The notes beneath the pieces were generated by a model, which was not told where the DNA came from, made no database searches, and saw nothing but the letters and a program-made list of their open reading frames with translations. 64,000 bases of DNA from Salinisphaeraceae bacterium (lineage in GTDB: Bacteria > Pseudomonadota > Gammaproteobacteria > Nevskiales > Salinisphaeraceae). The stretch lies in contig NYTH01000008.1 of NCBI GenBank assembly GCA_002683405.1, positions 54,040 to 118,039 of the forward strand, in the 5' to 3' direction. Positions 1-64,000 of this stretch are shown here, one piece after another (position 1 is the stretch's first letter; every line of letters begins with the position of its first letter). Made by a program: the position numbers and the translations under genes.

Positions 1-109
1 GAGTATCGCGCAGTCCTGGCGTCCGGACGGATGGGGCGAGCGCGCACCGTGGGCACGGCTGTTCTCGAACGCTCGGCGCTTTGTGGGCTGATGCCTGCCG
101 GGGGCCCGG

Positions 110-550
110 CTAGCCGGCGGGGCGCCGGAGAATCAGTTCGCCGTGACTCTGCCGGCCGGTATCTTCGAAGCCGATGGAGTCATACAGCGCCCGCGCGCCG
201 GTATTGGCCGGCGTGATGCTGAGCATGACCGCGGCGTCTGGCCGCAGGTCCGCCATTTCCTCAAGCATGGCCAGCATGCCGGCCCGCCCGTAGCCCTGGC
301 CCTGGAAGCGCCGGTCTATCATGAAACGGGGTATCCAGAAGACCTGCTCCACCGGTTCGTGCAGGTACATGCCAAATCCGATCATGACGTGGCCGTCATA
401 GACAGCGCGCGGCTGGCACTCCGGCTGCACGTAGGCTTCGGCCAGCGAATACAGATTGGTCGCCAGCAGGCCGGCCTGGTCGTCGCCGACCTGAAGGTGG
501 ATACAGGCCTGCCAGTTCTTCAGCGTGACCGGTTGCAGGTGGACAGACAT
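110..550 (-). CDS. GNAT-family N-acetyltransferase (diamine/polyamine acetyltransferase-like)
   Basis: 146-aa ORF with the acetyl-CoA motif A 'RFQGQGYGRAGM'. Size and layout match small SpeG/BltD-type GNATs. It lies 23 nt downstream of the HDAC-family gene on the same strand. Confidence 0.85.
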   Translation of the reverse strand: MSVHLQPVTLKNWQACIHLQVGDDQAGLLATNLYSLAEAYVQPECQPRAVYDGHVMIGFGMYLHEPVEQVFWIPRFMIDRRFQGQGYGRAGMLAMLEEMADLRPDAAVMLSITPANTGARALYDSIGFEDTGRQSHGELILRRPAG

Positions 551-573
551 TTTTCAACCCGACAATGCGATGA

Positions 574-1683
574 TCAGTCGTCCATCTGCGCAAACGCGCT
601 GCGGTGGAATTCGCTGATCTCCATGACTTCGGTCAGGCCCGGTTCGCTGGGTTCGGCCGGCTCGCCGCCGGCCATGACTTCGAGAATGGTATGCACGCCG
701 CGAGCCACGGTATCCGGGTTGTAGCCGCCCTCGAGCGCCATGACGAGCCTGCCGTCGCAGTAGTCGTCGGCCAGCTTCTGGACAATGCCTGTCAGCGCGC
801 TGAATCCCTCGAAGCTCAGGTTCATGCACAGCTCGCTGCGGTGGGCGTCGAGGCCGCAGGATACGAGGATCAGGTCGGGTTGGAACCAGGCTGCCGCGGG
901 AACAAGTATGTCGCGGAAGGCCCGGACCATGGCGAGATCGCCGGTGTCGTCCGGTAGCGGTACGTTGACAACCGTACCCTCTCCCAGACCGTCGCCCACT
1001 TCCTCCAGCAGGCCGGTGCCCGGATAGAAGGGGGCCGCGCGGTGCGTGTCGAAGAACAGCACGCTGGGATCGGCGGCGAAGATGTCCTGCGTGCCGTTGC
1101 CGTGGTGGGCATCCCAGTCGATGATGAGCACGCGTTCGCAGTCCCACCCGGCCTGGGCGTGCGCGGCCGCCACTGCGATATTGTTGTACAGACAGAATCC
1201 GCGGGCCCGCACGGCATTGGCGTGATGCCCGGGCGGCCGGCAGATCACGAAGGCCGAGCCCGCCATGCCGCCGCACACCGCGTCCACGGCCTTGATGCAG
1301 GAGCCGGCGGCCACTTCGGCCGCTTCGACGCTGCCGGGTGAGACGGCCGTGGTGTCGATGTCCAGCCAGGCCTGCTGGCCACGCAGCTCGTTGATATTTT
1401 CGATGTACGACGTGGTGTGTACGCGGGCCAGCTCGTCTTCGGTTGCGGCGCGGCCCGCCTCCAGCCGCGTACCGGCCACCGGCTCGGCCTGCAGCAGGTC
1501 GTAAACCGTGGTCACGCGGCCGGGGTGCTCGGGGTAGCTCCACTTGGCCTCGAGCCCCAGGCCATCCAGCACGTTCCGGATGCGGCCGTTCAGACGGCCA
1601 TCCAGAAAGGGCTGCTGCATGTCGGGCCGGTGATCGAGCATGCGCTCGTCGTAGATTACAAGTACGTCGCGATCACCAACCAC
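574..1683 (-). CDS. Histone-deacetylase-family amidohydrolase (acetylpolyamine/acetyl-lysine deacetylase-like)
   Basis: 369 aa with all arginase/HDAC-fold signatures present: 'RPPGHHA', 'DWDAHHGNGTQ', 'CGLDAH' and 'LEGGY'. GTG start at 1683 is preceded by a GAGGA Shine-Dalgarno 7 nt upstream. Confidence 0.9.
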   Translation of the reverse strand: MVGDRDVLVIYDERMLDHRPDMQQPFLDGRLNGRIRNVLDGLGLEAKWSYPEHPGRVTTVYDLLQAEPVAGTRLEAGRAATEDELARVHTTSYIENINELRGQQAWLDIDTTAVSPGSVEAAEVAAGSCIKAVDAVCGGMAGSAFVICRPPGHHANAVRARGFCLYNNIAVAAAHAQAGWDCERVLIIDWDAHHGNGTQDIFAADPSVLFFDTHRAAPFYPGTGLLEEVGDGLGEGTVVNVPLPDDTGDLAMVRAFRDILVPAAAWFQPDLILVSCGLDAHRSELCMNLSFEGFSALTGIVQKLADDYCDGRLVMALEGGYNPDTVARGVHTILEVMAGGEPAEPSEPGLTEVMEISEFHRSAFAQMDD

Positions 1684-1747
1684 CTGGATATCCTCGAATC
1701 GGGGTCATCGAAAATCGCATGCGATTGTGCACGCGCGGCAGATCGGG

Positions 1748-2053
1748 TCAAGCGTCGGTCTGCCAGCGGTAGCGGGTGAGATCGACCCGCCCGTTCAGGA
1801 AAACGATGCCTTCGTCTTCCAGGCGCCGGCGCTGCGTGAGCGCCGAGGTCGAGTCCGGCGGCAGCGCGATGCGGCCCTGGGCATTGATCACGCGATGCCA
1901 TGGCAGCGTCTTGGGACACCGATGCAGCGCATAGCCCACCTGGCGCGCCTGCCGGGGCAGTCCCGCGACGTCGGCGATCTGCCCGTAGGTGGCCACCCGC
2001 CCGGCAGGGATGCGTCGAACAGCGGCGTAGATGCGTTGGCGCGTGTCGGACAT
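1748..2053 (-). CDS. Alkyltransferase-like (ATL) protein, MGMT-family DNA-binding domain without the catalytic Cys
   Basis: 101 aa. 'ATYGQIA' helix-turn-helix region, and 'LPWHRVINAQG' where O6-alkylguanine transferases have PCHRV. Confidence 0.85.
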   Translation of the reverse strand: MSDTRQRIYAAVRRIPAGRVATYGQIADVAGLPRQARQVGYALHRCPKTLPWHRVINAQGRIALPPDSTSALTQRRRLEDEGIVFLNGRVDLTRYRWQTDA

Positions 2054-2128
2054 GGCTAGCAGGCGTGCGCAGTATCAACGCCCCATGATACAGCCGCTTC
2101 GGCTTTTCCGGCGCGGGACCCGGACAGT

Positions 2129-2154
2129 AAAAAGCCCGGCCAGGTGGCCGGGCT
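2129..2154 (-). terminator. Rho-independent terminator after the MlaC-like gene
   Basis: Perfect 9-bp stem agcccggcc/ggccgggct with 4-nt loop aggt. On the minus strand it is followed by a TTTTT run (aaaaa at 2129-2133), 35 nt after the stop codon. Confidence 0.7.
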
Positions 2155-2188
2155 GTAACAGGCGGGGCGAGCGATCAGCTGCCTTGGC

Positions 2189-2902
2189 TCAACTGCTTTG
2201 GGTCGGATCGATCGGCTTGCCTTCCAGGTTGTAGCGGCGCTCGAGCTGCTGAATCAGCTTTTCAAGTCCGTTGTGCTTGATCTGCTGGGCAAACTGGGCG
2301 CGGTAGCTGGTCACGAAGGACAGCGAACCCACACTGCCGTTGTAGACCTTCCACTGGTTGTTCACCAGATGCAGATTCAGATTCACCGGAATCTTGTCGC
2401 CGTCGTCGGTCAGCGCGTTGGCGCGGAAGGTCACGTCCGTGGCGCCCGGTTCGGCCTTGAGCGGCTCGAATTCAATCTGATCACGCTCGAAACCCACCAG
2501 GGCGTTGCCGTAGGTGCGGATCATCATCACCTTGAAGGCCCGGATGAAGCGTTCTTTCTGTTCCGGCGTGGCCTTCGTCCAGGCGCGGCCCAGCACCAGA
2601 CGTGACGTGTGGTCCACGTCGATCAGCGGGATCAGCACCCGGTCGACCAGCGCATAGAGCTGTTCGGGGTCCTTCAGCATGGCCTCGCGGTTGCCTTCGA
2701 GCCCCTTGAGCAGTTCGTCCACGGCATCCCGCGCGACCTTTTCGGGTGGCTTGGGCTTGGCTGTCGAGGCCGACGCCGAAGCCGATGCGCCGGCCTGGCT
2801 GACCGACAGCAGGCCGCTGGCCAGGGCGGGAGCGCTCACCAGACTGGCGCTCAGCGCAGCCGAAAGGCAGAGCGTACGAAAATTGATCGGCGTTTTGCTC
2901 AT
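2189..2902 (-). CDS. MlaC/Ttg2D-like periplasmic phospholipid-binding protein (stand-alone)
   Basis: Start chosen at MSKTPINF (ATG 2902) with an AAGGAG SD 7 nt upstream. Signal peptide 'LCLSAALSASLVSAPALA'. The body resembles the toluene-tolerance Ttg2D/MlaC family ('IDVDHTSRLVLGRAW', 'FKVMMIRTYG'). Confidence 0.78.
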   Translation of the reverse strand: MSKTPINFRTLCLSAALSASLVSAPALASGLLSVSQAGASASASASTAKPKPPEKVARDAVDELLKGLEGNREAMLKDPEQLYALVDRVLIPLIDVDHTSRLVLGRAWTKATPEQKERFIRAFKVMMIRTYGNALVGFERDQIEFEPLKAEPGATDVTFRANALTDDGDKIPVNLNLHLVNNQWKVYNGSVGSLSFVTSYRAQFAQQIKHNGLEKLIQQLERRYNLEGKPIDPTQSS

Positions 2903-3046
2903 GAATATCTCCTTGCACAAATCAATGGCGACCTTGCGACGTATTCTGGCGTGTCGGCCCTGAATGAATGCTTAATAACACGCGCCGCGATGGCTTGTCT
3001 GATCAGACCCTGTTTCCGACCATCGGTTCGACCTGGTACCGCATAT

Positions 3047-3733
3047 TCAGAAGGCGTTGGCGAGTCGTCGCCAGTCCTCGCGCGGGGTACCAGGCAGGCC
3101 GAGGTGGCGGGTGAGTGCCGCCAGCAGCGTGTCGGCCACCGCTTCCATATCAGCGGGACCGCCTTCCCTGACGACATCGGTCATGCGCAGCCCGCTGTAG
3201 CCACAGGGATTGATACGTTCAAACGGCGACAGGTCCATATCGACGTTCAGCGCCAGCCCGTGATAGCTGCAGCCGCGCCGAATGCGCAGGCCAATCGAGC
3301 CGATCTTGGCATCCTGCACGTACACGCCCGGCGCGTCGGCCCGCGCCGCTGAGGCAATGCCGTACTGCGCCAGGCAGTCGACCATGGCCTGCTCCAGTGC
3401 CGTCACCAGGCTACGCACGCCCAGGCCCAGGCGCTGGATATCGACCAGCGGATACAGCATGAGCTGGCCCGGGCCGTGATAGGTGACCTGACCGCCGCGA
3501 TCGGTCTGTACGACCGGGATATCGCCGGGCATCAGCAGATGCTCGGGCCGGCTGTTGGTGCCCAGCGTGAAGACCGGTTGGTGACTCATCAGCCAGATGG
3601 CGTCCGGGGCATCGGAGGCGCGCGCGTCATTGAAGTCGCGCATGGCCCGCCAGACCGGCTCGTAGGGCGCCAGACCCCTGTGCCAGCTGACAGTCGCAGA
3701 CGGGGCGGGAACCGGCCGGTGGGCTGCGTTCAT
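3047..3733 (-). CDS. lipB: Octanoyltransferase (lipoyl(octanoyl) transferase)
   Basis: 228 aa with '[21 protein letters not shown]' and '[10 protein letters not shown]', typical LipB motifs. Sits next to ybeD as in enterobacteria and pseudomonads. Confidence 0.93.
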
Positions 3734-3996
3734 AGGGCCATCAGAACCTGCTGGCTGCCGGTCAGATCACTGTAGATGGCGTCGATCTGGTCCTGGCTGG
3801 TGGCCACGATATTGACCGTAACGGCAAGATACTTGCCGCCACTGCTGGGCTTGGCGCTCATGTCGCTGCGCCTCAGATCAGTCACGTGCGGCGCGACCAG
3901 GTCGAACACACGGGCCTGGAAGCCGCCGTCGTCCTTGCCGAACACCTTGATGGGGAAGTCGCAGGGGAATTCCAGCAATGTCTCGCGCGTGCTCAT
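3730..3996 (-). CDS. ybeD: YbeD-family protein (DUF493)
   Basis: Start taken at [20 protein letters not shown], a characteristic YbeD N-terminus. ATGA overlap with the dat stop codon, and a 4-nt overlap with the lipB start. Confidence 0.85.
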
Positions 3997-4856
3997 GACG
4001 CTGATTGTAACGCGGCCTGAATCCACCCCCGGTACTGGTGCCAGACGGTACCGGCGCGGCCGCTGCCGACCGGCTCGTCATCCAGGCGGGTGACCGGAAA
4101 CAGCTCCCGCGTGGAACTGCTGAGCCAGAGCTCGCTCGCCTGCCGCAGTTCGGTGCGGCTGACCGGTCGCTGGGTTACGGGCTGAGCGTGCTGTGCAGCC
4201 AGGCCGATTACCCAATCTCGGGTAATGCCGGGCAGCACGCGATGATCCAGCGGCGGCGTGACCACCGTATCGCCGAAAACCGCGAAGAGATTGCTCGACG
4301 CTCCTTCCACGACCTCGTCGCCGCGGCAGAGCAGGGCCTCGTTCGCGCCCGCGGTCAGGGCCTCGTCGGAGGCCAGGACGTTGGGGAGCAGGCTGGTGGA
4401 CTTGATGTCACACCGGTTCCAGCGATCATCCTCACGCACAATGGCCGACACGCCGGCCTCCAGCTCGGCGTCGGAAGGGTTTCTGCGCGGCTGGCAGAAC
4501 GCCACCACGGTCGGCCTGCAGTCCTGCGGAAAACGGTGCTCGCGTTTGGCTGGCGCGCCGCGCGTGACCTGCAGATACAGCGCCAGATCGCCGCTGCCGT
4601 TGGCCCGGACCAGCGCATTCAAAAGCTCGGACCAGGTTTCATCAGTGTGCGGATTATTCAGCCGGATACCGTCGAGGCTGCTCTGCAGCCGCCGCAAGTG
4701 CGCCTGAAGCTGAAACAGCCGGCCGTCGTAGACCGGTATGACCTCGTACACGGAGTCGGCAAACAGGAAGCCGCGATCCAGCACCGACACGCGCGCTTCG
4801 GCCAGCGGACAGTGTTCACCGTTGATCAGCGCAACGCAGGGGCCGGAGCTCGCCAT
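3993..4856 (-). CDS. dat: Class IV (fold type IV) aminotransferase, D-amino-acid/D-alanine aminotransferase-like
   Basis: 287 aa starting at MASSGPCVALINGEH. 'RGFLFADSVYEV', 'CDIKSTSLLPNVLA' (candidate PLP lysine) and 'EGASSNLF'. The longer 455-aa ORF is an out-of-frame read-through into dacA and was rejected. Confidence 0.85.
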   Translation of the reverse strand: MASSGPCVALINGEHCPLAEARVSVLDRGFLFADSVYEVIPVYDGRLFQLQAHLRRLQSSLDGIRLNNPHTDETWSELLNALVRANGSGDLALYLQVTRGAPAKREHRFPQDCRPTVVAFCQPRRNPSDAELEAGVSAIVREDDRWNRCDIKSTSLLPNVLASDEALTAGANEALLCRGDEVVEGASSNLFAVFGDTVVTPPLDHRVLPGITRDWVIGLAAQHAQPVTQRPVSRTELRQASELWLSSSTRELFPVTRLDDEPVGSGRAGTVWHQYRGWIQAALQSAS

Positions 4857-4858
4857 GA

Positions 4859-6007
4859 CTATTTGAACAGCAGCATGAACTCGTCGGCTATCTGCCGGAA
4901 AACACCGCCTTCCTCTACCGCGTGGGCCGGATACAGCGGTTCCTGATGCAGCAGCTTGTCGCCGTAGCTCACCTTGAGCGTACCCACCGGCTCGTCGGCA
5001 GACAGCGGGGCCATGAGCACCGCCGGCAGTTCCGCGGTGGTGCGCAGTTCGTCGCGCTGCCCGCGCGGCACCGCCACGTGCACGTCGCCGCGGGCCTTCA
5101 GCGCCACTTCGGTCACCGAACCCTTGTACACGCGCATCTTGCTGATGGCGGCGCCATCCTCGTAGAACTTGTACGGCTCGAAGAAGCGGAAGCCGTACTC
5201 CAGCAGCGCGCGGTTGGCGGTCTTGCGCGCAGCATCGCTGCGGGTGCCGGTCACCACCGAAATCAGGCGCATGCCCTCGCGTCTGGCCGAGGCCGCCAGA
5301 CAGAAGCCGGCCGATTCGGTGTGGCCCGTCTTGATGCCGTCTACCGTTTCGTCGGTCCACAGCAGCGAATTACGGTTGTTCTGCGTGATGCCGTTATAGG
5401 TGAAGGATTTCTCGTGATAGTAGCGGTCGTAGTAGTCGGGGAAGTCCTCAATGAGTGCGTGCGAGAGGTGGGCGATGTCGCGGGCACTCATGTAGTGGTT
5501 CTCGGCCGGCCAGCCGGTCGCGTTGACGAAATGGCTGTTGGTCAGGCCCAGCTCTTCGGCGTACTGGTTCATGTAGCTGGCAAAGGTGTCTTCCGATCCG
5601 GCCACGAACTCGGCCAGCGCGACGCTGGCGTCGTTGCCCGAGGCGACCACCACGCCGCGCAGCAGGTCTTCGACGCTGACCTTCTTGTTCACCTCGATGA
5701 ACATCTTGGAGCCGCCCATCTCGTAGGCCTTCTGGCTCACGGTGACTTCATCATCCAGCGCGATGCGTCCCTGCTTGAGCTCATCGAAAACGATATAGCT
5801 GGTCATGATCTTCGTGATGCTGGCCGGCTCGACGCGCTTGTCGGCGTCCTTGTCCGTCAGCACCTGGCCGCTGGCAAAGTCCATCAGCACGTAGCTGGCG
5901 GCATCCGGACTGGGGGCGTCCGGCAGCGGCCGGGGTGCGGCCAGCGCGACACCTGAAACAATGCACAGGGAAATAAAGCGGAGAACTCGGTGCATGGGCT
6001 TCTTCAT
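4859..6007 (-). CDS. dacA: D-alanyl-D-alanine carboxypeptidase (PBP5/6 family)
   Basis: 382 aa with a signal peptide. 'SITK' (SxxK), 'SGND' (SxN) and 'KTGHT' (KTG) motifs are all present. Confidence 0.92.
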   Translation of the reverse strand: MKKPMHRVLRFISLCIVSGVALAAPRPLPDAPSPDAASYVLMDFASGQVLTDKDADKRVEPASITKIMTSYIVFDELKQGRIALDDEVTVSQKAYEMGGSKMFIEVNKKVSVEDLLRGVVVASGNDASVALAEFVAGSEDTFASYMNQYAEELGLTNSHFVNATGWPAENHYMSARDIAHLSHALIEDFPDYYDRYYHEKSFTYNGITQNNRNSLLWTDETVDGIKTGHTESAGFCLAASARREGMRLISVVTGTRSDAARKTANRALLEYGFRFFEPYKFYEDGAAISKMRVYKGSVTEVALKARGDVHVAVPRGQRDELRTTAELPAVLMAPLSADEPVGTLKVSYGDKLLHQEPLYPAHAVEEGGVFRQIADEFMLLFK

Positions 6008-6073
6008 TCGGTTGATAACAGTGGGCGGCGCCCCGGCGGCGGGGCAGAGTGTAGCGCGCAGTCCCGACCCGGG

Positions 6074-6910
6074 CTAATAGCGCAGGGCGGACACGCTAAA
6101 GCCGTTGGCCTCCAGCCGCTGGCGCGCAAGCCGGGCCTGGTCGTTGCTCTCGTAAGGCCCGACCTGAACCCGGAACAACGCCCCGGGCCGGTCGTCGGTG
6201 GATATGAATACATCGGTAAATCCCAGCGCCTTCAGGCGGTCGCTGGCCCGCTGGGCATTGCTCTGCTCGCCGTAGGCGCCGATCTGCAGATATAGCGACG
6301 GTGGCGTGTCGGTGACGTGAGCCGAGGCCCCACCCTCCAGGGCCACAATACGCACCGGTGCGGTGCCCCGATCGATGACGCCCAGCCGCGTGGCCGCCGC
6401 GTAGGACAGATCGATGATTCGCCCCTCGTGGAACGGCCCCCGATCGTTGATTCGCACCACGGCCTCGCGCCCGTTTTCCAGATTGGTGACCCGCACGTAG
6501 CTGGGCAGGGGCAGTGTCTTGTGCGCGGCCGTCATGCCGAACATGTCGTATACCTCCCCGCTCGAGGTGTCGCTGCCCTGGAATTTCTGACCGTACCAGG
6601 ACGCAATGCCGGACTGTTCGAAGCCGCGGCTGCTGGCCAGCACGTGATACTGCTCGCCCAGCACCTCGTAGACGTCGGGGTTGCCGCGCAGCGCCAACGG
6701 CTCGGGCCGGGGGACGGCATCCGGCACGGCGTGAACGTCGGCGGGAATCGTCTGCGGTGGTGGCGGACCGTCTATCGCCGGGCGATCCACCGGGCCGGAG
6801 ACCGGCGGTGCGGGGGCCGGCGACGCGTCGGGTCTGACCGAGGGCTGGCCACCGCAACCCGCGAGCACCAGCGCCAGCGAAAACCCCAGCAGCAGTCCGC
6901 TTATCCGCAT
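6074..6910 (-). CDS. rlpA: Septal ring lytic transglycosylase RlpA (DPBB + SPOR domains)
   Basis: Lipobox 'LAGCGG'. DPBB core 'ASWYGQKFQGSDTSSGEVYD...YVRVTNLENGREAVVRINDRGPF'. C-terminal SPOR-like segment 'LYLQIGAYGEQSNAQRA...FRVQVGPY'. Confidence 0.92.
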   Translation of the reverse strand: MRISGLLLGFSLALVLAGCGGQPSVRPDASPAPAPPVSGPVDRPAIDGPPPPQTIPADVHAVPDAVPRPEPLALRGNPDVYEVLGEQYHVLASSRGFEQSGIASWYGQKFQGSDTSSGEVYDMFGMTAAHKTLPLPSYVRVTNLENGREAVVRINDRGPFHEGRIIDLSYAAATRLGVIDRGTAPVRIVALEGGASAHVTDTPPSLYLQIGAYGEQSNAQRASDRLKALGFTDVFISTDDRPGALFRVQVGPYESNDQARLARQRLEANGFSVSALRY

Positions 6911-6914
6911 GCCG

Positions 6915-7916
6915 TCAACCCTCTTCGGCGAGGTTCTGACGAATCAGCTCGCCCAGCTGGAACACCGCCATGGCGTACATGCGGCTGTGATTGTAGTCGG
7001 TGATCACGAAGAAGTTGTGGTAGCCCACCCAGAATTCCGGTCCTTCGGTTGTTTCCAGTTCGACCAGGCCCACCGGGAAGTCCGCTGCCGGCGCCGCGGA
7101 TACGCGAATGTCCTGCGCCGCCAGATCCGCATAGCGGTAGCGCGTCTCGCGGCGGCTGCGCTCCAGGGCGGATTCGATTGCCTGGTCAAGCGCCTTGTCG
7201 GCGACCGGCTCATCGCGGCGCCAGCCGTGTTCGGCGAAATAATTGGCCACGCTGCCGATGATGTCGGCCGGCTCGTTCCACAGATCGCGCTTGCCGTTGT
7301 CGTTGAAATCCACGGCGTAGGCCAGATAACTGCTCGGAATGAACTGGGGCAGTCCCATGGCGCCCGCGTACGAGCCGACCGCGGTGTTCGGGTCGATATC
7401 CTCCTCGGCGGACAGGCGAATGAAGTCGCCGAGCTGCCCGTAGAAGAATTTGGCGCGCGGCGGGTAGTCGAACCCCAGCGTGGCCAGGGCATCGAGGACC
7501 CTGTCCTTGCCGATGAATGCGCCGTAGCGGGTCTCCACGCCGACGATGGCGGAAATGATGTGCGCCGGCACGCCGTACTCGGCCTCGGCGCGCTCGAACA
7601 GCGCACGATGCTTGCGCACGAACGCGGCGCCGTCTTGTGCCCGGTCCGGCTGCACGAAAATGGGCCGGTAGTCGGACCAGGTCAGGCGTTTTTCGGCCGG
7701 CCGCGACATCTTGTCGATGACCGACTGCTGGTAGGCGGCGTCGGACAGGATGGCGCGCGCGCGCGCCGGGTCCACCCCGTGCTCCTTTTCGAGCGTCTGG
7801 ATGAGCCTGACGCCCTCCGGCCGCTTGTCGTAGGTCACGCCGTGGGCCAGCACGGCGCCCGAGGTCATCAGGCAGGCGACCAGCGCGGCCGTCCGGGTCT
7901 TGAGTGAGAATTTCAC
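6915..7916 (-). CDS. mltB: Lytic murein transglycosylase B family (soluble SltB-like)
   Basis: 333 aa with a signal peptide and no lipobox. 'IVGVETRYG', 'SYAGAMGLPQFIPSS' and 'YNHSRMYAMAV' are typical of the MltB/SltB1 family. Confidence 0.9.
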   Translation of the reverse strand: MKFSLKTRTAALVACLMTSGAVLAHGVTYDKRPEGVRLIQTLEKEHGVDPARARAILSDAAYQQSVIDKMSRPAEKRLTWSDYRPIFVQPDRAQDGAAFVRKHRALFERAEAEYGVPAHIISAIVGVETRYGAFIGKDRVLDALATLGFDYPPRAKFFYGQLGDFIRLSAEEDIDPNTAVGSYAGAMGLPQFIPSSYLAYAVDFNDNGKRDLWNEPADIIGSVANYFAEHGWRRDEPVADKALDQAIESALERSRRETRYRYADLAAQDIRVSAAPAADFPVGLVELETTEGPEFWVGYHNFFVITDYNHSRMYAMAVFQLGELIRQNLAEEG

Positions 7917-9025
7917 GTTGCCAGCAATCTTCTGTGGGTGTTAATGGACATGAGCATGCCGAAGGACATGAGCAGCACCACCATGGACGTGCCACCGTAA
8001 CTCACGAGAGGCAGGGGCACGCCCACCACGGGCAGTATGCCGATGACCATGCCGATGTTGACGAAAACGTAGACGAAAAACGTCAGGCTGAGGCTGCCGG
8101 CGAGCAGCCGCTGAAAGGTGTCCTGGCTGCGCCAGGCGATGTACAGGCCGCGCAGAATGATAAAGAAATAGACCGTCAGCAGGGCCAGCACGCCCATCAG
8201 GCCGGTTTCCTCGGCGAACACCGCGAACACGAAGTCCGTGTTCGACTCCGGCAGAAAATTCAGATGCGCCTGACTGCCGTTCAGCCAGCCCTTGCCGAAC
8301 AGGCCGCCCGAGCCGATGGCGATCTTGCTCTGGGTGATGTGGTAGCCAGCGCCGGTGGGATCGCTCGCCGGATTGAGCAGGGTGAGCACGCGGGTCTTCT
8401 GGTAGCTGTGCATGTTGTACCAGAGCAGCGGGCCGGCGGCGGCCGCCAGCAGGGCGAGCAGGGCCATCAGCCGCCAGTGGACCCCCGCGAGAAACACCAC
8501 GAACGCGCCCGCTGCGACCACCAGCAGCGCCGTGCCCAGGTCTGGCTGCAGCCCGATCAGGACCGCCGGCACGGCAAGCAGCAGCAGGGTCACGAGCACC
8601 ACGCGCCAGCCGGGCGGCAGGGCGCGATCGTGCAGAAAGGCCGCCACGCACAGCGGCACGGCCAGCTTGACGAGTTCGGACGGCTGAAAGCGGATGAAGC
8701 CCAGATCGAGCCAGCGTTGCGCGCCCATGGCGGTGGTGCCCACAGCTATGACGATGAGCAGCAGCGCCACCGACAGGCCGTACAGCCAGGGCGCGGCCGT
8801 GCGGTACCACTCCGGCGGTATCTGCGCCACGACGAACATGGCCACCAGACCCACGCCCAGCCGCAGCGCCTGGTTGGTCATCATCTGCATCGACTGGCCG
8901 GAGGCGCTATAGAGCACCAGCAGTCCGAGCGCGAGACAGATGAGCAGCCCCGTAAGCAGCGGGACGTCCAGCCGCCAGGCGGTCAGCCATTCGCTGACGG
9001 TAATGCGGTCGCTGCGGGGGCTCAT
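7913..9025 (-). CDS. mrdB: Peptidoglycan glycosyltransferase RodA (SEDS family)
   Basis: 370 aa and polytopic. 'LDLGFIRFQPSELVKL' and 'PESNTDFVFAVFAEE...GILPVVGVPLPLVSYGGTS' are SEDS signatures. 4-nt overlap with mltB and 1-nt overlap with mrdA. Confidence 0.95.
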   Translation of the reverse strand: MSPRSDRITVSEWLTAWRLDVPLLTGLLICLALGLLVLYSASGQSMQMMTNQALRLGVGLVAMFVVAQIPPEWYRTAAPWLYGLSVALLLIVIAVGTTAMGAQRWLDLGFIRFQPSELVKLAVPLCVAAFLHDRALPPGWRVVLVTLLLLAVPAVLIGLQPDLGTALLVVAAGAFVVFLAGVHWRLMALLALLAAAAGPLLWYNMHSYQKTRVLTLLNPASDPTGAGYHITQSKIAIGSGGLFGKGWLNGSQAHLNFLPESNTDFVFAVFAEETGLMGVLALLTVYFFIILRGLYIAWRSQDTFQRLLAGSLSLTFFVYVFVNIGMVIGILPVVGVPLPLVSYGGTSMVVLLMSFGMLMSINTHRRLLAT

Positions 9026-10911
9026 CAGCGGGTGCCCTCCAGGCGGGCACGGGCCTGTAGCGGCGGCTTCTGCAGCAGATAGGCGTCAAGCACCTCGCGG
9101 GCAATCGGAGCGGCCACGGCGCCGCCGCCGCCGCCGTGCTCGATCAGCACCGCCACGGCAATACGGGGGTCATCGATGGGCGCGAACGCCACGAATAGCG
9201 CGTGGTCCCGCAGTTGTCGCTCAACGTCTTCCAGATCCGGGGCCGCCTGATCCTGAGCCAGACCATAGACCTGCGACGTACCGGTCTTGCCGGCAATGCG
9301 GTAGGGCGCATTCAGGGATATCTTGCGCGCCGTGCCGCGGGGATTGTGGACCACGTCTTCCATGGCGCCGATGATCAGATTCCAGTGGCCGGCGTCTTTC
9401 AGCGTGATGGCGGGCCAGGGCGAGGGTTGATTGAGCTGCCGGTGACCGCTGATGGCGTCTTCGCTTTCAGCCAGCACGCGCGGCCGCCAACCCTGGCCGC
9501 GCATGGCCAGCAGGGCGGTCATGTGCGCCAGCTGAAGCGGTGTGCTGGTCATGTAGCCCTGGCCGATGACGGTGTTCAGCGTCTCGCCGGGGAACCAGTG
9601 CACGTTCTTGCGGGCCCGCTTCCATTCGCGGGAGGGCAGAATGCCGCCCTTCTCGCGGGGCATGTCGATGCCCAGTGGTTCACCCAGGCCGAACCGGGCG
9701 CCAAAACGCGAAATGTTGTCGATGCCCAGGTCCATGCTCATCTTGTAGAAGTAGACGTCGCTGGAGCGGTAGATGGCCTCGGCCATGTTGACCCAGCCGT
9801 GGCCATCGCGCTTCCAGTCGCGCCACTTTCGCTCGCTGTTGGGCAACTCGAAATAGCCCGGGCACCACACGCGCCGGCGCGGATCGATGATGTTTTCCTC
9901 CAGCGCGGCCAGCGCCATCAGGGGTTTGACGGTCGAGCCCGGCGGATACTGCCCCTGCAGCACGCGGTCGAACAGCGGGCGTCCGGGGTGGGTCAGCAGC
10001 GCGTTGTAGTCTTTTTGCGTGATGCCGTCGATGAACGCTTCCGGGTCAAAGCCGGGCTTGCTCACTGCCGCCAGCAGATCACCGTTGCGGGGATCGAGCG
10101 CGACGATGGCCCCCTCGTTTTCTCCCATGGCGGCATAGGCGGCGGCCTGCAGGCGCGCATCCAGCGTCAGGTGAATATTCTGACCCGGGGTGGGGCGGTT
10201 GTATTCGAGTTCGCGCAGTGGCCGGCCCAGCGCGTTGGCCTCCACGATTCGCGAGCCCGGCGTCCCGCGCAGCAGGCCTTCATGCGCCAGCTCGACGCCG
10301 CTCTTGCCAATCTGGGATATGCCGCGATAGCTCTGCTCGTCGATCGTCTTGAGCTCCCGCTCGTTGATGGCGCCCACGTAGCCGACGACGTGCGAGGTCA
10401 GCTCGCCCAGCGGATAGTGCCGCCGCAGGCCGGCGCGGACCTCCATGCCGGGGAAGTCGCGGCGATTGACCTCGAAGCGGGCGACCTCGGCCTGCGTCAG
10501 GTTGAAGCGCAGCGGCACCGGCCGGAAGCGGGGCTGGCCGCGGCGACGCTTGTTAAACCGCTCCAGGTCGGTTGGCGTCAGCGCGATGTAGCGCGACAGG
10601 CGCTCCAGCGCGGCATCGATGTCCTCGACCTGTTCGGGAATCAGGTCGAGCCGGTAGGCGGGCAGGTTGTCCGCCAGCAGGCGGCCCTCGCGATCGTATA
10701 TCAGACCGCGCACCGGAGCGGCCAGCTGCACGCGCATGCGGTTATCGTCCGAGCGTGTGCCGTAGTAGTCGTACTGGAACACCTGCAGGAAGGACAGCCG
10801 GGTCACCAGTACGCCCAGCAGCAGCAGCATGATCACGCAGGCGACGGCGGCGCGCGAGATGAACACGGCGCGTTCGAGTGCGTGGTCCTTCAGTGAGCTA
10901 TCTGCTGCCAT
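9025..10911 (-). CDS. mrdA: Penicillin-binding protein 2 (elongasome transpeptidase)
   Basis: 628 aa. 'PGSTVKP' (SxxK), 'YRSSDVYFY' (SxD/N) and 'KTGTSQV' (KTG). N-terminal membrane anchor. Confidence 0.95.
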   Translation of the reverse strand: MAADSSLKDHALERAVFISRAAVACVIMLLLLGVLVTRLSFLQVFQYDYYGTRSDDNRMRVQLAAPVRGLIYDREGRLLADNLPAYRLDLIPEQVEDIDAALERLSRYIALTPTDLERFNKRRRGQPRFRPVPLRFNLTQAEVARFEVNRRDFPGMEVRAGLRRHYPLGELTSHVVGYVGAINERELKTIDEQSYRGISQIGKSGVELAHEGLLRGTPGSRIVEANALGRPLRELEYNRPTPGQNIHLTLDARLQAAAYAAMGENEGAIVALDPRNGDLLAAVSKPGFDPEAFIDGITQKDYNALLTHPGRPLFDRVLQGQYPPGSTVKPLMALAALEENIIDPRRRVWCPGYFELPNSERKWRDWKRDGHGWVNMAEAIYRSSDVYFYKMSMDLGIDNISRFGARFGLGEPLGIDMPREKGGILPSREWKRARKNVHWFPGETLNTVIGQGYMTSTPLQLAHMTALLAMRGQGWRPRVLAESEDAISGHRQLNQPSPWPAITLKDAGHWNLIIGAMEDVVHNPRGTARKISLNAPYRIAGKTGTSQVYGLAQDQAAPDLEDVERQLRDHALFVAFAPIDDPRIAVAVLIEHGGGGGAVAAPIAREVLDAYLLQKPPLQARARLEGTR

Positions 10912-11068
10912 GGTTCCAGGCGGGCGGCGCGCCCGTATTACGCGGTGATTCCCGGCGCCCCTCTGGCATCCGGTCGCGAGGGCCGGTCAGGGGCGTCATG
11001 GCGCCGGACTGTGGGCGCATTATCCATAGACCGCGCGTGGCCCGGCAAGTTGCTGAAAATCGTGCGAA

Positions 11069-11569
11069 TCAGTCCGAATGGCGCGGAATGACGCGATAGC
11101 CGGACGTGAACTCCAGGGCCAGGACCCACAGCGGCCAGATCATGGCGGTAGACAGCGCCGGTAACACCCGCCAGAGCACGCCGACCGGCCGACCGGTGAC
11201 GCCGTCGACCCAGAACAGGACGAACTCATAGGCCGCAAACGCCGGCAGCAGGAGCATGCTCTGCTGAGGCGTGGGAAAGTCGCGCAGCAGCCCGCGCAGG
11301 CTGATGGTGACAAAACAGGCCAGGGACAGCGCCAGCCCGTGCTGGCCAAACGGGGTGGCCAGGCAGGCATCCAGGAAAAGACCCCCGATCCAGGCAAGCA
11401 GGATACCGCCCTTGTCCGGCTGGGCCAGCGTCCAGAACACCAGCGTGATGCAGAAAAAGGCGGGCCGGGCCATCGACAGGGTTTCGGGCAGCGGCAACAG
11501 CTGCAGGAACAGCGCCACGATCAGACTCGTCACGATGGGCAGCCAGCCCTGTGTCCAGTCAAGATTCAT
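11069..11569 (-). CDS. mreD: Rod shape-determining protein MreD
   Basis: 166 aa and very hydrophobic. 4-nt overlap with the mreC stop. Position and length are typical of MreD. Confidence 0.85.
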   Translation of the reverse strand: MNLDWTQGWLPIVTSLIVALFLQLLPLPETLSMARPAFFCITLVFWTLAQPDKGGILLAWIGGLFLDACLATPFGQHGLALSLACFVTISLRGLLRDFPTPQQSMLLLPAFAAYEFVLFWVDGVTGRPVGVLWRVLPALSTAMIWPLWVLALEFTSGYRVIPRHSD

Positions 11570-12525
11570 GATGCGGCGTCGTCCGGGACCGACATGTCCG
11601 GCGCCGAAGCAGGCGTTTCGGGTCCGGCGTCCAGGGCAGGCGAGGCGTGTTCGGCCGGCTGGGCGCCGGGCTCGGCGGGCGGCGTATTGCGGCTGATCAC
11701 CACCAGCGCTTCGCGGCCACGGTTGAGGCTGGCCGTCGGCTGGGCCCTTATCGACAGGAATTCATCGCCGGCCTGATGGGCAATGCGGGTGATTCGCGCC
11801 ACCGGATAGCCGGCCGGGTAGCGTTCGCCCAGCCCGCTCGAGACCAGCAGATCGCCCTCGCGGATGTCGGTATTGACGGTCAGAAACGGCAGCGACAGCT
11901 GGTTGGATTTGCCCAGGCCCTGCGCAATGGTCTGCAGGCCGGTTCGATTGAGTTCAACCGGTATGCCGTGATTGGCGTCGGTAATGAGAATGGCGATGCT
12001 GTGAAAGCTGTGCGCCTGCACGATCTGCCCCATGATGCCGTTGGCGTCGATGACGGCCTGACCCACGTGAATGGATTCGCGCAGGCCCTTGTTGAGCTTG
12101 ATGAGCTGGCGGTAGGGGTCGGGGCTGGTGGCCAGCACCTCGGAAATGATGACGTCATCCTGCAGCTGCCGCGAGGACTGGAGCAGACTGCGAATCCGCG
12201 CGTTTTCGGCCTGCAGGGCGGCCAGCTTCTGCAGGCGTCCCCGCAGCAGGAGATTCTCTTCGCGCAGTTTCTGGTTGTCTTCCGTAAGACGCTCTCTTTG
12301 AAGATAATTATCGAAACTGGATGCCATTTCACCGGGCACGCTGGCGACGGCATCCAGCGGGTAGGTCAGGCTCGCCATCACATTGCGTGCCGGCTGCAGC
12401 GTGTCCTGGCTGCGGTCGAACATCATCAGGCCCACCGACGCGGCCAGGGCCAGCACCATGCTGATCAGCGGCGGCGGCCCCGATTCCCCGGAGGCGCCGG
12501 ATTCGTCGTGATCAAATCCGTCCAT
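11566..12525 (-). CDS. mreC: Rod shape-determining protein MreC
   Basis: 319 aa. N-terminal anchor, coiled coil ('ENQKLREENLLLRGRLQKLAALQAEN'), beta-barrel region 'GIMGQIV...VELNRTG' and a Pro/Ala-rich C-terminal tail. Confidence 0.9.
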   Translation of the reverse strand: MDGFDHDESGASGESGPPPLISMVLALAASVGLMMFDRSQDTLQPARNVMASLTYPLDAVASVPGEMASSFDNYLQRERLTEDNQKLREENLLLRGRLQKLAALQAENARIRSLLQSSRQLQDDVIISEVLATSPDPYRQLIKLNKGLRESIHVGQAVIDANGIMGQIVQAHSFHSIAILITDANHGIPVELNRTGLQTIAQGLGKSNQLSLPFLTVNTDIREGDLLVSSGLGERYPAGYPVARITRIAHQAGDEFLSIRAQPTASLNRGREALVVISRNTPPAEPGAQPAEHASPALDAGPETPASAPDMSVPDDAAS

Positions 12526-12651
12526 GAACGACTGGGAGTAGGGCGGGCGGTGTCATCGCGAGGAGTTGACGCGGTTCAAGACTGTCCGGTCAGCATAGGC
12601 GTGGCCCGCGCGCTGCGACAACCGCGCCGGACCCTGCCGCCGCCGTCGGCC

Positions 12652-13710
<1,059 letters not shown>

Positions 13711-13954
13711 TTATAAGCGTGACCGGCTTGTCAGCGCCGCCGCGTGGAAGATGGTTGTGTGTGCCCGGCCGGCGCGTCGCGCCGCGGCTGCCTGGCGGCC
13801 GATCCGCCCGGCATGCGCAGTGTGCCGTGGAATGCGCAAAAATGTTAGCCCGCCGGGCTTTATGCTACTTTCTGCGCCCGCCGGCCGGGCTGATCCGGCC
13901 CAGTCAGAAACCCATGACCCGGACGGCCTGATGCGGCCGCACAGGAGTGCTGTT

Positions 13955-14242
13955 TTGAGTCTGAGCGAATCCGATGTGGCCAAGGTGGCCCAGCTCGCCA
14001 AGCTGAAGTTGAATGAGTCGCAGGTGCCTGAATATGCGGCAGAATTGTCGGGCATTCTCGAAATGGTCGAAACGCTGGATTCCGCCGAGACTGACGGCGT
14101 CACGCCCATGGCGCATCCGCTTGACCTGAGCGCCCGCCTGCGCGCCGATTCGGTGACCGAAACCGATCATCGCGACGCGTTCCAGGCCATCGCGCCCAAG
14201 GTGGAAGACGGCGTGTACCTCGTGCCGCGCGTCATCGAATAG
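13955..14242 (+). CDS. gatC: Asp/Glu-tRNA amidotransferase subunit C
   Basis: 95-aa product if translation starts at TTG 13955, which has an AGGAG SD at 13943-13947 (7-nt spacer). 'VAKVAQLAKLKLNESQ' is a typical GatC N-terminus. The 204-aa ORF from 13628 is an over-extension. Confidence 0.85.
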   Translation: MSLSESDVAKVAQLAKLKLNESQVPEYAAELSGILEMVETLDSAETDGVTPMAHPLDLSARLRADSVTETDHRDAFQAIAPKVEDGVYLVPRVIE

Positions 14243-14254
14243 CGGGTGGTAGCT

Positions 14255-15718
14255 ATGACGGACGCATTGCACAGGGTTTCGGTTTCCACGCTGCGCGCCG
14301 GGCTCACGGCCGGCGATTTCAGCCCTGCCGAGCTGACAGCGCACTTTCTCGACCGTATTGAGCGTTTCGATTCGGGACTGAATACGCTGGTGACGCGCTG
14401 CGACGAGGGCGCACGCAGGCAGGCCGATGCCGTGGCTTCGCAAAAAGCTGAAGCGTTGAGCGGTATTCCCCTGATACAGAAAGATATATTCTGCACTGAG
14501 GGCGTGCGAACCACCTGCGGCTCACGCATGCTGGACCAGTTCATCCCGCCCTACCAGGCCACCAGCGCGGCACGGCTGGCCGAGGCCGGCAGCGTTTTGC
14601 TGGGCAAGGCCAATATGGACGAGTTCGCGATGGGCTCGTCCAACGAAACCAGCTACTACGGGCCGGTGCGCAACCCCTGGGATACCGACCGGGTGCCGGG
14701 CGGCTCCTCGGGGGGCTCGGCGGCGGCCGTGGCGGCCGGCCTGGCGCCGCTCGCGACGGGCACGGATACCGGCGGCTCGATCCGCCAGCCGGCGGCTCTG
14801 TGCGGCATTACCGGGCTCAAACCCACCTACGGCCGCGTGTCCCGCTACGGCATGATCGCCTTTGCGTCCAGCCTGGATCAGGCCGGCTGTTTCGCGCGCC
14901 GGGCCGAGGACTGCGCGCACATGCTGGGCCGCATGGCGGGGTTCGATCCGCGCGATTCGACCTCCGTCGACGCGCCGGTGCCCGACTACCATGGCGGGCT
15001 GCCGGCAGATCCGGGCATGCTCAAGGGGCTGAAGGTGGGTCTGCCGAAGGAGTATTTCGCGGACGGACTGGTTCCCGGCACCCGCGGCTGTGTTCAGGCC
15101 GCTATTGACGAGCTGGCCGGACAGGGCGCGGAGATCGTCGAGGTGACGCTGCCGAACACCGGCCTGGCGGTACCGACCTACTACGTGCTGGCGCCGGCCG
15201 AAGCCTCGAGCAATCTCGCCCGTTTTGACGGCGTGCGCTACGGGCATCGCTGCGAGCAGCCGCGCGATCTGGAGGATCTTTACCTGCGCTCGCGCGCCGA
15301 GGGTTTTGGCCGGGAAGTGCAGCGGCGCATCATGATCGGCGCCTACGTGCTCTCCGCCGGGTATTACGACGCCTATTACCTGAAGGCGCAGAAGACGCGG
15401 CGGCTGATCGCCGACGATTTTGCCCGGGTTTTCGAGCAGGTGAACATCATTGCCAGCCCGACCACGCAGTCGACCGCGTTCCGGCTGGGCGAGAAGCTGG
15501 ACGATCCGGTCACCATGTACCTGAACGACATCTACACCATACCGGCCAACCTGGCGGGGTTGCCGGGGATTTCGGTGCCGGCCGGGTTCGATCAGGGGCT
15601 GCCGGTCGGGCTGCAACTGCTCGCGCCGTGGTTCGCCGAACAGCAACTGCTGAACGTTGCCCACGCTTATCAGCTGCTGACCGACTGGCACCTGCAATGG
15701 CCGGAGGCATACGCATGA
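14255..15718 (+). CDS. gatA: Asp/Glu-tRNA amidotransferase subunit A (amidase signature enzyme)
   Basis: Amidase signature '[14 protein letters not shown]...[12 protein letters not shown]'. ATG 14255 is preferred over the in-frame GTG at 14246. The stop overlaps the gatB ATG (ATGA). Confidence 0.95.
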
Positions 15719-17172
15719 GCACCGCCTGGGAGACGGTTATCGGGCTGGAGGTACACATCCAGTTGAATACGCAGAGCAAGATATTTTCCGGCTCGAGCAC
15801 GGCCTACGGCGCCGCGGCCAACAGCCAGGCCAGCGCGGTTGATCTGGGCATGCCCGGGGTGTTGCCGGTGATCAACGCCGAAGTCATCCGCAAGGCGGCG
15901 CTGTTCGGCCTGGCCATTGACGCGGCGGTGGCGCCGCAGTCGATTTTCGCGCGCAAGCACTATTTCTACCCGGACCTGCCCAAGGGCTATCAGATCAGTC
16001 AGTACGAGCTGCCGATCGTCTCCGGTGGGCATCTGGATGTGGAAACCGCGGCGCTGGGCAAGCGGCGTATCGGGATTACGCGGGCCCATCTGGAGGAAGA
16101 TGCCGGTAAATCGCTGCACGAGGATTATGCCGGGCAGACGGGCATCGACCTCAACCGCGCCGGCACACCGCTGATCGAGTGCGTATCCGAGCCCGAAATC
16201 GCGTCGGCGGCGGAAGCCGCTGCCTATGCGCGCAAGCTGCACGCATTGGTCTGCTATCTGGGCATCTGTGACGGCAACATGCAGGAGGGCTCGTTTCGCG
16301 TGGACGCCAATGTGTCCGTGCGACGCCGCGGCGAAACCACGTTCGGCACGCGCACCGAAACCAAGAACCTGAATTCCTTCCGCTTTCTGGAAAAGGCCAT
16401 CGAGTACGAAATCGAGCGCCAGATCGACGTGATCGAAGGCGGCGGCCAGATCGTGCAGGAAACCCGCCTGTACGACCCGGATACGGGCGAAACCCGCGCC
16501 ATGCGCAGCAAGGAAGAAGCCCACGACTACCGCTATTTCCCCGACCCCGATCTGCTCCCGGTGGTTATCGAGCCGGCGTTCCTGGACGAGCTGAAATCCG
16601 GTCTGCCCGAGCTGCCGGATGCGCGGCGCGCGCGGTTTGAACAGACCTTGGCGCTGGACGCCGATAGCGCGGCGCTACTGACGTCAACCCGCGCTACCGC
16701 AGACTATTTCGAGGCGGTACTCGCCTCGGCAGGCGGCGCAACGCCGGAGCGCGCGAGGCTGGCCGCCAACTGGATCAACGGCGAGCTGGCCGCGGCCCTC
16801 AATCGTGACGACCTGGCCATTCAGGCGTCACGCGTTGCGCCGGCGCAGCTGGCCGGCCTGCTGCTGCGGATCGAGGACAATACCGTGTCAGGCAACGCGG
16901 CCAAGTCCGTATTTGAAGGGCTGTGGCAAGGCGAGGCCGACGCGGCGGATGCCATCATCGAGGCCCGGGGTCTGAAGCAGATCACGGACAGCTCGGCCAT
17001 CGAGCAGTTCGTCGACGAAGTGATCGAGAGCAACCCCGAGCAGGTGGAGCAATACCGCAGCGGCAAGACCAAGGTGCTGGGCTTTCTGGTCGGCCAGGTG
17101 ATGAAGGCGTCGAAAGGCAAGGCCAAGCCGCAGGACGTCAGCCGGCTCATGCAGGAGAAGCTGGATACATGA
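15715..17172 (+). CDS. gatB: Asp/Glu-tRNA amidotransferase subunit B
   Basis: Starts [17 protein letters not shown], the canonical GatB N-terminus. '[10 protein letters not shown]' and a C-terminal YqeY-like tail are present. Confidence 0.95.
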
Positions 17173-17732
17173 AACAGGTAATTCGCCGGAAGGATCGCGG
17201 CTACCGGGCCGCCGGGCGGGGCCTTGTAAGCCTCATGCTGGTGCTGGCCCTCGGGCTGTCCGGCTGCGCCTACAAGCGCTACCGGGATGCGGCGCCGCCG
17301 CAGATTTCGGTGGCCAACATCGCGCTGGCCGGGGTATCCATTTTCGAGCAGAAATTCAGCGTTGATCTGCGCATGCGCAATCCCAACGACTTCGCGCTGC
17401 CGGTCCGGGGGATGGAGTACAAGCTGCGACTGAACGGCATCGATTTCGCTACCGGCGTCAGCCCCTCGCCGGTGACGCTGCCGGCCTACGGGGAACAGGT
17501 GGTGAGCGTGGCGGTCTACAGCAATGTACTGAACAGCCTGACCCGGCTGCAGGAACTCACGCGCGGCAGTGCCGAGGCGCTGCCCTATGAAGTAGTCGGC
17601 CACCTGAAGCTCGAGAAGATGCCGGTCAGGATTCCTTTCCGCTACGCCGGGCAGTTCGATGTTTCCCGGTTTCTGGGCACCCCGGGCGAGGGTGGGGAGT
17701 TGAAGATCAATGAGCGCACGCAGACCCCCTAA
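17169..17732 (+). CDS. LEA_2 / Lea14-like (water-stress/hypersensitive-response domain) lipoprotein
   Basis: ATG overlaps the gatB stop (ATGA). Lipobox 'LGLSGCA'. '[28 protein letters not shown]' matches the LEA type-2 beta-sandwich pattern. Confidence 0.7.
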
Positions 17733-18444
17733 TCGCGGCTCAGGCGCCGTCCCGGCGCTTGTGCTCGGCCTGCTGCTGGCCGCCGGGTTGGCCGGGCTGG
17801 GCTATTTTCTGGCGGACGCCCTGCAAAGCATCCGTGGCGCCGAGCGGACCGTCCAGGTCAAGGGTCTCGCCGAACGGGAAGTGCCAGCGGACCTGGCGCT
17901 GTGGTCGGTGAGTTTCGTGACCACCGGGGACACGCTGGACGCCCTGCACAGGCAGCTCGAGAAGGACGCCGCATCGGTCATGAAGTATCTGGCCGAGCAG
18001 GGCTTTGCCGACGAAGAGGTAGTGCGGGCCGCCCCCGAGATCACGGATCGCCAGGCGCAGAACTACAACAGCAGCGTGCGCGGGCCGCGCTATCAGGCGC
18101 AGTCGGTCATGCTGGTACGGACGCCCAAGGTCGATGCCGTGCGTGCGGCGCAGCAGAATGCCGACGAGCTGGTTGGCCGCGGCGTCACCCTGAACCGGAA
18201 CTACGAATATCCCACCGAGTATCTGTTCACGGCGCTAAACGACATCAAGCCGGAGATGATTGCGCAGGCCACCCGCAGTGCCCGTGAGGCGGCCGAGCAG
18301 TTCGCCAGCGATTCCGGGTCGGCGGTGGGCGCCATCAAGCAGGCGCGGCAGGGCTACTTTTCGATCGAAGATCGCGACCGCCTGTCACCGCACATCAAAC
18401 GCATCAGAGTGGTGACGACGGTCGACTACTTCCTGGTCGACTGA
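17710..18444 (+). CDS. SIMPL-domain (DUF541) envelope protein
   Basis: 244 aa with an N-terminal anchor. 'VQVKGLAEREVPADLALWSV' and 'QGYFSIEDRD...IRVVTTVDYFL' resemble the SIMPL/26-kDa periplasmic immunogenic protein family. 23-nt overlap with the preceding gene. Confidence 0.78.
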   Translation: MSARRPPNRGSGAVPALVLGLLLAAGLAGLGYFLADALQSIRGAERTVQVKGLAEREVPADLALWSVSFVTTGDTLDALHRQLEKDAASVMKYLAEQGFADEEVVRAAPEITDRQAQNYNSSVRGPRYQAQSVMLVRTPKVDAVRAAQQNADELVGRGVTLNRNYEYPTEYLFTALNDIKPEMIAQATRSAREAAEQFASDSGSAVGAIKQARQGYFSIEDRDRLSPHIKRIRVVTTVDYFLVD

Positions 18445-18474
18445 ATTCATGCAGCAGGCCGCAAGGCGCCGAAC

Positions 18475-18888
18475 ATGCAGCAGAGTCTGACTTTTCAAAC
18501 CCCGGGCAGGAGCACCCTCGACATTACCGCCGAGGTGGCCCGCGTGGTGGCTGATGCCGGGATTGATGCCGGGCTATGCCACGTCTTTGTCCGGCATACC
18601 AGTGCCTCGCTGATGATCTGCGAAAACGCCGACCCCGATGTGCGGGATGATCTGGAGCGCTGGCTGGCGCGGGCCGTGGTGGATGGCGATCCGATGTTCC
18701 GCCACGACACGGAAGGCCCCGACGACATGGCCGCGCACGTGCGCAGTATTCTGACCGGCATGGACCTGACCATCCCCGTAACTGGCGGCGCGCTGAATCT
18801 GGGGACCTGGCAAGGCGTCTATTTGTACGAGCACCGCAGCGCGCCGCATCAGCGCGAGGTGGTCGTCACGCTCAGTCGCGCCGGCTGA
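18475..18888 (+). CDS. yjbQ: YjbQ/UPF0047-family protein (secondary thiamine-phosphate synthase-like)
   Basis: 137 aa with 'HTSASLMICENADPDVRDDLE', 'GPDDMAAHVRS' and 'GTWQGVYLYEHR', characteristic UPF0047 motifs. Confidence 0.85.
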   Translation: MQQSLTFQTPGRSTLDITAEVARVVADAGIDAGLCHVFVRHTSASLMICENADPDVRDDLERWLARAVVDGDPMFRHDTEGPDDMAAHVRSILTGMDLTIPVTGGALNLGTWQGVYLYEHRSAPHQREVVVTLSRAG

Positions 18889-18903
18889 ACCGGCCGCCGA
18901 CCA

Positions 18904-19860
18904 TCAGGGGCGCCAGAGGGTTCGCCCTTCGATATACCGGACACCCTGATTCGTATTCACCGGGATCCGCCACGTGGCCACGGTCTTCTCGACCTGGCCA
19001 CCCGGTTTGCCGCTGGAAGGCTGGACTCTGGGGTCGGCCCAGCCGAATCCGCCGGCGGTCGAGATGATGGTCCAGCGTTCGGGCTTGTCGTCCGGCGCAC
19101 GGTAGGGCACCACGGTATCGACCGGGGCCGCCTGCTTCCAGGTTCGGCTGGCGCTGTTGACAATGGCCTTGCTCGGCAGGAAACGCAGGAATTTCTCGCC
19201 GTTGAGGCCATCGACCGTGAACTTGTCGTTGCCGCGGTTATGGATGAACAGGCCGGGGCGGGGGCCGGCCATCGGGTGAACCGTGACGGCTTCCATGTCC
19301 AGCGACTGTTTGTCGATGATCACTTCGTAGAGTCCATCCGGCGCCGGGGTATGGACGAAATCCCCGGTCAGGGCCGCGCGCGTGTTGCCCAGCTGCACTG
19401 GTATGGACCAGCGGCCCACGGGGCCGGCCGAGGATGACCCGGCCGCCTCGGGCACCCGCAGTCTCGTATCGAACCAGCCCCAGGTGGGCGCCTCGTTCAT
19501 CGGATGCCAGCGCGCGGGTCCGTGGGCGTTATTGGGCAGCGGCTGGTCATCGGCGTACCGGCTGAGGTGGAATGCCGGGCGGGCGTAGTTGGCCTTGACG
19601 TCCTGCGGACCGATGCTGAGAAACGGCTCGCCCTCGTTGTCCAGAATCAGCAGCGGGTCATTGGTCAGGTTGAATACCGTGATCTGCGGATGAACCGTCT
19701 GGCGCAATTCAACCAGAATGCCGTCCAGACTGGCGGGCACCGGGTCCAGATTGGGCCGCACGGTGTATTCGCTGCGATCCGCGGCGGCGACGGGCAGGCA
19801 GAGCAGTGCCAGCAGCAAACCGGCAAGCCTTGATTTCATTGAGGCGGAGGTGGACATCAT
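18904..19860 (-). CDS. Secreted protein of unknown function
   Basis: 318-aa ORF with a signal peptide ('MKSRLAGLLLALLCLPVAAA'), 16 nt downstream of purH. No family recognised. The start could instead be the internal MKS at 19839. Confidence 0.6.
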   Translation of the reverse strand: MMSTSASMKSRLAGLLLALLCLPVAAADRSEYTVRPNLDPVPASLDGILVELRQTVHPQITVFNLTNDPLLILDNEGEPFLSIGPQDVKANYARPAFHLSRYADDQPLPNNAHGPARWHPMNEAPTWGWFDTRLRVPEAAGSSSAGPVGRWSIPVQLGNTRAALTGDFVHTPAPDGLYEVIIDKQSLDMEAVTVHPMAGPRPGLFIHNRGNDKFTVDGLNGEKFLRFLPSKAIVNSASRTWKQAAPVDTVVPYRAPDDKPERWTIISTAGGFGWADPRVQPSSGKPGGQVEKTVATWRIPVNTNQGVRYIEGRTLWRP

Positions 19861-19875
19861 CTCGTTGGACTCCCG

Positions 19876-21459
19876 CTAGTGCCTGAAGTGGCGAATGCCG
19901 GTGAACAGCATGGCCATATCCGCTTCATCGGCGGCCGCGATCACTTCCTCGTCGCGGATGGACCCACCCGGCTGAATCACGCTGGCGATGCCGGTGGCTG
20001 CGGCCGTGTCGATACCGTCGCGAAAGGGGAAAAAGGCATCCGACGCCATGGCGGCGCCCTTGACCCCGAGCCCGGCGTCCGCGGCCTTGTCGCAGGCGAT
20101 TCGGGCGGAATCCACTCGGCTCATCTGTCCCGCGCCAATCCCGATGGTCTGGCCGTCGCGCACGTAGACAATGGCGTTCGACTTGACCTGCTTGGCCACC
20201 TTCCAGGCGAAACGCAGATCGGCCAATTCGCCGTCAGTCGGGGCGCGTTGCGACACGGTTTTCAGCGTGGCTTCGTCCAGATCAACGCTATCGCTGTCCT
20301 GAACCAGCAGGCCGCCGGCGATGGGCTTGAGCTGCCGTCCGGGCAGTGTGGGCGCGTCATAATCGTCCAGCGTCAGGACCCTGAGGTTTTTCTTGCGGGC
20401 CAGCACCGGCAGACAATCGGGTTCCACCGCGGGCGCGAGCAGGATTTCGGCGAACTGGTTGTCCAGCACGCAGCGCGCCGTTTCCTCATCCAGGGGCCGG
20501 TTGAACGCCAGGATGCCGCCGAAGGCTGACGTGGGGTCCGTGGCAAAGGCGCGCTCGTAGGCCTCACGCAGCGTCGAGCCCTGCGCGATACCGCAGGGAT
20601 TGGCGTGCTTGACGATGACGCAGGTCGGCGCATCATCGAACAGTCTTACGCATTCCAGCGCGGCGTCGGCGTCGGCCAGGTTGTTGTACGACAGGGCCTT
20701 GCCCTGGATCTGCCGCGCGCCCGTGAGTGCGCTCGCCGGACGGCCGGCCGGTACGTAAAGCGCCGCCGACTGGTGCGGGTTCTCGCCGTAGCGCAGCGCA
20801 TCACGCTTGTCGAAGTGGAGCGTCAGGCGCTCGGGGAGGGGCGCGTCGTCCTCGGACGGCTGGTCGGGCGCCGCAAGATAATCGGCAATGGCCGCGTCGT
20901 AGGCGCTGGTCAGGCGGAAGCCCTTCAGGGCGGCACGCTGTCTGAATTCGGCACCGACAGCGCCTGCGTTGGCCTTGAGTTCCGCGACGAACTCGGCGTA
21001 GTCGCCCGGGTCGGTCAGTACACAGACCCAGCGGTGGTTCTTGGCGGCGGCGCGCAGCATGGCGGGCCCGCCGATATCGATCTGCTCGATGGCCTCCGGC
21101 AGGCTCACGCCGGGCTGGGCGATCGTCTGGCTGAAGGGATAGAGATTCACGACCACGAGATCGATCGGGTCAATCGCCTGCGCCTCGAGGTCGGCCTGGT
21201 CCATGTCTCGGCGGGCCAGTATGCCCCCATGAATGCGCGGGTGAAGCGACTTGACCCGGCCGCCCATGATTTCCGGCGCACCGGTGTGCTCGGCGACGTC
21301 GGTTACCGGCAGGCCGGTGTCCCGCAACTGGCGGGCCGTGCCGCCGGTCGAGAGAACCTGCACGTCGAATTGGGCCAGCGCCTGCGCGAGATCGGCCAGG
21401 CCGGTCTTGTCGGACACGCTGATCAGCGCCCGCCGGATGCGAATGGGGTCGGACATCAA
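19876..21459 (-). CDS. purH: Bifunctional AICAR transformylase / IMP cyclohydrolase
   Basis: 527 aa with '[11 protein letters not shown]', 'STGGTA', 'GGRVKSLHP' and '[13 protein letters not shown]'. Confidence 0.97.
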
Positions 21460-21532
21460 GAATCCCTGAATGATGAAAGCCGGACGGCGACTGCCGTGGA
21501 CGATAGATTGCCTGCCGGGCGGGCGGCGCGAA

Positions 21533-21802
21533 TCAGCCCTTGTCTAGACCGTATTTGCGGAGCTTCTTGCGCAGCGTGGCGCGATTGATGCCCAGCACGC
21601 AGGCCGCGTGCGACTGGTTGCCTTCGCTGTAGCTCAGCACCGATTCGAGAAGGGGCTTTTCCACCTGCTCTACAACCATACGGTACAGGTCGGTGGGTGG
21701 CTCGCTGCCGTTGAGCGCGACAAAGTAGCGATCCAGGCTGTCCCGCACGTGGTAACTCAATGGACGGGTGGCAGAGGAAGCATCCTTTTTCGACTCGGCC
21801 AT
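21533..21802 (-). CDS. fis: Nucleoid-associated DNA-binding protein Fis
   Basis: 89 aa. C-terminal HTH 'GNQSHAACVLGINRATLRKKLRKYGL' and 'LYRMVVEQVEKPLLESVL' are unmistakably Fis. Confidence 0.93.
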   Translation of the reverse strand: MAESKKDASSATRPLSYHVRDSLDRYFVALNGSEPPTDLYRMVVEQVEKPLLESVLSYSEGNQSHAACVLGINRATLRKKLRKYGLDKG

Positions 21803-21933
21803 AAGCTGGATTGCCCTGGTTTATCGTTGTTGGTTGGCTCTTGCTGACACCGACAGCCCCATGGGACGGCTGCGCAAATGGACTACGGCGTCGGCTATTA
21901 AACCCCACTGTGATTACACGCGCAAATACGATG

Positions 21934-21971
21934 GATGACCGGCGGACGGACATGCGCGCCCGCCGGTCATC
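21934..21971 (-). terminator. Strong hairpin (12-bp perfect stem, 14-nt loop) after the TonB-like gene; probable terminator or attenuator upstream of fis
   Basis: gatgaccggcgg (21934-21945) pairs perfectly with ccgccggtcatc (21960-21971). It begins 8 nt after the stop codon of the 21979-22920 gene. The downstream U-tract is weak (TATTT). Confidence 0.5.
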
Positions 21972-21978
21972 AGGCGAA

Positions 21979-22920
21979 TCAGGAGGGGAAGAACTTGATC
22001 GGGTAGTTGCCCGTCCAGACCGGCACGTTCTTCGCGCCGAACTTGAACAGCTTGACCCGATTGATGATCTTCGACTCAAGCTCGGAGTCGTTCAGCTCGC
22101 TGCTCACCACGCTGGCGCTGGTGACCTCGCCGGACGGTGCGATCGTCAAGCGCAGCACCACCGTGCCCTGAAGCGCCGGGTTGCTGCGCAGGGCGCGCTG
22201 GTACAGCGAGAAGAGCGACGACTTGTTGCGGTCGAAGACGATCTGGATTTCTTCGGTGGAGCGCGACGCGCTGCCGCCCGTGCCGCTGCTGCCGGTGCCG
22301 CCGGAAACGGCGCCACCGCCCGACGGCGCCTGCACCTGAGTCGTGCTGCGGCCGGCCAGTGCCGTGCTACCGCCCAGCTTGCCCGGGCTGCCCGCCTGAC
22401 TCTGAATGCCAGTACTCCCGGACGAGCCCGCCTTGGTCACCAGTCGCCGCTGGTTGACGGCTTGGGTCTGGCCGGCCGACAGGTCGCGGTTGGCGCTGAC
22501 CGACCGGGCCGCCTGATTGTCACGCAGCGACTGCAGATCGTCGGCAAACGCCAGTACGCCCGTGTCTTCCGCCTTCACCTTGGCCGCCTTGGGCGTCTGC
22601 TTCGGTGTGGGCTGCGGCTGCGGCTCGGGATTGGGGATCGGCTTTTCCGGCGGCTTTTCCGGCTCGGGTTGCGGTTCGGGCTCGGGCGGTGGCGGCGGGG
22701 GCGGCGGCTTCTGCCGCTCGATTACCAGCTTGGCCACCCGCTCCGGCAGTTCAGGTATTTCCTCTTCGGGTGCCATGAACAATGGCAGCAGGGGAACCAG
22801 AACACCGAATACCAGAATCGGCAGCAGGACGCCGAGAAGGATGTTGGAGAAGCGCTTGTCCGCTTGCTCATCAACGCCCCAGGACATCCCGAGCTGAGGT
22901 GCATAGGACACTGCGCTCAT
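21979..22920 (-). CDS. TonB-like energy-transducer protein with an AgmX/PglI-type C-terminal domain
   Basis: 313 aa with one N-terminal TM and a Pro-rich spacer (aa 71-110, 'KPPPPPPPPEPEPQPEPEKPPEKPIPNPEPQPQP'). The C-terminus 'LYQRALRSNPALQGTVVLRLTIAPSGEV...NYPIKFFPS' fits the TonB-C-like AgmX/PglI pattern. 4-nt overlap with the upstream exbD. Confidence 0.8.
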   Translation of the reverse strand: MSAVSYAPQLGMSWGVDEQADKRFSNILLGVLLPILVFGVLVPLLPLFMAPEEEIPELPERVAKLVIERQKPPPPPPPPEPEPQPEPEKPPEKPIPNPEPQPQPTPKQTPKAAKVKAEDTGVLAFADDLQSLRDNQAARSVSANRDLSAGQTQAVNQRRLVTKAGSSGSTGIQSQAGSPGKLGGSTALAGRSTTQVQAPSGGGAVSGGTGSSGTGGSASRSTEEIQIVFDRNKSSLFSLYQRALRSNPALQGTVVLRLTIAPSGEVTSASVVSSELNDSELESKIINRVKLFKFGAKNVPVWTGNYPIKFFPS

Positions 22921-23435
22921 ATTCCGCTCAACTGTTCGTCTTGCAACACGGCCAGGGAAATCTGTCCGTATTCCGCCTGGGTACAGGTCAGCATGACTTT
23001 CTTCACCAGGCTGAAGGGCAGGTTCTTGTCGGACATGATGGTGATCTCACCCAGGCCTTCCTCAGCCATTTCTTCCTCGGTCGGCGCAGTGATCCGCTCC
23101 GGCGTGTAGGCCTTGAGCGCCTGGGCGACCGCAGGCAGGAACTCGCCCTCCGCGTCGATGGCCTCGTTGATGCCCATCACGACATTGCCCTGCACCAGAA
23201 TATTGTTCCGGCCAAGCATGACCACGATCGACTCGCGCGCGGGGGCCTCGGCCGTGGACTCGGGCAGTTCAAGCTCCTGGGGATCCGGCAGCGTTTGCAC
23301 ATCGGACGAATTCACCAGCAGAAAGAACACCAGGATGGTGAAGATATCCATGAGGGATACCAGATTGAATCCTGCTCTGGATCGATTGCGGCGATGATGC
23401 CGCTGCATGCGTCGGGCGCGTTTGGACTCTTCCAT
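22917..23435 (-). CDS. exbD: ExbD/TolR-family protein (paralogue b, TM Asp conserved)
   Basis: 172 aa. The basic N-terminus and TM 'FNLVSLMDIFTILVFFLLV' carry the conserved Asp. Confidence 0.85.
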   Translation of the reverse strand: MEESKRARRMQRHHRRNRSRAGFNLVSLMDIFTILVFFLLVNSSDVQTLPDPQELELPESTAEAPARESIVVMLGRNNILVQGNVVMGINEAIDAEGEFLPAVAQALKAYTPERITAPTEEEMAEEGLGEITIMSDKNLPFSLVKKVMLTCTQAEYGQISLAVLQDEQLSGI

Positions 23436-23438
23436 GGT

Positions 23439-23942
23439 TCAGGCTCCCGGTGCGTCGCCCAGGGCGATTTCAGGAAACAATTCCGCCTGGATGGTTTCGC
23501 CCGCCTTGTTCGGGTCGGGCTGTTCGGTGGCACGCACCGCATCCATAACGTGTACCAGTACATCGTAGGGCGTGTCCGGCTCCAGCAGCACGCTGGCTTC
23601 GGTTACATCCTGGTTGGATGCCTTGATCTGCTCGAGAAGTTCCGTGAGCGAGGCGTAGTCGTACCCGTCCTCGGTGTTCTTGATGTCGGCGATGCGCGTC
23701 TGGCCATCGGCCACAATGAGGCCTTCCTTGCGGACGATGACTTCCAGACGCAGCTTCTCCTCGGGCTCTTCCGTCTGCTGCGATGCCGTGGGCAGCTGCA
23801 GCTCCAGAATGGCCATGCGTGAGAAAACCGCCGTAATCAGCAGAAACGGCACCAGTATCACCATGAGATTGAGAAACGCGGTGATATTCAGTTCTGCGGG
23901 ATCCCGGTCCCGCCGGGCCCGCCGTTGGCGAACGCGATTCAA
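23439..23942 (-). CDS. exbD: ExbD/TolR-family protein (paralogue a, TM Asp replaced by Asn)
   Basis: 167 aa. TM 'LNITAFLNLMVILVPFLLI' aligns with E. coli ExbD 'INVTPFIDVMLVLLIIF' and has N at the Asp25 position. ATGA overlap with exbB. Confidence 0.85.
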   Translation of the reverse strand: MNRVRQRRARRDRDPAELNITAFLNLMVILVPFLLITAVFSRMAILELQLPTASQQTEEPEEKLRLEVIVRKEGLIVADGQTRIADIKNTEDGYDYASLTELLEQIKASNQDVTEASVLLEPDTPYDVLVHVMDAVRATEQPDPNKAGETIQAELFPEIALGDAPGA

Positions 23943-24592
23943 GCCTCGCTCCTGTCCCGATCTTCGTTAGCAAAAATGATGTTGGTCGACCGCACGGTCG
24001 CCATTTCCAGGCTGTCGATGATGCTGGTGGTCTTGGACGTCAGCACCGCGTGCAGCAGCAGCAGCGGAATGGCCACCATCAGACCGAAGGCGGTGGTGTT
24101 CATGGCCACCGAGATACTGGCCGACAACAGATCGGCCTTTTCGGCCGGGTTGGCGTTGGCGACAGCCGTGAACGCCTGGATCAGACCGATGATGGTGCCC
24201 AGCAGGCCGAGCAGGGTGGCGATATTGGCAAAGGTCGCCAGATAGTGGGTGCGCTTCTCCAGCCGCGGCATCGTGTCCATGAGGCTTTCCTCCATGGCCA
24301 TTTCGATATCGTTGCGGCGGCGGCTGGTGCGAAAGCGATCCAGGCCCACGTTGAGCATCTGGCCGACTTCCGCCTTGGAATCCGCGGTGTTGGCGCGCGC
24401 ACGCTCGTAATCGCGATCGTTGAGGATCGGCGCGAGCTTCTTCCATTCGCGGCTGTTGCGCGAACGGGCCATGCTCAGATACATCCATCGTTCGATGCCG
24501 ATGGCCAGACCCACGCCGAACACCAGGGCGATGGGAAACATGAACGGGCCGCCATTCTGAAAGAAACTGACGACGGTGTTGTAGGCCTCCAT
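23939..24592 (-). CDS. exbB: MotA/TolQ/ExbB-family proton channel
   Basis: 217 aa with three TMs. 'LATFANIATLLGLLGTIIGLIQAF' and 'SVAMNTTAFGLMVAIPLLLLH'. AAGGAGAA SD lies 5 nt upstream of the ATG. Confidence 0.9.
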   Translation of the reverse strand: MEAYNTVVSFFQNGGPFMFPIALVFGVGLAIGIERWMYLSMARSRNSREWKKLAPILNDRDYERARANTADSKAEVGQMLNVGLDRFRTSRRRNDIEMAMEESLMDTMPRLEKRTHYLATFANIATLLGLLGTIIGLIQAFTAVANANPAEKADLLSASISVAMNTTAFGLMVAIPLLLLHAVLTSKTTSIIDSLEMATVRSTNIIFANEDRDRSEA

Positions 24593-24682
24593 TACATTCT
24601 CCTTTGACTACTTGACGCTTGCGACCCGGCCTGGATGCCGTGTCGCCATGCTGGGGTTCCCGGTGCGCCGGTTGCGGCGCGT

Positions 24683-24958
24683 TCAGGGTTGTCGGGTTTG
24701 CTCGTAATACCGCAGACGTCGTTCGAACACCTGCGGGTCAATCGGTTCCAGCGGCTCGTCCACGAGACGCGTCGGGCCCGTGCCGATTTCGCCGGGTTCA
24801 CTCTTTTTCCACGGCACGATGGTCAACCCCTTCGGCAGTTCCTGGTTGCCGAAGATGTTCGTGCCCTCGGGCGATGCGTCCTGGGTCTGGCCGATGGCCA
24901 GCGGCGCAAACAGCGCCAGACCCGCGACTACAAACGCCGTTCCAAGTCGGTTATCCAT
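24683..24958 (-). CDS. Small secreted protein of unknown function (91 aa)
   Basis: Signal peptide 'AFVVAGLALFAPLAIGQ'. Same strand and operon position between the TPR lipoprotein and exbB. Overlaps the end of the upstream gene by 31 nt. No family recognised. Confidence 0.5.
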   Translation of the reverse strand: MDNRLGTAFVVAGLALFAPLAIGQTQDASPEGTNIFGNQELPKGLTIVPWKKSEPGEIGTGPTRLVDEPLEPIDPQVFERRLRYYEQTRQP

Positions 24959-25449
24959 AGCGCGACTTCCTCGTCCGGTTCGCCGGACAGTTCCTGATAG
25001 CGTTGATAATGTTCCAGTGCGGCCGCCGGCTGCTGCAGATAGATGTCATACAGAATGCCCAGGTTCAAATGGGCATCCCGGCTGTCACTCTTATCGGCCA
25101 GTGCCGCCTTGTACTGTTGCTCGGCCTCGGAGAATCGACCGGTGCGGCGGTAGATTACACCCAGATTGTTGTGGGCGGCAGCCAGTCCGGGCGAGGCGTC
25201 CAGCAGAGCCGTGAGCATCTGCTCGGCACTCTCCAGATTACCCGCCTGAAGCTCGCCGAGCGCCGCCCTGAAACGGCGCTGGTCTTCCGCGCTGGCCGGT
25301 GTCGATGCCGAACTGCTGCCGGACGATTCGCCCTCGGCCGATGACTCGTCCGCCGCGACGGGCGCCTCGTCCTTCGAGGGGCTCGAGGCGCAGCCGCCCA
25401 GCAGCAGCGCCAGGGCAATCGCGAAACCGGCTGACTTAAAGCTGTTCAC
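24928..25449 (-). CDS. TPR-repeat lipoprotein
   Basis: GTG start at 25449 gives VNSFKSAGFAIALALLLGGCASS, with a lipobox. TPR consensus in 'AAAHNNLGVIYRRTGRFSEAEQQYKAAL...AHLNLGILYD'. The 312-aa ORF extension overlaps the upstream gene out of frame and was rejected. Confidence 0.7.
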   Translation of the reverse strand: MNSFKSAGFAIALALLLGGCASSPSKDEAPVAADESSAEGESSGSSSASTPASAEDQRRFRAALGELQAGNLESAEQMLTALLDASPGLAAAHNNLGVIYRRTGRFSEAEQQYKAALADKSDSRDAHLNLGILYDIYLQQPAAALEHYQRYQELSGEPDEEVALWITDLERRL

Positions 25450-28210
25450 TGATTCGTTCCGTCTTTGCGAAGCGAACGGGCAGCAGCTTGGCCAGTTCGG
25501 TCTGGCTCTTGCGTACCCACTCGTTGTAAATGCCGTCGGCGGCCCGGGCCATGTTGGCCTGGTGGATGTCGATGGCCTGTTCCTCGAAGGGGAAGGCCTG
25601 CTCTTCCAGCAGCACTTCGTACTGGGCGGCTTCTTCGGCATCCAGATTACCCGGCCGCGGCGATTCAAGCAGATCACGCGAGAAGCGGTAGTAGAGCTGG
25701 CCGGTGCGATAGGTGGCGGCCGTGGTGATGTCCGCGATGCCGTAATCCGCGGCCTTGCCGTAGGCCGCGAGTGCGTCCTCCAGGCGGGCCTTCTTGACCT
25801 GCAGCGTCTGCCGCAGGGGGTTGCCCAGTCGCGCGCGGACAAAGGCCTCACCGCTTTCCTCGGCAAATTTCAGCTGTGCCTGAGCCGCGAGCGTACGGCT
25901 GCGTTCACTGCGCTGCGAGCCGGCGCCGGCGTCCAGCTCGATCAGTTTCTCGCGCCAGAAGTCCGCCTTGTCCTCTTCGCCGGTTTTGCCGTAGAGCGCC
26001 ACCAGCTTGTCGGCGGTCTCGACCTGGGTGGGGAAGGCGATGTCGTAGTCGTAGAACAGCGTCTTGTAGGCATCCACGGCCTCGGCGGTCGTGCCGGTTT
26101 CGGCGATCAGTGTGGTGCTTTGCTCAGCGGCGGCCAGGCGCTGCCCGGCATCAATGTCCTGCTGCTTGCTGATCGCCGCGTATTCACGTGCCGCGGCCCG
26201 TTTGTCGCCGGTGTCCATGTACAGGGCGGCCAGCCGCCGGGTGGCTTCAGGCGCCAGCTTGTTCTGCGGATACTGGCTGCGGAAGCTGTTGAGCTGATTG
26301 ATCGCCTGCGGCTTGTCTTCCAGGCGAATACTGGCGGCGGCGGCGTCATATAGCGCGGTGGCGCGAATCTGCGCGGCCGGTTCGTTGCTGGCCGGGATCA
26401 GTTCCTGCAGGCGCATGAACTCGGCGCGGGCCTGGGCATCGTTTCCGGCCTCCAGCTGCGCTTCGCCCTGTCGGTAGACCGCGGCGGCGAGCCGTTCGCG
26501 CAGCGCCGGGCTGTTGTCGCCGGGTGCCAGCGCAATCAGCTCGAGCAGGCTCGCCTCGGCGGCGGCGTAGTCCTTCTGGTCTTCGGCCGTGGCCGCCAGA
26601 ATGCGCCAGCTGTCGGCAACTTGCGTGGGGGTGGCTGCTGGCTCGTGCGCGATGACCTGGCGGGCGATCTCGCTGGCACCGGTCAGATCCTCGGCGCGGT
26701 AGCGGTCTTCGGCCAGCAGCGCCAGGGCATTGGCGGCGTCGGGATGGGCCGGGAAGGTCTGCGCAAAGCGTAGCGTGGCCTGTTCGACCTGCTCGTCGGT
26801 CGCCACGTTCTCGGCGGCCTTGCGGCGGGCCAGCAGCGCGGCATAGGCGGCTTCGCCGGCCTTGTCGTGCTCGCCCATTTCGTAGGCGACCTGGTTGTAC
26901 TGCTGCGCGGCGTCGTCGAACCGGCCGGCCTCGAACAGGACTTCACCGCGCAGAAAAGCCGTCTGCGGGACGTCATCGGCCTCCGGAAAGATTTCGAGCG
27001 CGCGGGCGTACCACTCCGCGGCGACGTCGTAATCCTCCGGCTTCTTCGATTTCTGGGCAGCCGCGTGATAGAGCTTGGTGATCTCGTCAAGCCACTTGTC
27101 CAGCCGCTCGCGCACTTCCGGCACGTCCAGCGGATCCTGACCGAACCACGGCTTGCGATCGATGCCGTAATCCTTGACGAAGATTTCCTTGCGTTCGAGC
27201 GCCAGACTGGGGAAGCCGCCCTGTTCGAGGGCCGTGATGGCGCCCAGCTCGAAACGCTTGGACTCGGGATGCTCCGGGTTGCGCTCCGCGAAGGCGAGGG
27301 CCGTTTCGGAGGCGTCGGTGTAGCGCTCCTTCTCCAGATAATGGTCGAACAGGCGCTTGTGGAACAGGTATTCGAAGCTGCGTGATTTCGTCTGGTCGAC
27401 GTACTCGGCCGGAGTCAGTTCGCCGCTGAGCTGGGCAAAATTCAGGATGATGCCTCGCAGGCTGTCCTCGGCCAGCTCCGTATCGCCCTGACTCAGACCC
27501 GAGGTGTCCAGATCGCCTGATTCGCTGGGCTGGCGGTCGCCCAGCATCAGCCGCAGCACGCTGGTGAATTCGTTGAGCGATTCGCGGTTGTTGCTGAGCT
27601 TGTACTGCGACCAGCCCTGCTTGTATTTGGCGCTGCGGTAGAAGGGCGTGGTGTCGCCCTTCTTGATCAGCCACTCGTAGTCGCGGGCCGCGCCCTCGAA
27701 GTCGCCGTCCACGAACAGGGCCTCGGCGCGGCGAAAGCGCGCTTCGGGGGTGTAGCGCGAGGCGGGAAATTCCTGGATGAGCGAATTCAGCGCATCCCGC
27801 GCCACGTCCTGCTCGCCTGCCAGATCAGCCGCCTGCGCCAGGTTGTAAAGCACATTGGCGCGGTTGATGCTGACCTGCTCCTGGGCCAGCACCTCCTGAT
27901 AGAGCTGCACCACCTTGCGGGCGCTGGGCTTGGGGTCGGTGGCGTCGGCCGAGGCTTCCAGCTCGGCCTGGGCCAGCCTGAGCATGATGCGCACACGGGT
28001 CGCCGGGTCCTGTTCGCGCGTAAGTTCCATGAGGCGGCGGTAGTTGTCCAGCTGCACCGCCGGATCGACCGCAACCGGATCCGACTCCTCGATGACGATT
28101 TCGCGATCTTCCAGGCTTTCCAGGGTAGGGCCCTGCGACCAGGCGGGCACGGCGAGACAGCTCGCGAACAGCCCGGCGGTCGTGAAAACACAGCAGCGTG
28201 AGACTCTCAT
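25436..28210 (-). CDS. Large periplasmic TPR-repeat protein (924 aa)
   Basis: Signal peptide 'AGLFASCLAVPAWSQ'. Many TPR-like helical hairpins run along the whole length (e.g. 'YTPEARFRRAEALFVDGDFEGAARDYEWLI', 'AEWYARALEIFPE', 'LAPEATRRLAALYMDTGD'). Confidence 0.8.
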   Translation of the reverse strand: MRVSRCCVFTTAGLFASCLAVPAWSQGPTLESLEDREIVIEESDPVAVDPAVQLDNYRRLMELTREQDPATRVRIMLRLAQAELEASADATDPKPSARKVVQLYQEVLAQEQVSINRANVLYNLAQAADLAGEQDVARDALNSLIQEFPASRYTPEARFRRAEALFVDGDFEGAARDYEWLIKKGDTTPFYRSAKYKQGWSQYKLSNNRESLNEFTSVLRLMLGDRQPSESGDLDTSGLSQGDTELAEDSLRGIILNFAQLSGELTPAEYVDQTKSRSFEYLFHKRLFDHYLEKERYTDASETALAFAERNPEHPESKRFELGAITALEQGGFPSLALERKEIFVKDYGIDRKPWFGQDPLDVPEVRERLDKWLDEITKLYHAAAQKSKKPEDYDVAAEWYARALEIFPEADDVPQTAFLRGEVLFEAGRFDDAAQQYNQVAYEMGEHDKAGEAAYAALLARRKAAENVATDEQVEQATLRFAQTFPAHPDAANALALLAEDRYRAEDLTGASEIARQVIAHEPAATPTQVADSWRILAATAEDQKDYAAAEASLLELIALAPGDNSPALRERLAAAVYRQGEAQLEAGNDAQARAEFMRLQELIPASNEPAAQIRATALYDAAAASIRLEDKPQAINQLNSFRSQYPQNKLAPEATRRLAALYMDTGDKRAAAREYAAISKQQDIDAGQRLAAAEQSTTLIAETGTTAEAVDAYKTLFYDYDIAFPTQVETADKLVALYGKTGEEDKADFWREKLIELDAGAGSQRSERSRTLAAQAQLKFAEESGEAFVRARLGNPLRQTLQVKKARLEDALAAYGKAADYGIADITTAATYRTGQLYYRFSRDLLESPRPGNLDAEEAAQYEVLLEEQAFPFEEQAIDIHQANMARAADGIYNEWVRKSQTELAKLLPVRFAKTERISEQL

Positions 28211-28237
28211 TGTCTTCGTTCTAGCCTGTAAGTCGCT

Positions 28238-29911
28238 TTACTCGATCAACTGCGCCGACCCCAGCCTCACCTGCGACAGGTAGGCATTGGTGTGGCGCTT
28301 GTAGTCGTTTGCGTAATAAAGGGCGCGCTGGCGCAGGTAGTCGCTGGCATGACCGATCACGGCGTCCAGGCGGGACCTCATGTTGGCCAGCCGTTCTCCA
28401 TTGGCCTTGATCACAGCGTCCTGCTGTCCCAACACGGCAGGCGCAGTGTATCCCGACTGGGCATACGCTGCGACCTGATTGTCGTGACGGGTCTTCAGTG
28501 TGTCGAGCATTTGCAGGTTGTTCAGGACGGATTGCCGCAGCACGGTGAGATCCTGAAGGTGGCGGGCCACGGCCTGGAAGCGCTCGTCTTCGACCACGGC
28601 CTCATGATACGGCGCGCTGACCCCACTATAAAGATCGACGTGCTGCGCCAGCCAGGCCTGGGCGGCTGCTTCGCTGGGCGGCAGGCCCTTGCCGGTGCCG
28701 GTTTCGGCCTCGTCGAGTTGTTCGATGGTCCGTTCGACCTGCTGGCGCTGCGGCTCCAGCTGCGCAATGGCGGTCTGGTAATACTTGCTGGCGCTGCGCG
28801 GCGCGCCGATCTTGGAGTAGGCATAGGGCACCATGGCCAGGCCTTCCTGCACCGCCAGGGCCTGCGGGTTGCGCTGGCCCAGTTCCAGCCAGGGGATCAG
28901 GGCCCGCTTGTAGCGCTCTACCTCGGTCTCTGCGCCCTTCTTGCGGGCAAACTTGTCGGTCTCGCGAAAGCGCCGCGCCGGGCCGCAGGACTTGCGCGGA
29001 ATGCGGCGCAGCACCGGCAGCCCTTCGGGCAGCAGACGGGCCGCGTCTTCGCGGCATTTTATCTCGGTGGTGACGGTGCGCTCCTGCGCGCCGCCGTCTG
29101 GCGCCAGTTCGGCCCAGCCCAGGCCCAGCAGCGCCTTATCGGAATAGGGGCCGTCCAGCCGGACGCGCTGGAACAGCGCCCTTGCCGTGGCGCCCTGGCC
29201 GATTTCCAGATAGCCGAATGCCAGCACCAGGTTGGCCTTGTCGCGCAGCGCGCGTTCTTCATCCGTTGCGGCCTCCATGGTCGCGACGCCGTCCAGCTCG
29301 CCGGCGCCCTGTTTGAGCAGGCCGGACCGCACCAGCGCAACGCCCAGGTTGAAGCGGGCGAACGGATCCTGATGGCCGTGCGAGAGCCACTGCCGCAACT
29401 GGGTGGCGGCATCCTCCGCGCGCCCCTGCGCCAGCAGCAGCCGTGCTTCCATGGGGACCCGCTGGCCGTAGTACTCGGCGGGTACCGGGCCGTAGATGCT
29501 GTCGAGGGCGGCCTGCGCCTGCGCGTAGTCGCCGCGAATTTCCCAGGCCTGGGCCAGCTCGAACCAGAGGCGGTTACGCAGTTTCGGGTCTACCTCGGGC
29601 AGCAGGTGTCGTCGATAGCGGGTGGTGGCATCTTCGAGCAGGCCGAGTGCCGCGGCCGCCCGGGCCAGGGCGATCTGGATGTCGCGCTGATCGCCCCCGT
29701 CAAGTGCCGTACGCGATGCGTGTTCGGCGGCCGTGAGCAGACTGAACGGGTCAGCGGACTGCGCCAGAAAGCGCAGATGACGGACCTCGAGCTGCTCGGC
29801 GCTGTTGCGCGTGGGCGGCTCGTAATCCGGTGTTTGCGCGACTGCCTGAGCCGGCGTGATCAGGCACAGACCGAAGGCGAGCGGAACCGCGAGTAACCGG
29901 ATGCCCAGCAT
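28238..29911 (-). CDS. Secreted helical-repeat protein, paralogue of 30696-32243
   Basis: 557 aa with signal peptide 'LAFGLCLITPAQAVA'. Shares blocks with the 515-aa gene upstream, such as 'RFNLGVALV...', 'ANLVLAFGYL...FQRVRLDGPYSDKALLGLGWAEL' and a Cys pair. Confidence 0.7.
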   Translation of the reverse strand: MLGIRLLAVPLAFGLCLITPAQAVAQTPDYEPPTRNSAEQLEVRHLRFLAQSADPFSLLTAAEHASRTALDGGDQRDIQIALARAAAALGLLEDATTRYRRHLLPEVDPKLRNRLWFELAQAWEIRGDYAQAQAALDSIYGPVPAEYYGQRVPMEARLLLAQGRAEDAATQLRQWLSHGHQDPFARFNLGVALVRSGLLKQGAGELDGVATMEAATDEERALRDKANLVLAFGYLEIGQGATARALFQRVRLDGPYSDKALLGLGWAELAPDGGAQERTVTTEIKCREDAARLLPEGLPVLRRIPRKSCGPARRFRETDKFARKKGAETEVERYKRALIPWLELGQRNPQALAVQEGLAMVPYAYSKIGAPRSASKYYQTAIAQLEPQRQQVERTIEQLDEAETGTGKGLPPSEAAAQAWLAQHVDLYSGVSAPYHEAVVEDERFQAVARHLQDLTVLRQSVLNNLQMLDTLKTRHDNQVAAYAQSGYTAPAVLGQQDAVIKANGERLANMRSRLDAVIGHASDYLRQRALYYANDYKRHTNAYLSQVRLGSAQLIE

Positions 29912-29914
29912 GAC

Positions 29915-30457
29915 TCAGCTCCGATCGGCCAGGCTCTTGGCCTGGAAACCGTTGTTGTCGGGCTGGGCGGTCCACTGTAATTCAAGCACCTGCGGACCAG
30001 CCGCTTTTTCCACCTGGTAGGCAGCCTGCCGCTCGCCGAGGCTGTCGCGCGCCTGGATGCCGACGCGATGCGTGCCCGCCGGCAGCGCGCCGGTATAGAT
30101 CTTGTGGGCGCCGCCATCCAGCAGCGCCTGTGATTGGGTCTCGTTGTAAGTGTGCGAAGCGACCACCGTGCCGTTGACCGAGATCTGCAGGGAATACAGC
30201 CGGCCACGCGCCGTCGCGGGGCCGCTGACAAAGATGGTCCAGCGCTGCGCCTCGGGGTAGAGCACGTCCTGCTCGAGCATCTGCATATCCGCCTCGAGCG
30301 AAAGCAGATCGGATTTGACCGACCGTATCTGGCGCTCCAGCAGCTCGAAGCCGTCCCCCTCTGCAGGCGGAGCGGCGGGCTGGGCAAACGTGGTGGTGGC
30401 CATGACCAGGGCGCTGGCAATCCATGGCAGTCGGTTGCGCATCATGCGGCTCATCAT
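29915..30457 (-). CDS. Secreted protein of unknown function (coiled-coil N-terminus plus beta-rich domain)
   Basis: 180 aa with signal peptide 'ASALVMATTTFAQ'. Heptad-like 'LLERQIRSVKSDLLSLEADMQMLEQD'. Its stop is 3 nt before the start of the next gene. Confidence 0.6.
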   Translation of the reverse strand: MMSRMMRNRLPWIASALVMATTTFAQPAAPPAEGDGFELLERQIRSVKSDLLSLEADMQMLEQDVLYPEAQRWTIFVSGPATARGRLYSLQISVNGTVVASHTYNETQSQALLDGGAHKIYTGALPAGTHRVGIQARDSLGERQAAYQVEKAAGPQVLELQWTAQPDNNGFQAKSLADRS

Positions 30458-30486
30458 CCCGTCTTGGGTAACCTCACTGTAATCGG

Positions 30487-30529
30487 CAGATATTGCCTAA
30501 ACCTTGTAGGTGGATTCCGACAATATCTG
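30487..30529. promoter_or_regulatory. Perfect 9-bp inverted repeat (cagatattg N25 caatatctg) in the only sizeable intergenic gap of the cluster
   Basis: Seen directly at 30487-30495 and 30521-30529. It lies about 30-70 nt upstream of the 29915-30457 start, in a visibly AT-richer 238-bp spacer. It could be an operator or a 5'-UTR stem. Confidence 0.3.
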
Positions 30530-30695
30530 TAAGTTCGGCCGGCTTCGCCCCTGCGGAGGCCCGAGGCCCGGAGTATAACTGCAGGGCCCGGTTCTCTCCA
30601 CGGCAAAAACAACCAATATTCGGCGGCTTAGCGCTTGCTGATAAGGTGTTTTCTACTCGCCGGACCGTATCCGGATTCCAAGCCGGACGGGGCCG

Positions 30696-32243
30696 CTAGC
30701 GTGACGCGGGGGCTTGGAGTTCGGCTAGGAACAGGCGAGCCATGGTTTCGTAGCGTTTCAGATGGCTCATTCGGGTCATGCGCTGGTTCTGATCGAGGAC
30801 AGTCATCCGGTCATCCAGGGCAGCGCGCAGGGCGGCGACCTCGGTCCTGAGCGCGCGGCGGCGTCGCTCGACCGACGCCAGGCTAGGGACCTGCGCGCCG
30901 CTGTGCTGCGCTCGCATCGCATACCAGCGCAGCAGACCGCGTGACGCGCCGTCCGCGGACGTGCCCCCGTTCGCGTTTCGCGCGCGCGCCAGAGCGGCGC
31001 CGATCTGGTCGAGCAGCGGGGTGTTCACGGGCTGGTCCAGCCGGTTGGCTGCGTCCTCAAGCCAGGTCCGCGCCTGAAGCAGTTGCTGCTGTGCCGGTGT
31101 GGCCGGCGTCTGGATGGCGCCGCCGTGATCGGTCTGCAGTCTGTCGATCGCGGCGGTCAGGCGCTCAACGGCAGTGCGGGCCGCTTGCTGAGCGGCGCGG
31201 CGGTCGCCCGCCCGGGCCAGGGCATGCGGCAGGTTGGCCAGCGCTTCGGCCACCGCCGGATCACGGGCGTCCCCCTCGCTGGCCGTTTGCCAGAGCACGA
31301 CGGCTCGCCGGTAACCGGTGCGGGCGTCGGCGTAGCCTTCGAGCCGGCCGAGTCGCGGCGTATCATCCTGCGCGGGACTGCGAACCGTGCACAGCTGACG
31401 CGACGTGCTGTGCAGGGCGCCGGCCTGCGTCCACAGCGCCGGATCCACCGCCTCGCACTCGCGTGTTTCGACGGCGGTGAGCGGCTGCTCACCCTGGTCG
31501 AGCCGGAATTCAGCCCAGCCCAGCGCCAGCAGGGCGCGGGGCGCCAGCGGTGAGGCCAGCCGCACGCGGCGCAGCACCTCGGCGGCGGCGGCATGGCGCG
31601 CCTGATCGAGCAGCCAGAAGCCGAGCATGACGTTGGCCTGATCCGCCAGCAGGCGGCTCGCCTCGTTCTCACCCGCGGCAGTGCCCAGGCTGTTCAACTC
31701 GGCAGCGCCATGGGCGCCAGCACCGGCGCCCAGCCAGGCCACCCCGAGGTTGTAGCGCTGCACGCCCGCCAGCCGCGACTGCTGCCGGGCGCTGGCCAGC
31801 GGCAGGGCGGCGTCGTCGTACTGACGCAGCCGCATGGCGGTGCGGCTGAGCAGCTCGTCCCGCTTCAGCGTGCGGGCACGGTCGCCGTCGCCGCGAAGTG
31901 ATTCGAGCAGCGTTTGCGCCTGGGCGTAGCGGGCCTGTTCGTACAGCCGCTCGGCCGCCGTCAGCGCCAGCCGAACGCGCACGTCAGGCGGGCGGACTTT
32001 GTCCAGCAGCGCGGCTGCCTCGTCCGGTCGCCCGGCCAGGAGCCAGCCGTAGGCCGAAACCACCGGATCATCCGTCAGGGCAGGCAGGGCATCCCAGTCG
32101 CCGGTCAGCGCGGCGTACCGTGCCTGGGCCCGCGTCAGCGCGGTCTTTTGCGCCTGGATATCCTCGGGTTTCTGCCACTGGGCGTGGCTGACGCCGCAGA
32201 ACAGCGCCGCCGTGAGCAGCAGTGCGAGACGCCCTCGGAACAT
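30696..32243 (-). CDS. Secreted helical-repeat protein, paralogue of 28238-29911
   Basis: 515 aa with signal peptide 'LLLTAALFCGVSHAQ'. Its ATG lies 1 nt after the prmA stop. Shared blocks with the 557-aa paralogue support it as a real gene despite the Ala/Arg-rich composition. Confidence 0.65.
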   Translation of the reverse strand: MFRGRLALLLTAALFCGVSHAQWQKPEDIQAQKTALTRAQARYAALTGDWDALPALTDDPVVSAYGWLLAGRPDEAAALLDKVRPPDVRVRLALTAAERLYEQARYAQAQTLLESLRGDGDRARTLKRDELLSRTAMRLRQYDDAALPLASARQQSRLAGVQRYNLGVAWLGAGAGAHGAAELNSLGTAAGENEASRLLADQANVMLGFWLLDQARHAAAAEVLRRVRLASPLAPRALLALGWAEFRLDQGEQPLTAVETRECEAVDPALWTQAGALHSTSRQLCTVRSPAQDDTPRLGRLEGYADARTGYRRAVVLWQTASEGDARDPAVAEALANLPHALARAGDRRAAQQAARTAVERLTAAIDRLQTDHGGAIQTPATPAQQQLLQARTWLEDAANRLDQPVNTPLLDQIGAALARARNANGGTSADGASRGLLRWYAMRAQHSGAQVPSLASVERRRRALRTEVAALRAALDDRMTVLDQNQRMTRMSHLKRYETMARLFLAELQAPASR

Positions 32244-32244
32244 G

Positions 32245-33129
32245 TCAAAGGCGCACGGCCGTCAGGCAGCTCCAGCCTTCCTGCCGAGCGGCCGGGTCGA
32301 ACCTGAACGCCGCTTCGTAGGCCTGTTTTACCGCCTGCTCCTGACGTTCAAGCAGACCGGAGAGAATCAATCGGCCGCCCGGTCTGACCCGCTCGGTCAG
32401 TGCCTCTGCCAGCTCGATGAGCGGGGCAGCGAGGATATTCGCCAGCACGCAATCTGCGGTCTGCAGCGGTGTGTCGTCCGGGTCCAGGGGCGCCATGCGG
32501 TCACCCACCAGGTTGTGCGCGCCGTTTTCCAGCGTGGCTTTCATGGCCTGCGGATCGATATCGAAGTAGAGTGCGCGTTCGGCGCCAAGCTTGAGGGCCG
32601 CGATGGCCAGAATGCCCGAGCCGCAGCCGTAGTCGATGACCTGCCGCTGCGCCGGCGGATTTTTCGACAGCGCATGCAGGCACAGCGCGGTCGTGGGGTG
32701 GGTGCCCGTGCCGAAGGCCATGCCCGGCTCCATGTAGATCACGGCCGCGTCGGCGACATCCACCTGCCGGCCCTTGGGGCAGACCCAAAGCCTCTCGCCG
32801 AACTGCATCGGGTGGTAGTGGTCCGTCCAGGCGCGTATCCAGTCTCTGTCCTCGATCAGCCGCGACTGCAGCGCCACGTCGGCGTCGAGCATGTCCTGCA
32901 GGCCCTGCACGAGCGAATCCGTGTCGGCCGTGGCGTGGAACAGCCCCTGAACGTGGGTTTGTGCCCAGACCGGACCGGCACCGGGTGCGGGCTCTACCAG
33001 CAGTTCGTCACCCCCGTCCACCAGCGTGATCGCCAGTGCACCGGCGGCTTCCAGCGCGGCCTCGGCCAGCGCCGGATGACCGCCGCTGATCGTCAGTTCG
33101 AGCCATGCGGCCGGCTCGGCCATGCTCAA
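32245..33129 (-). CDS. prmA: Ribosomal protein L11 methyltransferase
   Basis: 294 aa with '[14 protein letters not shown]' and the SAM motif '[15 protein letters not shown]'. 4-nt overlap with accC. Confidence 0.93.
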
Positions 33130-34472
33130 CCGGACTCGGCCAGAAGCTGTTCTAGATAGTGAATATGCACGCCGCCCTTGGCGTGCGCCTCCTGCTGCAG
33201 GATGTAGTCGTGCAGCTCCACATTGGTGTGGATGCCTTCCACGACCACTTCCGACAGCGCCGTGCGGCAGCGCGCCCGGGCGGAATCGCGGTTTTCGCCG
33301 TAGACGATCAGCTTGCCAATGAGCGAATCATAGTGGGGCGGCACGGTATAACCGCCGTAGGCATGCGAATCGATGCGAATACCGGGGCCCCCGGGCGCAT
33401 GGTATTTCTCGATCTTGCCCGGCGATGGCACGAACGTGCGGGGATGCTCCGCGTTGATCCGGCACTCGATAGCGTGCCCGGTGATCTCGATTTCGTCCTG
33501 GGTCCAGCGGAGTTTCTCGCCGGCCGCAATACGAAGCTGTTCGGCCACCAGGTCGACACCGGTAATCATTTCGGTGACCGGATGCTCCACCTGGATACGC
33601 GTGTTCATCTCGATGAAGTGGAATTCGCCGTCTTCGTACAGGAATTCGAACGTGCCGGCGCCGCGATAGTTGATGCGCTTGCAGGCCGCCACGCAGAGCT
33701 CGCCGATTTCGGCGCGCTGCTCGGGCGTGATGCCGGGCGCGGGGGCTTCCTCCATGACCTTCTGGTTGCGCCGCTGCAGCGAGCAGTCGCGTTCGCCCAG
33801 GTGAATGGCGTTGTTGTACGAGTCGCAAAGCACCTGAATTTCCACGTGGCGCGGTTTCTCCAGGTACTTCTCCATATAGACCTCCGGATTGCCGAAGGCG
33901 CTGGCTGCTTCGCGGCGGGCCATGTCGATGGCGCCCGCCAGATTTGATGGCTCGTACACCACATGCATGCCGCGGCCACCGCCGCCGCCCACGGCCTTGA
34001 TGATGACCGGGTAGCCGATGTCCTTGGCGATGGCGCGATTCTCCGCGTCGTCATCCTTCAGCGCTTCGCCGGACCCCGGTACACAGGGCACGCCCGCCGC
34101 CGACATTTCCTGAATGGCGGAGGTCTTGTCGCCCATGAGTCGGATGGTTTCCGGTCGCGGCCCGATGAAGATGAAACCGGATTTCTCAACGCTCTCGGCG
34201 AAATCCGCGTTTTCAGACAGAAAGCCGTAGCCGGGATGAATGGCCGTGGCGCCCGTGACCTCGGCCGTGCTCATCAGCGCAGCCATATTCAGGTAGCTCT
34301 GCGGGCTGGGGGCCGGGCCGATGCAGACGGCCTCTTCGGCGAGCAGTACATGTTTCTGCTCGCGATCCGCAGTGGAGTAGGCGGCGACCACGTCGATTTT
34401 TAGCTCGCGGCAGGCGCGCAGGATACGCAGCGCAATCTCACCGCGATTCGCAATCAGAACCTTTTCAATCAT
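33126..34472 (-). CDS. accC: Acetyl-CoA carboxylase biotin carboxylase subunit
   Basis: 448 aa with '[14 protein letters not shown]', 'GGGGRGM' and '[14 protein letters not shown]'. Confidence 0.97.
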
Positions 34473-34477
34473 GCCAG

Positions 34478-34948
34478 TTAACCAATGATGAACAGCGGTT
34501 GATCAAACTCGACGGGCTGGCCGTTTTCGACAAGCACGGCCTTCACCTCGCCCGAGACTTCGGCTTCGATCTGGTTGAGCATCTTCATGGCTTCGATGAT
34601 GCAAAGGGTCTGGTCCGCGCTGACGCGATCGCCGACTTCCACGAACGGCTGCGACTCGGGCGAAGGGGCCTCGTAGAACGTACCCACCATGGGGGCCCGG
34701 ACCACGTGGCCGTCCGGCTGATCGGAACCCTTGTCGCCGCCGCCGGACGATTTGCCTGCATCCGCAGGCGGTTCTGCCGGCGCGGGCGCCGCGGGGGGCG
34801 GCGCGGGCGCATACTGCGGGATGCTGGCCATTCCGCCCGAGGGATAGCGTCCGATACGGACCGATTCTTCGCCTTCGGTTATTTCAAGCTCCGCGATGCC
34901 TGATTCTTCTACCAGCTCAATCAGCTTCTTGAGCTTGCGAATATCCAT
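34478..34948 (-). CDS. accB: Biotin carboxyl carrier protein of acetyl-CoA carboxylase
   Basis: 156 aa. Pro/Ala linker and the biotinylation motif 'IIEAMKMLN'. Confidence 0.95.
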
Positions 34949-34961
34949 GCTTGTTTCCCCT

Positions 34962-35417
34962 TTATGACTGGCGGTTGACTTGTTGTGAGGCCGCTTCCAG
35001 CGCGAGCCGATAGCCCAGCGGGCCGCAGCCGCAGATCACGAATTCGGCAATATCCGAAAAATAGGAGTGCTGCCGGAATGGCTCCCGGGCATGCACGTTG
35101 GACAGATGCACTTCACCAAACGGCAGCGCCACGGCGAGCAGGGCGTCACGCAGCGCCACGCTGGTGTGCGTGAAGGCGGCCGGATTGATGATGATGAAGC
35201 CGGTGCCGTCCTGACGGGCGGCGTGGATGCGGTCAATGAGTGCCGACTCGCTGTTCGACTGGAAGAAGTCGATCTCCAGGCCGTTCCGGGCCGCGGTCGC
35301 GATCAGGTCCGACTCGATATCGTTGAGCGTCTGGTGACCGTAGCGGTCGGGTTCGCGCTGGCCCAGCAGGTTCAGATTGGGCCCGTTCAGTACCAGTATT
35401 TTGCCAGCCGACTCCAC
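34962..35417 (-). CDS. aroQ: Type II 3-dehydroquinate dehydratase
   Basis: 151 aa with '[17 protein letters not shown]', '[18 protein letters not shown]' and '[14 protein letters not shown]'. Confidence 0.95.
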
Positions 35418-35544
35418 GCGTTCCCTGCATCCTTGGCGAAGTTCGGCGGATTGTGCATCAGCAAAAGCGCTTTGTACAGAAACCGGCTTATTTGCCGCGA
35501 TTTCGCCGAAATTAGGCGCAGCCTAGGCGCAATGGAACGGCGGA

Positions 35545-36066
35545 TTACCGCTCGTCAAGCCGTGGTTCGATCCACGCGCGCAGGTCGACGGCCTTGAGCT
35601 CGCCGCTGTGCGTGGCCAGGATGCGCCCATCCCGGCCGACCAGGGCCGAGAAGGGGAGCAGCGAGTTGCCGCCATAGGCGTCCTGCACCTTGGCGACCCC
35701 CATCGCGTCCACCAGAACGGGATAATTGATTCCCATCTCCGCGGCGTAAGCCCGCACGGGCGCCGGGTCATCCAGCGCGAGTCCGAGCACCTGCAGCCCC
35801 CGCTCGGCATAGCGGTCCTGGAATTCGACCAGCAGCGGGATTTCCTCGCGGCAGGGCTTGCACCAGGTTGCCCAGAAGTTGACGAGCAGCAGCTTGCCGT
35901 CCCATTCATCGATTGACCGGGGTTGTCCGGCCATGTCGGGCAGGGTGAAGGCCGGACGCCGGCTGTCGACGGGGCCGGCCGGGCTGGCGCCCAGCCACAG
36001 GGCGGTCATGACCCCACCGGCAATGCCCGCCAGACCCAATAACGCAAGCGTCAGCCGGAATTTCAT
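35545..36066 (-). CDS. TlpA/ResA-like periplasmic thiol:disulfide oxidoreductase
   Basis: 173 aa with a signal/anchor and the thioredoxin motif 'NFWATWCKPCREEIP'. ATGA overlap with dsbD. Confidence 0.85.
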   Translation of the reverse strand: MKFRLTLALLGLAGIAGGVMTALWLGASPAGPVDSRRPAFTLPDMAGQPRSIDEWDGKLLLVNFWATWCKPCREEIPLLVEFQDRYAERGLQVLGLALDDPAPVRAYAAEMGINYPVLVDAMGVAKVQDAYGGNSLLPFSALVGRDGRILATHSGELKAVDLRAWIEPRLDER

Positions 36067-37814
36067 TGCGGTACGGCCTTTTCGAGATGGGCGGTGAATT
36101 CGTCAGCATTCATTTCGCCCACCACGCGATAGGCGCGTCGCTCCTGGCCGTCCGCGCCGAAAAACAGGATCGTCGGCGGGCCGATGACGCCCAGCCGCTG
36201 CATGATCGCGCGATCGTCGGCGTTGTAGTCGGTGACATCCACCTGCAGCGCCGCCCAGGCTTCCAGGACGTTCTGCACGGCCGGCCGGGCGAAGACCTGA
36301 TGCTCCATATGCACGCATTCCACGCACCAGTCGGCGTAGAAATCAAGCACGACCGGTTTGTTCTGTTCCTTCGCGCGAGCCAGGGCATCTTCCAGTGAGG
36401 CGATATCGCTCACCCGCGTGAACGGGCTATCGGCAGCGCGGGAAGCCGGTTCGCCGCTCAGCCACTGCGACGGCAAAGGCGACAGCGCACTCTGGCCGCC
36501 CAACAGGGCGCCGGCGGCCAGTACCAGCGCGTAGAGCGCCAGCAGCGTGCCCGCCAGCCGGAAAACCACGGCGCCCGGCTGGCGCAGCAGATAAACCGCA
36601 TAGCCCGCCGCGAGCAGCGACCACAGCGTCAGACTCACGCTCGCGGGCAGCACGCGCTCCAGCAGCCACAGGCCCACGCCGAGCAGCACCATGCCGAACA
36701 GCACATTCACCTGACGCATCCAGTGTCCCGCCCGCGGCAGCAGTCCGGCGCCGGCGACCGCCAGCACGATCAGCGGCAGCCCCATGCCCAGACCCAGCGC
36801 GAACAGCGCCAGGCCGCCCAGTACGGCATCGCCGCTGCTACCGATATACAGCAGGGCGCCCGCCAGCGGCGGCGCAAGACAGGGCCCGACGATGAGCGCC
36901 GAGGTAAACCCCAGCAGCGCTGCCCCCGCAATGCCGCTGCGGCCGCGCCCGATCTCCGTCAGACGCTGCTGCAGCCCGGCCGGCATGGCCAGATTGAACA
37001 GGCCGAACATGGCGAGTGCGAGCAGCGCGAACAGCAGCGCGAAGGGCACGAGAACCCAGGGTGATTGCAGCGCGGCCTGCAGATTGGCCCCGAACAGGCC
37101 AGCCAGCACGCCGAAGACGGTATAGGCGGCCGCCATGGCCAGCACGTAGACGCTGGACAGCCAGAACGCTCGCTGACGGCCGGCCTGGGCGCCGACGATC
37201 ATGCCCGAGACGATGGGAATCATGGGCAACACGCAGGGCGTGAGGGCCAGCAGCAGCCCCAGGCCCAGAAAACTCAGAATGACCAGCGCGCGGTTGTCGC
37301 CGGCCAGCTGCGCGGCCAGCCGATCCTGCTGCGACTGGAACCCGGGCTGTGATTCGGCGCTCGCCGCGCCCCCGCTCAGGTCCACACGCTGGCGCTGGGG
37401 CGGATAGCACAGGCCGGCATCGGCGCAGCCCTGATACTCCACGTCGAGCGCAGCGGGCGTCACGCCGCCTTGAACGGCTAGAGTGATTTCGAGAAAGCCT
37501 CGGTAAGTCTCTATTTCACCGAAATAATCATCGGTTTCCTTGTTTCCGTCCGGCAGCTTGGGCGGGCCGATGCGCGCGGCGCTGCCCTCGGGCAGTTCGA
37601 ACTTGAAGGCGTGGCGGTAGAGATAGTGTTCCGGCGCAACCGTGAAGCGCAGCGTCACGACCTCGTCGTTGGCAATGCCCTGTAGCTGAAAGGCCTGCTC
37701 CACCGGCAGGAAATCGGTCTTGCGCTGGCCGTCAAGAATGCCGGCCAGCGCCATTGGCATGGCCAGCAGGGTCGCCAGCACTGTACCGATGACCCATGTT
37801 CGCGCCGGTCTCAT
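36063..37814 (-). CDS. dsbD: Thiol:disulfide interchange protein DsbD (DipZ)
   Basis: Start at MRPARTWVIG with a signal peptide. N-terminal domain 'YQGCADAGLCYPP', central TM domain 'LTPCVLPMIP...VGPCLAPPL' and C-terminal thioredoxin 'DFYADWCVECV'. The upstream 730-aa extension overlaps cutA and was rejected. Confidence 0.92.
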   Translation of the reverse strand: MRPARTWVIGTVLATLLAMPMALAGILDGQRKTDFLPVEQAFQLQGIANDEVVTLRFTVAPEHYLYRHAFKFELPEGSAARIGPPKLPDGNKETDDYFGEIETYRGFLEITLAVQGGVTPAALDVEYQGCADAGLCYPPQRQRVDLSGGAASAESQPGFQSQQDRLAAQLAGDNRALVILSFLGLGLLLALTPCVLPMIPIVSGMIVGAQAGRQRAFWLSSVYVLAMAAAYTVFGVLAGLFGANLQAALQSPWVLVPFALLFALLALAMFGLFNLAMPAGLQQRLTEIGRGRSGIAGAALLGFTSALIVGPCLAPPLAGALLYIGSSGDAVLGGLALFALGLGMGLPLIVLAVAGAGLLPRAGHWMRQVNVLFGMVLLGVGLWLLERVLPASVSLTLWSLLAAGYAVYLLRQPGAVVFRLAGTLLALYALVLAAGALLGGQSALSPLPSQWLSGEPASRAADSPFTRVSDIASLEDALARAKEQNKPVVLDFYADWCVECVHMEHQVFARPAVQNVLEAWAALQVDVTDYNADDRAIMQRLGVIGPPTILFFGADGQERRAYRVVGEMNADEFTAHLEKAVPQ

Positions 37815-38137
37815 GCGCTGGTTTGCCCCTGCAGCCAGGCAAGATAGTCGGGCAGACCCGCCACGATCGGCGTGGCGATGATCTCGGGCACATCGTCGGG
37901 GTGGAGGCTGCGAATGGCCTCGATCAACGGCTCCAGCCGTGCCCGATGCGTCTTGATGAACAGCAGACACTCCTCGTCCTGCTCGACCCGACCTTCCCAG
38001 CGATAGGTGGACAGGGCGCCGGGCAGCAGATTGGCGCAGGCGGCCAGGCGCTCTTCCACCAATTTTTCGGCTATCCGCAGCCCGATATCGCGTGAGGGAC
38101 AGGTAGCGTGGACCAGTAATGCGTCGGAATCGGTCAT
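37811..38137 (-). CDS. cutA: Divalent-cation tolerance protein CutA
   Basis: 108 aa from MTDSDALLVHATCPS. 'ACANLLPGALSTYRWEGRVEQDEECLLFIKT' is the CutA1 core. ATGA overlap with dsbD. Confidence 0.9.
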   Translation of the reverse strand: MTDSDALLVHATCPSRDIGLRIAEKLVEERLAACANLLPGALSTYRWEGRVEQDEECLLFIKTHRARLEPLIEAIRSLHPDDVPEIIATPIVAGLPDYLAWLQGQTSA

Positions 38138-38307
38138 GTCGTGTACGAGGCTCTTGATCGTCTGGCGCAGTGGACCCGCGCAGCGGTCGTTCAATTGCAT
38201 GACCAGACCGCAGCAGGCGGCGGCCGGACGCGTGCGCGAGGCGCGATTGTAGCAAGCACGGGTGTTAACATCCGCCACCCGATTCGTTCATATCCAAGGA
38301 GAGACAT

Positions 38308-38943
38308 ATGGCGCTGCGACTGGGTGATACGGCCCCCGATTTCGAAGCGGATACCACCGAAGGACACATCAACTTCCACGAATGGAGCGGCGACAGCTGG
38401 ATCGTGCTGTTCTCGCACCCGGCCGATTTCACGCCCGTCTGCACGACGGAGCTGGGCGAAACGGCCCGCCTGAGGGCCGAGTTCGACAAGCGGAATACCA
38501 AGGTGATCGTGGTTTCGGTCGACTCGGTGGACGATCACAAGGTGTGGTCCGGCGACATTCAGGAAACCCAGGGCTGCGCGGTCAACTTCCCGATCATCGG
38601 CGATACCGATCGCAAGGTTTCCGAACTGTACGACATGATCCATCCGGGCGAGGGCGACACGTCCACGGTGCGCTCGGTCTTTCTGATCGACCCCAACAAG
38701 AAGGTGCGGATGACGCTGACCTACCCGAAGAGCGCGGGCCGCAACTTCGCCGAAATCCTGCGCGTGATCGATTCCATCCAGCTGACCGACGGCTACAAGG
38801 TGGCCACGCCGGTGAACTGGACCGATGGCGAGGACGTGATCATTGTCCCCACGCTGTCCGACGAGGACGCCAAGACGCACTTTCCCGACGGCTGGACGAC
38901 GCTCAAGCCCTACCTGCGCGTGACCAAGCAGCCGAACAAATAG
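38308..38943 (+). CDS. 1-Cys peroxiredoxin (Prx6 subfamily)
   Basis: 211 aa with 'WIVLFSHPADFTPVCTTELG'. No resolving Cys is apparent. AAGGAGA SD upstream. Confidence 0.95.
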   Translation: MALRLGDTAPDFEADTTEGHINFHEWSGDSWIVLFSHPADFTPVCTTELGETARLRAEFDKRNTKVIVVSVDSVDDHKVWSGDIQETQGCAVNFPIIGDTDRKVSELYDMIHPGEGDTSTVRSVFLIDPNKKVRMTLTYPKSAGRNFAEILRVIDSIQLTDGYKVATPVNWTDGEDVIIVPTLSDEDAKTHFPDGWTTLKPYLRVTKQPNK

Positions 38944-38964
38944 CGCAGCGACGACAATCGACGA

Positions 38965-38993
38965 CAAAAAAGCGTCCTTCGGGGCGCTTTTTT
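38965..38993 (+). terminator. Rho-independent terminator after the peroxiredoxin gene
   Basis: aaaaa-agcgtcc-ttcg-gggcgct-tttttt. The 7-bp stem has one G.U pair and a GNRA-like 4-nt loop, followed by a 6-T run about 25 nt after the stop. An A-run on the left makes it potentially bidirectional. Confidence 0.7.
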
Positions 38994-39155
38994 GTGCGCG
39001 CGTCCAAAAGGACGCTAGCGGGTACATCGAGCGCTTCGTATTGCGCCCGAAACTGCGGCGCGACGGGTCATCGCGTCGATTTCGCCGCTGCTGTTTCGCC
39101 TGCTGCGACCGGCTAGGCATAATACGCGGCTCTCAAACCCAGGCCGAGCCGAACC

Positions 39156-40859
39156 ATGTCCGACCCAAAGCCCGTTTCAGGCGGCAAGACGCGCCGCAGC
39201 GACACGATCACCAAAGGGGTGGCCCGCGCGCCCAACCGCGCCATGCTGCGCGCCATGGGCTATACCGATGCGGATTTCGACAAGCCCATCGTGGGCGTGG
39301 CGAACGGCTATTCGACCATCACGCCCTGCAACATGAGCCTGAACGTGCTGACGGCGCGCGCCGAGTCGGCGCTGGAGGCGGCCGGCGCCAAGGCCCAGAC
39401 CTTTGGCACCATCACCGTGTCCGACGGTATTTCCATGGGCACGCCGGGCATGAAGTACTCGCTGGTCTCGCGCGAGGTCATTGCCGATTCCATTGAAACC
39501 GCCTGCCAGGCGGAATCCATGGACGGCGTGATCGCCCTGGGCGGCTGCGACAAGAACATGCCGGGCGCCATGATGGCCATCGCCCGCATGAATATCCCTG
39601 CGATTTTCGTCTACGGCGGCACGATCAAGCCGGGCAAGCTGGACGGCGAGGACCTGACCGTGGTGTCGGTGTTCGAGGCCGTGGGCCAGCACGCGGCGAA
39701 AACCATCGACGACGAGCGCCTGCGCAAGGTCGAGTGCAACGCCTGCCCGGGCGCCGGGTCCTGCGGCGGGATGTTCACGGCCAACACCATGTCTTCCGCC
39801 TTCGAGGCCATGGGCATGTCGCTGCCGTATTCATCGACCATGACGGCCGAGGGCGACGACAAGGCCGTGAGCGCCGAGGCATCGTCAAGGGTGCTGGTCG
39901 AGGCGATCGAGAAGGGGTTGCTCCCGCGCGACATCATGACCCGCAAGGCGTTCGAGAACGCCATTGCCGTCATCATGGCCGTGGGCGGCTCCACCAACGC
40001 GGTGCTGCATCTGCTGGCCATTGCGCGCGAGGCCGGCGTGCCTCTGACCATTGACGATTTCGAGGACATCCGCGGCCGCGTGCCGGTTTTCTGCGACCTC
40101 AAGCCGTCGGGCCGTTACGTCACGCTGGATCTGCACCACGCGGGCGGCATTCCTCAGGTCATGAAGATGCTGCTCGAGGCTGGCCTGCTGCACGGCGACT
40201 GTCTGACCATTGGCGGGCAGACCATTGCCGAGGTGCTGGCCGATGTGCCGGCGCAGCCGCCGGCCGGGCAGTCAGTGGTACTTCCCTTCGACCAGCCGCT
40301 CTACAAGACGGGCCACCTGGCCATTCTGAAAGGCAATCTGGCCGAGGAAGGCGGGGTGGCCAAGATAACCGGGCTGAAAAAGCCGGCCATTACCGGCCCG
40401 GCCCGGGTGTTCGATTCGGAAGAGGACGCCATGGCGGCCATTCTGGACGACCGGATCAAGGCCGGTGACGTCGTGGTCATCCGCTATGAAGGCCCGAAGG
40501 GCGGACCGGGCATGCGGGAAATGCTGTCCCCCACGTCGGCCATCGTGGGCCGGGGCCTGGGGGATCAGGTCGGCCTCATTACCGATGGCCGGTTCTCCGG
40601 CGGGACCTACGGCATGGTGGTCGGGCACGTGGCGCCCGAGGCCGCCGTGGGCGGCACCATCGCGCTGGTGGAAGAGGGCGACACGATCTGCATTGACGCG
40701 CCTGCCCGAAAGCTGGAGCTGCAGGTCGACCCGGCGGAGCTGAAGCGTCGCCGCGCGGCCTGGTCGCCGCGGCCGGCGAACGTCACGACCGGCGTGCTCG
40801 GCAAGTACGCCAAGCTGGTATCGAGCGCCAGCGAAGGTGCCATCACGGGCGGCGACTGA
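39156..40859 (+). CDS. ilvD: Dihydroxy-acid dehydratase
   Basis: 567 aa with '[19 protein letters not shown]', 'CDKNMPG' and '[12 protein letters not shown]'. Confidence 0.97.
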
Positions 40860-40880
40860 CGGCGCGCCGCCCGCCATGGC

Positions 40881-41351
40881 TCAGCGCCGGCGGGATTGCT
40901 CCTCGATGACGTTGCTGATCAGGTCGGCGATCGTCTTGCGGGCGCGCGGACTGGACCCCAGCAGCAGGCCGGTCGCCACCGCGGCGCCCACGCTCACCAG
41001 CGCGTGCTTGCGCACGGTCTCCGTCAACTGCCGACTCAGATCGTCACCCAGCTGCTGCGCCTGTTGCAGGCCGTTATCGTCCCGGGAGCCGGGTTGCGCC
41101 GTGCCGGCTGAAGCCGCGCTGGGCGGGTCGTAGCGGCCAAAGCTCATCAGCAGCCACGGAATGGCGCCCACGAAAATAACGCAAACCCCGGTCGCCAGCG
41201 CGGCGTTGACCGCGCCGATGCGGTCGGACAGCGCCAGAAAAAGAGCGACACTCAAATATACACCCCCTACCGTCACACCCAGGATGGCGAGGGTGTAGAC
41301 GCGGGTGCGGGCGGTAAAGCGCTGCAGCTGACCCTTGACGTCGAAGTTCAC
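40881..41351 (-). CDS. Membrane protein of unknown function (possible YqjE/holin-X-like partner of DUF883)
   Basis: Two to three TM helices ('VYTLAILGVTVGGVYLSVALFLAL', 'ALATGVCVIFVGAIPWLL', 'ALVSVGAAVATGLLLG'). The only plausible start that does not overlap DUF883 out of frame is GTG 41351. The start and the family are both uncertain. Confidence 0.4.
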   Translation of the reverse strand: MNFDVKGQLQRFTARTRVYTLAILGVTVGGVYLSVALFLALSDRIGAVNAALATGVCVIFVGAIPWLLMSFGRYDPPSAASAGTAQPGSRDDNGLQQAQQLGDDLSRQLTETVRKHALVSVGAAVATGLLLGSSPRARKTIADLISNVIEEQSRRR

Positions 41352-41358
41352 GACAGAC

Positions 41359-41625
41359 TCAACGGTCGAGCAGCTTGCCGATGATGAAGCCCACGCCGAA
41401 CGCCGCGAGTACCGACGTGAAGGGACGGGCCTCGATTTCCTGCTCGAGATTGCGGGTGGCTTCCTCGGCCTGTTGACGAAACTTCTCGCCGGACGCGCGA
41501 GCGCTGTCCAGCCCGGCATTCACGCGCTCGGCCGACATTTTTTTCAGGCTGTCGGTCAGGCTCGACACGTCCTGTCGCAGTGCCTGCAGGTCGCGCTGAA
41601 GGTTCTCGATTTCCTTGTCCGCCAT
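41359..41625 (-). CDS. DUF883 (ElaB/YqjD/YgaM-family) tail-anchored stress protein
   Basis: 88 aa. N-terminal coiled coil and C-terminal anchor 'RPFTSVLAAFGVGFIIGKLL', typical of the ElaB/YqjD family. Confidence 0.8.
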   Translation of the reverse strand: MADKEIENLQRDLQALRQDVSSLTDSLKKMSAERVNAGLDSARASGEKFRQQAEEATRNLEQEIEARPFTSVLAAFGVGFIIGKLLDR

Positions 41626-41708
41626 GGCTTGTCCTTGCGTTGAAACGTTGAGGCAGGCTAACGGTGAACCCGTTCTTTAGACATTGGTGTTAATACGCAT
41701 GCCGGCTG

Positions 41709-42542
41709 TCAGGCGGTGGGCTGCGGCAGCCCGAAGAAGGCCCGCGCATTGGCCGTGGTCTGCTGCGCGACTGTTTGCGGGCTCTGCCTGCGGGCGCGCG
41801 CCACCGTTTCAAGCACGTAAGGCAGGTGCGCCGGCTCGTTGCGTCGGGTTTTGGGGCGAGGGCGGATCGTGCGCGGCATCAGATAGGGCGCATCGGTTTC
41901 GATCATCAGCCGGTCGGCGGGCACGCTAGGCACGCTGGCGAACAGATCCTGGCCGCGGCGTTCATCGCAGACCCAGCCGGTAATGCCAATGTGACAGTCC
42001 AGGTCCAGGTAATCGAACAGCGCCTCCCGGCGGTCGGTGAAACAGTGCACGACGACAGCGCCCAGGCGGTGCCGCCAGTCGCGCAGCATGGGCAGAAATC
42101 GATCATGGGCGTCGCGCTGATGCAGGAACAGCGGCATGTTCAGCTCACTGGCCAGCGCCAGGTGGGCTTCGAAGGCGCGCGCCTGGTCGGCTCGCGGGCT
42201 GATATCGCGAAAGAAATCCAGACCCGTTTCGCCGATGGCCACGCATTGGGGCGTGTTCGCAAGCGCGCGGAAAACGGCCAGCATGTCGTCGCTGAAATCG
42301 CTCGCGTGGTGCGGATGCAGCCCGGCCGTGCTGTAGAGCTGGCCGGAACGTTCGCAGGCCATGGCTCGGGCTGCCTGGGCGCTGGCTTCATCACTGCCGG
42401 TAACGACGATCTGCCGAACCCCGACGTTGTCGGCGCGGTCGAGCACGGCGTCCAGATCGGCGGCGAAACTTTCGTGCGCCAGGTTGGCGCCAATATCCAC
42501 CAGTGCCGTCGGTGGTGTCTGAGCCTTCCGGATTTGCGTCAT
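41709..42542 (-). CDS. tatD: TatD-family metal-dependent hydrolase/DNase
   Basis: Start taken at MTQIRK. 'LVDIGANLAHESF', 'AIGETGLDF', 'PLFLHQRDA', 'VVHCFTD' and 'IETDAPYL' are the TatD motifs. Confidence 0.88.
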   Translation of the reverse strand: MTQIRKAQTPPTALVDIGANLAHESFAADLDAVLDRADNVGVRQIVVTGSDEASAQAARAMACERSGQLYSTAGLHPHHASDFSDDMLAVFRALANTPQCVAIGETGLDFFRDISPRADQARAFEAHLALASELNMPLFLHQRDAHDRFLPMLRDWRHRLGAVVVHCFTDRREALFDYLDLDCHIGITGWVCDERRGQDLFASVPSVPADRLMIETDAPYLMPRTIRPRPKTRRNEPAHLPYVLETVARARRQSPQTVAQQTTANARAFFGLPQPTA

Positions 42543-42599
42543 GCCGTGCTGACCAGCCCGAAACACGGGCCCGTTGATTCAAGGTGGCTGATGGCCGTA

Positions 42600-43124
42600 C
42601 TACCGGCCGGGGTATACCGGGCCGTACGACTGCAAGATGCCGCCCGACGCCCCGCCGCCGGTTGCGTCGCTGCTATCGCGGGGCGCCCCAGGTCCGCTGA
42701 CGTCGTCCAGGTCGCGGTCGTCACTGCTGCTGGAGCCGTCGGCTGCCGCGTAGACAACAATGGCGGCGCCCACGCCCAGCGCGATCCAGCCGAAATTGTT
42801 CTGTAGATAGTCCAGCGCGCCGCCTTCTTCGTTCTGCCGCAGGATCAGCTCGCGCGAGAGAACCGGCGCGCCCGATACGTTCAGCGCCTGAAAGCCATTG
42901 GGCTCGAATGCCAGTTCGAGCAGCGGCGGGGCGCCGCCCCGGATGTGCTGGCGCGCCTCGTGATCCAGCCGCAACCCGAAGCGGGCCGGTTGCGCCGCCG
43001 TGGTGGTCGGTTGATCAAAGCCAAGCGCGACGAACAGCGAGGCCTGCGGGCCATGGTCCAGCGGCGCCGACAGGGCGTGGCTGCTGGCCAGAAACGCAGC
43101 CGCAGCGATGAAAGGCATCCGCAT
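42600..43124 (-). CDS. Secreted/anchored protein of unknown function with an acidic Ser/Asp/Gly tail
   Basis: 174 aa. Signal peptide 'FIAAAAFLASSHALSA', a late TM 'FGWIALGVGAAIVVYAAA', then 'DGSSSSDDRDLDDVSGPG...GGGASGG'. No family recognised. Confidence 0.5.
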   Translation of the reverse strand: MRMPFIAAAAFLASSHALSAPLDHGPQASLFVALGFDQPTTTAAQPARFGLRLDHEARQHIRGGAPPLLELAFEPNGFQALNVSGAPVLSRELILRQNEEGGALDYLQNNFGWIALGVGAAIVVYAAADGSSSSDDRDLDDVSGPGAPRDSSDATGGGASGGILQSYGPVYPGR

Positions 43125-43331
43125 GGTGATTCTCCCGGGAAAAGGTTGTCGCGGTGGCCGACATGGTGTCCGCCGCGCAGATTAATGGCGGGCTGCGGGT
43201 CTGACAAGCGGCCGCATCAATGAGCAGGCCTGACCGGTTGCGGTGCCCGTCACGGCCGGCGCGGGCGCGTCTCGGATAGCGGCGCCGGGGGTTCTTGCTA
43301 CACTTCGCCGGGGTTCACTCGAGTCGATCCG

Positions 43332-43901
43332 ATGACGAAATATTGCCTGGGAGCCGTGCTGCTGGGGCTGGTGCACACGCTGGCCTGGGCGCAGACGCGC
43401 TACATCAGCGATGAGGTCTCGGTAAACCTTCGCAGCGGCCCCGGCATCGAATACCGGATCGAAAAGATTCTGCGCTCGGGCGATGTGGTCGAGGTCATCG
43501 AGCGCCAGGAAGGCTGGGCGCGGGTCACCGGGCCGGACGGCCAGGGCGGCTGGCTGGTCGACCGCATGCTCGTGACCGAGGAGCCGGCCGTGGCGCGGGC
43601 CCGGAAATTCGAGGCTCAGGCCCAGTCGCTGGAAACGCAGAACCAGAATCTGACGCAGGAACTACAGTCGCTGCGCGAGACCAGTGCAGACGCCGTTCGC
43701 GCCGTTCGGGAAAATCGCGAATACCGCGAGCGCATGCTGGCCCTGGAAAGCGAGGTGCAGGCACTGCGCAACGAAAACGAGGGTCTGCGCGGGCGTCATG
43801 GCGGCATGAAAATCGGCGCTGCCATTCTGGTGGTGGGGCTGCTTCTGGGTCTCATCCTGCCGCTTCTGCGGCGTCGGCCCAGCAGCAGTCACTGGGTCTG
43901 A
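43332..43901 (+). CDS. YgiM-like SH3b-domain protein (signal peptide, SH3, coiled coil, C-terminal TM)
   Basis: 189 aa with 'RYISDEVSVNLRSGPGIEYRIEKILRSGDVVEVIERQEGWARV' (SH3b), a coiled coil at aa about 95-150 and the TM 'IGAAILVVGLLLGLILPLL'. Confidence 0.75.
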   Translation: MTKYCLGAVLLGLVHTLAWAQTRYISDEVSVNLRSGPGIEYRIEKILRSGDVVEVIERQEGWARVTGPDGQGGWLVDRMLVTEEPAVARARKFEAQAQSLETQNQNLTQELQSLRETSADAVRAVRENREYRERMLALESEVQALRNENEGLRGRHGGMKIGAAILVVGLLLGLILPLLRRRPSSSHWV

Positions 43902-44019
43902 GACAGCGTCGGCACGCCGTCCGGCGTCCGTCTTGTAGGCCGTCAGCGTAAACAGTACCGTACCGCTCATCCCATCCACCGCGTGATGCCGGGTCGCCGA
44001 CCCGCACCGGAACCCCCTA

Positions 44020-45915
44020 ATGGAACATCATTTAAGCCAGGCCCTGATACTCATCGTTTTTCTGGGCATCCTCTCCCAATGGCTCGCCTGGCGTCTGCGG
44101 ATACCGGCCATCGTGCTGTTTCTCGCCAGCGGTGTGATCGTGGGCCCGCTGCTGGGCCTGGTGAATCCGAGCGAGGATTTTGGCGACGTTCTGCGGCCGG
44201 TAATTGGCCTGGCGGTGGCCATCATTCTGTTCGAGGGGGGTCTGAATCTTCGCTATCACGAATTCAAGGAAGCCGCGTCGGGCGTGAAGCGACTGGTGGT
44301 GCTGGGTGCACCACTGGCCGGTATTCTGGGTTCGCTGGCCGCGCATTACATCGGCGCCCTGTCGTGGCCCACCTCGCTGCTGCTGGGCGCCATTCTCATC
44401 GTCACCGGGCCGACGGTCATCATCCCGATGCTGCGGCAGGCCGGGCTCAACCGGCGCACGGCGTCCTACCTGAAGTGGGAAGGCATCATCAACGATCCCA
44501 TCGGCGCCCTGTTGGCGGTGATGGTGTTCCAATATTTCGTGCTGACCGGCGGCGAGGGCAGCGGCGAGGAAGTCTTCATCGAATTCGGCTGGGCGGTGGC
44601 CAGCTCTCTGCTGCTGGGCGTGGGCACCGGCTGGGTGCTCGGTCAGGCGTTCTTGCGCAGCATGGTGCCGGAATACCTGAAGGCGCCCGTCACTTTCGCG
44701 ATCGTGCTGGTGGTCTACGGCGTGGCGAACCTCACCTTCCACGAGGCCGGGCTGCTGGCCGTCACCGTGATGGGCATGGTCATGGGCAATATGGACCTCC
44801 CCAGCATGGCCGAAATGCGCCGGTTCAAGGAATACATCACCATCCTGATGATCTCGACGGTGTTCGTGACGCTGACGGCCGACCTGGACCCGGTGGTGCT
44901 GTCGCATCTGGACTGGCACGCCGCGGCGCTGGTGGCGGCAGTCATGTTTATCGTGCGGCCGGCGGTGGTCTTTCTCTCCACGCTGTTCACCGATATGGAC
45001 TGGCGCGAACGCACGCTGGTGGGCTGGATCGCCCCGCGCGGTATTGTGGCCGCGGCGGTGGCCGGCGTATTCGGGCCCCGCATGGTGGAGGCGGGCTACC
45101 AGGACGCCGAGTTGCTGCTGCCGATCGTGTTTGCCGTGGTGTTCTCGACGGTCATACTCCACGGGTTTTCCATCGGCCGAGTATCGCGCTGGTTACGGCT
45201 TTCACAGGAGCCGCACGGCGTGCTCATTGCGGGGGCGTCGCCCTGGAGCACCGAGCTTGCCCGCGCGCTGACCAACGAGCTGAACGTGACGGCCATCCTG
45301 GTGGACTCCTCCTGGCATCGACTGCGTGCGGCCCGCCTGGCCGGTGTGCGCGTGCTGTATGGCGAGGTGCTGTCCGACCAGATTCAGCAGTCGCTCGAGC
45401 TCAACGAGATCGCCTGTCTGCTCGCGGCCACCAGCAATGACGCCTACAACGCCCTGGTCTGCGGCAATTTCGCCGCCACGCTGGAGCCGGAGCGCGTATT
45501 TCAGCTCCCCATGTATGCCGCCGAGGAGGACAACAATTCCAAGGTGGTGTCCCGGCCGCTGCGTGGGCAGCCGGCGTTCAGCGACAGCGCGCAGTACGAG
45601 GAACTCTGGCGGCGCCACTTTCAGAACTGGCAGTTCTACAAGACCCGTATTACCGACACCTACCGCTATGACGACTTCCTCGAGGATTGCCCGCCCGACG
45701 CCATCATGATCGGCATCCTCTACGAGGACGGCAGCCTGATATTCCAGTCGGCGCGCGAGCCGGAAAAACTGCATCCCGGCGAAACGCTCATCTACTACGC
45801 GCCCAAGAAGAGCGGCGGCAACAACCGGCGCAAGGAAGGCCCGGCGAAGGACGCCACGGCCGAGTCGCCGGCAGACGATGACAAGACCGAATCCGCCCAG
45901 CCTGGCGACGCCTGA
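44020..45915 (+). CDS. CPA1-family Na+(K+)/H+ antiporter with a C-terminal RCK/KTN-like cytoplasmic domain
   Basis: 631 aa. Polytopic N-terminal ~400 aa ('LFEGGLNL', 'GPTVIIPML', 'INDPIGALLAV'). The C-terminal ~230 aa are soluble, with the Rossmann-like 'VLIAGASPWSTELARAL...AILVD'. Confidence 0.9.
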   Translation: MEHHLSQALILIVFLGILSQWLAWRLRIPAIVLFLASGVIVGPLLGLVNPSEDFGDVLRPVIGLAVAIILFEGGLNLRYHEFKEAASGVKRLVVLGAPLAGILGSLAAHYIGALSWPTSLLLGAILIVTGPTVIIPMLRQAGLNRRTASYLKWEGIINDPIGALLAVMVFQYFVLTGGEGSGEEVFIEFGWAVASSLLLGVGTGWVLGQAFLRSMVPEYLKAPVTFAIVLVVYGVANLTFHEAGLLAVTVMGMVMGNMDLPSMAEMRRFKEYITILMISTVFVTLTADLDPVVLSHLDWHAAALVAAVMFIVRPAVVFLSTLFTDMDWRERTLVGWIAPRGIVAAAVAGVFGPRMVEAGYQDAELLLPIVFAVVFSTVILHGFSIGRVSRWLRLSQEPHGVLIAGASPWSTELARALTNELNVTAILVDSSWHRLRAARLAGVRVLYGEVLSDQIQQSLELNEIACLLAATSNDAYNALVCGNFAATLEPERVFQLPMYAAEEDNNSKVVSRPLRGQPAFSDSAQYEELWRRHFQNWQFYKTRITDTYRYDDFLEDCPPDAIMIGILYEDGSLIFQSAREPEKLHPGETLIYYAPKKSGGNNRRKEGPAKDATAESPADDDKTESAQPGDA

Positions 45916-46553
45916 TGCAGTGGCCGGACGCCGGGCAGCGCGCGCGCGATCTGCTGGAGGGGCCGGCCGGCGTGCTGGAGTGCGAAATCGCCGCCCCCGA
46001 GAGCTCGCCAGCGGGGGTGGCGATCGTCTGTCATCCGCATCCGCAGTATGCCGGGACCATGGATAACAAGGTGGTCTACACGCTCATGCGCAGCTGCCTG
46101 AAGAGCGGGCTGGCTACGCTGCGCTTTAATTTCCGCGGCGTGGGCCGCAGCGAGGGCGACTACGACGCCGGTCGCGGTGAGACCGATGACGCCGCCGCGG
46201 CCGCCGAGTGGCTGCAGCGACAGCAGCCCGGTCTGCCGCTGCTCATCGCCGGTTTTTCCTTCGGCGCAGCCGTGGCGCTGCGATTGGCGCTGCGGTCGGC
46301 GCCGGCGGGGCTTGTCACCGTGGCCATGCCCACGAACTATTTCGACAGCGTCGCCTCGCCCGGCTGTCCCTGGCTTGCGGTGTACGGATCCGGCGACGAC
46401 GTCATCGACGCTGACGCCTCAATGGCCGCACTGAGCGCTCTGGATGATGGCCCGCGCATCGAAGTGCTCGACGGCGCCGGGCATTTCTTTCACGGGCGGC
46501 TGGGAGAAGTCGACCGGCTGGTCGCGCCATTCTGCGCGCAGCATGTGTCATGA
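45915..46553 (+). CDS. Alpha/beta-fold hydrolase (COG2945-like)
   Basis: 212 aa with 'IVCHPHPQYAGTMDNKVV' and the nucleophile elbow 'AGFSFGAAV'. The start overlaps the antiporter stop by 1 nt. Confidence 0.8.
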   Translation: MQWPDAGQRARDLLEGPAGVLECEIAAPESSPAGVAIVCHPHPQYAGTMDNKVVYTLMRSCLKSGLATLRFNFRGVGRSEGDYDAGRGETDDAAAAAEWLQRQQPGLPLLIAGFSFGAAVALRLALRSAPAGLVTVAMPTNYFDSVASPGCPWLAVYGSGDDVIDADASMAALSALDDGPRIEVLDGAGHFFHGRLGEVDRLVAPFCAQHVS

Positions 46554-47170
46554 CGCGGTGGCTTGCCGCCGGAATAGTCACGATCTGGTCGGTTTATGGC
46601 GTCGCCGGCGACCTCATGCAGGACATGTCGGCATGGGAAACGCAGCCTTTTGACGAGATCCAGCCCAGCCGCTACAGCGTCGATGCCGCGCCCGAGGCGC
46701 CAGTCATTACCGGCCGCTGCGACAACAGTGCCTCGCTGTTCGGCCTGCGCCGGGAGATCGATCTGCGGCGCACGCCCACGCTGCACTGGGAATGGCAGGT
46801 CGACGGCGTGTATCCGGGCATCGACGAACAATCGAAATCCGGCGATGACTTTGTCGCCCGCGTTTATGCGGTCAAGGATGGGGGGCTTCTGAAATGGCGC
46901 ACCCGCGCGCTCAACTACGTCTGGGCCAGCGAGGCCGCGCCCGGCACGCACTGGCCCAATCCCTTTCGCGAGCAGGCCATGATGATTGCGTTGCAGCAGG
47001 GGAATGCCCGGGTCGGCGAGTGGGTGGCCGAGTCCCGGAATATCCGGGAAGACTTCAGGCGTTTCTTTGATCGCGACGTGGACAGCATCGACGGAATTGC
47101 CATCATGACCGATTGCGACAACCACGGCGGCCAGGCAGAGGTTCGCTTTCGCAACATCCGGTTTCGATGA
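46550..47170 (+). CDS. DUF3047-like secreted protein
   Basis: 206 aa with a hydrophobic N-terminus. 'SGDDFVARVYAV' and 'LNYVWASE' resemble DUF3047 as I remember it. ATGA overlaps on both sides. Confidence 0.6.
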   Translation: MTRWLAAGIVTIWSVYGVAGDLMQDMSAWETQPFDEIQPSRYSVDAAPEAPVITGRCDNSASLFGLRREIDLRRTPTLHWEWQVDGVYPGIDEQSKSGDDFVARVYAVKDGGLLKWRTRALNYVWASEAAPGTHWPNPFREQAMMIALQQGNARVGEWVAESRNIREDFRRFFDRDVDSIDGIAIMTDCDNHGGQAEVRFRNIRFR

Positions 47171-47502
47171 GCGGCCGGCATGCGGACCCGTCGGGCACCG
47201 CCCGTTTTGCCGTAGGCATGGTCATTCGACATCGCCTGTTCGGTTATCGCGGCGTGATTGCCGACGTGGATGCGGCGTTCGGTTTGTCGGAGGCCTGGTA
47301 TGCCCGCATGGCCCGTAGCCGTCCGCCGCGCGATGAGCCCTGGTACCGGGTACTGGTGGACGGCGGCGAACACGAAACGTACGTGGCCGAGCGAAATCTG
47401 GAGCGCGACGATTCGGATGAACCCATCCGGCATCCGGCTGTCGATGAGTTCTTTGACCTGTTTGAAGCCGGCCGCTACCGGCCGCGGGAGTATCGGATGT
47501 GA
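47167..47502 (+). CDS. hspQ: Heat-shock protein HspQ (YccV, hemimethylated-DNA-binding fold)
   Basis: 111 aa from ATG 47167. 'RFAVGMVIRHRLFGYRGVIADVD' and 'PWYRVLVDGGEHETYVAERNL' are the YccV-family core. Confidence 0.85.
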   Translation: MSGRHADPSGTARFAVGMVIRHRLFGYRGVIADVDAAFGLSEAWYARMARSRPPRDEPWYRVLVDGGEHETYVAERNLERDDSDEPIRHPAVDEFFDLFEAGRYRPREYRM

Positions 47503-47954
47503 GTTTGCTTGAACGCCTAAAGACCAGCCTGACGGTGGACGAATCCGCCAGCGCGAGTGACCGGCAGCATGATCTGCAGATTGCGGCCGCGGTGCTGCTG
47601 CTGGAAATGGAGCGCGCCGATGACAACCTCGAGTCCACCGAACGCAACGAGATGCAGCGGCAACTCGAGCAGATGTTCGATCTGACGGCCTCGGAAAGCG
47701 AGGAACTGCTCAGTGCGGCAGAGCCGACGGCGGACGAGGCCATTACGCTGCATCGCTTTGTTGAAGCCATCAACGAGGCGTTCGATATCGCCCAGAAACG
47801 CGCCGTGCTCACCATGCTCTGGCGCGTGGCCTTCGCCGATGGCGATCTGGATGCGCACGAGGAGCACCTTATGCGCAACGTGGCCGACTGGCTGCATCTG
47901 GCCCATCGCGATTTCATCCAGACCAAGCTCGCGGTGACCGAAGGCGAGGCCTGA
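47499..47954 (+). CDS. TerB-family (tellurite-resistance TerB-like) protein
   Basis: 151 aa with a GTG start overlapping the hspQ stop. 'IAAAVLLLEMERADDNLESTERNEM' and 'LWRVAFADGDLDAHEEHLMRNVADWL' fit the TerB four-helix, acidic metal-binding repeat pattern. Confidence 0.75.
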   Translation: MSLLERLKTSLTVDESASASDRQHDLQIAAAVLLLEMERADDNLESTERNEMQRQLEQMFDLTASESEELLSAAEPTADEAITLHRFVEAINEAFDIAQKRAVLTMLWRVAFADGDLDAHEEHLMRNVADWLHLAHRDFIQTKLAVTEGEA

Positions 47955-47964
47955 TCAGCCGCCC

Positions 47965-49437
47965 ATGGCCATGACGCGCGCGACCCTTTTGCGGCTGCTG
48001 ATCCTGCTGGCAGCGCTGTTCTTCATGCTGGGCAGCCTGCTGTTCGTCCTGGGTGCGGTCGAGCGTCTGGTGGATCTCTGGGAGCGCAGCCTCGCGCTTT
48101 CCCCGGTGCTGGCCGCCGGCCTGGCGCTGCTGCTGGGTCTGTTCGTGGCGGCGACGCTCTGGCTGATCTGGTGGATCATGCGCCCGCCACGCCGCCGGCC
48201 CCGCGAAGAAACCGTCAGCGCGGCTTCGCTCGATGCCCGTCTGGCACGGGCCCGCGACAGCGGGCTGGATACCGGGGCGGTCGACGCCGAACTCGAGGAA
48301 CTGGCCCGGCGCCGCGAGGCGGCCGAACTGCATATTGCACTGTACGGCCAGGTCAGCATGGGCAAGTCGTCGCTGGTGGCGGCTCTGCTGCCCGAGGCGC
48401 GGGTGCAGACCGATGTCCGCGCCGGGACCACGCGGGCGCTGCAGCGCTATCTCTGGGAGGGTCCGCGGGGTGATCGAATTACCCTGACGGACGCGCCCGG
48501 CCTGAACGATCCCGCCGCTGATGCGCAGCTGGCGCGCGAGGAGGCGCTGCGGGCCCAGATCGTCATCTATCTGTGCGACGGGGATCTCACCCGCGATCAG
48601 TGGCAGGCACTGCGGGACCTGGCGGCGCAGGACAAGCCGCTCATTGTCGCCATCAACAAGATCGACCGGCTGGAAAGCGACGATCTGGCCCGGATCCGCG
48701 AGCGTCTGGAACAGGGCCTTGCGGGCAGACCGCGCCTGCAGGTGGTGGCCGTGAATACGGGGGGGCAGGAAGAGATGATTCGCGAGCGCCCCGACGGCCA
48801 GGAGGAACGCGTGCTGCGGCCGCGCGCGGCGGACGTGGCCGAACTGATCGAAGCGATCGAAACCCAGCTGCTGGCCGGCTCGGACAAGCTGGACGGCCTG
48901 CGCGACACCGCGATTCTGCACCTGGCTTCTGGCAAGCTGGACGCCACGCTTGATGCTCAGCGGCTCGAGAAGGCCGAGGCGCTGGTCGCCGTCTACACGC
49001 GGCGCGCGGTGCTGGGCGCGCTGGCGGCGGTGTCGCCGGGCTCCGATCTGGTTATTCAGGGGGCCCTGGCCACTCAGTTCGTGCGCGAGCTGTGCAAGCT
49101 CTATGACGCGGTGCCCCGCGAGCTGGAAATCGAGAAGCTGCTCAGGTCGGCCAATCGACGCGTGCGGCGCAACTCGGCCGTGGTACTGGCGATTGCCGGC
49201 AACGGCCTCAAGGCCTTTCCGGGGGCGGGCACGGTCACCGGCGGGCTGATGCATGCCGTAGCCTACGGACTGCTGTTCGACACGCTCGGCCGGGCCATGG
49301 TCCACAACCTGCGCACCCGCGGGCAGCTGCGGACCGAACCGACCGCCGATGTCTTTGAAAGCCTGCTTGACGAGGACCTGCTGCCGCGCGCCCGGCGCAT
49401 GGCGTCGCTGGTGCTCAAGCGCCAGGGGCGTCGCTGA
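47965..49437 (+). CDS. Membrane GTPase with C-terminal DUF697 (YcjF-like) domain, paralogue 1
   Basis: 490 aa with two N-terminal TMs. G1 'GQVSMGKS', G3 'DAPGLND', G4 'INKID'. C-terminal hydrophobic DUF697-like region 'AVLGALAAVSPGSDLVIQ...AIAGNGLKAFPGAGTVTGG'. Confidence 0.8.
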   Translation: MAMTRATLLRLLILLAALFFMLGSLLFVLGAVERLVDLWERSLALSPVLAAGLALLLGLFVAATLWLIWWIMRPPRRRPREETVSAASLDARLARARDSGLDTGAVDAELEELARRREAAELHIALYGQVSMGKSSLVAALLPEARVQTDVRAGTTRALQRYLWEGPRGDRITLTDAPGLNDPAADAQLAREEALRAQIVIYLCDGDLTRDQWQALRDLAAQDKPLIVAINKIDRLESDDLARIRERLEQGLAGRPRLQVVAVNTGGQEEMIRERPDGQEERVLRPRAADVAELIEAIETQLLAGSDKLDGLRDTAILHLASGKLDATLDAQRLEKAEALVAVYTRRAVLGALAAVSPGSDLVIQGALATQFVRELCKLYDAVPRELEIEKLLRSANRRVRRNSAVVLAIAGNGLKAFPGAGTVTGGLMHAVAYGLLFDTLGRAMVHNLRTRGQLRTEPTADVFESLLDEDLLPRARRMASLVLKRQGRR

Positions 49438-50819
49438 TGGCGAATTCATCCGGACCCCACGACCCGGCGGAAGGCCAGGGCGGCGCTGTGCCGGGGACCC
49501 GGGACGACTTCTGGCGCATCAAGGAAAGCCTGCGTGCCCTGCTGGATGATCCGCACGTGCCGCCCGGCATTCGCGAGAACCTGCGCGCCGATTACGACAC
49601 TCTGCGCGCCATGCTCGACAAGCTCGAGCAGGAGCAGGTTCACATTGCGGTGTTCGGCCGCGTGTCGGTGGGCAAGTCGTCGCTGCTCAATGCGCTGATA
49701 GGCGCACCGCGCTTCACGGTGAGCGCGCTGCATGGCGAAACGGCTCGACCGGCCATGCAGTCCTGGGAAACGGTGGCCTCGCAGGGCGTTTATTTCATCG
49801 ATACGCCCGGTATAAACGAAGTGGACGGCAAGGCGCGAGAGCAAATGGCGGTCGAGGTGGCGGGTCGCAGCGATCTGGTGCTCTTCGTGGTCGACGGCGA
49901 CATGACCGCCAGCGAACTGGACGCGCTGGAACGAATCTGGATGCAGAGCCGCCCCATGCTGCTGGTCCTGAACAAGGCCGACCAGTACACCCGCGAAGAA
50001 CAGCAGCAGCTGCTCGAACGGCTGGGTGAGCGCGCCCGGGGCCGCGTGGCGCCCGAGGATATCGTGGCGACCAGCGCGCATCCCGGCGAACGGATTTATC
50101 TGGTCGCCGACGAGGCGGGGCAGGAGATCGAGCAGCGACGGCGTCCGCCGCCCGACGTGGCGGCCCTGAAGGCCCGGCTGATCCGCATCCTGGAAACCGA
50201 GGGCAAGATGCTTGCCGCCGTCAACGCGGGTCTGTTTGCCGGCGAGTTGAGTGATCAGGTCGCGCGCCGCGTCACGCAGGCCAAGCAGGAGGTGGCGGCC
50301 CGCGTTATTCGCAACTACTGCATCGGCAAGGGCGTGGCGGTGGCCGTGAACCCGGTCCCGGTGACCGATCTGGCGGCTGCTGCGGCGCTGGATATCACCC
50401 TGGTGGTACATCTGGGGCGAGTCTACGGGCTGCCTGTCACACGGGGCGAAGCTGGCCGCCTGATCGCCCAGATTTCGGCGCAACTGGCGCTGCTGATGGG
50501 CGCGGTCTGGGGCATGAACCTGCTGTCCTCGGCATTGAAGACGGTCAGTGTGGGCGCGTCCGTGGCCATCACGGCGGTGGGCCAGGGGGCGGCGGGTTAC
50601 TATGCGACCTACGTGGTTGGCCAGTGCGCCGAGCACTATTTCCTGCAGGGCAAATCCTGGGGCGCGAAAGGGCCCAAGACGGCCGTTCGCGATATCCTGT
50701 CGGGTATCGACCGGCGGTCCATTCTGCAGCAGGCGCGGGAGGATATTCGCGCCCGGCTGCGAACGCAGCCGGGCCGGTCAAGCTGGTTTTCGCGCCGTTC
50801 GCGATCGGAGGACAAATGA
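49437..50819 (+). CDS. GTPase with C-terminal DUF697 (YcjF-like) membrane domain, paralogue 2
   Basis: 460 aa. G1 'GRVSVGKS', G3 'DTPGINE', G4 'LNKAD'. C-terminal 'AVAVNPVPVTDLAAAAALDITLV...AVGQGAAGYYATYVVG'. The start overlaps the stop of paralogue 1 by 1 nt. Confidence 0.8.
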   Translation: MANSSGPHDPAEGQGGAVPGTRDDFWRIKESLRALLDDPHVPPGIRENLRADYDTLRAMLDKLEQEQVHIAVFGRVSVGKSSLLNALIGAPRFTVSALHGETARPAMQSWETVASQGVYFIDTPGINEVDGKAREQMAVEVAGRSDLVLFVVDGDMTASELDALERIWMQSRPMLLVLNKADQYTREEQQQLLERLGERARGRVAPEDIVATSAHPGERIYLVADEAGQEIEQRRRPPPDVAALKARLIRILETEGKMLAAVNAGLFAGELSDQVARRVTQAKQEVAARVIRNYCIGKGVAVAVNPVPVTDLAAAAALDITLVVHLGRVYGLPVTRGEAGRLIAQISAQLALLMGAVWGMNLLSSALKTVSVGASVAITAVGQGAAGYYATYVVGQCAEHYFLQGKSWGAKGPKTAVRDILSGIDRRSILQQAREDIRARLRTQPGRSSWFSRRSRSEDK

Positions 50820-51190
50820 GCAAACAACGGGTGGCCGGGCTGGCCGTACTGGTTTTCCTGGCCGGTTGCGCCGGTGAAGAGCCGGGTAAGCTGACTATTG
50901 ATAATGCCCGCTCGGCCGGTCTGGAGACCGACCGTCAGCAGCTGTTCGACATGATAGAGGCCGAAGACGGCTGGAGCGGCTACTGGGCCGGCGACCGGGT
51001 GGAGCTGTACCAGTACGAACGCAGCTCAGACGTGAAGCGGGACTTCTTCGAGGGCGTCGTGGCCGTGAGCCAGGAAGAAAATCACGGCTGGGTGGAGTTC
51101 TGCCAGCAGAAGAACCTGATCATGCTGTCGAAGGGCAAGCATGCCTGCACGCGGCTGGAGACGGTCACCGCCGGCAACCCCGTCGAATAG
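50816..51190 (+). CDS. Small lipoprotein of unknown function
   Basis: 124 aa from ATG 50816 (ATGA overlap with the GTPase gene). Lipobox 'LVFLAGCAG'. No family recognised. Confidence 0.6.
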   Translation: MSKQRVAGLAVLVFLAGCAGEEPGKLTIDNARSAGLETDRQQLFDMIEAEDGWSGYWAGDRVELYQYERSSDVKRDFFEGVVAVSQEENHGWVEFCQQKNLIMLSKGKHACTRLETVTAGNPVE

Positions 51191-51195
51191 CGTCG

Positions 51196-51624
51196 CTACT
51201 CGGGGTAGAGGGCCTGACGCGCCTGCACTGGAATCATCGGCCCGTCATCGGGCCGAACTTCCAGGTCGAAGATCAGCAGGTCGTCGTTGCGCACCGGAAA
51301 CTGGGCGATGTAGTCCACCACGCCCGCCTCGCGCACCTCGCGAAATGTCAGATCACGGCCGTTGCCCAGCAGGTCGCGCACGCGGCCCTCGACGCTGCCC
51401 GACACGGCGTCGCCGAGGGATTGGTCGCGCGCGTCCCGGCGGATATTGACGAGCATGACGCCGGTTCCGCCGCTGCGCTGGACGCCCACCCGGCGCGCGA
51501 TGTCGGGCGTGAGCGTGGTGCTCATGAAGGCGTTGTAGTGAATGCGGTACTCGCCCTGCTGTTTCTGGCCGGCCATGACCGGCGCCGCCAGCGCCAGGCA
51601 CAGTGCCCCGAGCCAGACGCTCAG
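51196..51624 (-). CDS. DUF4426-domain periplasmic protein (start codon uncertain)
   Basis: 'YRIHYNAFMSTTLTPDIARRVGVQRSGGTGVMLVNI' matches the DUF4426 family found after metW in pseudomonads. The signal peptide '[18 protein letters not shown]' has no canonical start. The alternatives are CTG 51624, ATG 51750 and ATG 51576. Confidence 0.6.
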   Translation of the reverse strand: MSVWLGALCLALAAPVMAGQKQQGEYRIHYNAFMSTTLTPDIARRVGVQRSGGTGVMLVNIRRDARDQSLGDAVSGSVEGRVRDLLGNGRDLTFREVREAGVVDYIAQFPVRNDDLLIFDLEVRPDDGPMIPVQARQALYPE

Positions 51625-52235
51625 CCGCGCTCTAGCTGATAAAGGGCGATTTCCCCGAGCAGGTTGGGAAAGACGCGAGTGCGCAGGCTGCTGGCGTGCT
51701 CGTGATTGACCACGTGCCGCTGCGTCACCCGGATGTGATTGCTGGCGCATAGCTTTTCGAAGTCGCGCACGGTGCACAGATGGATGTTGGGCGTATCGTA
51801 CCACTGGTTCGGCAGCGCCTTGGACACCGGCATGAGCCCGTGCCAGGCAATCGAAAGACGCGGGCGCCAGTGGCCGAAATTGGGAAAAGTGACGATGCCC
51901 TGGCCGCCGATTCGCAGCATCTCGCGGATCAGTTCATCCGGCTGCTGCACCTGCTGCAGGGCACTGGCCATGACGACCACGTCAAAGCTGTTGTCCTCGA
52001 ACTGGCCCAGACCGTCATCCAGATCGAGCTGCAGCACGTTGACGCCGGCGCCAATGCTGGCCACCACGTTGTCCGGATCAATCTCCAGGCCGTAGCCGCT
52101 GACCTGCTTGTCGGCCTGCAAATGCGCCAGCAGCTGGCCGTCGCCACAGCCCAGGTCCAGCACGCGAGCGCCGCGCGGAATCCAGTCGGCAATGATGCGC
52201 AGATCGGCGCGCAGTGGTTTCGAACCGCCCGTCAC
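51621..52235 (-). CDS. metW: Methionine biosynthesis protein MetW
   Basis: 204 aa with '[13 protein letters not shown]' and '[13 protein letters not shown]'. 4-nt overlap with metX. Confidence 0.93.
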
Positions 52236-53380
52236 GGGTTGACCTCCCGCGCCACGCGTTCCAGGTAGGCCCGCAGCGTGTGGGTGTACTGCGGCAGGTC
52301 CAGCAGGAATTCGTCGTGCCCGAGTTCGGACACGATTTCCGCATAGGACACCTGTTTGCCGGCATCCACCAGCGCATCGACGATTTCCCGGGAGCGCTCG
52401 GGCGAGAAGCGCCAGTCGCTGGTGAAAGAGATCACCAGAAAGCGGGCGGTTGCCGGCGCGAACGCGGCCTGCAGATTGTCGTCGTGGAGACCGGCCGGGT
52501 CGAAATAATCCAGCGCCTTGGTCATGAGCAGATAGGTGTTGGCGTCAAAGCGCTCCACGAAGCTCTGTCCCTGATGGCGCAGATAGGACTCCACCTGGAA
52601 TTCCACGTCGAAACCGTAGTTCAGACGGCCATCGCGCAGATCGCGGCCGAACTTGGCGCGCATGGCCTCGTCCGACAGATAGGTGATGTGGCCCAGCATG
52701 CGCGCCAGCATGAGCCCGCGACGGGGCACCACGCCGTGCTCGGCGTAGCGGCCGCCGTGAAATTCGGGATCGGTGACGATGGCCTGGCGGGCAATCTCGT
52801 TGAACGCGATATTCTGGGCCGACAGCCGCGGCGCGGCCGCGATGACCAGCGCATGCTTCAGACGCTCGGGATATTCGATGGCCCACTGCATCACCTGCAT
52901 GCCGCCCAGGCTGCCGCCGGCCACCACCGCCCACTGCTCAATGCCCAGGTGTTCCCGCAGCACGGCCTGGCTGCGCACCCAGTCGCCCACCGTGATGACC
53001 GGAAAGTCCGGACCGTAGGGGCGGCCGGTCTTCGGATGGGCGCTGGCCGGTCCGGTGGAACCCTTGTAGCCGCCCAGATTTGCCGGGCAGACGACAAAGA
53101 ACCGGTTGGTATCCAGCGGTTTGCCGGGCCCGATGCACTTGTCCCACCAGCCGGGTTTTCCGTCCGGCGTGTCGGCGTGATATCCGGCGGCGTGGTGGCT
53201 GCCCGACAGCGCGTGACAGATGAGTATGGCGTTGCTGCGGTCGGCGTTGAGCTGGCCGTAGGTTTCGTAAACCAGCTCGTATTCATCCAGCTGCTTGCCG
53301 CAGTCCAGCGCCAGCGGCTCGGTCACATGCAGCGTCTGCGGCTCGACCAGGCCTACCGAATCAGCGGGAAACTCGCCCAT
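52232..53380 (-). CDS. metX: Homoserine O-acyl(succinyl/acetyl)transferase MetX
   Basis: 382 aa with '[14 protein letters not shown]', the nucleophile '[11 protein letters not shown]' and 'SDWRFSP'. Confidence 0.95.
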
Positions 53381-53384
53381 GGGC

Positions 53385-53945
53385 TTAGCGCAGCAGCGGA
53401 TGCAGCGGCATGAGCCGGCTGACGACCTGCAGGCCGATAATGACGACCAGCGGCGAGATGTCCAGGCCGCCGATCATGGGCATGCGTTCTCGCACGGGGC
53501 GCAGGATCGGCTCATTGATACTCCACAACACCGCCGTGGCCGGCGAGTGCGCGCCGGGCGCCACCCAGGACAGGATGGCCTGGATGATGATGCTGAAGGT
53601 GTACAGATCGCAGAGCATCACCAGGAGCTTGATGGCCGACAGCGCCACGGCCAGCACCGGTGCGGTGTTGAGCTGCGGGTAGAACAGCCCGTCGATCTGG
53701 ATGTTGATGAAACACAGCAGCAGGGCCAGCAGCACGGCCGGGATATCCAGATGTCGCCAGCGCGGAATGACGGCGCTTAGCGGCCGCAGCGGAGGGTTGG
53801 TTACCTGATAGACGAACTGCGACAGCGGATTGCGGAAATTCGCGTGCGTGAACTGCAGCAGCACCCGCACCAGCAGCACGATGATGTACAGCGCAAACAG
53901 CGTGTCGATCAGGAACATGAGCGCGCTTGACGTGCCGTAACCCAT
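53385..53945 (-). CDS. yggT: YggT-family membrane protein
   Basis: 186 aa with duplicated YGGT repeats ('LLVRVLLQF...[18 protein letters not shown]', '[10 protein letters not shown]...[10 protein letters not shown]'). Confidence 0.85.
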
Positions 53946-54775
53946 CAGTGGCCCTCCTGCGTGCTGGTGCCGGCCAGTTCGTCGGAAAGCGAAATGGAGC
54001 GATCCCGCGCCGCCTGCATGCCGCGCCCGATCACCGCTTCCAGCGAGTCCTGCTCGAAGCTTGCCAGCGCTCGTTCGGTGGTGCCGCCGGGCGAGGTCAC
54101 GTTCTTGCGCAGGGTGGCCGGATCATCGCCGGATTCCAGCGCCATGCGCGCCGCGCCCAGCGCGGTCTGCAGCACCAGCGCGCGCGCCGTATCGGCGGGC
54201 AGGCCCATGGTCTCGGCCTGTGCCTGCATGGCCTCGTACAGGCGGAAGAAGTACGCCGGCCCGCTTCCCGAGACGGCCGTCACACTGTCGAGTAGGGCTT
54301 CGTCTTCCACCCAGACCGTGCTGCCGGCCGTGCGCATGATGGCGTCCGCCAGGGCGCGTTGGTCCTCCGAAACGCCATCGCCGGCGTACAGGCCGGTCGC
54401 GCCGGCGCCGATCAGCGACGGCGTGTTCGGCATGCAGCGCACCAGCGCTGCGGGCGCGGGCAGCCAGGCGGACAGGGCGTCGCTGCGGATGCCGGCGGCA
54501 ATCGAGATGACCAGCGCCGGTACCGCGGGCAGGGCGCGTGCGACCGCCTGCATGACCTGCGGCTTGACCGCGAGCACCGCGGCGTCGCAGTCCAGCAGGG
54601 CCGCGCTGGCCGCCGCCTTGCACTGCACCCCGAAACGTGACGTCAGCGCCTCGCGTCGCGCCGGGTCGGGCTCCACGACGCGAATCCGCTCGGCCGGATG
54701 GTCGGCCGCCACGAGGCCGCCGATCAGCGATGCGGCCATGTTTCCGCCGCCGATGAATGTGAGGTTTTCCTGCAT
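53945..54775 (-). CDS. proC: Pyrroline-5-carboxylate reductase
   Basis: Start at MQENLTFIGGGNMA (Rossmann). 'VRCMPNTPSLIG', 'SGSGPAYFF' and 'VTSPGGTTE'. Confidence 0.93.
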   Translation of the reverse strand: MQENLTFIGGGNMAASLIGGLVAADHPAERIRVVEPDPARREALTSRFGVQCKAAASAALLDCDAAVLAVKPQVMQAVARALPAVPALVISIAAGIRSDALSAWLPAPAALVRCMPNTPSLIGAGATGLYAGDGVSEDQRALADAIMRTAGSTVWVEDEALLDSVTAVSGSGPAYFFRLYEAMQAQAETMGLPADTARALVLQTALGAARMALESGDDPATLRKNVTSPGGTTERALASFEQDSLEAVIGRGMQAARDRSISLSDELAGTSTQEGH

Positions 54776-54977
54776 GAATCTGCTGGATGGGAGAAGAAAC
54801 GGGTCTTGCGAAAGACCCGCGAATGATACTGGAAGCAGGCCCCGGATGCTCAATCCGCTCGGCGGCAAACGCGAGGGTCGGCATGGTCGAAAAGCCCGTC
54901 AGCGATTAGCATGGGCGCCCGTCGGGCAGCGCGCTTTTGCGCCGCCGGCCCAGAATCAACCGAATCGGAACCCGTGC

Positions 54978-56549
54978 ATGACCACCGACGTCAAGAAAGC
55001 CGCTGACGGCGCCCTCGCGCCGCCCATCGACGTGGGCGATGCCGAATACCTGCGCCTGGTCAACGCCGCGCAGGTCTACGACGTGGCGGTTGAAACACCC
55101 CTGGACTATGCCCGCAACCTGTCCGTGCGCTTTGAAAACGAGATCTTTCTCAAGCGCGAGGATCTGCAGCCGGTGCATTCCTTCAAGCTGCGCGGCGCGT
55201 ACAACAAGATCGCGCATTTATCCGCAGAGGCCCGCGAACGCGGCGTGATCTGCGCGTCGGCGGGCAACCACGCGCAGGGCGTGGCCCTGTCGGGTCGCAA
55301 GCTGGGCGTGCGCGCCGTGATCGTGATGCCGCGGACCACGCCCAGCATCAAGGTGCGGGCGGTGGAGGGCTACGGCGGCGAGATCGTGCTGCATGGCGAC
55401 AGCTATGACGAGGCGGCCGAACACGCCCACAAGCTGCAGGCCGAGCAGGGGCTGACCTACGTTCACCCCTATGATGACCCGGAGGTGATCGCCGGTCAGG
55501 GCACGGTGGGCATGGAAATTCTGCGCCAGCATCCGGGCCCGATCCACGCGGTGTTCTGCTGCGTGGGTGGCGGCGGGCTGGTGTCGGGCGTGGCGGCCTA
55601 TATCAAGTCGGTGCGGCCGGACATACGCGTGATCGGCGTCGAGCCGGCGGATGCGGCCAGCATGACCCGCTCACTGGAGGCGGGGGAACGGATTCAGCTG
55701 GAACAGGTCGGCCTGTTTGCCGACGGGGCGGCGGTGCGGCGCGTCGGGGAAGAGCCGTTCCGGCTGGCGAGCAAGCACGTTGATGCCATGCTGCTGGTGG
55801 GCGTGGACGAAATCTGCGCCGCCGTGCGCGATATCTTCGAGGATACGCGTTCGCTGGCGGAACCGGCGGGTGCGCTGGCCCTTGCGGGTCTGAAGAAATA
55901 TGCCGCGCAGACGGGCGTCAAGGGCGAGCATCTGGTCGCCATTCAGAGCGGCGCCAACGTCAATTTCGATCGGCTGCGGTATATCGCCGAACGCGCCGAG
56001 CTGGGCGAGCATCGCGAAGCGCTGCTCGGCGTGACGATTCCCGAACGGCCGGGCAGTTTCCGGCAGTTCTGCGAAATCATCGGGGCGCGCGGCATCACCG
56101 AATTCAACTATCGCTATGCGGACGCTCAGGAGGCCCATATTTTTGTGGGCGTCAAGCTGGGGGCGCCAGGCGAGCGCGCGGCGATCATCGAATCGCTGCA
56201 GCAGGCCGGTTATCCCGTCTTCGACCTGAGCAACAACGAAATGGCAAAGCTGCATGTGCGCTACATGGTCGGAGGGCGAGCCCGCGCGGCGGAAGAGGTG
56301 CTGTTCCGCTTCGAGTTTCCCGAACGACCGGGTGCCCTGCTCAAATTTCTGAATAACGTGGGCGATCGCTGGAACATTTCGCTGTTCCACTACCGCAATC
56401 ACGGCCACGCCTATGGGCAGGTGCTGGCCGGCATGCAGGTGCCCGAAGAAGAGCGCGGCCACTGCCGGGCGGCGCTGGATGAGCTGGGCTACGCGTATGA
56501 AGAGGAATCCGGTAACCCGGCCTACGATCTGTTTCTGAGCGGCGATTGA
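54978..56549 (+). CDS. ilvA: Biosynthetic threonine ammonia-lyase (threonine dehydratase)
   Basis: Start at ATG 54978. 'KREDLQPVHSFKLRGAYN' (PLP lysine), 'ASAGNHAQGVA' and two C-terminal ACT-like regulatory repeats. The 862-aa ORF extension is antisense to proC and was rejected. Confidence 0.95.
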   Translation: MTTDVKKAADGALAPPIDVGDAEYLRLVNAAQVYDVAVETPLDYARNLSVRFENEIFLKREDLQPVHSFKLRGAYNKIAHLSAEARERGVICASAGNHAQGVALSGRKLGVRAVIVMPRTTPSIKVRAVEGYGGEIVLHGDSYDEAAEHAHKLQAEQGLTYVHPYDDPEVIAGQGTVGMEILRQHPGPIHAVFCCVGGGGLVSGVAAYIKSVRPDIRVIGVEPADAASMTRSLEAGERIQLEQVGLFADGAAVRRVGEEPFRLASKHVDAMLLVGVDEICAAVRDIFEDTRSLAEPAGALALAGLKKYAAQTGVKGEHLVAIQSGANVNFDRLRYIAERAELGEHREALLGVTIPERPGSFRQFCEIIGARGITEFNYRYADAQEAHIFVGVKLGAPGERAAIIESLQQAGYPVFDLSNNEMAKLHVRYMVGGRARAAEEVLFRFEFPERPGALLKFLNNVGDRWNISLFHYRNHGHAYGQVLAGMQVPEEERGHCRAALDELGYAYEEESGNPAYDLFLSGD

Positions 56550-57625
56550 GCAGCGCCCTGCCGACCGCGTCGCCCCCGCCCGAGTCGGTCTGCCTGCTGC
56601 GACTGTCCGCGCTGGGCGACTGCATGAATGTCGTGCCGGTGGTGCGCAGCATGCAGGCCAGCTGGCCGGAGATGAAGCTGACCTGGCTGATCGGCGCGGC
56701 GGCCATGCCGCTGTTGGGGGATCTGCCCGGGGTGGACTTCGTGGTCTACGACAAGCGCAGCGGCCGGCGCGGGCGGCGGGCGCTCGCGGCCACCCTGCAC
56801 GAACGTCGATTCGGTGCGTTGTGCTTCATGCACGCCGGCATGCGTGCCAATCTGGTCAGCCGCGCTGTGCCCGCCGGGCGGCGCATCGGTTTCAACCGCG
56901 AGCGCTCGCGCGATCTGCACGGCCTGTTCGTGAACGAGCGTATTGCCGCGCCCGCCGGCCGGCACGTACTGGACGGTTTTTTCGGCTTCGCCGAGCATCT
57001 GGGCCTGCGCGAGCGCAGACTCGACTGGACGCTGCCGGTCTGCGACGAGGATCGTCGGGCCGTCGATGCGTTGCTGGATAATGAGCAGAAGCCGGTCCTG
57101 GCCATTTGCGCGCGGTCGAGCAACCCCAACCGGGACTGGCTGGCCGACCGTTACGCCGCCGTGGCCGATTTTGCGCAACAAACGCTGAACTGCGCCGTCG
57201 TGCTGGTGGGCAGCCCGGAAGCCTCGCACCGTCAGATGGCCGACGCGATCAAGGGGCATATGACCACGCAGGCGCATGATCTGGTCGGCCGCACCAGTCT
57301 GAAGCAGCTTTACGAGCTGCTGCGCCGCGTGCAGGTGCTGGTGGTGCCGGATTCTGGCCCAGCGCATTTTGCCAACGCGGGGCAGGCGGCGGTCATCGGC
57401 CTGTATGCCTGCAGTGAGTCGGCGCGTAGCGGTCCCTACAACAGCCTGCGCTGGTGCGTGGACCGCTTCGACCAGGCCGCCCGCGCGCTGCGCGGCAAGT
57501 CGGCGCGGGAACTGCCCTGGGGCGCCAAGCTTGAAAAGCCCGGCGTGATGGCGATGATTGAAACCGAGCACGTGCTGGCGCGCCTGGAGGCCTGGCACGA
57601 AGAACACCACCACAGCGGAGCATAG
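56546..57625 (+). CDS. Glycosyltransferase family 9 (LPS heptosyltransferase-like)
   Basis: 359 aa with a TTG start overlapping the ilvA stop. 'LLRLSALGDCMNVVPVV', 'WLADRYAAV' and 'VVPDSGPAHFA' are GT9 signatures. Confidence 0.8.
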   Translation: MSSALPTASPPPESVCLLRLSALGDCMNVVPVVRSMQASWPEMKLTWLIGAAAMPLLGDLPGVDFVVYDKRSGRRGRRALAATLHERRFGALCFMHAGMRANLVSRAVPAGRRIGFNRERSRDLHGLFVNERIAAPAGRHVLDGFFGFAEHLGLRERRLDWTLPVCDEDRRAVDALLDNEQKPVLAICARSSNPNRDWLADRYAAVADFAQQTLNCAVVLVGSPEASHRQMADAIKGHMTTQAHDLVGRTSLKQLYELLRRVQVLVVPDSGPAHFANAGQAAVIGLYACSESARSGPYNSLRWCVDRFDQAARALRGKSARELPWGAKLEKPGVMAMIETEHVLARLEAWHEEHHHSGA

Positions 57626-57634
57626 CGGGCAGGC

Positions 57635-58573
57635 ATGGCATCCGGAGCAAAGAAAGTCATCTATGCGGCGATGATCGGCAACGGTCTGATCGCCCTTACC
57701 AAATTCGTCGCCGCCGCCATTACCGGCAGCGCGGCCATGATGGCCGAAGGTGTGCATTCCGTTGTCGATACCGGCAACCAGGTTCTGCTTCTGCTGGGCC
57801 TGAAGCGGTCAAAACGTCCCCCCGACGCCAATCATCCCTTCGGCTACGGCAAGGAAGTCTATTTCTGGAGCTTCGTGGTTGCGATTCTGCTGTTCGCGCT
57901 GGGCTCAGGCATTTCGATCTACGAGGGGGTGCACAGCCTGCTTCACCCCGAGCCGCTTACGCACGTGTACATCAACTACATCGTGCTGGTGCTGGCCATG
58001 ATCTTCGAGGCCGGCGCGTGGTATTTCGCCTACAAGGAATTCAACAAGGCCCGCGGCAGCCTGGGCGTATTTGAAGCGGTACGCCGCGGCAAGGACCCGA
58101 ACCTGTTTGTCGTGCTGTTCGAGGACACGGCGGCCATGCTGGGGCTGATGACCGCCTTTGCGGGTGTGCTGCTCGGGCAGATTACCGGCAACCCGGTATT
58201 TGACGGCGGGGCGTCGATCGCCATCGGCGTCATTCTCGCGCTGACGGCCGTCTGGCTCGCTTTCGAAACCAAGAGTCTGCTGATTGGCGAAACCGCCACG
58301 CCCGAAGTGGTCAGCGGCATCCGCGAGATCGTGGGCGAATCGGAATCGGTCCGCGAGGTCAACGAAATTTCCACGCTGCACATGGGGCCCGATTTCGTGC
58401 TGGCCACCCTCAGCGTGCTGTTTGCGGCCGAGGCCCGTGCCGGCGAAATCCAGGATGCGGTGGCCGAGATGAATCGCGGGATCAAGCGGCGTTTCCCGGA
58501 GGTCAAGCGGGTCTTCATCGAAGGGGAAACCCGCGAAATCGCCCGGACCGAGCGGGGCGCGCCGGACGTCTGA
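57635..58573 (+). CDS. Cation diffusion facilitator (CDF) family metal efflux transporter
   Basis: 312 aa. 'AEGVHSVVDTGNQ' (TM2 metal site), 'HPFGYGKEVYFW' and a C-terminal cytoplasmic domain. Confidence 0.9.
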   Translation: MASGAKKVIYAAMIGNGLIALTKFVAAAITGSAAMMAEGVHSVVDTGNQVLLLLGLKRSKRPPDANHPFGYGKEVYFWSFVVAILLFALGSGISIYEGVHSLLHPEPLTHVYINYIVLVLAMIFEAGAWYFAYKEFNKARGSLGVFEAVRRGKDPNLFVVLFEDTAAMLGLMTAFAGVLLGQITGNPVFDGGASIAIGVILALTAVWLAFETKSLLIGETATPEVVSGIREIVGESESVREVNEISTLHMGPDFVLATLSVLFAAEARAGEIQDAVAEMNRGIKRRFPEVKRVFIEGETREIARTERGAPDV

Positions 58574-58695
58574 CCGGCGCCGCCGGGCCGACAGCTGCTG
58601 CCGATACCCCGCGGGGTCATGGCGCATGCCCAAACGGTAATTGTCCTGCACTGCCGACCGGTCGTAAGGTCGCAACGGGTTCACCGGGAGCTGTC

Positions 58696-59160
58696 ATGAC
58701 ACCTGCCCAAAAAGCCGAGGCGCTGATCCGGCGCTACTTCGACGCCTGCAACAACGCCGACGCCGTCGCCATGGCCGCCTGCTTCACCGAGGACGCCGTC
58801 CACTACTTTCCGCCCGGTCTACCGAACAACCCGTTCCGCGGTGCCAGGGCTATCGCCGACATGTGGGTCTGGTGCGTGAAGACCCTGGGTTCGCGCTGGA
58901 CCATCGAGCGGGTGCTGGTTGCCCCGGACGGCCGGGAAGCCGTCATCGAATGGACCCACTGGAAAACCGGCATAGACGAGGTGCTGCGCGGCGACGAATG
59001 GTACATCTTCAACGAAGATGTAACCCTGATCGAGGAAATACGGGCCTATTACGCGGCGCCCGCCGACAAGTCGGTTTCGGTTAATCAACTCAAGGATTTC
59101 GACTATGCTGGCCGCGGCTATCACATGGCGCCGCCATCCCCGCCGCCAAAGCTGGACTAG
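58696..59160 (+). CDS. NTF2/SnoaL-like fold protein
   Basis: 154 aa. 'ALIRRYFDACNNADAVAMAACFTEDAVHYFP' is a typical SnoaL-like N-terminal helix-and-cone pattern. It lies 5 nt upstream of the aldehyde dehydrogenase gene. Confidence 0.7.
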   Translation: MTPAQKAEALIRRYFDACNNADAVAMAACFTEDAVHYFPPGLPNNPFRGARAIADMWVWCVKTLGSRWTIERVLVAPDGREAVIEWTHWKTGIDEVLRGDEWYIFNEDVTLIEEIRAYYAAPADKSVSVNQLKDFDYAGRGYHMAPPSPPPKLD

Positions 59161-59165
59161 ACCGG

Positions 59166-60689
59166 GTGTTGGCCGGTCACCAGATCATCGCGGGCCGGGG
59201 CGAGCCGGGTAGCGGGCCGGTCTTTCGGGCCGTCAATCCGGCCGACGCCGCCACGCTGGCGCCCGACTATGCCAGCGCCACGCCGACCCAGGTTGACGCA
59301 GCCTGTAACGCGGCTCGAGACGCGTTCCCGAATTTTGGCAATACGGCGCCCGACCAGCGGGCCAGCCTGCTTGAAGCCGTTGCCGCGGAAATCGAAGCCG
59401 TCGGCGAAGCGCTGATCGAGCGCGCCATGGACGAAACCGGCCTGCCGGAAGCCCGGCTGCAGGGCGAGCGCGGTCGCACCACCGGCCAGTTGCGCATGTT
59501 TGCCGAACTGCTTCGCCAGGGTGATGCATTCAAGCCGGTGGTTGACGCCGCGCTGCCGGATCGACAGCCCGCGCCCCGGCCGCATCTCGTCCGGCTCAAT
59601 CGTCCGCTCGGCCCCGTCGCCGTGTTCGGCGCCGCCAATTTTCCGCTGGCGTTTTCGGTGGCGGGAGGGGATAGCGCCTCGGCGCTGGCCGCCGGTTGTC
59701 CGCTTGTCGTGAAGGCACATCCCGGCCATCCGGGCACCTCGGAGATCGTCGGCCGCGCCATCGCGCGTGCGGTAGAAGCCTGTGGGCTGCCGGGCGGCGT
59801 GTTTTCGCTGCTGTTTGACGACGGGCATGCGGTCGGCGGCGCGCTGGTGCAACATCCTGCCATCAAGGCGGTCGGCTTCACCGGTTCGCGTCGCGGCGGT
59901 CTAGCGCTGTCCGCCCTGGCTACCGCCCGGCCCGAGCCAATTCCGTTCCATGCCGAAATGGGCAGCATCAACCCCGTGTTTTTCCTGCCCGCCGCGTTGT
60001 CCGCCAGGCCGCAGGGGCACGCCGAGGCTGTGGCCGCCTCCATGCAGATGGGCGCCGGCCAGTTTTGCACCCAGCCGGGCCTGCTGGTTGCGATCGAAGG
60101 CAGTGCGCTGGACGCCTTCGCTGCCAGTCTGGCCGCCACGGTGGAGCAGGCGGTCTGCCAGACAATGCTCACGCCCGGTATTTTTCAGGCCTACCAGCAG
60201 GCCGTTGAGCGCCGAAGCAGTACGCCGGGTGTGATGCTGCTGGCCCGGGCAGGGGCGCCGGGCCAGCCCAACCGTTGCCGACCCTGTCTGTTCGCCGTGG
60301 ACGCCGGCACCTTTCTCGCCGATGCATCGCTTGCCGAAGAAATCTTCGGCGCCAGCAGCCTGCTGGTGCGGTGTCGCGATGCCGATCAGATGCGCGACGT
60401 AGCACGATCGCTGGAAGGCCAGCTGACGGCAACCCTGCAGCTTGAAAACGCGGACGAATCGCTGGCGCGCGATCTAATGCCCGTGCTGGAGGGAGTGGCG
60501 GGGCGCGTGCTGTGTAACGGGTATCCCACGGGCGTGGAAGTCTGCGCGGCCATGATGCACGGCGGGCCGTATCCGGCGACCACCGATGGACGAACCACTT
60601 CAGTGGGGACTGCGGCCATGCAGCGATGGTTACGGCCGGTTTGTTATCAGGGATTGCCGGATTTTCTGCGGCCCGAGGCAGAGGGTTGA
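59166..60689 (+). CDS. NADP+-dependent aldehyde dehydrogenase (alpha-ketoglutaric-semialdehyde dehydrogenase-like)
   Basis: 507 aa with a GTG start. 'RTTGQLRMFAELLRQG', 'FSVAGGDSASALAAGCPLVVKAHPGHPGT', 'FTGSRRGG', 'EMGSINP' and the catalytic Cys in 'GAGQFCTQPG'. Confidence 0.9.
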   Translation: MLAGHQIIAGRGEPGSGPVFRAVNPADAATLAPDYASATPTQVDAACNAARDAFPNFGNTAPDQRASLLEAVAAEIEAVGEALIERAMDETGLPEARLQGERGRTTGQLRMFAELLRQGDAFKPVVDAALPDRQPAPRPHLVRLNRPLGPVAVFGAANFPLAFSVAGGDSASALAAGCPLVVKAHPGHPGTSEIVGRAIARAVEACGLPGGVFSLLFDDGHAVGGALVQHPAIKAVGFTGSRRGGLALSALATARPEPIPFHAEMGSINPVFFLPAALSARPQGHAEAVAASMQMGAGQFCTQPGLLVAIEGSALDAFAASLAATVEQAVCQTMLTPGIFQAYQQAVERRSSTPGVMLLARAGAPGQPNRCRPCLFAVDAGTFLADASLAEEIFGASSLLVRCRDADQMRDVARSLEGQLTATLQLENADESLARDLMPVLEGVAGRVLCNGYPTGVEVCAAMMHGGPYPATTDGRTTSVGTAAMQRWLRPVCYQGLPDFLRPEAEG

Positions 60690-60719
60690 TCTGGCGGCGT
60701 GCGCCCGGTCATTCAGGGT

Positions 60720-60747
60720 CAGCGCCGCGGCTGTTGCGCTGCCTTTT
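60720..60747 (+). terminator. Possible terminator after the aldehyde dehydrogenase gene
   Basis: cagcgc-N10-gcgctg stem followed by ccttttc. The stem is short and the T-run has only 4 T. Confidence 0.35.
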
Positions 60748-60864
60748 CGCTCCAGCTGACCAGACAGAAGAAAGAAGACGCGGCAATTTTCTCGTGGCTT
60801 GCGGCCGATTGCGCGGCCTACCAGACTGGGACCGTGCGAGCGAGAATATCCGGGGTAGCAACAC

Positions 60865-61890
60865 ATGAAATTTGGCGTATTCGATCACGTGGACGCCAGC
60901 GGCGAAGCCCTGGGTCAACACCTTGCGACTCGGCTCGACCTCGCCGAGGTCTACGATCAGTGCGGCCTATATGGCTATCACGTGGCGGAGCATCACGGCA
61001 CGCCGCTGGGGCACGCGCCGTCGCCGAGCGTGCTGCTTTCCGCGGTGAGCCAGCGCACCACGACCCTGCGTATCGGCCCGCTGGTCTACCTGCTGCCGCT
61101 GTACCACCCGCTGAGACTGATCGAGGAAATCTGCATGCTGGATCAGCTGAGCGACGGGCGCTTCATGCTGGGGGTAGGCAAGGGCGTCTCGCCGTTCGAG
61201 CTGGGCTTTTACGGGGCCGATCCGGAAACCGCCCAGGCACATTATCAGGAGACGCTGGACTGCATACTCCAGGGGCTTACCAGCGATACGCTGACCTTCA
61301 ACGGTCAGCACAGCCGATTCGACAACGTCCCCATGACGCTGCGGCCGGTGCAACAACCGCATCCCCCGCTGTGGTACGGCGCGATCAATCCCGAATCTGC
61401 GGTGTGGACCGCGACGAATGCCGTCAACATCGTCACCATTGCGCTAGCCGAAGGCGGGCGTGCCCTGACGGATCGCTACCGCGCCGAATGGGAGAAGCTG
61501 GGCCGAGACCCGGCAGAGCTGCCCCTGATGGGGATCAGCCGCCACGTGGTGGTGGCGGATACCGAAGGCGAGGCCAAGCGGATGGCGGCTCGCGCCTACG
61601 CGCTGTGGCGGGCAAACTTCGTCAAACTCTGGCATGAAGCGGGTGTGGACGTGCCCTTCATCAGTGCGCTGTATCCGGAAACCTGGGACGCCCTGGAAGC
61701 CATCGGCAACGGCTTTGCGGGCACAGCCGAGCAGGTCGCTGACTATGTGCACGCCGAATCCGAGGCCGCCGGCGTGAACTACTTCGTGTCCTGGTTTGCA
61801 TTTGGCGATCTGACGTTCGAACAGGCCGCGCGATCGGCCCGACTGTTCTCCAGGCAGGTGATCCCGGCCTTCGAACCCAACGCGATATGA
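60865..61890 (+). CDS. LLM-class (luciferase-like) flavin-dependent oxidoreductase
   Basis: 341 aa with 'MKFGVFDH', 'YHVAEHHGTP' and 'LDQLSDGRFMLGVGKG'. Confidence 0.88.
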   Translation: MKFGVFDHVDASGEALGQHLATRLDLAEVYDQCGLYGYHVAEHHGTPLGHAPSPSVLLSAVSQRTTTLRIGPLVYLLPLYHPLRLIEEICMLDQLSDGRFMLGVGKGVSPFELGFYGADPETAQAHYQETLDCILQGLTSDTLTFNGQHSRFDNVPMTLRPVQQPHPPLWYGAINPESAVWTATNAVNIVTIALAEGGRALTDRYRAEWEKLGRDPAELPLMGISRHVVVADTEGEAKRMAARAYALWRANFVKLWHEAGVDVPFISALYPETWDALEAIGNGFAGTAEQVADYVHAESEAAGVNYFVSWFAFGDLTFEQAARSARLFSRQVIPAFEPNAI

Positions 61891-61897
61891 GGGCGCC

Positions 61898-62830
61898 ATG
61901 ACCACCGCGTTCTATTCACCGGATTCCAGCACGCTGCACGACATGGGCCGTGGGCATCCCGAGCGGCCCGAACGCATCAGCGCCGTACACAAGGGCCTGG
62001 AGCAGGCCGGCCTGCTGAACGGACTGGACCGGCGGCAGGCGCCGGCGGTCGGCCGATCGGCTCTTGAACGCGTGCATGATCCGGACTATGTGGAGCAACT
62101 TTTCGCAGCGTCTCCGGCATCCGGCCTGCGTCAGCTTGATCCGGATACGGCGATGAACCCGCACAGTCTGGAGGCCGCCAGTGACGCTGCCGGCGCGGTG
62201 GTGAATGCGGTCGACCGCGTGCTGGCCGGCGACGCCGCCAACGCCTTCTGCGCGGTGCGCCCGCCCGGACATCACGCGGAGTATGCCCGCGCCATGGGTT
62301 TCTGCTTTTTCGACAGCGTGGCCGTTGGCGCGGCCCATGCGCTGACCCGTCACGGGCTGGAACGCATCGCCATCCTCGACTTCGATGTGCACCACGGCAA
62401 CGGCACCGAGGACGTACTGCGAGACGAGCCACGGGTACTGTTCTGCTCGAGCTATCAGAATCCGCTGTTTCCCTATACCGACGACGAGATCATCCCCGGC
62501 AAGCTGATCAAGTCGCCGCTGCGCGCGGGGCAGGGCAGCGACGTATTCCGGCGCACCATCGAGCGCGACTGGTTGCCCTCGGTGAGCGCCTTCAAGCCGC
62601 AGCTTGTGCTGGTGTCCGCCGGGTTCGACGCGCACCGCGCCGATCCGCTGGCCGGCCTGGAACTGGAGGCCGATGATTTTGCCTGGGTAACCGAGCGCAT
62701 CGTCGAACTCGCCGACGAGTTCTGCGATGGCCGTATAGTCAGCACGCTGGAAGGCGGCTACGACCTGTCTGCGCTGGCCGCCAGTGCTGCTGCGCATGTC
62801 GGCGTACTGCTGAAGCGAGGAGAACGATGA
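61898..62830 (+). CDS. Histone-deacetylase-family amidohydrolase (second copy)
   Basis: 310 aa with 'HPERPERI', 'RPPGHHA', 'DFDVHHGNGTE', 'AGFDAH' and 'LEGGY'. It starts 7 nt after the LLM gene, and its stop overlaps the next start (ATGA). Confidence 0.9.
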   Translation: MTTAFYSPDSSTLHDMGRGHPERPERISAVHKGLEQAGLLNGLDRRQAPAVGRSALERVHDPDYVEQLFAASPASGLRQLDPDTAMNPHSLEAASDAAGAVVNAVDRVLAGDAANAFCAVRPPGHHAEYARAMGFCFFDSVAVGAAHALTRHGLERIAILDFDVHHGNGTEDVLRDEPRVLFCSSYQNPLFPYTDDEIIPGKLIKSPLRAGQGSDVFRRTIERDWLPSVSAFKPQLVLVSAGFDAHRADPLAGLELEADDFAWVTERIVELADEFCDGRIVSTLEGGYDLSALAASAAAHVGVLLKRGER

Positions 62831-63216
62831 GTACGAGCGCGCTGGGACGATGGCACGCCATGGTCGAGGCCCGGGATCCGGCCGGTCTGGACGACTTGCT
62901 GGCGGAGGACGCGGTGTTTCATTCCCCCGTCGTCCACGCGCCGCAAGCGGGTCGGCGGATGACCAGCCTGTACCTGCGTGCGGCCTTTCAGGTGCTCATG
63001 CCCGGCGACTTCCGATACGTGCGCGAAATTGTCGGCGAGAACGATGCGCTGCTGGAGTTCGAGTGTGAACTCGACGGCGTCAGCGTCAACGGCATTGACC
63101 TGATCCGCTGGAACAGCGCCGGCAGGATCACCGACTTCAAGGTGATGATCCGGCCCCTGAAGGCGATCCATGCGGTGCGCGAGCGCATGGCGGCGGCATT
63201 GCAGGCGAAGGGCTGA
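62827..63216 (+). CDS. NTF2/SnoaL-like fold protein
   Basis: 129 aa. 'WHAMVEARDPAGLDDLLAEDAVFHSPVVH' is a typical SnoaL-like N-terminus. Confidence 0.7.
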   Translation: MSTSALGRWHAMVEARDPAGLDDLLAEDAVFHSPVVHAPQAGRRMTSLYLRAAFQVLMPGDFRYVREIVGENDALLEFECELDGVSVNGIDLIRWNSAGRITDFKVMIRPLKAIHAVRERMAAALQAKG

Positions 63217-63252
63217 CAACCGCGGGCGCGCAAGCGAAAAGGTTGGCAGGGA

Positions 63253-63275
63253 GCAGCCCGCCCGCTTCGGGCTGC
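63253..63275. terminator. Hairpin between convergent genes (possible bidirectional terminator)
   Basis: gcagccc-N9-gggctgc, a 7-bp GC stem. No U-tract on either side. Confidence 0.35.
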
Positions 63276-63282
63276 GGCGCGG

Positions 63283-63744
<462 letters not shown>

Positions 63745-64000
63745 TCAATATCCTGTCGGTCTGTCATGAAAATAAGTGGCCCGTTCGGTGACCACCGCGT
63801 CCAGCGGAACGTCCCAGTCGGCCGCCGGCAGGCGGTCGAGCTTTTGCGCTTCGAAAGCCAGGCCGACCTGTCTTGGTCTGCGCCAGCGGCCGCGGCCGTT
63901 GCGAAAAGCGAAGCTGCGGTCGTAAAAGCCGCCCCCCATGCCCAGTCGATTGCAGGCGGGGTCGAACCCGGCGAGCGGCGTAACGACCAGATCAAGTCTG
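63745..64000 (-). CDS. ygfA: 5-formyltetrahydrofolate cyclo-ligase, C-terminal part (gene continues beyond the window)
   Basis: The frame reads '...LDLVVTPLAGFDPACNRLGMGGGFYDRSFA...DWDVPLDAVVTE', the conserved 5-FCL C-terminal motifs. It is truncated by the window edge. Confidence 0.85.
   Translation of the reverse strand, partial: RLDLVVTPLAGFDPACNRLGMGGGFYDRSFAFRNGRGRWRRPRQVGLAFEAQKLDRLPAADWDVPLDAVVTERATYFHDRPTGY

Follow-up and report, generated by a model that had tools for sequence, protein, structure and literature searches.

A probable stand-alone Agl/Glt-type core complex in a marine Salinisphaeraceae bacterium, with a proposed mechanism

Which machine is encoded by a compact set of genes that combines one ExbB, two ExbD and a TonB-like protein with TPR and secreted proteins? 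The window, i.e., the whole 64-kb stretch of Salinisphaeraceae DNA analysed here, carries ten co-oriented minus-strand ORFs at 21979-32243 (Table 1), as the first-pass annotation had described, and the same ten genes were returned by an independent gene caller on an identical TARA Oceans metagenome contig. The tight packing claimed for them stands for the 4-nt, 14-nt and 31-nt overlaps and the 3-nt gaps, although the 238-nt gap after the 515-aa gene had been omitted. The order 180-557-924-lipoprotein-91-ExbB-ExbD-ExbD-TonB-like recurs on one strand in essentially all of 80 related loci whose contig is long enough, which shows that the ORFs are real genes rather than chance ORFs; the roughly 80 genomes belong to Salinisphaeraceae, Woeseiaceae, Steroidobacteraceae, Thiodiazotropha/Sedimenticolaceae and Acidiferrobacteraceae. 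The conserved unit is thus nine genes rather than the ten first proposed, and the 515-aa gene, beyond the 238-nt gap, lies outside it as a lineage-specific duplicate. This gap, with one weak promoter-consensus match that is no evidence of function, is possibly the start of the unit, and the terminator-like hairpin, 8 nt past the stop codon of the last gene, marks its end, ahead of fis.

Table 1. Features of the locus in transcription order, with the junctions measured from the coordinates
Feature	Coordinates	Strand	Basis	Junction to the next gene
515-aa secreted helical-repeat protein, extra GltC-like paralogue	30696..32243	-	signal peptide read from sequence	238-nt gap (upstream, prmA stop to 515-aa start: 1 nt)
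Intergenic gap, 238 nt	30458..30695	-	one promoter-like site at 30600-30572 (consensus scan, weak match)	
180-aa secreted protein	29915..30457	-	signal peptide, long helix (residues 33-66), eight-strand beta-sandwich	3-nt gap
557-aa secreted helical/TPR protein, GltC-like	28238..29911	-	position and conservation	27-nt gap
924-aa periplasmic TPR solenoid, GltD-like	25436..28210	-	Hahella match, TPR models, AF2	overlap of 14 nt (173-aa start) or 32 nt (179-aa start)
TPR lipoprotein, ~173-179 aa, GltE-like	24928..25467	-	lipobox LLGGC then Ala; TPR families	31-nt overlap
91-aa secreted protein	24683..24958	-	73-75 loci and Hahella (38% identity)	90-nt gap
217-aa MotA/TolQ/ExbB-family proton-channel subunit, AglR position	23939..24592	-	Pfam MotA_ExbB 100.7 bits	4-nt overlap
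167-aa ExbD/TolR-family subunit, AglQ position (ExbD1)	23439..23942	-	Pfam ExbD 62.4 bits	3-nt gap
172-aa ExbD/TolR-family subunit, AglS position (ExbD2)	22917..23435	-	Pfam ExbD 55.6 bits	4-nt overlap
313-aa TonB/TolA-type force transducer, GltG-like	21979..22920	-	AgmX/PglI-type C-terminal domain	
Terminator-like hairpin	21934..21971	-	15-bp stem, 11 G-C pairs, then T-rich tail	

A precedent for this arrangement was reported by Luciano et al. 2011 (PMC3169522), who described a single-locus 'core complex' of aglR, aglQ, aglS, gltC, gltD, gltE, gltG and one extra gene in several Gammaproteobacteria, one betaproteobacterium, Geobacter and Fibrobacter, with several copies per genome in some carriers, and who called its function unknown. 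It was later named a possible 'basal transport machinery' (Wartel et al. 2013). The reduced gliding-machine core that the first-pass annotation had mentioned for gamma- and betaproteobacteria is the one described in the 2011 study, and the published order GltC-GltD-GltE-small extra gene-AglR-AglQ-AglS-GltG is also the order in the window, where both the order and the sizes (557-924-~175-91-217-167-172-313 aa) agree with all gammaproteobacterial core complexes in Table S3 of that study. At the Hahella locus, the 180-aa, GltC-like, GltE-like and 91-aa proteins all have homologues, arranged as in the window, so that the TPR and secreted proteins are found alongside published Glt homologues. The Agl-Glt-core-like reading is therefore borne out in order, sizes and domains: the cluster belongs to a type of machine already on record, the pared-down core of the gliding apparatus of Myxococcus, known from many non-gliding gammaproteobacteria, and it is a new member of this type rather than a new system. 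Its placement in the Agl/Glt clade is suggested by synteny, a single Hahella anchor and matches to three NCBIfam models, GltG, GltJ and AgmX/PglI. What is added here is the 180-aa ninth member, the 515-aa duplicate, an Asn in the first TolR-like subunit, GltC-GltD fusions and the frequent neighbours.

The anchor is the 924-aa protein, the central scaffold, which aligns over its full length with the 963-aa HCH_02602 of Hahella chejuensis (33% identity, E 7e-139), a listed homologue of GltD (MXAN_4870) in Table S3 (Luciano et al. 2011, PMC3169522). AF2 predicts an entirely helical solenoid with 41 helices (pLDDT 89.4), for which the PDB returned generic TPR scaffolds only. At E <= 1e-30, the family spans at least 539 GTDB species and 2929 clusters at 50% identity; the cluster family is far larger than the 2011 report indicated. 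The 557-aa gene directly precedes the GltD-like gene and is kept in 80 of 80 loci, just as the GltC homologues of Table S3 (550-692 aa) directly precede GltD; by analogy, its product would be an outer-membrane-proximal adaptor. At 557 aa, the window copy falls below the median length of the family (631 aa), and one conserved segment is missing from it. Natural GltC-GltD fusion proteins (e.g., P0173) were found, arguing that GltC and GltD act as one physical unit. The paralogy proposed for the 515- and 557-aa proteins is confirmed by BLASTP (30% identity over 319 aa, E 8e-27). In the 80 related loci, the 515-aa protein finds its best match in the lone GltC-like gene; the exception is Salinisphaera sp. 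PC39, which has both copies. By these comparisons the 515-aa gene is a GltC duplicate that appears as a separate gene only in Salinisphaeraceae.

The TPR lipoprotein is 33.6% identical to Hahella HCH_02603, the GltE homologue listed in Table S3 (Luciano et al. 2011, PMC3169522). Its lipobox, with the Cys kept in 74 of 76 orthologues, upholds the lipoprotein call and predicts outer-membrane anchoring. The NCBIfam GltE model is its top match, at 49 bits (cutoff 225), but family members score about as well with PilW and Tgl, so that the profile evidence for GltE is non-discriminating. The neighbouring 91-aa gene, without a Pfam or NCBIfam match, encodes the family motif TG..ELPKV.YIVPWK..D.GDL.G.P.N.LLDE.L.P.DR..F.R...YY and fills the slot after gltE, where gltF sits in myxobacteria. 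We identify it with the 'additional gene' of the core complex outside myxobacteria: the text of Luciano et al. 2011 mentions one extra gene, and for all gammaproteobacterial clusters Table S3 skips a locus tag after GltE and before AglR (PMC3169522). The 180-aa protein is a conserved ninth cluster member that does not appear in Table S3. In 78 of 82 loci its gene immediately precedes the GltC-like gene, its family counts at least 7821 proteins, and its Hahella homologue is 30% identical. No Pfam or NCBIfam model matches it; the AF2 model (pLDDT 74.7) has the helix and beta architecture read from the sequence earlier, and Foldseek against the PDB gave only generic Ig/transthyretin-like matches (E > 2e-3).

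The one ExbB and two ExbD of the first-pass annotation hold at the family level (Table 1), and the 217-aa family carries an invariant LGLLGT motif. In an alignment with E. coli TolR and ExbD, the 167-aa subunit has Asn25 at the site of TolR Asp23 and ExbD Asp25, i.e., in the first TolR-like subunit Asn replaces the proton-carrying Asp; among 66 sequences, made up of 65 orthologues and the window copy, 29 have Asn in this column and 37 have Asp. The 172-aa subunit, on the other hand, retains the membrane-helix Asp (Asp30; Asp in 65 of 65 aligned sequences) and has a single conserved periplasmic Cys, Cys151 (65/66). The window Asn25 equals the D28N change of Myxococcus AglQ, which abolishes function there (Wartel et al. 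2013), so that the motor here may work differently.

The best NCBIfam models for the motor proteins are TolQ and TolR, which raises the alternative of a Tol-Pal-like paralogue that would tether or stabilise the outer membrane by PMF (e.g., in division or stress) with no cargo transport, GltG acting as TolA, GltD as CpoB/YbgF and the TPR lipoprotein as Pal. The TPR modules of the 924-aa protein, four to five in number, are of the YbgF/CpoB type (TIGR02795, 99.8 bits, cutoff 90.1), JGI labels many of its homologues 'TolA-binding protein', an outer-membrane lipoprotein is among the products, and a Myxococcus modelling paper compared AglR5QS-GltG with TolQ5R2-TolA (PMC11761067). However, the TolQ (64 vs. 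221) and TolR (39 vs. 127) scores are far under the equivalog cutoffs, the cluster and its conserved flanks have no TolB, Pal-type OmpA-like peptidoglycan-binding domain or YbgC, the transducer ends in an AgmX/PglI-type domain, and multiple copies per genome, as described for the core complex, would be unusual for Tol-Pal. We regard this alternative as unlikely.

An accessory Ton system, in which ExbB-ExbD1-ExbD2-TonB energises receptors encoded elsewhere and the TPR proteins are accessory like Vibrio TtpD, has the scores of the motor proteins against it, since the ExbB (48 vs. 206), ExbB2 (38 vs. 135), ExbD and ExbD_2 equivalog cutoffs are missed three- to ten-fold. The 217-aa protein scores 45.1 bits with both TolQ and ExbB of E. 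coli, and solved TolQ and ExbB structures are likewise equally distant from it (E ~1e-6). The transducer runs from a short N-terminus through one membrane helix, a TonB-like Pro-rich spacer and a Gly/Ser-rich linker to the AgmX/PglI-type C-terminal domain that had been proposed for it (NF033768, 66.5 bits, cutoff 40; matched in 32 of 32 scanned orthologues at E <= 0.001). It falls just short of Pfam TonB_C (23.6 vs. 24.6), though it passes TIGR01352 for the TonB C-terminal domain (31.6 vs. 27.1), and it partially matches the GltG (E 3.5e-11) and GltJ (E 1.4e-10) equivalog models; no solved homologue was found by sequence. Its membrane helix lacks a SHLS-type His; in only 9 of 63 family members does a His stand at the periplasmic end of the predicted helix (position 48). 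The absences claimed at the outset for the cluster extend to the whole 64-kb window, where gene calling gave no TonB-dependent receptor, siderophore gene, TolB or Pal, and a receptor adjoins the cluster in only one of the 80 related loci (L012, 1 kb downstream). TtpC-like and TtpB-like genes are absent, and the five periplasmic or lipoprotein partners, superfluous for a Ton system, are strictly co-conserved. Although cellodextrin uptake was proposed for a similar Fibrobacter cluster (PMC6851124), a Ton role seems quite improbable. Canonical Ton, TonB2 or Tol-Pal identity is rejected, with cutoffs widely missed, no membrane-helix His and no receptor in the window.

The cluster shares parts with Agl/Glt, as a functional Myxococcus-type gliding machine would, yet the Myxococcales additions are absent (the barrels GltA/GltB/GltH, GltK, the CglB adhesin, cytoplasmic GltI/GltJ/AglZ and the GltG FHA domain, which the 313-aa protein lacks), the transducer has a cytoplasmic part of only ~24 residues, and the core genes are insufficient for motility (Luciano et al. 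2011, PMC3169522). This makes gliding very improbable here. The cluster encodes no outer-membrane beta-barrel that could partner the GltC-like adaptor, which also counts against the core-complex reading.

The locus thus probably encodes a stand-alone Agl/Glt-type 'core complex' of a marine Salinisphaeraceae bacterium, the ancestral form, without a role in motility, of the machinery for gliding and spore coats in Myxococcus. In the Myxococcus AlphaFold model, AglR5-AglQ-AglS-GltG sits at the inner membrane, and GltG is wrapped in the crevice of GltD, to which GltE and GltC are attached (PMC11761067). Here, a PMF-powered TolQ/ExbB-like pentamer of the 217-aa protein would enclose a heterodimer of two different TolR/ExbD-like subunits, of which only the second keeps a protonatable Asp in this lineage, and would drive the membrane helix of the 313-aa transducer. 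The Pro-rich and Gly/Ser-rich linker would cross the periplasm and the AgmX/PglI-type domain would dock on the 924-aa solenoid, held below the outer membrane by the GltE-like lipoprotein and one or two GltC-like helical adaptors (557 and 515 aa); the 180- and 91-aa secreted subunits, specific to the non-myxobacterial version, would belong to the same assembly. The output would be mechanical work on something at the periplasmic face of the outer membrane, by which envelope or surface material is moved, positioned or released; the machine would neither import substrates nor propel the cell. Observed here are the gene content and its conservation, the orthology with one published member, the kinds of domain and the presence of Asp or Asn in the two TolR-like subunits; stoichiometry, contacts and output follow by analogy from the Myxococcus model and Tol/Ton systems.

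We found no later paper on core-complex function outside Myxococcus. Fibrobacter has a cluster with this order, in which FSU_2397/2398 encode TPR proteins and FSU_2400-2403 encode ExbB/ExbD/ExbD/TonB. Cellulose up-regulates it, and in outer-membrane vesicles an OmpA protein was co-purified with its TPR protein (PMC6851124); from the identical gene order in the same strain, we infer that these FSU_ tags are the Fisuc_ tags of Luciano et al. In other lineages, a TlpA-like redoxin and ApbE are frequent neighbours of the cluster.

The ten co-oriented ORFs described in the first-pass annotation were confirmed by ORF reading and by independent gene calls. The contig, from a marine Salinisphaeraceae MAG (G+C of the window, 63–69%), is also present in a TARA Oceans assembly, in which an independent gene caller returned the same ten minus-strand ORFs. 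The tight packing noted in that annotation, i.e., 4-nt overlaps, 3-nt gaps and overlaps of 14 and 31 nt, is correct by coordinates; further gaps, absent from its list, lie between the 515-aa and 180-aa genes (238 nt), before the ExbB gene (90 nt) and before the 924-aa gene (27 nt). The genes immediately flanking the cluster are prmA and fis.

A reduced Agl/Glt gene set, the core complex, was described by Luciano et al. 2011 (PMC3169522), comprising the Group B genes gltC, gltD, gltE, gltG, aglR, aglQ and aglS together with one additional gene without myxobacterial homologues, and occurring in several Gammaproteobacteria, Methylibium, Geobacter and Fibrobacter. The statement in the first-pass annotation on a reduced core without an assigned function is borne out by this study. 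The carriers in Table S2 of that study include Cellvibrio, Hahella, Marinobacter, Saccharophagus, Shewanella frigidimarina, Teredinibacter and Thioalkalivibrio, and Table S3 gives, in order, GltC (550–692 aa), GltD (933–1016 aa), GltE (162–263 aa), a skipped locus tag, AglR (217–245 aa), AglQ (170–188 aa), AglS (162–185 aa) and GltG (321–334 aa). In this order, the window products measure 557, 924, ~175, 91, 217, 167, 172 and 313 aa, so that the eight genes correspond to the core complex in both order and size, and the 91-aa gene fits the small extra gene, on which the text of the paper and the skipped locus tags agree.

The most direct tie to a listed member comes from the GltD-like 924-aa protein. 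An exhaustive search with its family profile returned 2929 50%-identity clusters at E ≤ 1e-30, and the best 150 of these matches, all above 860 bits, were examined. Among these 150 is P0212, the Hahella chejuensis KCTC 2396 protein ABC29394.1 (963 aa; profile score 921.8 bits), which was equated by organism and length with HCH_02602, the homologue of GltD (MXAN_4870) in Table S3 of Luciano et al. (PMC3169522). By BLASTP, P0212 matches the window protein over its full length with 33% identity (E 7e-139). The corresponding Hahella locus (L083) encodes, in the same order, homologues of the 180-aa (30%), GltC-like, GltE-like (34%) and 91-aa (38%) proteins. Gene order, product sizes, the full-length match to HCH_02602 and the AgmX/PglI-type domain of the transducer all argue for the Agl-Glt-core-like interpretation given in the first-pass annotation, and, as judged from sequence, the window locus appears to be a member of this known, functionally uncharacterised kind of core complex. 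However, we note four differences from the published core. First, the window has a second GltC paralogue of 515 aa. Second, the 180-aa gene, kept in ~80 genomes, is not among the listed core genes. Third, the first TolR-like subunit of the window has Asn in place of the channel Asp. Fourth, the Salinisphaeraceae lay outside the 2011 survey. Wartel et al. 2013 regarded the core as a stand-alone machinery in many gammaproteobacteria that may be a basal transport machinery. A literature search by locus tag and by organism with Agl/Glt found no later functional study of a gammaproteobacterial system, and Glt does not figure in a 2025 survey on the evolution of TolA/TonB.

The 924-aa protein matches many TPR families, including four to five YbgF/CpoB-type modules (TIGR02795, 99.8 vs. 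a cutoff of 90.1), which is a domain resemblance and not orthology. Its AF2 model is a 41-helix solenoid (pLDDT 89.4), in agreement with how GltD has been described (PMC11761067); a fold search with this model returned generic TPR solenoid scaffolds only. Proteins of ~1500–1550 aa fusing a GltC-like N-terminal half to a GltD-like C-terminal half also occur, of which P0173 was checked by BLASTP, and P0176, P0185, P0205 and P0230 are probable cases, judged by where the GltD-like match falls and by protein length. The 515-aa protein is by BLASTP a paralogue of the GltC-like 557-aa protein; among the 80 best related loci its gene is separate only in Salinisphaera, and elsewhere its match is the single GltC-like gene, indicating a lineage-specific duplicate. 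The 557-aa protein itself lacks a conserved segment near residue 498, whose columns L-E-L-G-R-W-P are present in >85% of homologues. The TPR lipoprotein matches TPR families of Pfam and NCBIfam. Its best NCBIfam model is GltE, at 49 bits where the cutoff is 225, and across the family similar scores are obtained with PilW and Tgl; by position, it is the orthologue of Hahella HCH_02603.

Neither the 180-aa nor the 91-aa secreted protein has a match in Pfam or NCBIfam, and Pfam searches with 16 members of the 180-aa family gave nothing meaningful. Because the 515-aa gene is a lineage duplicate and the 180-aa gene is part of the conserved order, the latter represents a ninth conserved member, and its family comprises at least 7821 proteins. 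The AF2 model of the 180-aa protein (pLDDT 74.7) shows a helix of 34 residues and, after it, a beta-sandwich of eight strands, for which a fold search gave generic beta-sandwich matches only and no specific relative. Seven homologues (P0298, P0308, P0309, P0378, P0397, P0410 and P0412) are named 'AraC family transcriptional regulator' in NCBI MAG records, a label that is almost certainly an annotation error, given the signal peptide, the helix, the beta-sandwich and the lack of an HTH domain. Members of the 91-aa family share a common motif of ~55 residues.

Pfam and NCBIfam assign MotA_ExbB to the 217-aa protein, at the AglR position, and ExbD to the 167- and 172-aa proteins, at the AglQ and AglS positions. 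E. coli TolQ and ExbB are equally far from the 217-aa protein (45.1 bits each), and solved structures are likewise equidistant. When aligned with E. coli TolR and ExbD, the first TolR-like subunit has Asn25, and the second has Asp30, in the column of the essential membrane-helix Asp. Of 66 copies of the first subunit (the window copy counted), 37 have Asp in this column and 29 have Asn, whereas all 65 aligned copies of the second have Asp. The D28N substitution in Myxococcus AglQ abolishes proton conductance; in the Asn subclade, proton coupling presumably rests on the second TolR-like subunit alone. The second subunit also has a single periplasmic cysteine, Cys151, which is present in 65 of 66 orthologues.

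The C-terminus of the 313-aa transducer was proposed in the first-pass annotation to be of the AgmX/PglI type, and a profile search agrees: NF033768 reaches 66.5 bits (cutoff, 40), and is matched at E ≤ 0.001 by all 32 orthologues scanned. Of the TonB-type models, Pfam TonB_C falls just short of its cutoff (23.6 vs. 24.6) and TIGR01352 exceeds its own (31.6 vs. 27.1), the AgmX/PglI score being about twice as high; the Myxococcus GltG and GltJ equivalog models match partially. Position 269 in the C-terminal domain is Cys in 36 of 63 orthologues and Ala in the window.

A canonical Ton system was considered for these motor and transducer proteins, and was rejected on three grounds. First, the Ton equivalog cutoffs are missed (TIGR02797, 47.6 vs. 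206; NF008429, 19.4 vs. 216; TIGR02805, 37.7 vs. 135; TIGR02804, 27.7 vs. 123). Second, the window transducer has no SHLS-type His and no His at all in residues 1–55; in the family, His occurs at the periplasmic end of the membrane helix in only 9 of 63 members and is otherwise scattered. Third, no TonB-dependent receptor is encoded in the 64-kb window, and one adjoins the cluster in only 1 of the 80 best loci; genomic linkage to receptors or uptake genes is therefore not seen. Ton systems with two ExbD genes are known, as in Xanthomonas (exbD1/exbD2). In the Vibrio TonB2 system, a single ExbD is reportedly accompanied by TtpD, TtpB and the large MotA/ExbB-family protein TtpC. The cluster resembles such two-ExbD or TPR-accessory Ton systems in having ExbB, ExbD and TonB-type domains along with a TPR protein, whereas it lacks TtpC, TtpB and a linked receptor. 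Membership in the TonB2/TtpC type, named in the first-pass annotation as contrary to its reading, is rejected because the cluster encodes two ExbD proteins and only one MotA_ExbB protein, 217 aa long, and because the models for ExbB2 (38 vs. 135) and ExbD_2 (28 vs. 123) fail.

Tol-Pal shares several architectural traits with the cluster: its PMF motor belongs to the 5:2-type family, its transducer crosses the membrane once and has a long linker in the periplasm, its TPR modules are of the CpoB/YbgF type, and one partner is an outer-membrane lipoprotein. However, the cluster has two different TolR-like subunits and another type of C-terminal domain, and the Tol equivalog models fail (TolQ, 64.4 vs. 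221; TolR, 38.6 and 20.9 vs. 127). Searches with E. coli TolB, Pal and TolA found no match in the window or in related loci, which together with the gene calls of the window upholds the earlier statement that a receptor and TolA/TolB/Pal are lacking; YbgC is also absent, as is any OmpA-like Pal. Tol-Pal was therefore rejected as well.

The likeness to the Myxococcus Agl-Glt and Agl-Nfs machines extends to one TolQ-like and two different TolR-like subunits, a TonB-like transducer that ends in an AgmX/PglI-type domain, GltD as a long TPR scaffold, GltE as a TPR lipoprotein and GltC as a helical adaptor. In contrast, as judged from ORFs and Pfam, the window cluster lacks the barrels GltA/GltB/GltH, or any other outer-membrane barrel gene, as well as GltK, the CglB adhesin and GltF, and it encodes no cytoplasmic platform (GltI, GltJ, AglZ, MglA link). 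The GltG-like transducer has no Pfam match to an FHA domain and only ~24 residues ahead of its membrane helix; with almost no cytoplasmic part, it provides no link to such a platform. Furthermore, the GltD-like protein is ~300 aa shorter, no myxobacterial homologues have been reported for the 180- and 91-aa proteins, and the window genes occupy one locus rather than three. A complete gliding machine of the Myxococcus type was rejected on the absence of barrel, adhesin and FHA domain from the cluster and on the short segment before the membrane helix.

In a scan of GTDB species genomes, at least 539 species contained a relative, and the best 80, all gammaproteobacterial, belong to the Salinisphaeraceae, Steroidobacteraceae, Woeseiaceae, Thiodiazotropha/Sedimenticolaceae and Acidiferrobacteraceae. 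In these 80 loci, tblastn and ORF clustering recovered the co-oriented order 180-GltC-GltD-GltE-91-AglR-AglQ-AglS-GltG wherever the contig was long enough. A TlpA/AhpC-type redoxin with a signal peptide lies directly 5′ of the 180-aa gene in 66–69 of them, and ApbE (FAD:protein FMN transferase) adjoins in 31; neither is found beside the window cluster. A redox link acting on conserved cysteine targets was rejected: among the periplasmic proteins, conserved Cys is confined to Cys151 in the second TolR-like subunit and, in 36 of 63 orthologues, to position 269 in the transducer, and the cysteine pairs of the two GltC-like window proteins are not conserved in the family. The Cys at position 269 does not follow redoxin adjacency (31 Cys and 18 Ala in redoxin-linked loci).

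Three extra co-oriented genes precede the cluster in 35–38 loci, mostly of the Steroidobacteraceae. In the Hahella locus L083, genes for PD40/HZS_alpha, SH3 and small beta-barrel proteins lie ahead of the redoxin, and DUF4266 and DUF3570 genes lie between the redoxin and the 180-aa homologue; a second, complete cluster is present on the Hahella chromosome. None of the extra Steroidobacteraceae or Hahella genes is found beside the window cluster. These upstream blocks may be add-on modules of the type invoked by Luciano et al. to explain how the machine evolved. DUF3570/DUF4266 was also considered as a general outer-membrane partner and rejected, because these genes occur in only 2–3 of the 80 best loci.

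In the AlphaFold model of the Myxococcus machine (PMC11761067), an AglR5-AglQ-AglS complex binds the membrane helix of GltG, the GltG linker runs in a crevice of GltD, close to which the C-terminal domain is placed, GltE is positioned at the C-terminus of GltD, and GltC joins GltD to the outer membrane. Transferred to the window proteins, this model would have a PMF-driven motor pull or rotate a periplasmic TPR shaft, with the lipoprotein and the GltC-like adaptors keeping it in place beneath the outer membrane. A lead on function comes from a proteomics study of Fibrobacter (PMC6851124), in which a cluster of the same order was induced on cellulose and its TPR protein was found in outer-membrane vesicles with an OmpA protein, cellulases and fibro-slime proteins; we infer that this cluster, FSU_2397-2403, corresponds to Fisuc_1892-1897 of Luciano et al.

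It is possible, and in our view rather doubtful, that the gammaproteobacterial version is a distinct, very widespread envelope system of nine to ten genes with its own parts, forming a third major Tol/Ton-like class of force transducers in Gammaproteobacteria that acts on the inner face of the outer membrane. Its own subunits may be the helix and beta-sandwich protein of 180 aa and the 91-aa protein at the position of myxobacterial GltF; a TlpA-like thiol reductase, often co-transcribed, and an adjacent ApbE may belong to it, and in one large subclade the stator plug may be a heterodimer in which only one proton-carrying Asp is present. For the core complex, to which we assign the window locus, the role of the ancestral Agl/Glt machinery in non-gliding bacteria has been a question since 2011, and is relevant to the evolutionary route from a simpler envelope motor to a motility and spore-coat machine. 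The window locus leaves this question unanswered, and the comparative data sharpen it: hundreds of species carry the system, including the abundant sediment and symbiont lineages Woeseiaceae, Steroidobacteraceae and Thiodiazotropha, there is a ninth conserved subunit, no barrel is encoded, and part of the family tolerates the loss of one of the two channel Asp residues. The role is open to experiment, since some carriers can be cultivated and manipulated genetically (Hahella, Marinobacter, Cellvibrio and Salinisphaera).

Features of the window and of related loci (L numbers), with coordinates in the respective sequence
Feature	Sequence	Coordinates	Strand	Remarks
Ten-gene cluster	window	21979-32243	minus
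GltC-like 557-aa protein	window	28238-29911	minus	shorter than family median of 631 aa
91-aa gene	window	24683-24958	minus	between gltE-like and aglR-like genes; kept in 73–75 loci and Hahella
Second TolR-like subunit	window	22917-23435	minus
Terminator-like hairpin	window	21971-21934	minus	strong; 15-bp stem; 3′ of last cluster gene
Promoter-like site	window			one; inside 238-nt gap
fis	window	21533-21802	minus
prmA	window	32245-33129	minus
Upstream neighbours	window			cutA-dsbD-redoxin-aroQ-accB-accC-prmA
Downstream neighbours	window			fis, purH
Distant redoxin	window	35545-36066		29–34% identity; beside dsbD; 3.3 kb upstream of cluster
318-aa ORF	window	18904-19860	minus	directly 3′ of purH; no Pfam match; called as gene on TARA contig too
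gatCAB	window	13955-17172
dacA, rlpA-like, mltB-like, rodA, mrdA, mreD, mreC, mreB	window	4859-13680		rod-shape/elongasome genes
Redoxin/ApbE example	L005	6475-6981
Redoxin/ApbE examples	L012	7038-7538, 5710-6738
Redoxin/ApbE example	L049	16641-17741
Upstream block	L005	352-5917		ahead of redoxin
Upstream block	L043	1069-6361		ahead of ApbE
Upstream block	L083	1339-7393
Products of the three extra upstream genes				~400–475 aa, weak PSD2 match; ~826 aa, Laminin_G_3; ~535 aa, no family match

In E. coli and Pseudomonas, the position between prmA and fis is held by dusB, co-transcribed with fis; dusB was not called anywhere in the window. The arrangement prmA-cluster-purH recurs in Salinisphaera sp. 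PC39 (L004). The rod-shape genes of the window lie 8–17 kb downstream of the cluster, and the similar cluster of Fibrobacter succinogenes is followed, three genes on, by mreB and mreC (FSU_2406, FSU_2407). The Myxococcus Agl-Glt machine is said to be functionally tied to MreB; the proximity to mre genes in the window and in Fibrobacter may be coincidence.

Follow-up and report, generated by a model that had tools for sequence, protein, structure and literature searches.

The window analysed here is a 64,000-nt stretch of contig NYTH01000008.1 (assembly GCA_002683405.1, Salinisphaeraceae bacterium), and all coordinates are positions within it. Five consecutive genes on its forward strand encode HspQ/YccV, a stand-alone TerB-domain protein, two membrane GTPases, here GTP1 and GTP2, and a small lipoprotein (Table 1); the same five were recovered when the genes of the identical public contig were called independently. 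They are closely packed, with overlaps of 4 nt between HspQ and TerB (GTGA), 1 nt between GTP1 and GTP2 (TGATG) and 4 nt between GTP2 and the lipoprotein gene (ATGA), and a spacer of 10 nt between TerB and GTP1.

Table 1. Genes and protein features of the region, with positions in the 64,000-nt window
Feature	Position	Strand	Basis
Upstream genes coupled to HspQ-TerB	44020..47170	+	overlapping starts/stops, Pfam matches
Na+/H+ antiporter	44020-45915	+	Pfam
α/β-hydrolase	45915-46553	+	Pfam
DUF3047	46550-47170	+	Pfam
HspQ/YccV	47167..47502	+	TIGR02097, upstream backbone block
TerB, stand-alone TerB-domain protein	47499..47954	+	PF05099, backbone gene
GTP1, 490-aa membrane GTPase, cassette gene 1	47965..49437	+	MMR_HSR1
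GTP1 N-terminal transmembrane hairpin, aa 5-72	47977..48180	+	hydropathy, AlphaFold
GTP1 G domain, aa 122-262: G1 GQVSMGKS, G2 T156, G3 DAPG, G4 NKID	48328..48750	+	motifs, alignments, AlphaFold
GTP1 C-terminal helical region, divergent DUF697-like, aa 306-489	48880..49431	+	hhalign with GTP2 family
GTP2, 460-aa GTPase-DUF697 protein, cassette gene 2	49437..50819	+	MMR_HSR1 + DUF697
GTP2 G domain, aa 67-211: G1 GRVSVGKS, G2 T102, G3 DTPG, G4 NKAD, G5 SA	49635..50069	+	alignment
GTP2 DUF697 domain, aa 268-425	50238..50711	+	Pfam PF05128, AlphaFold helices
Small lipoprotein, 124 aa, LAGC lipobox, lineage-specific	50816..51190	+	sequence

An earlier note on this DNA had read the region as five translationally coupled genes forming one module. 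The genes are real and the overlaps are seen, but TerB and GTP1 are separated by a gap and the coupling begins upstream of HspQ. Because the antiporter, α/β-hydrolase and DUF3047 genes overlap in the same way, a left edge at 47167 is arbitrary; these three are as tightly coupled as the rest, and coupling at this locus therefore defines no module.

HspQ and TerB as part of a backbone operon

The assignments proposed for the two leading genes and the closing one stand. HspQ scores at equivalog level against TIGR02097 (104.4 bits, cutoff 38.05) and matches PF08755 (YccV-like) with 94.5 bits against 22.8. TerB reaches 104.4 bits against PF05099, with a gathering score of 24.4, and covers positions 1-117 of the 118 in the profile; none of the terZACDE genes was found near this stand-alone gene.

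Both stand at the end of a backbone operon typical of the lineage, which runs from the Na+/H+ antiporter through the α/β-hydrolase and DUF3047 to HspQ and TerB. TerB homologues are set in the backbone seen in the window, antiporter and α/β-hydrolase, with or without DUF3047-HspQ, then TerB and DUF4426-MetW-MetX-YggT-ProC, with no GTPase. For example, locus L092 carries the backbone of the window (IlvD-TatD-SH3-antiporter-hydrolase-TerB, then DUF4426-MetW-MetX-YggT-ProC-IlvA), and DUF4426 directly follows TerB there with no GTPase cassette between them. In L094 and L089, antiporter-hydrolase-DUF3047-HspQ-TerB is followed by unrelated genes, and the 4-nt overlap of HspQ and TerB recurs in both, again without GTPases. 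The antiporter/hydrolase synteny of the upstream block is kept in all three loci; in these and in L100 a TerB homologue follows the α/β-hydrolase with no GTPase nearby. Altogether, GTPase neighbours were found in 0/6 distinct TerB contexts, and in one metagenome the TerB-side unit and the GTPase pair lie on different scaffolds.

The lipoprotein, whose N-terminus (MSKQRVAGLAVLVFLAGC) contains an LAGC lipobox, had no match in Pfam, NCBIfam or PADLOC, and the relatives found are identical copies within the same species only. It is lineage-specific and no conserved partner of the GTPase cassette.

Domain architecture of the two GTPases

Both GTPases had been described as fusions of a G domain to DUF697, and this holds in full for GTP2, in which both domains exceed their gathering scores in one polypeptide (MMR_HSR1 70.4 bits; DUF697, PF05128, 104 bits, 9e-30). 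GTP1 matches MMR_HSR1 with 53.6 bits, but its DUF697 score of 21.4 bits falls below the gathering score of 27.7, as its C-terminal region is divergent. We count GTP1 as a GTPase-DUF697 protein because of its full-length profile homology to GTP2, not because of its Pfam score: hhalign aligns the two families over 351 columns as paralogues along their full length (probability 100 %, E 6e-45). Moreover, the confident AlphaFold models share one plan, in which the G domain, Era-sized in both, is followed by a β-hairpin, a long helix and then the helices of the DUF697 region (pLDDT 89.7 for GTP1 and 84.6 for GTP2).

The G1, G3 and G4 motifs quoted previously were read correctly, and they are intact across relatives. 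In a curated set of 26 GTP1 orthologues, which are about 490 aa long, G1 (G133 K134 S135), T156, DxPG and NKxD are invariant; in a 120-sequence set, T156, D176/G179 and N231 K232 D234 remain invariant and G133 K134 S135 are at least 90 % conserved. The 120-sequence alignment of GTP2, a protein matched by 521 clusters (50 % identity) at E ≤ 1e-30, shows G79 K80 S81, T102, D122/G125 and N179 K180 D182 to be invariant. By these conserved G1/G2/G3/G4 motifs, GTP1 and GTP2 classify as TRAFAC P-loop GTPases and are predicted to have GTPase activity. Structurally, the closest Foldseek match of GTP1 is Era (3iev_A), onto which the G domain of GTP2 superposes at 2.4 Å over 160 columns.

The two proteins differ in their hydrophobic segments. 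As had been noticed earlier, two strong N-terminal transmembrane helices are present in GTP1 only and not in GTP2: the hairpin has Kyte-Doolittle peaks of 2.93 and 2.40 and is modelled by AlphaFold as helices 5-45 and 47-72. The stretch RPPRRRPREE directly behind the hairpin would, under the positive-inside rule, put the G domain in the cytoplasm. GTP2 has three hydrophobic helices within DUF697 (310-329, 336-366 and 375-403; AlphaFold, hydropathy and charge counts), whereas the DUF697-like helices of GTP1 are largely polar, their hydrophobicity being far below that of GTP2.

A two-gene cassette independent of HspQ and TerB

The gene order GTP1-GTP2 is conserved far beyond this genome. GTP1 lies immediately upstream of GTP2 and in the same orientation in 17/20 orthologous species-level genome loci, which include Chromatiales, Ectothiorhodospiraceae, Competibacter, Thiotrichaceae, Achromatium, Woeseiaceae, Arenicellales, Sedimenticola and Magnetococcales, and the pair is also adjacent in all metagenomic relatives examined (6 further contexts). 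In Rudaea and Dokdonella (2/20 loci), the two genes are about 1.9 kb apart, the Rudaea insert being read as YceI/cytochrome b561 genes, and at one Chiayiivirga locus GTP1 was not found within 9 kb. Among the 150 best matches from 1.84 billion representatives, no natural GTP1-GTP2 fusion was found. The cyanobacterial relatives examined, at two Prochlorococcus loci, are single genes, so pairing is not universal among GTPase-DUF697 proteins.

What surrounds the pair is not conserved. The flanking genes vary between all loci, and beyond the pair itself a crude clustering brought up no conserved neighbour. TerB, HspQ, DUF3047 and the lipoprotein gave no match at E ≤ 1 in the 20 orthologous genome loci, and TerB, HspQ and the lipoprotein were likewise missing beside the closest relatives of the pair (59-69 % identity) and in the 6 metagenomic contexts. 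The earlier note had stated that a pair not conserved together with TerB/HspQ would count against its five-gene module, and as a conserved system that module falls accordingly; its description of paired, non-identical GTPases is upheld by the paralogy and adjacency above. In the Salinisphaeraceae genome, the cassette sits between TerB and a convergent DUF4426-metW-metX block, with the species-specific lipoprotein gene downstream. GTP1-GTP2 is therefore a self-contained, uncharacterised two-gene cassette that is widespread across Gammaproteobacteria and Magnetococcales and travels independently, including of HspQ and TerB.

Relationship to described GTPase systems

The resources searched yielded no characterised homologue of GTP1 or GTP2 and the literature searched no functional account of DUF697. 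The two proteins match no characterised family, in line with the earlier statement that GTPase-DUF697 fusions have no established function. The best NCBIfam match of both proteins, spanning the G domain and DUF697, is the uncharacterised cyanobacterial slr1306 family (NF049994), and their scores of 78.0 bits (GTP1) and 148.8 bits (GTP2) are far from its cutoff of 490. Prochlorococcus homologues share 29-31 % identity across residues 50-421, and this family occurs as a single gene at the two loci examined, whereas the cassette is paired.

A close parallel is the E. coli YcjX/YcjF system of a DUF463 GTPase and an inner-membrane DUF697 protein, in which DUF697 is also genetically coupled to a GTP-binding protein. 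The E. coli reading frames of ycjX and of the DUF697 gene ycjF share 4 nt. The two genes are nearly always neighbours, with a σ32 promoter in front of them (PMC3041696). GTP2 contains the same membrane-associated domain as YcjF, its DUF697 core motif aligning with the hydrophobic segment at YcjF residues 213-262, and YcjF has two N-terminal hydrophobic helices, as does GTP1. In the cassette, however, GTPase and DUF697 are fused in one polypeptide, the G domain is Era/Der-like (MMR_HSR1) rather than DUF463, and there are two paralogous fusions instead of one GTPase and one membrane protein.

In the GIMAP/AIG1, Toc34 and IRG families, too, a small TRAFAC G domain is extended by helices and anchored in a membrane, and these families act through homotypic or heterotypic G-domain dimers. 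GIMAP7, IRGs and Toc34 rank alongside Era among the Foldseek leaders for GTP1, and GTP2 matches AIG1 with 30.1 bits (gathering score 27). All of them are eukaryotic and lack DUF697, and beyond the G domain they resemble the cassette proteins only in having a helical extension of a general kind.

Alternative readings

The strongest competitor is that the pair is a genuine, miniaturised member of the BDLP/mitofusin family that drives membrane fusion, fission, tethering or repair with GTP. Tandem, non-identical, membrane-associated GTPases are typical of bacterial dynamin-like proteins (DLP1/DLP2, LeoA/LeoBC, IniA/IniC, BDLP), one of which is deposited as 'an oligomerised bacterial dynamin pair' (PDB 5owv), and the predicted order of parts, in which long helices and hydrophobic helical hairpins come after the G domain (AlphaFold, hydropathy), recalls the long helices and membrane-inserting hairpin of dynamin-like proteins and mitofusins. 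Furthermore, the Foldseek leaders of GTP2 are IniA, BDLP, Campylobacter DLP1/DLP2, mitofusins and LeoA, all at E about 1e-7, together with IRGs, and Pfam Dynamin_N scores 47.8 bits against a gathering score of 27. That match comes in two fragments, however, and GTP1 stays below the cutoff at 26.9 bits. The G domain, at about 145 aa, is Era-sized and about half as large as the dynamin type (about 300 aa); a PDB profile search places it nearer Der/Era (2e-25) than dynamin-like proteins (1e-11 to 1e-6), and the helical region is DUF697, with no recognised stalk or paddle. Against dynamin-like proteins, GTP2 yields TM-scores of 0.25-0.36 and an rmsd above 15 Å, with good superposition for the G domain only, and the PADLOC LeoA matches are non-specific (55-57 bits, compared with 62 bits for a control Der protein). 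Any kinship to dynamins is architectural only, and we regard true membership of the superfamily as unlikely.

Very unlikely, in our view, is a transporter or channel of the FeoB kind, in which the G domains would gate a pore built from the transmembrane hairpin of GTP1 and the helices of DUF697. In its favour, the G domain is joined to a C-terminal region that is hydrophobic, the two proteins together offer some 4-5 helices that might span the membrane, and FeoB_N scores 38.5 bits for GTP2 (gathering score 27). Yet only this G domain is matched: TIGR00437 gives 30.7 bits against a cutoff of 315.65, and the FeoB_C/Gate membrane domains are absent. The DUF697 helices are at most moderately hydrophobic, those of GTP1 being mostly polar, and no recurrent transport-related gene occurs in the neighbourhoods of the pair.

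A single stress-sensing or envelope module of all five genes, in which TerB and HspQ would serve the GTPase heterodimer as sensor or chaperone partners, is highly improbable. Its appeal lies in the local layout: in this genome the five genes share one orientation, lie 10 nt apart where they do not overlap, and are probably transcribed together. In E. coli, hspQ is regulated by σ32. An analogy can also be drawn with the σ32 heat-shock promoter of E. coli ycjXF, which encodes a GTPase and a DUF697 protein (PMC3041696). Against this, the linkage of HspQ, TerB and GTPases is found in this species only (0/20 genome loci, 0/6 metagenomic contexts of the pair, 0/6 TerB contexts), the upstream genes are coupled as closely as the five, the lipoprotein has no homologues beyond the species, and no σ32-like promoter was found.

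The least probable reading, membrane-tethered Era/Der-type GTPases acting on ribosomes or in co-translational membrane-protein biogenesis, draws on the best sequence matches (the G domains of Der, EngA, Era and HydF) and on Era and ribosome-bound GTPases among the top Foldseek matches of GTP1, but each protein has a single G domain and lacks RNA-binding domains, including KH and the C-terminal domain of Der, all equivalog scores are far under their cutoffs (Der 75.6 against 306.7, Era 69.1 against 237), and DUF697, which follows the G domain, has no known ribosome link.

Proposed role of the cassette

We favour, at a probability of roughly 60 %, the reading that the region juxtaposes two independent units, the HspQ-TerB backbone and the GTP1-GTP2 cassette, the latter being a heteromeric, GTP-switched membrane device. 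The earlier interpretation is thus partly supported: its heteromeric membrane GTPases are a reasonable reading, detached from the module in which they had been placed. As the cassette is packed tightly against TerB, co-transcription and a local functional link may exist in this genome.

For the cassette itself, a heteromeric, GTP-switched device of the inner membrane is the most likely role. GTP1 and GTP2 would form a complex on the cytoplasmic face of this membrane, with GTP1 probably anchored through its N-terminal transmembrane hairpin and GTP2 through the hydrophobic DUF697 helices. Both Era-sized G domains, of the type with a hydrophobic residue after G3, would bind and hydrolyse GTP, and the nucleotide state could then be relayed through the long helix behind each G domain to the helical DUF697 module. 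This logic would be akin to that of paired bacterial dynamin-like proteins, of GIMAP2/GIMAP7 and of the operon-encoded YcjX (GTPase) and YcjF (DUF697). In the bacteria that carry the cassette, the DUF697 module may in this way switch a membrane-associated activity, for example in membrane maintenance, remodelling or stress handling.

Gene order and domain content

Eight consecutive genes on the + strand, running from a Na+/H+ antiporter to a small lipoprotein, make up the row mapped from the ORFs of the window (see table), and public contigs of the same species show the identical arrangement. The earlier note had singled out the last five, namely HspQ, TerB, two adjacent paralogous membrane GTPases (here GTP1, 490 aa, and GTP2, 460 aa) and the lipoprotein, as one coupled module. 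GTP2 matches, at 100 % identity, a protein annotated in a metagenome-assembled genome of Salinisphaeraceae. The tight junctions are indeed present, but the coupling extends to three further genes upstream of HspQ that are equally tightly joined, which makes a left edge at HspQ arbitrary. At the other end, the stop codon of the convergent DUF4426 gene lies 5 nt from that of the lipoprotein gene, leaving no space for a terminator between them, with metW, metX, yggT and proC beyond. Counted from the earliest start available, the DUF4426 ORF encodes 202 aa, compared with 126 aa in public gene calls, and the short form is more likely because the long one would run ~180 nt into metW. Scanning 43300-51900 for σ70 promoters and terminators gave counts at the shuffle expectation, and a σ32 consensus scan gave zero matches.

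Genes of the row and of its downstream flank, with coordinates in the window
Gene	Position	Strand	Junction
Na+/H+ antiporter (Na_H_Exchanger + TrkA_N)	44020-45915	+	first of row
α/β-hydrolase	45915-46553	+	1-nt overlap with antiporter gene
DUF3047	46550-47170	+	4-nt overlap with hydrolase gene
HspQ	47167-47502	+	4-nt overlap (ATGA) with DUF3047 gene
TerB	47499-47954	+	4-nt overlap (GTGA) with HspQ gene
GTP1	47965-49437	+	10-nt spacer after TerB
GTP2	49437-50819	+	1-nt overlap (TGATG) with GTP1
Lipoprotein	50816-51190	+	4-nt overlap (ATGA) with GTP2
DUF4426 (long form)	51196-51804	-	
metW	51621-52235		

Profile searches bear out the identities proposed for HspQ (TIGR02097, 104.4 bits against an NCBIfam equivalog cutoff of 38) and TerB (Pfam, a passing 104.4 bits), and find an MMR_HSR1 G domain, with the motifs quoted in the earlier note, in both GTP1 and GTP2. 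A DUF697 domain had been assigned to both paralogues; it is recovered in GTP2 (9e-30), whereas in GTP1 it scores 21.4 bits, short of the 27.7-bit threshold. GTP1, unlike GTP2, has two strong transmembrane helices at its N-terminus, and the last ORF is, as proposed, a small lipoprotein, whose 124 aa begin MSKQRVAGLAVLVFLAGC, with a LAGC lipobox within and Ala at +2. This protein has zero Pfam, NCBIfam or PADLOC matches, and tblastn on all loci together with a metagenome scan returned only identical copies from the same species; the gene may be young and lineage-specific.

A twin cassette independent of HspQ and TerB

The GTP2 family alignment was scanned against one genome per GTDB species, and the proteins of the window were placed in the resulting loci by tblastn. 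True GTP2 orthologues (49-59 % identity) occur at 20 loci, in Chromatiales, Ectothiorhodospiraceae, Competibacter, Thiotrichaceae, Achromatium, Sedimenticola, Woeseiaceae, Arenicellales, Xanthomonadales-type genera and Magnetococcales. A GTP1 orthologue lies directly upstream, co-oriented and often overlapping, in 17 of the 20; in Rudaea (L010) and Dokdonella (L019) the genes stand ~1.9 kb apart, and at one Chiayiivirga locus GTP1 is absent within 9 kb of GTP2. The Rudaea insert (L010, 7990-9790), the only insert read, holds ORFs that, judged from sequence, resemble YceI-cytochrome b561-YceI.

HspQ, TerB, DUF3047 and the lipoprotein have zero tblastn matches in all 20 loci, even at E ≤ 1, which contradicts the proposal that the five genes form a conserved unit. 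Moreover, the closest GTP2 relatives (59-69 % identity) keep the pair, but each time in the company of unrelated genes: glutathionylspermidine synthase with a PhoQ-type two-component system; DAG kinase, Tam41 and Glu-Cys ligase; OmpA and DinB; or DUF6713. When the ORFs of 22 loci were clustered, no gene recurred beside the pair, although crude gene calls on high-GC DNA could miss weak associations.

The converse comparison starts from the other genes of the row. Two loci (L089 and L094) carry antiporter-hydrolase-DUF3047-HspQ-TerB, with HspQ and TerB overlapping by 4 nt as in the window; the genes beyond are unrelated. A third (L092) has IlvD-TatD-SH3-antiporter-hydrolase-TerB and then DUF4426-MetW-MetX-YggT-ProC-IlvA-GT9, the wider backbone of the window, with DUF4426 directly adjoining TerB and no GTPase cassette between. 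More distant TerB homologues show the hydrolase-TerB adjacency alone or lack that too, and one metagenome has the HspQ-TerB block and the GTPase pair on separate scaffolds.

Taken in both directions, these locus comparisons resolve the region into a backbone operon ending in HspQ-TerB and a separate GTP1-GTP2 cassette, whose independence of HspQ and TerB we regard as very probable. In the window the cassette sits between TerB and DUF4426 with the species-specific lipoprotein gene after it, a position reflecting either insertion here or loss from relatives, and the link of HspQ and TerB to the GTPases is very probably a coincidence of the local gene layout. The tight packing of one genome had suggested a five-gene stress module; comparative genomics does not bear it out, and TerB and HspQ are therefore no guide to the function of the GTPases.

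The backbone has features of its own. The hydrolase-to-TerB adjacency holds even at the distant TerB loci L092 and L100, DUF3047-HspQ is restricted to a subset of TerB loci (L089, L094), and the small TerB may be functionally linked to the hydrolase or the antiporter. Among NCBIfam models the α/β-hydrolase matches NF058544 ('type IV pili motility protein SglT') best, though at 77 bits it is far under the cutoff of 300, and in L100 the hydrolase homologue has pilT-type ATPase genes (T2SSE) nearby. Additionally, L092, which has no GTPase cassette, carries an IS200/IS605-type Y1 transposase gene (1112-1804) between ilvD and tatD.

Architecture of the twin GTPases

The GTP1 and GTP2 families align by hhalign with a probability of 100 % (E 6e-45) over 351 columns, from the G domain through DUF697, and on this profile evidence are full-length paralogues. 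Both retain the residues that bind nucleotide. Across alignments of 120 sequences, G79/K80/S81, T102, D122/G125 and N179/K180/D182 of GTP2 are invariant, as are T156, D176/G179 and N231/K232/D234 of GTP1; G133/K134/S135 of GTP1 are invariant in a curated set of 26 and ≥90 % conserved in the 120.

Confident AlphaFold2 models (pLDDT 84.6 and pTM 0.72 for GTP2; 89.7 and 0.79 for GTP1) share a common plan, in which two to three N-terminal helices lead into a G domain of ~145 aa, followed by a two-stranded β-hairpin insertion, a helix of 49-63 residues and a DUF697 region of four to five further helices. The N-terminal transmembrane hairpin of GTP1 (aa 5-72) is followed by RPPRRRPREE, from which a cytoplasmic G domain is predicted. 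Three GTP2 helices (310-329, 336-366 and 375-403) are poor in charged residues and of moderate hydrophobicity, whereas their GTP1 equivalents are polar and the C-terminal helices of GTP1 are far less hydrophobic. Given the GTP1 hairpin and this difference in the DUF697 helices, the two subunits appear to use complementary membrane anchors. Three GTP2-family representatives from a large protein library (P0285, P0287 and P0301) are 606-700 aa long, with N-terminal extensions of 170-260 residues lacking a Pfam match, which could be mis-called starts or an extra domain.

Relationship to known proteins

The GTPase-DUF697 architecture is already catalogued in databases, under names such as 'GTP-binding protein' and 'DUF697 domain-containing protein', and no functional study of such proteins was found in the searchable literature. 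The earlier note gave GTPase-DUF697 fusions no established function, and this stands: the best NCBIfam match of GTP1 and GTP2, the cyanobacterial slr1306 family, falls far below its cutoff and is itself uncharacterised. The GTP1-GTP2 pair of the window is an ordinary member of an uncharacterised family. We know of no earlier description of such a conserved pair with complementary anchors.

Several known GTPases offer alternative identities, the foremost being true membership of the dynamin-like proteins. The top Foldseek matches of GTP2 are IniA, BDLP, DLP1/DLP2, mitofusins, LeoA and IRG proteins, but at TM-scores of just 0.25-0.36, and tight superposition is confined to the G domain (Era, 2.4 Å over 160 columns); GTP1 yields Era, GIMAP7, IRGs and Toc34. 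PADLOC models for LeoA and LeoBC match GTP1 and GTP2 at 55-57 bits, a signal rejected as dynamin evidence and ascribed to generic G-domain similarity because a control, Campylobacter Der, scores 62 bits on the LeoA model. The likeness to paired dynamin-like proteins thus extends to architecture and logic, and family membership is not demonstrated. More generally, the PADLOC models PDLC03839 (LeoA) and PDLC03841 (LeoBC) give E ~1e-17 for ordinary Campylobacter Der, and an isolated match to either is no evidence of a dynamin-type defence gene.

A FeoB-like gated transporter, a membrane-tethered ribosome GTPase and the original five-gene module are the other rivals considered, all judged improbable. 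The residue after G3 is hydrophobic in both proteins (DTPGI, DAPGL), a feature also of Era, Der, MnmE and FeoB; the fourth G1 position reads Ser in both, not the Asn that coordinates K+ in GTPases. Profile searches of the PDB match the G domains only, led by Der (2e-25) and then HydF, Era and MnmE, with weaker matches to the Campylobacter DLP (1e-11), LeoA (2e-7) and Toc34 (2e-7), and no PDB structure in that search covers the DUF697 part. The five-gene module has the tight junctions in its favour, but the locus comparisons do not support it.

A further parallel is found in enterobacteria, where DUF697 is operon-linked to a DUF463 GTPase (YcjX/YcjF) rather than fused, as here, to an Era-like domain. 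E. coli YcjF carries the annotation of an inner-membrane protein with DUF697, and a 4-nt overlap joins its gene to ycjX; the two genes stand side by side almost without exception and have a σ32 promoter (PMC3041696). The hhalign match of YcjF to the GTP2 profile is weak (E 0.016, 50 columns), and the putative GTP2-YcjF link rests on their common Pfam family. DUF697 hence recurs beside GTPases of two unrelated kinds.

A candidate heteromeric membrane GTPase

The best-supported mechanism, to which we assign a probability of about 0.5, is a heteromer in which the GTP state is relayed to DUF697. GTP1 and GTP2 would assemble on the cytoplasmic face of the inner membrane, where GTP binding and hydrolysis in both G domains would act through the long post-G helix on the helical DUF697 module, altering its membrane association or conformation. 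This reading is favoured by the strict pairing and frequent gene overlap in distant lineages, the retention of both active sites and the complementary anchoring. Against it count the single-gene cyanobacterial relatives (two Prochlorococcus loci examined each hold one GTPase-DUF697 gene and no pair) and the lack of a natural GTP1-GTP2 fusion (~950 aa) among the best 150 of the 521 clusters (50 % identity) that the GTP2 profile matches at E ≤ 1e-30 in a scan of 1.84 billion representatives. The physiological role may, by analogy with dynamin-like proteins and the σ32-linked ycjXF, lie in maintaining the membrane or in coping with stress.

A bolder extension, which we consider improbable, would make DUF697 a general GTPase-driven membrane effector and the pair a minimal, Era-derived heterodimeric analogue of mitofusins or bacterial dynamin-like proteins, with an origin separate from the dynamin superfamily and a function in remodelling or repairing the inner membrane. 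Of the two subunits, one would be integral through its transmembrane hairpin, and the other would insert reversibly by its DUF697 helices under nucleotide control. If true, this would also account for the long-unexplained σ32-regulated YcjX/YcjF of enterobacteria.

With the module claim corrected, what is left is a cleanly defined, testable two-gene system: a widespread cassette of predicted paralogous membrane GTPases with apparently intact catalytic motifs and no characterised homologue. That GTPases and DUF697 repeatedly occur together provides a testable handle on an old puzzle of the heat-shock regulon, YcjX/YcjF, and the pair may reveal a second means, apart from dynamins, by which bacteria use nucleotides to drive work at membranes.
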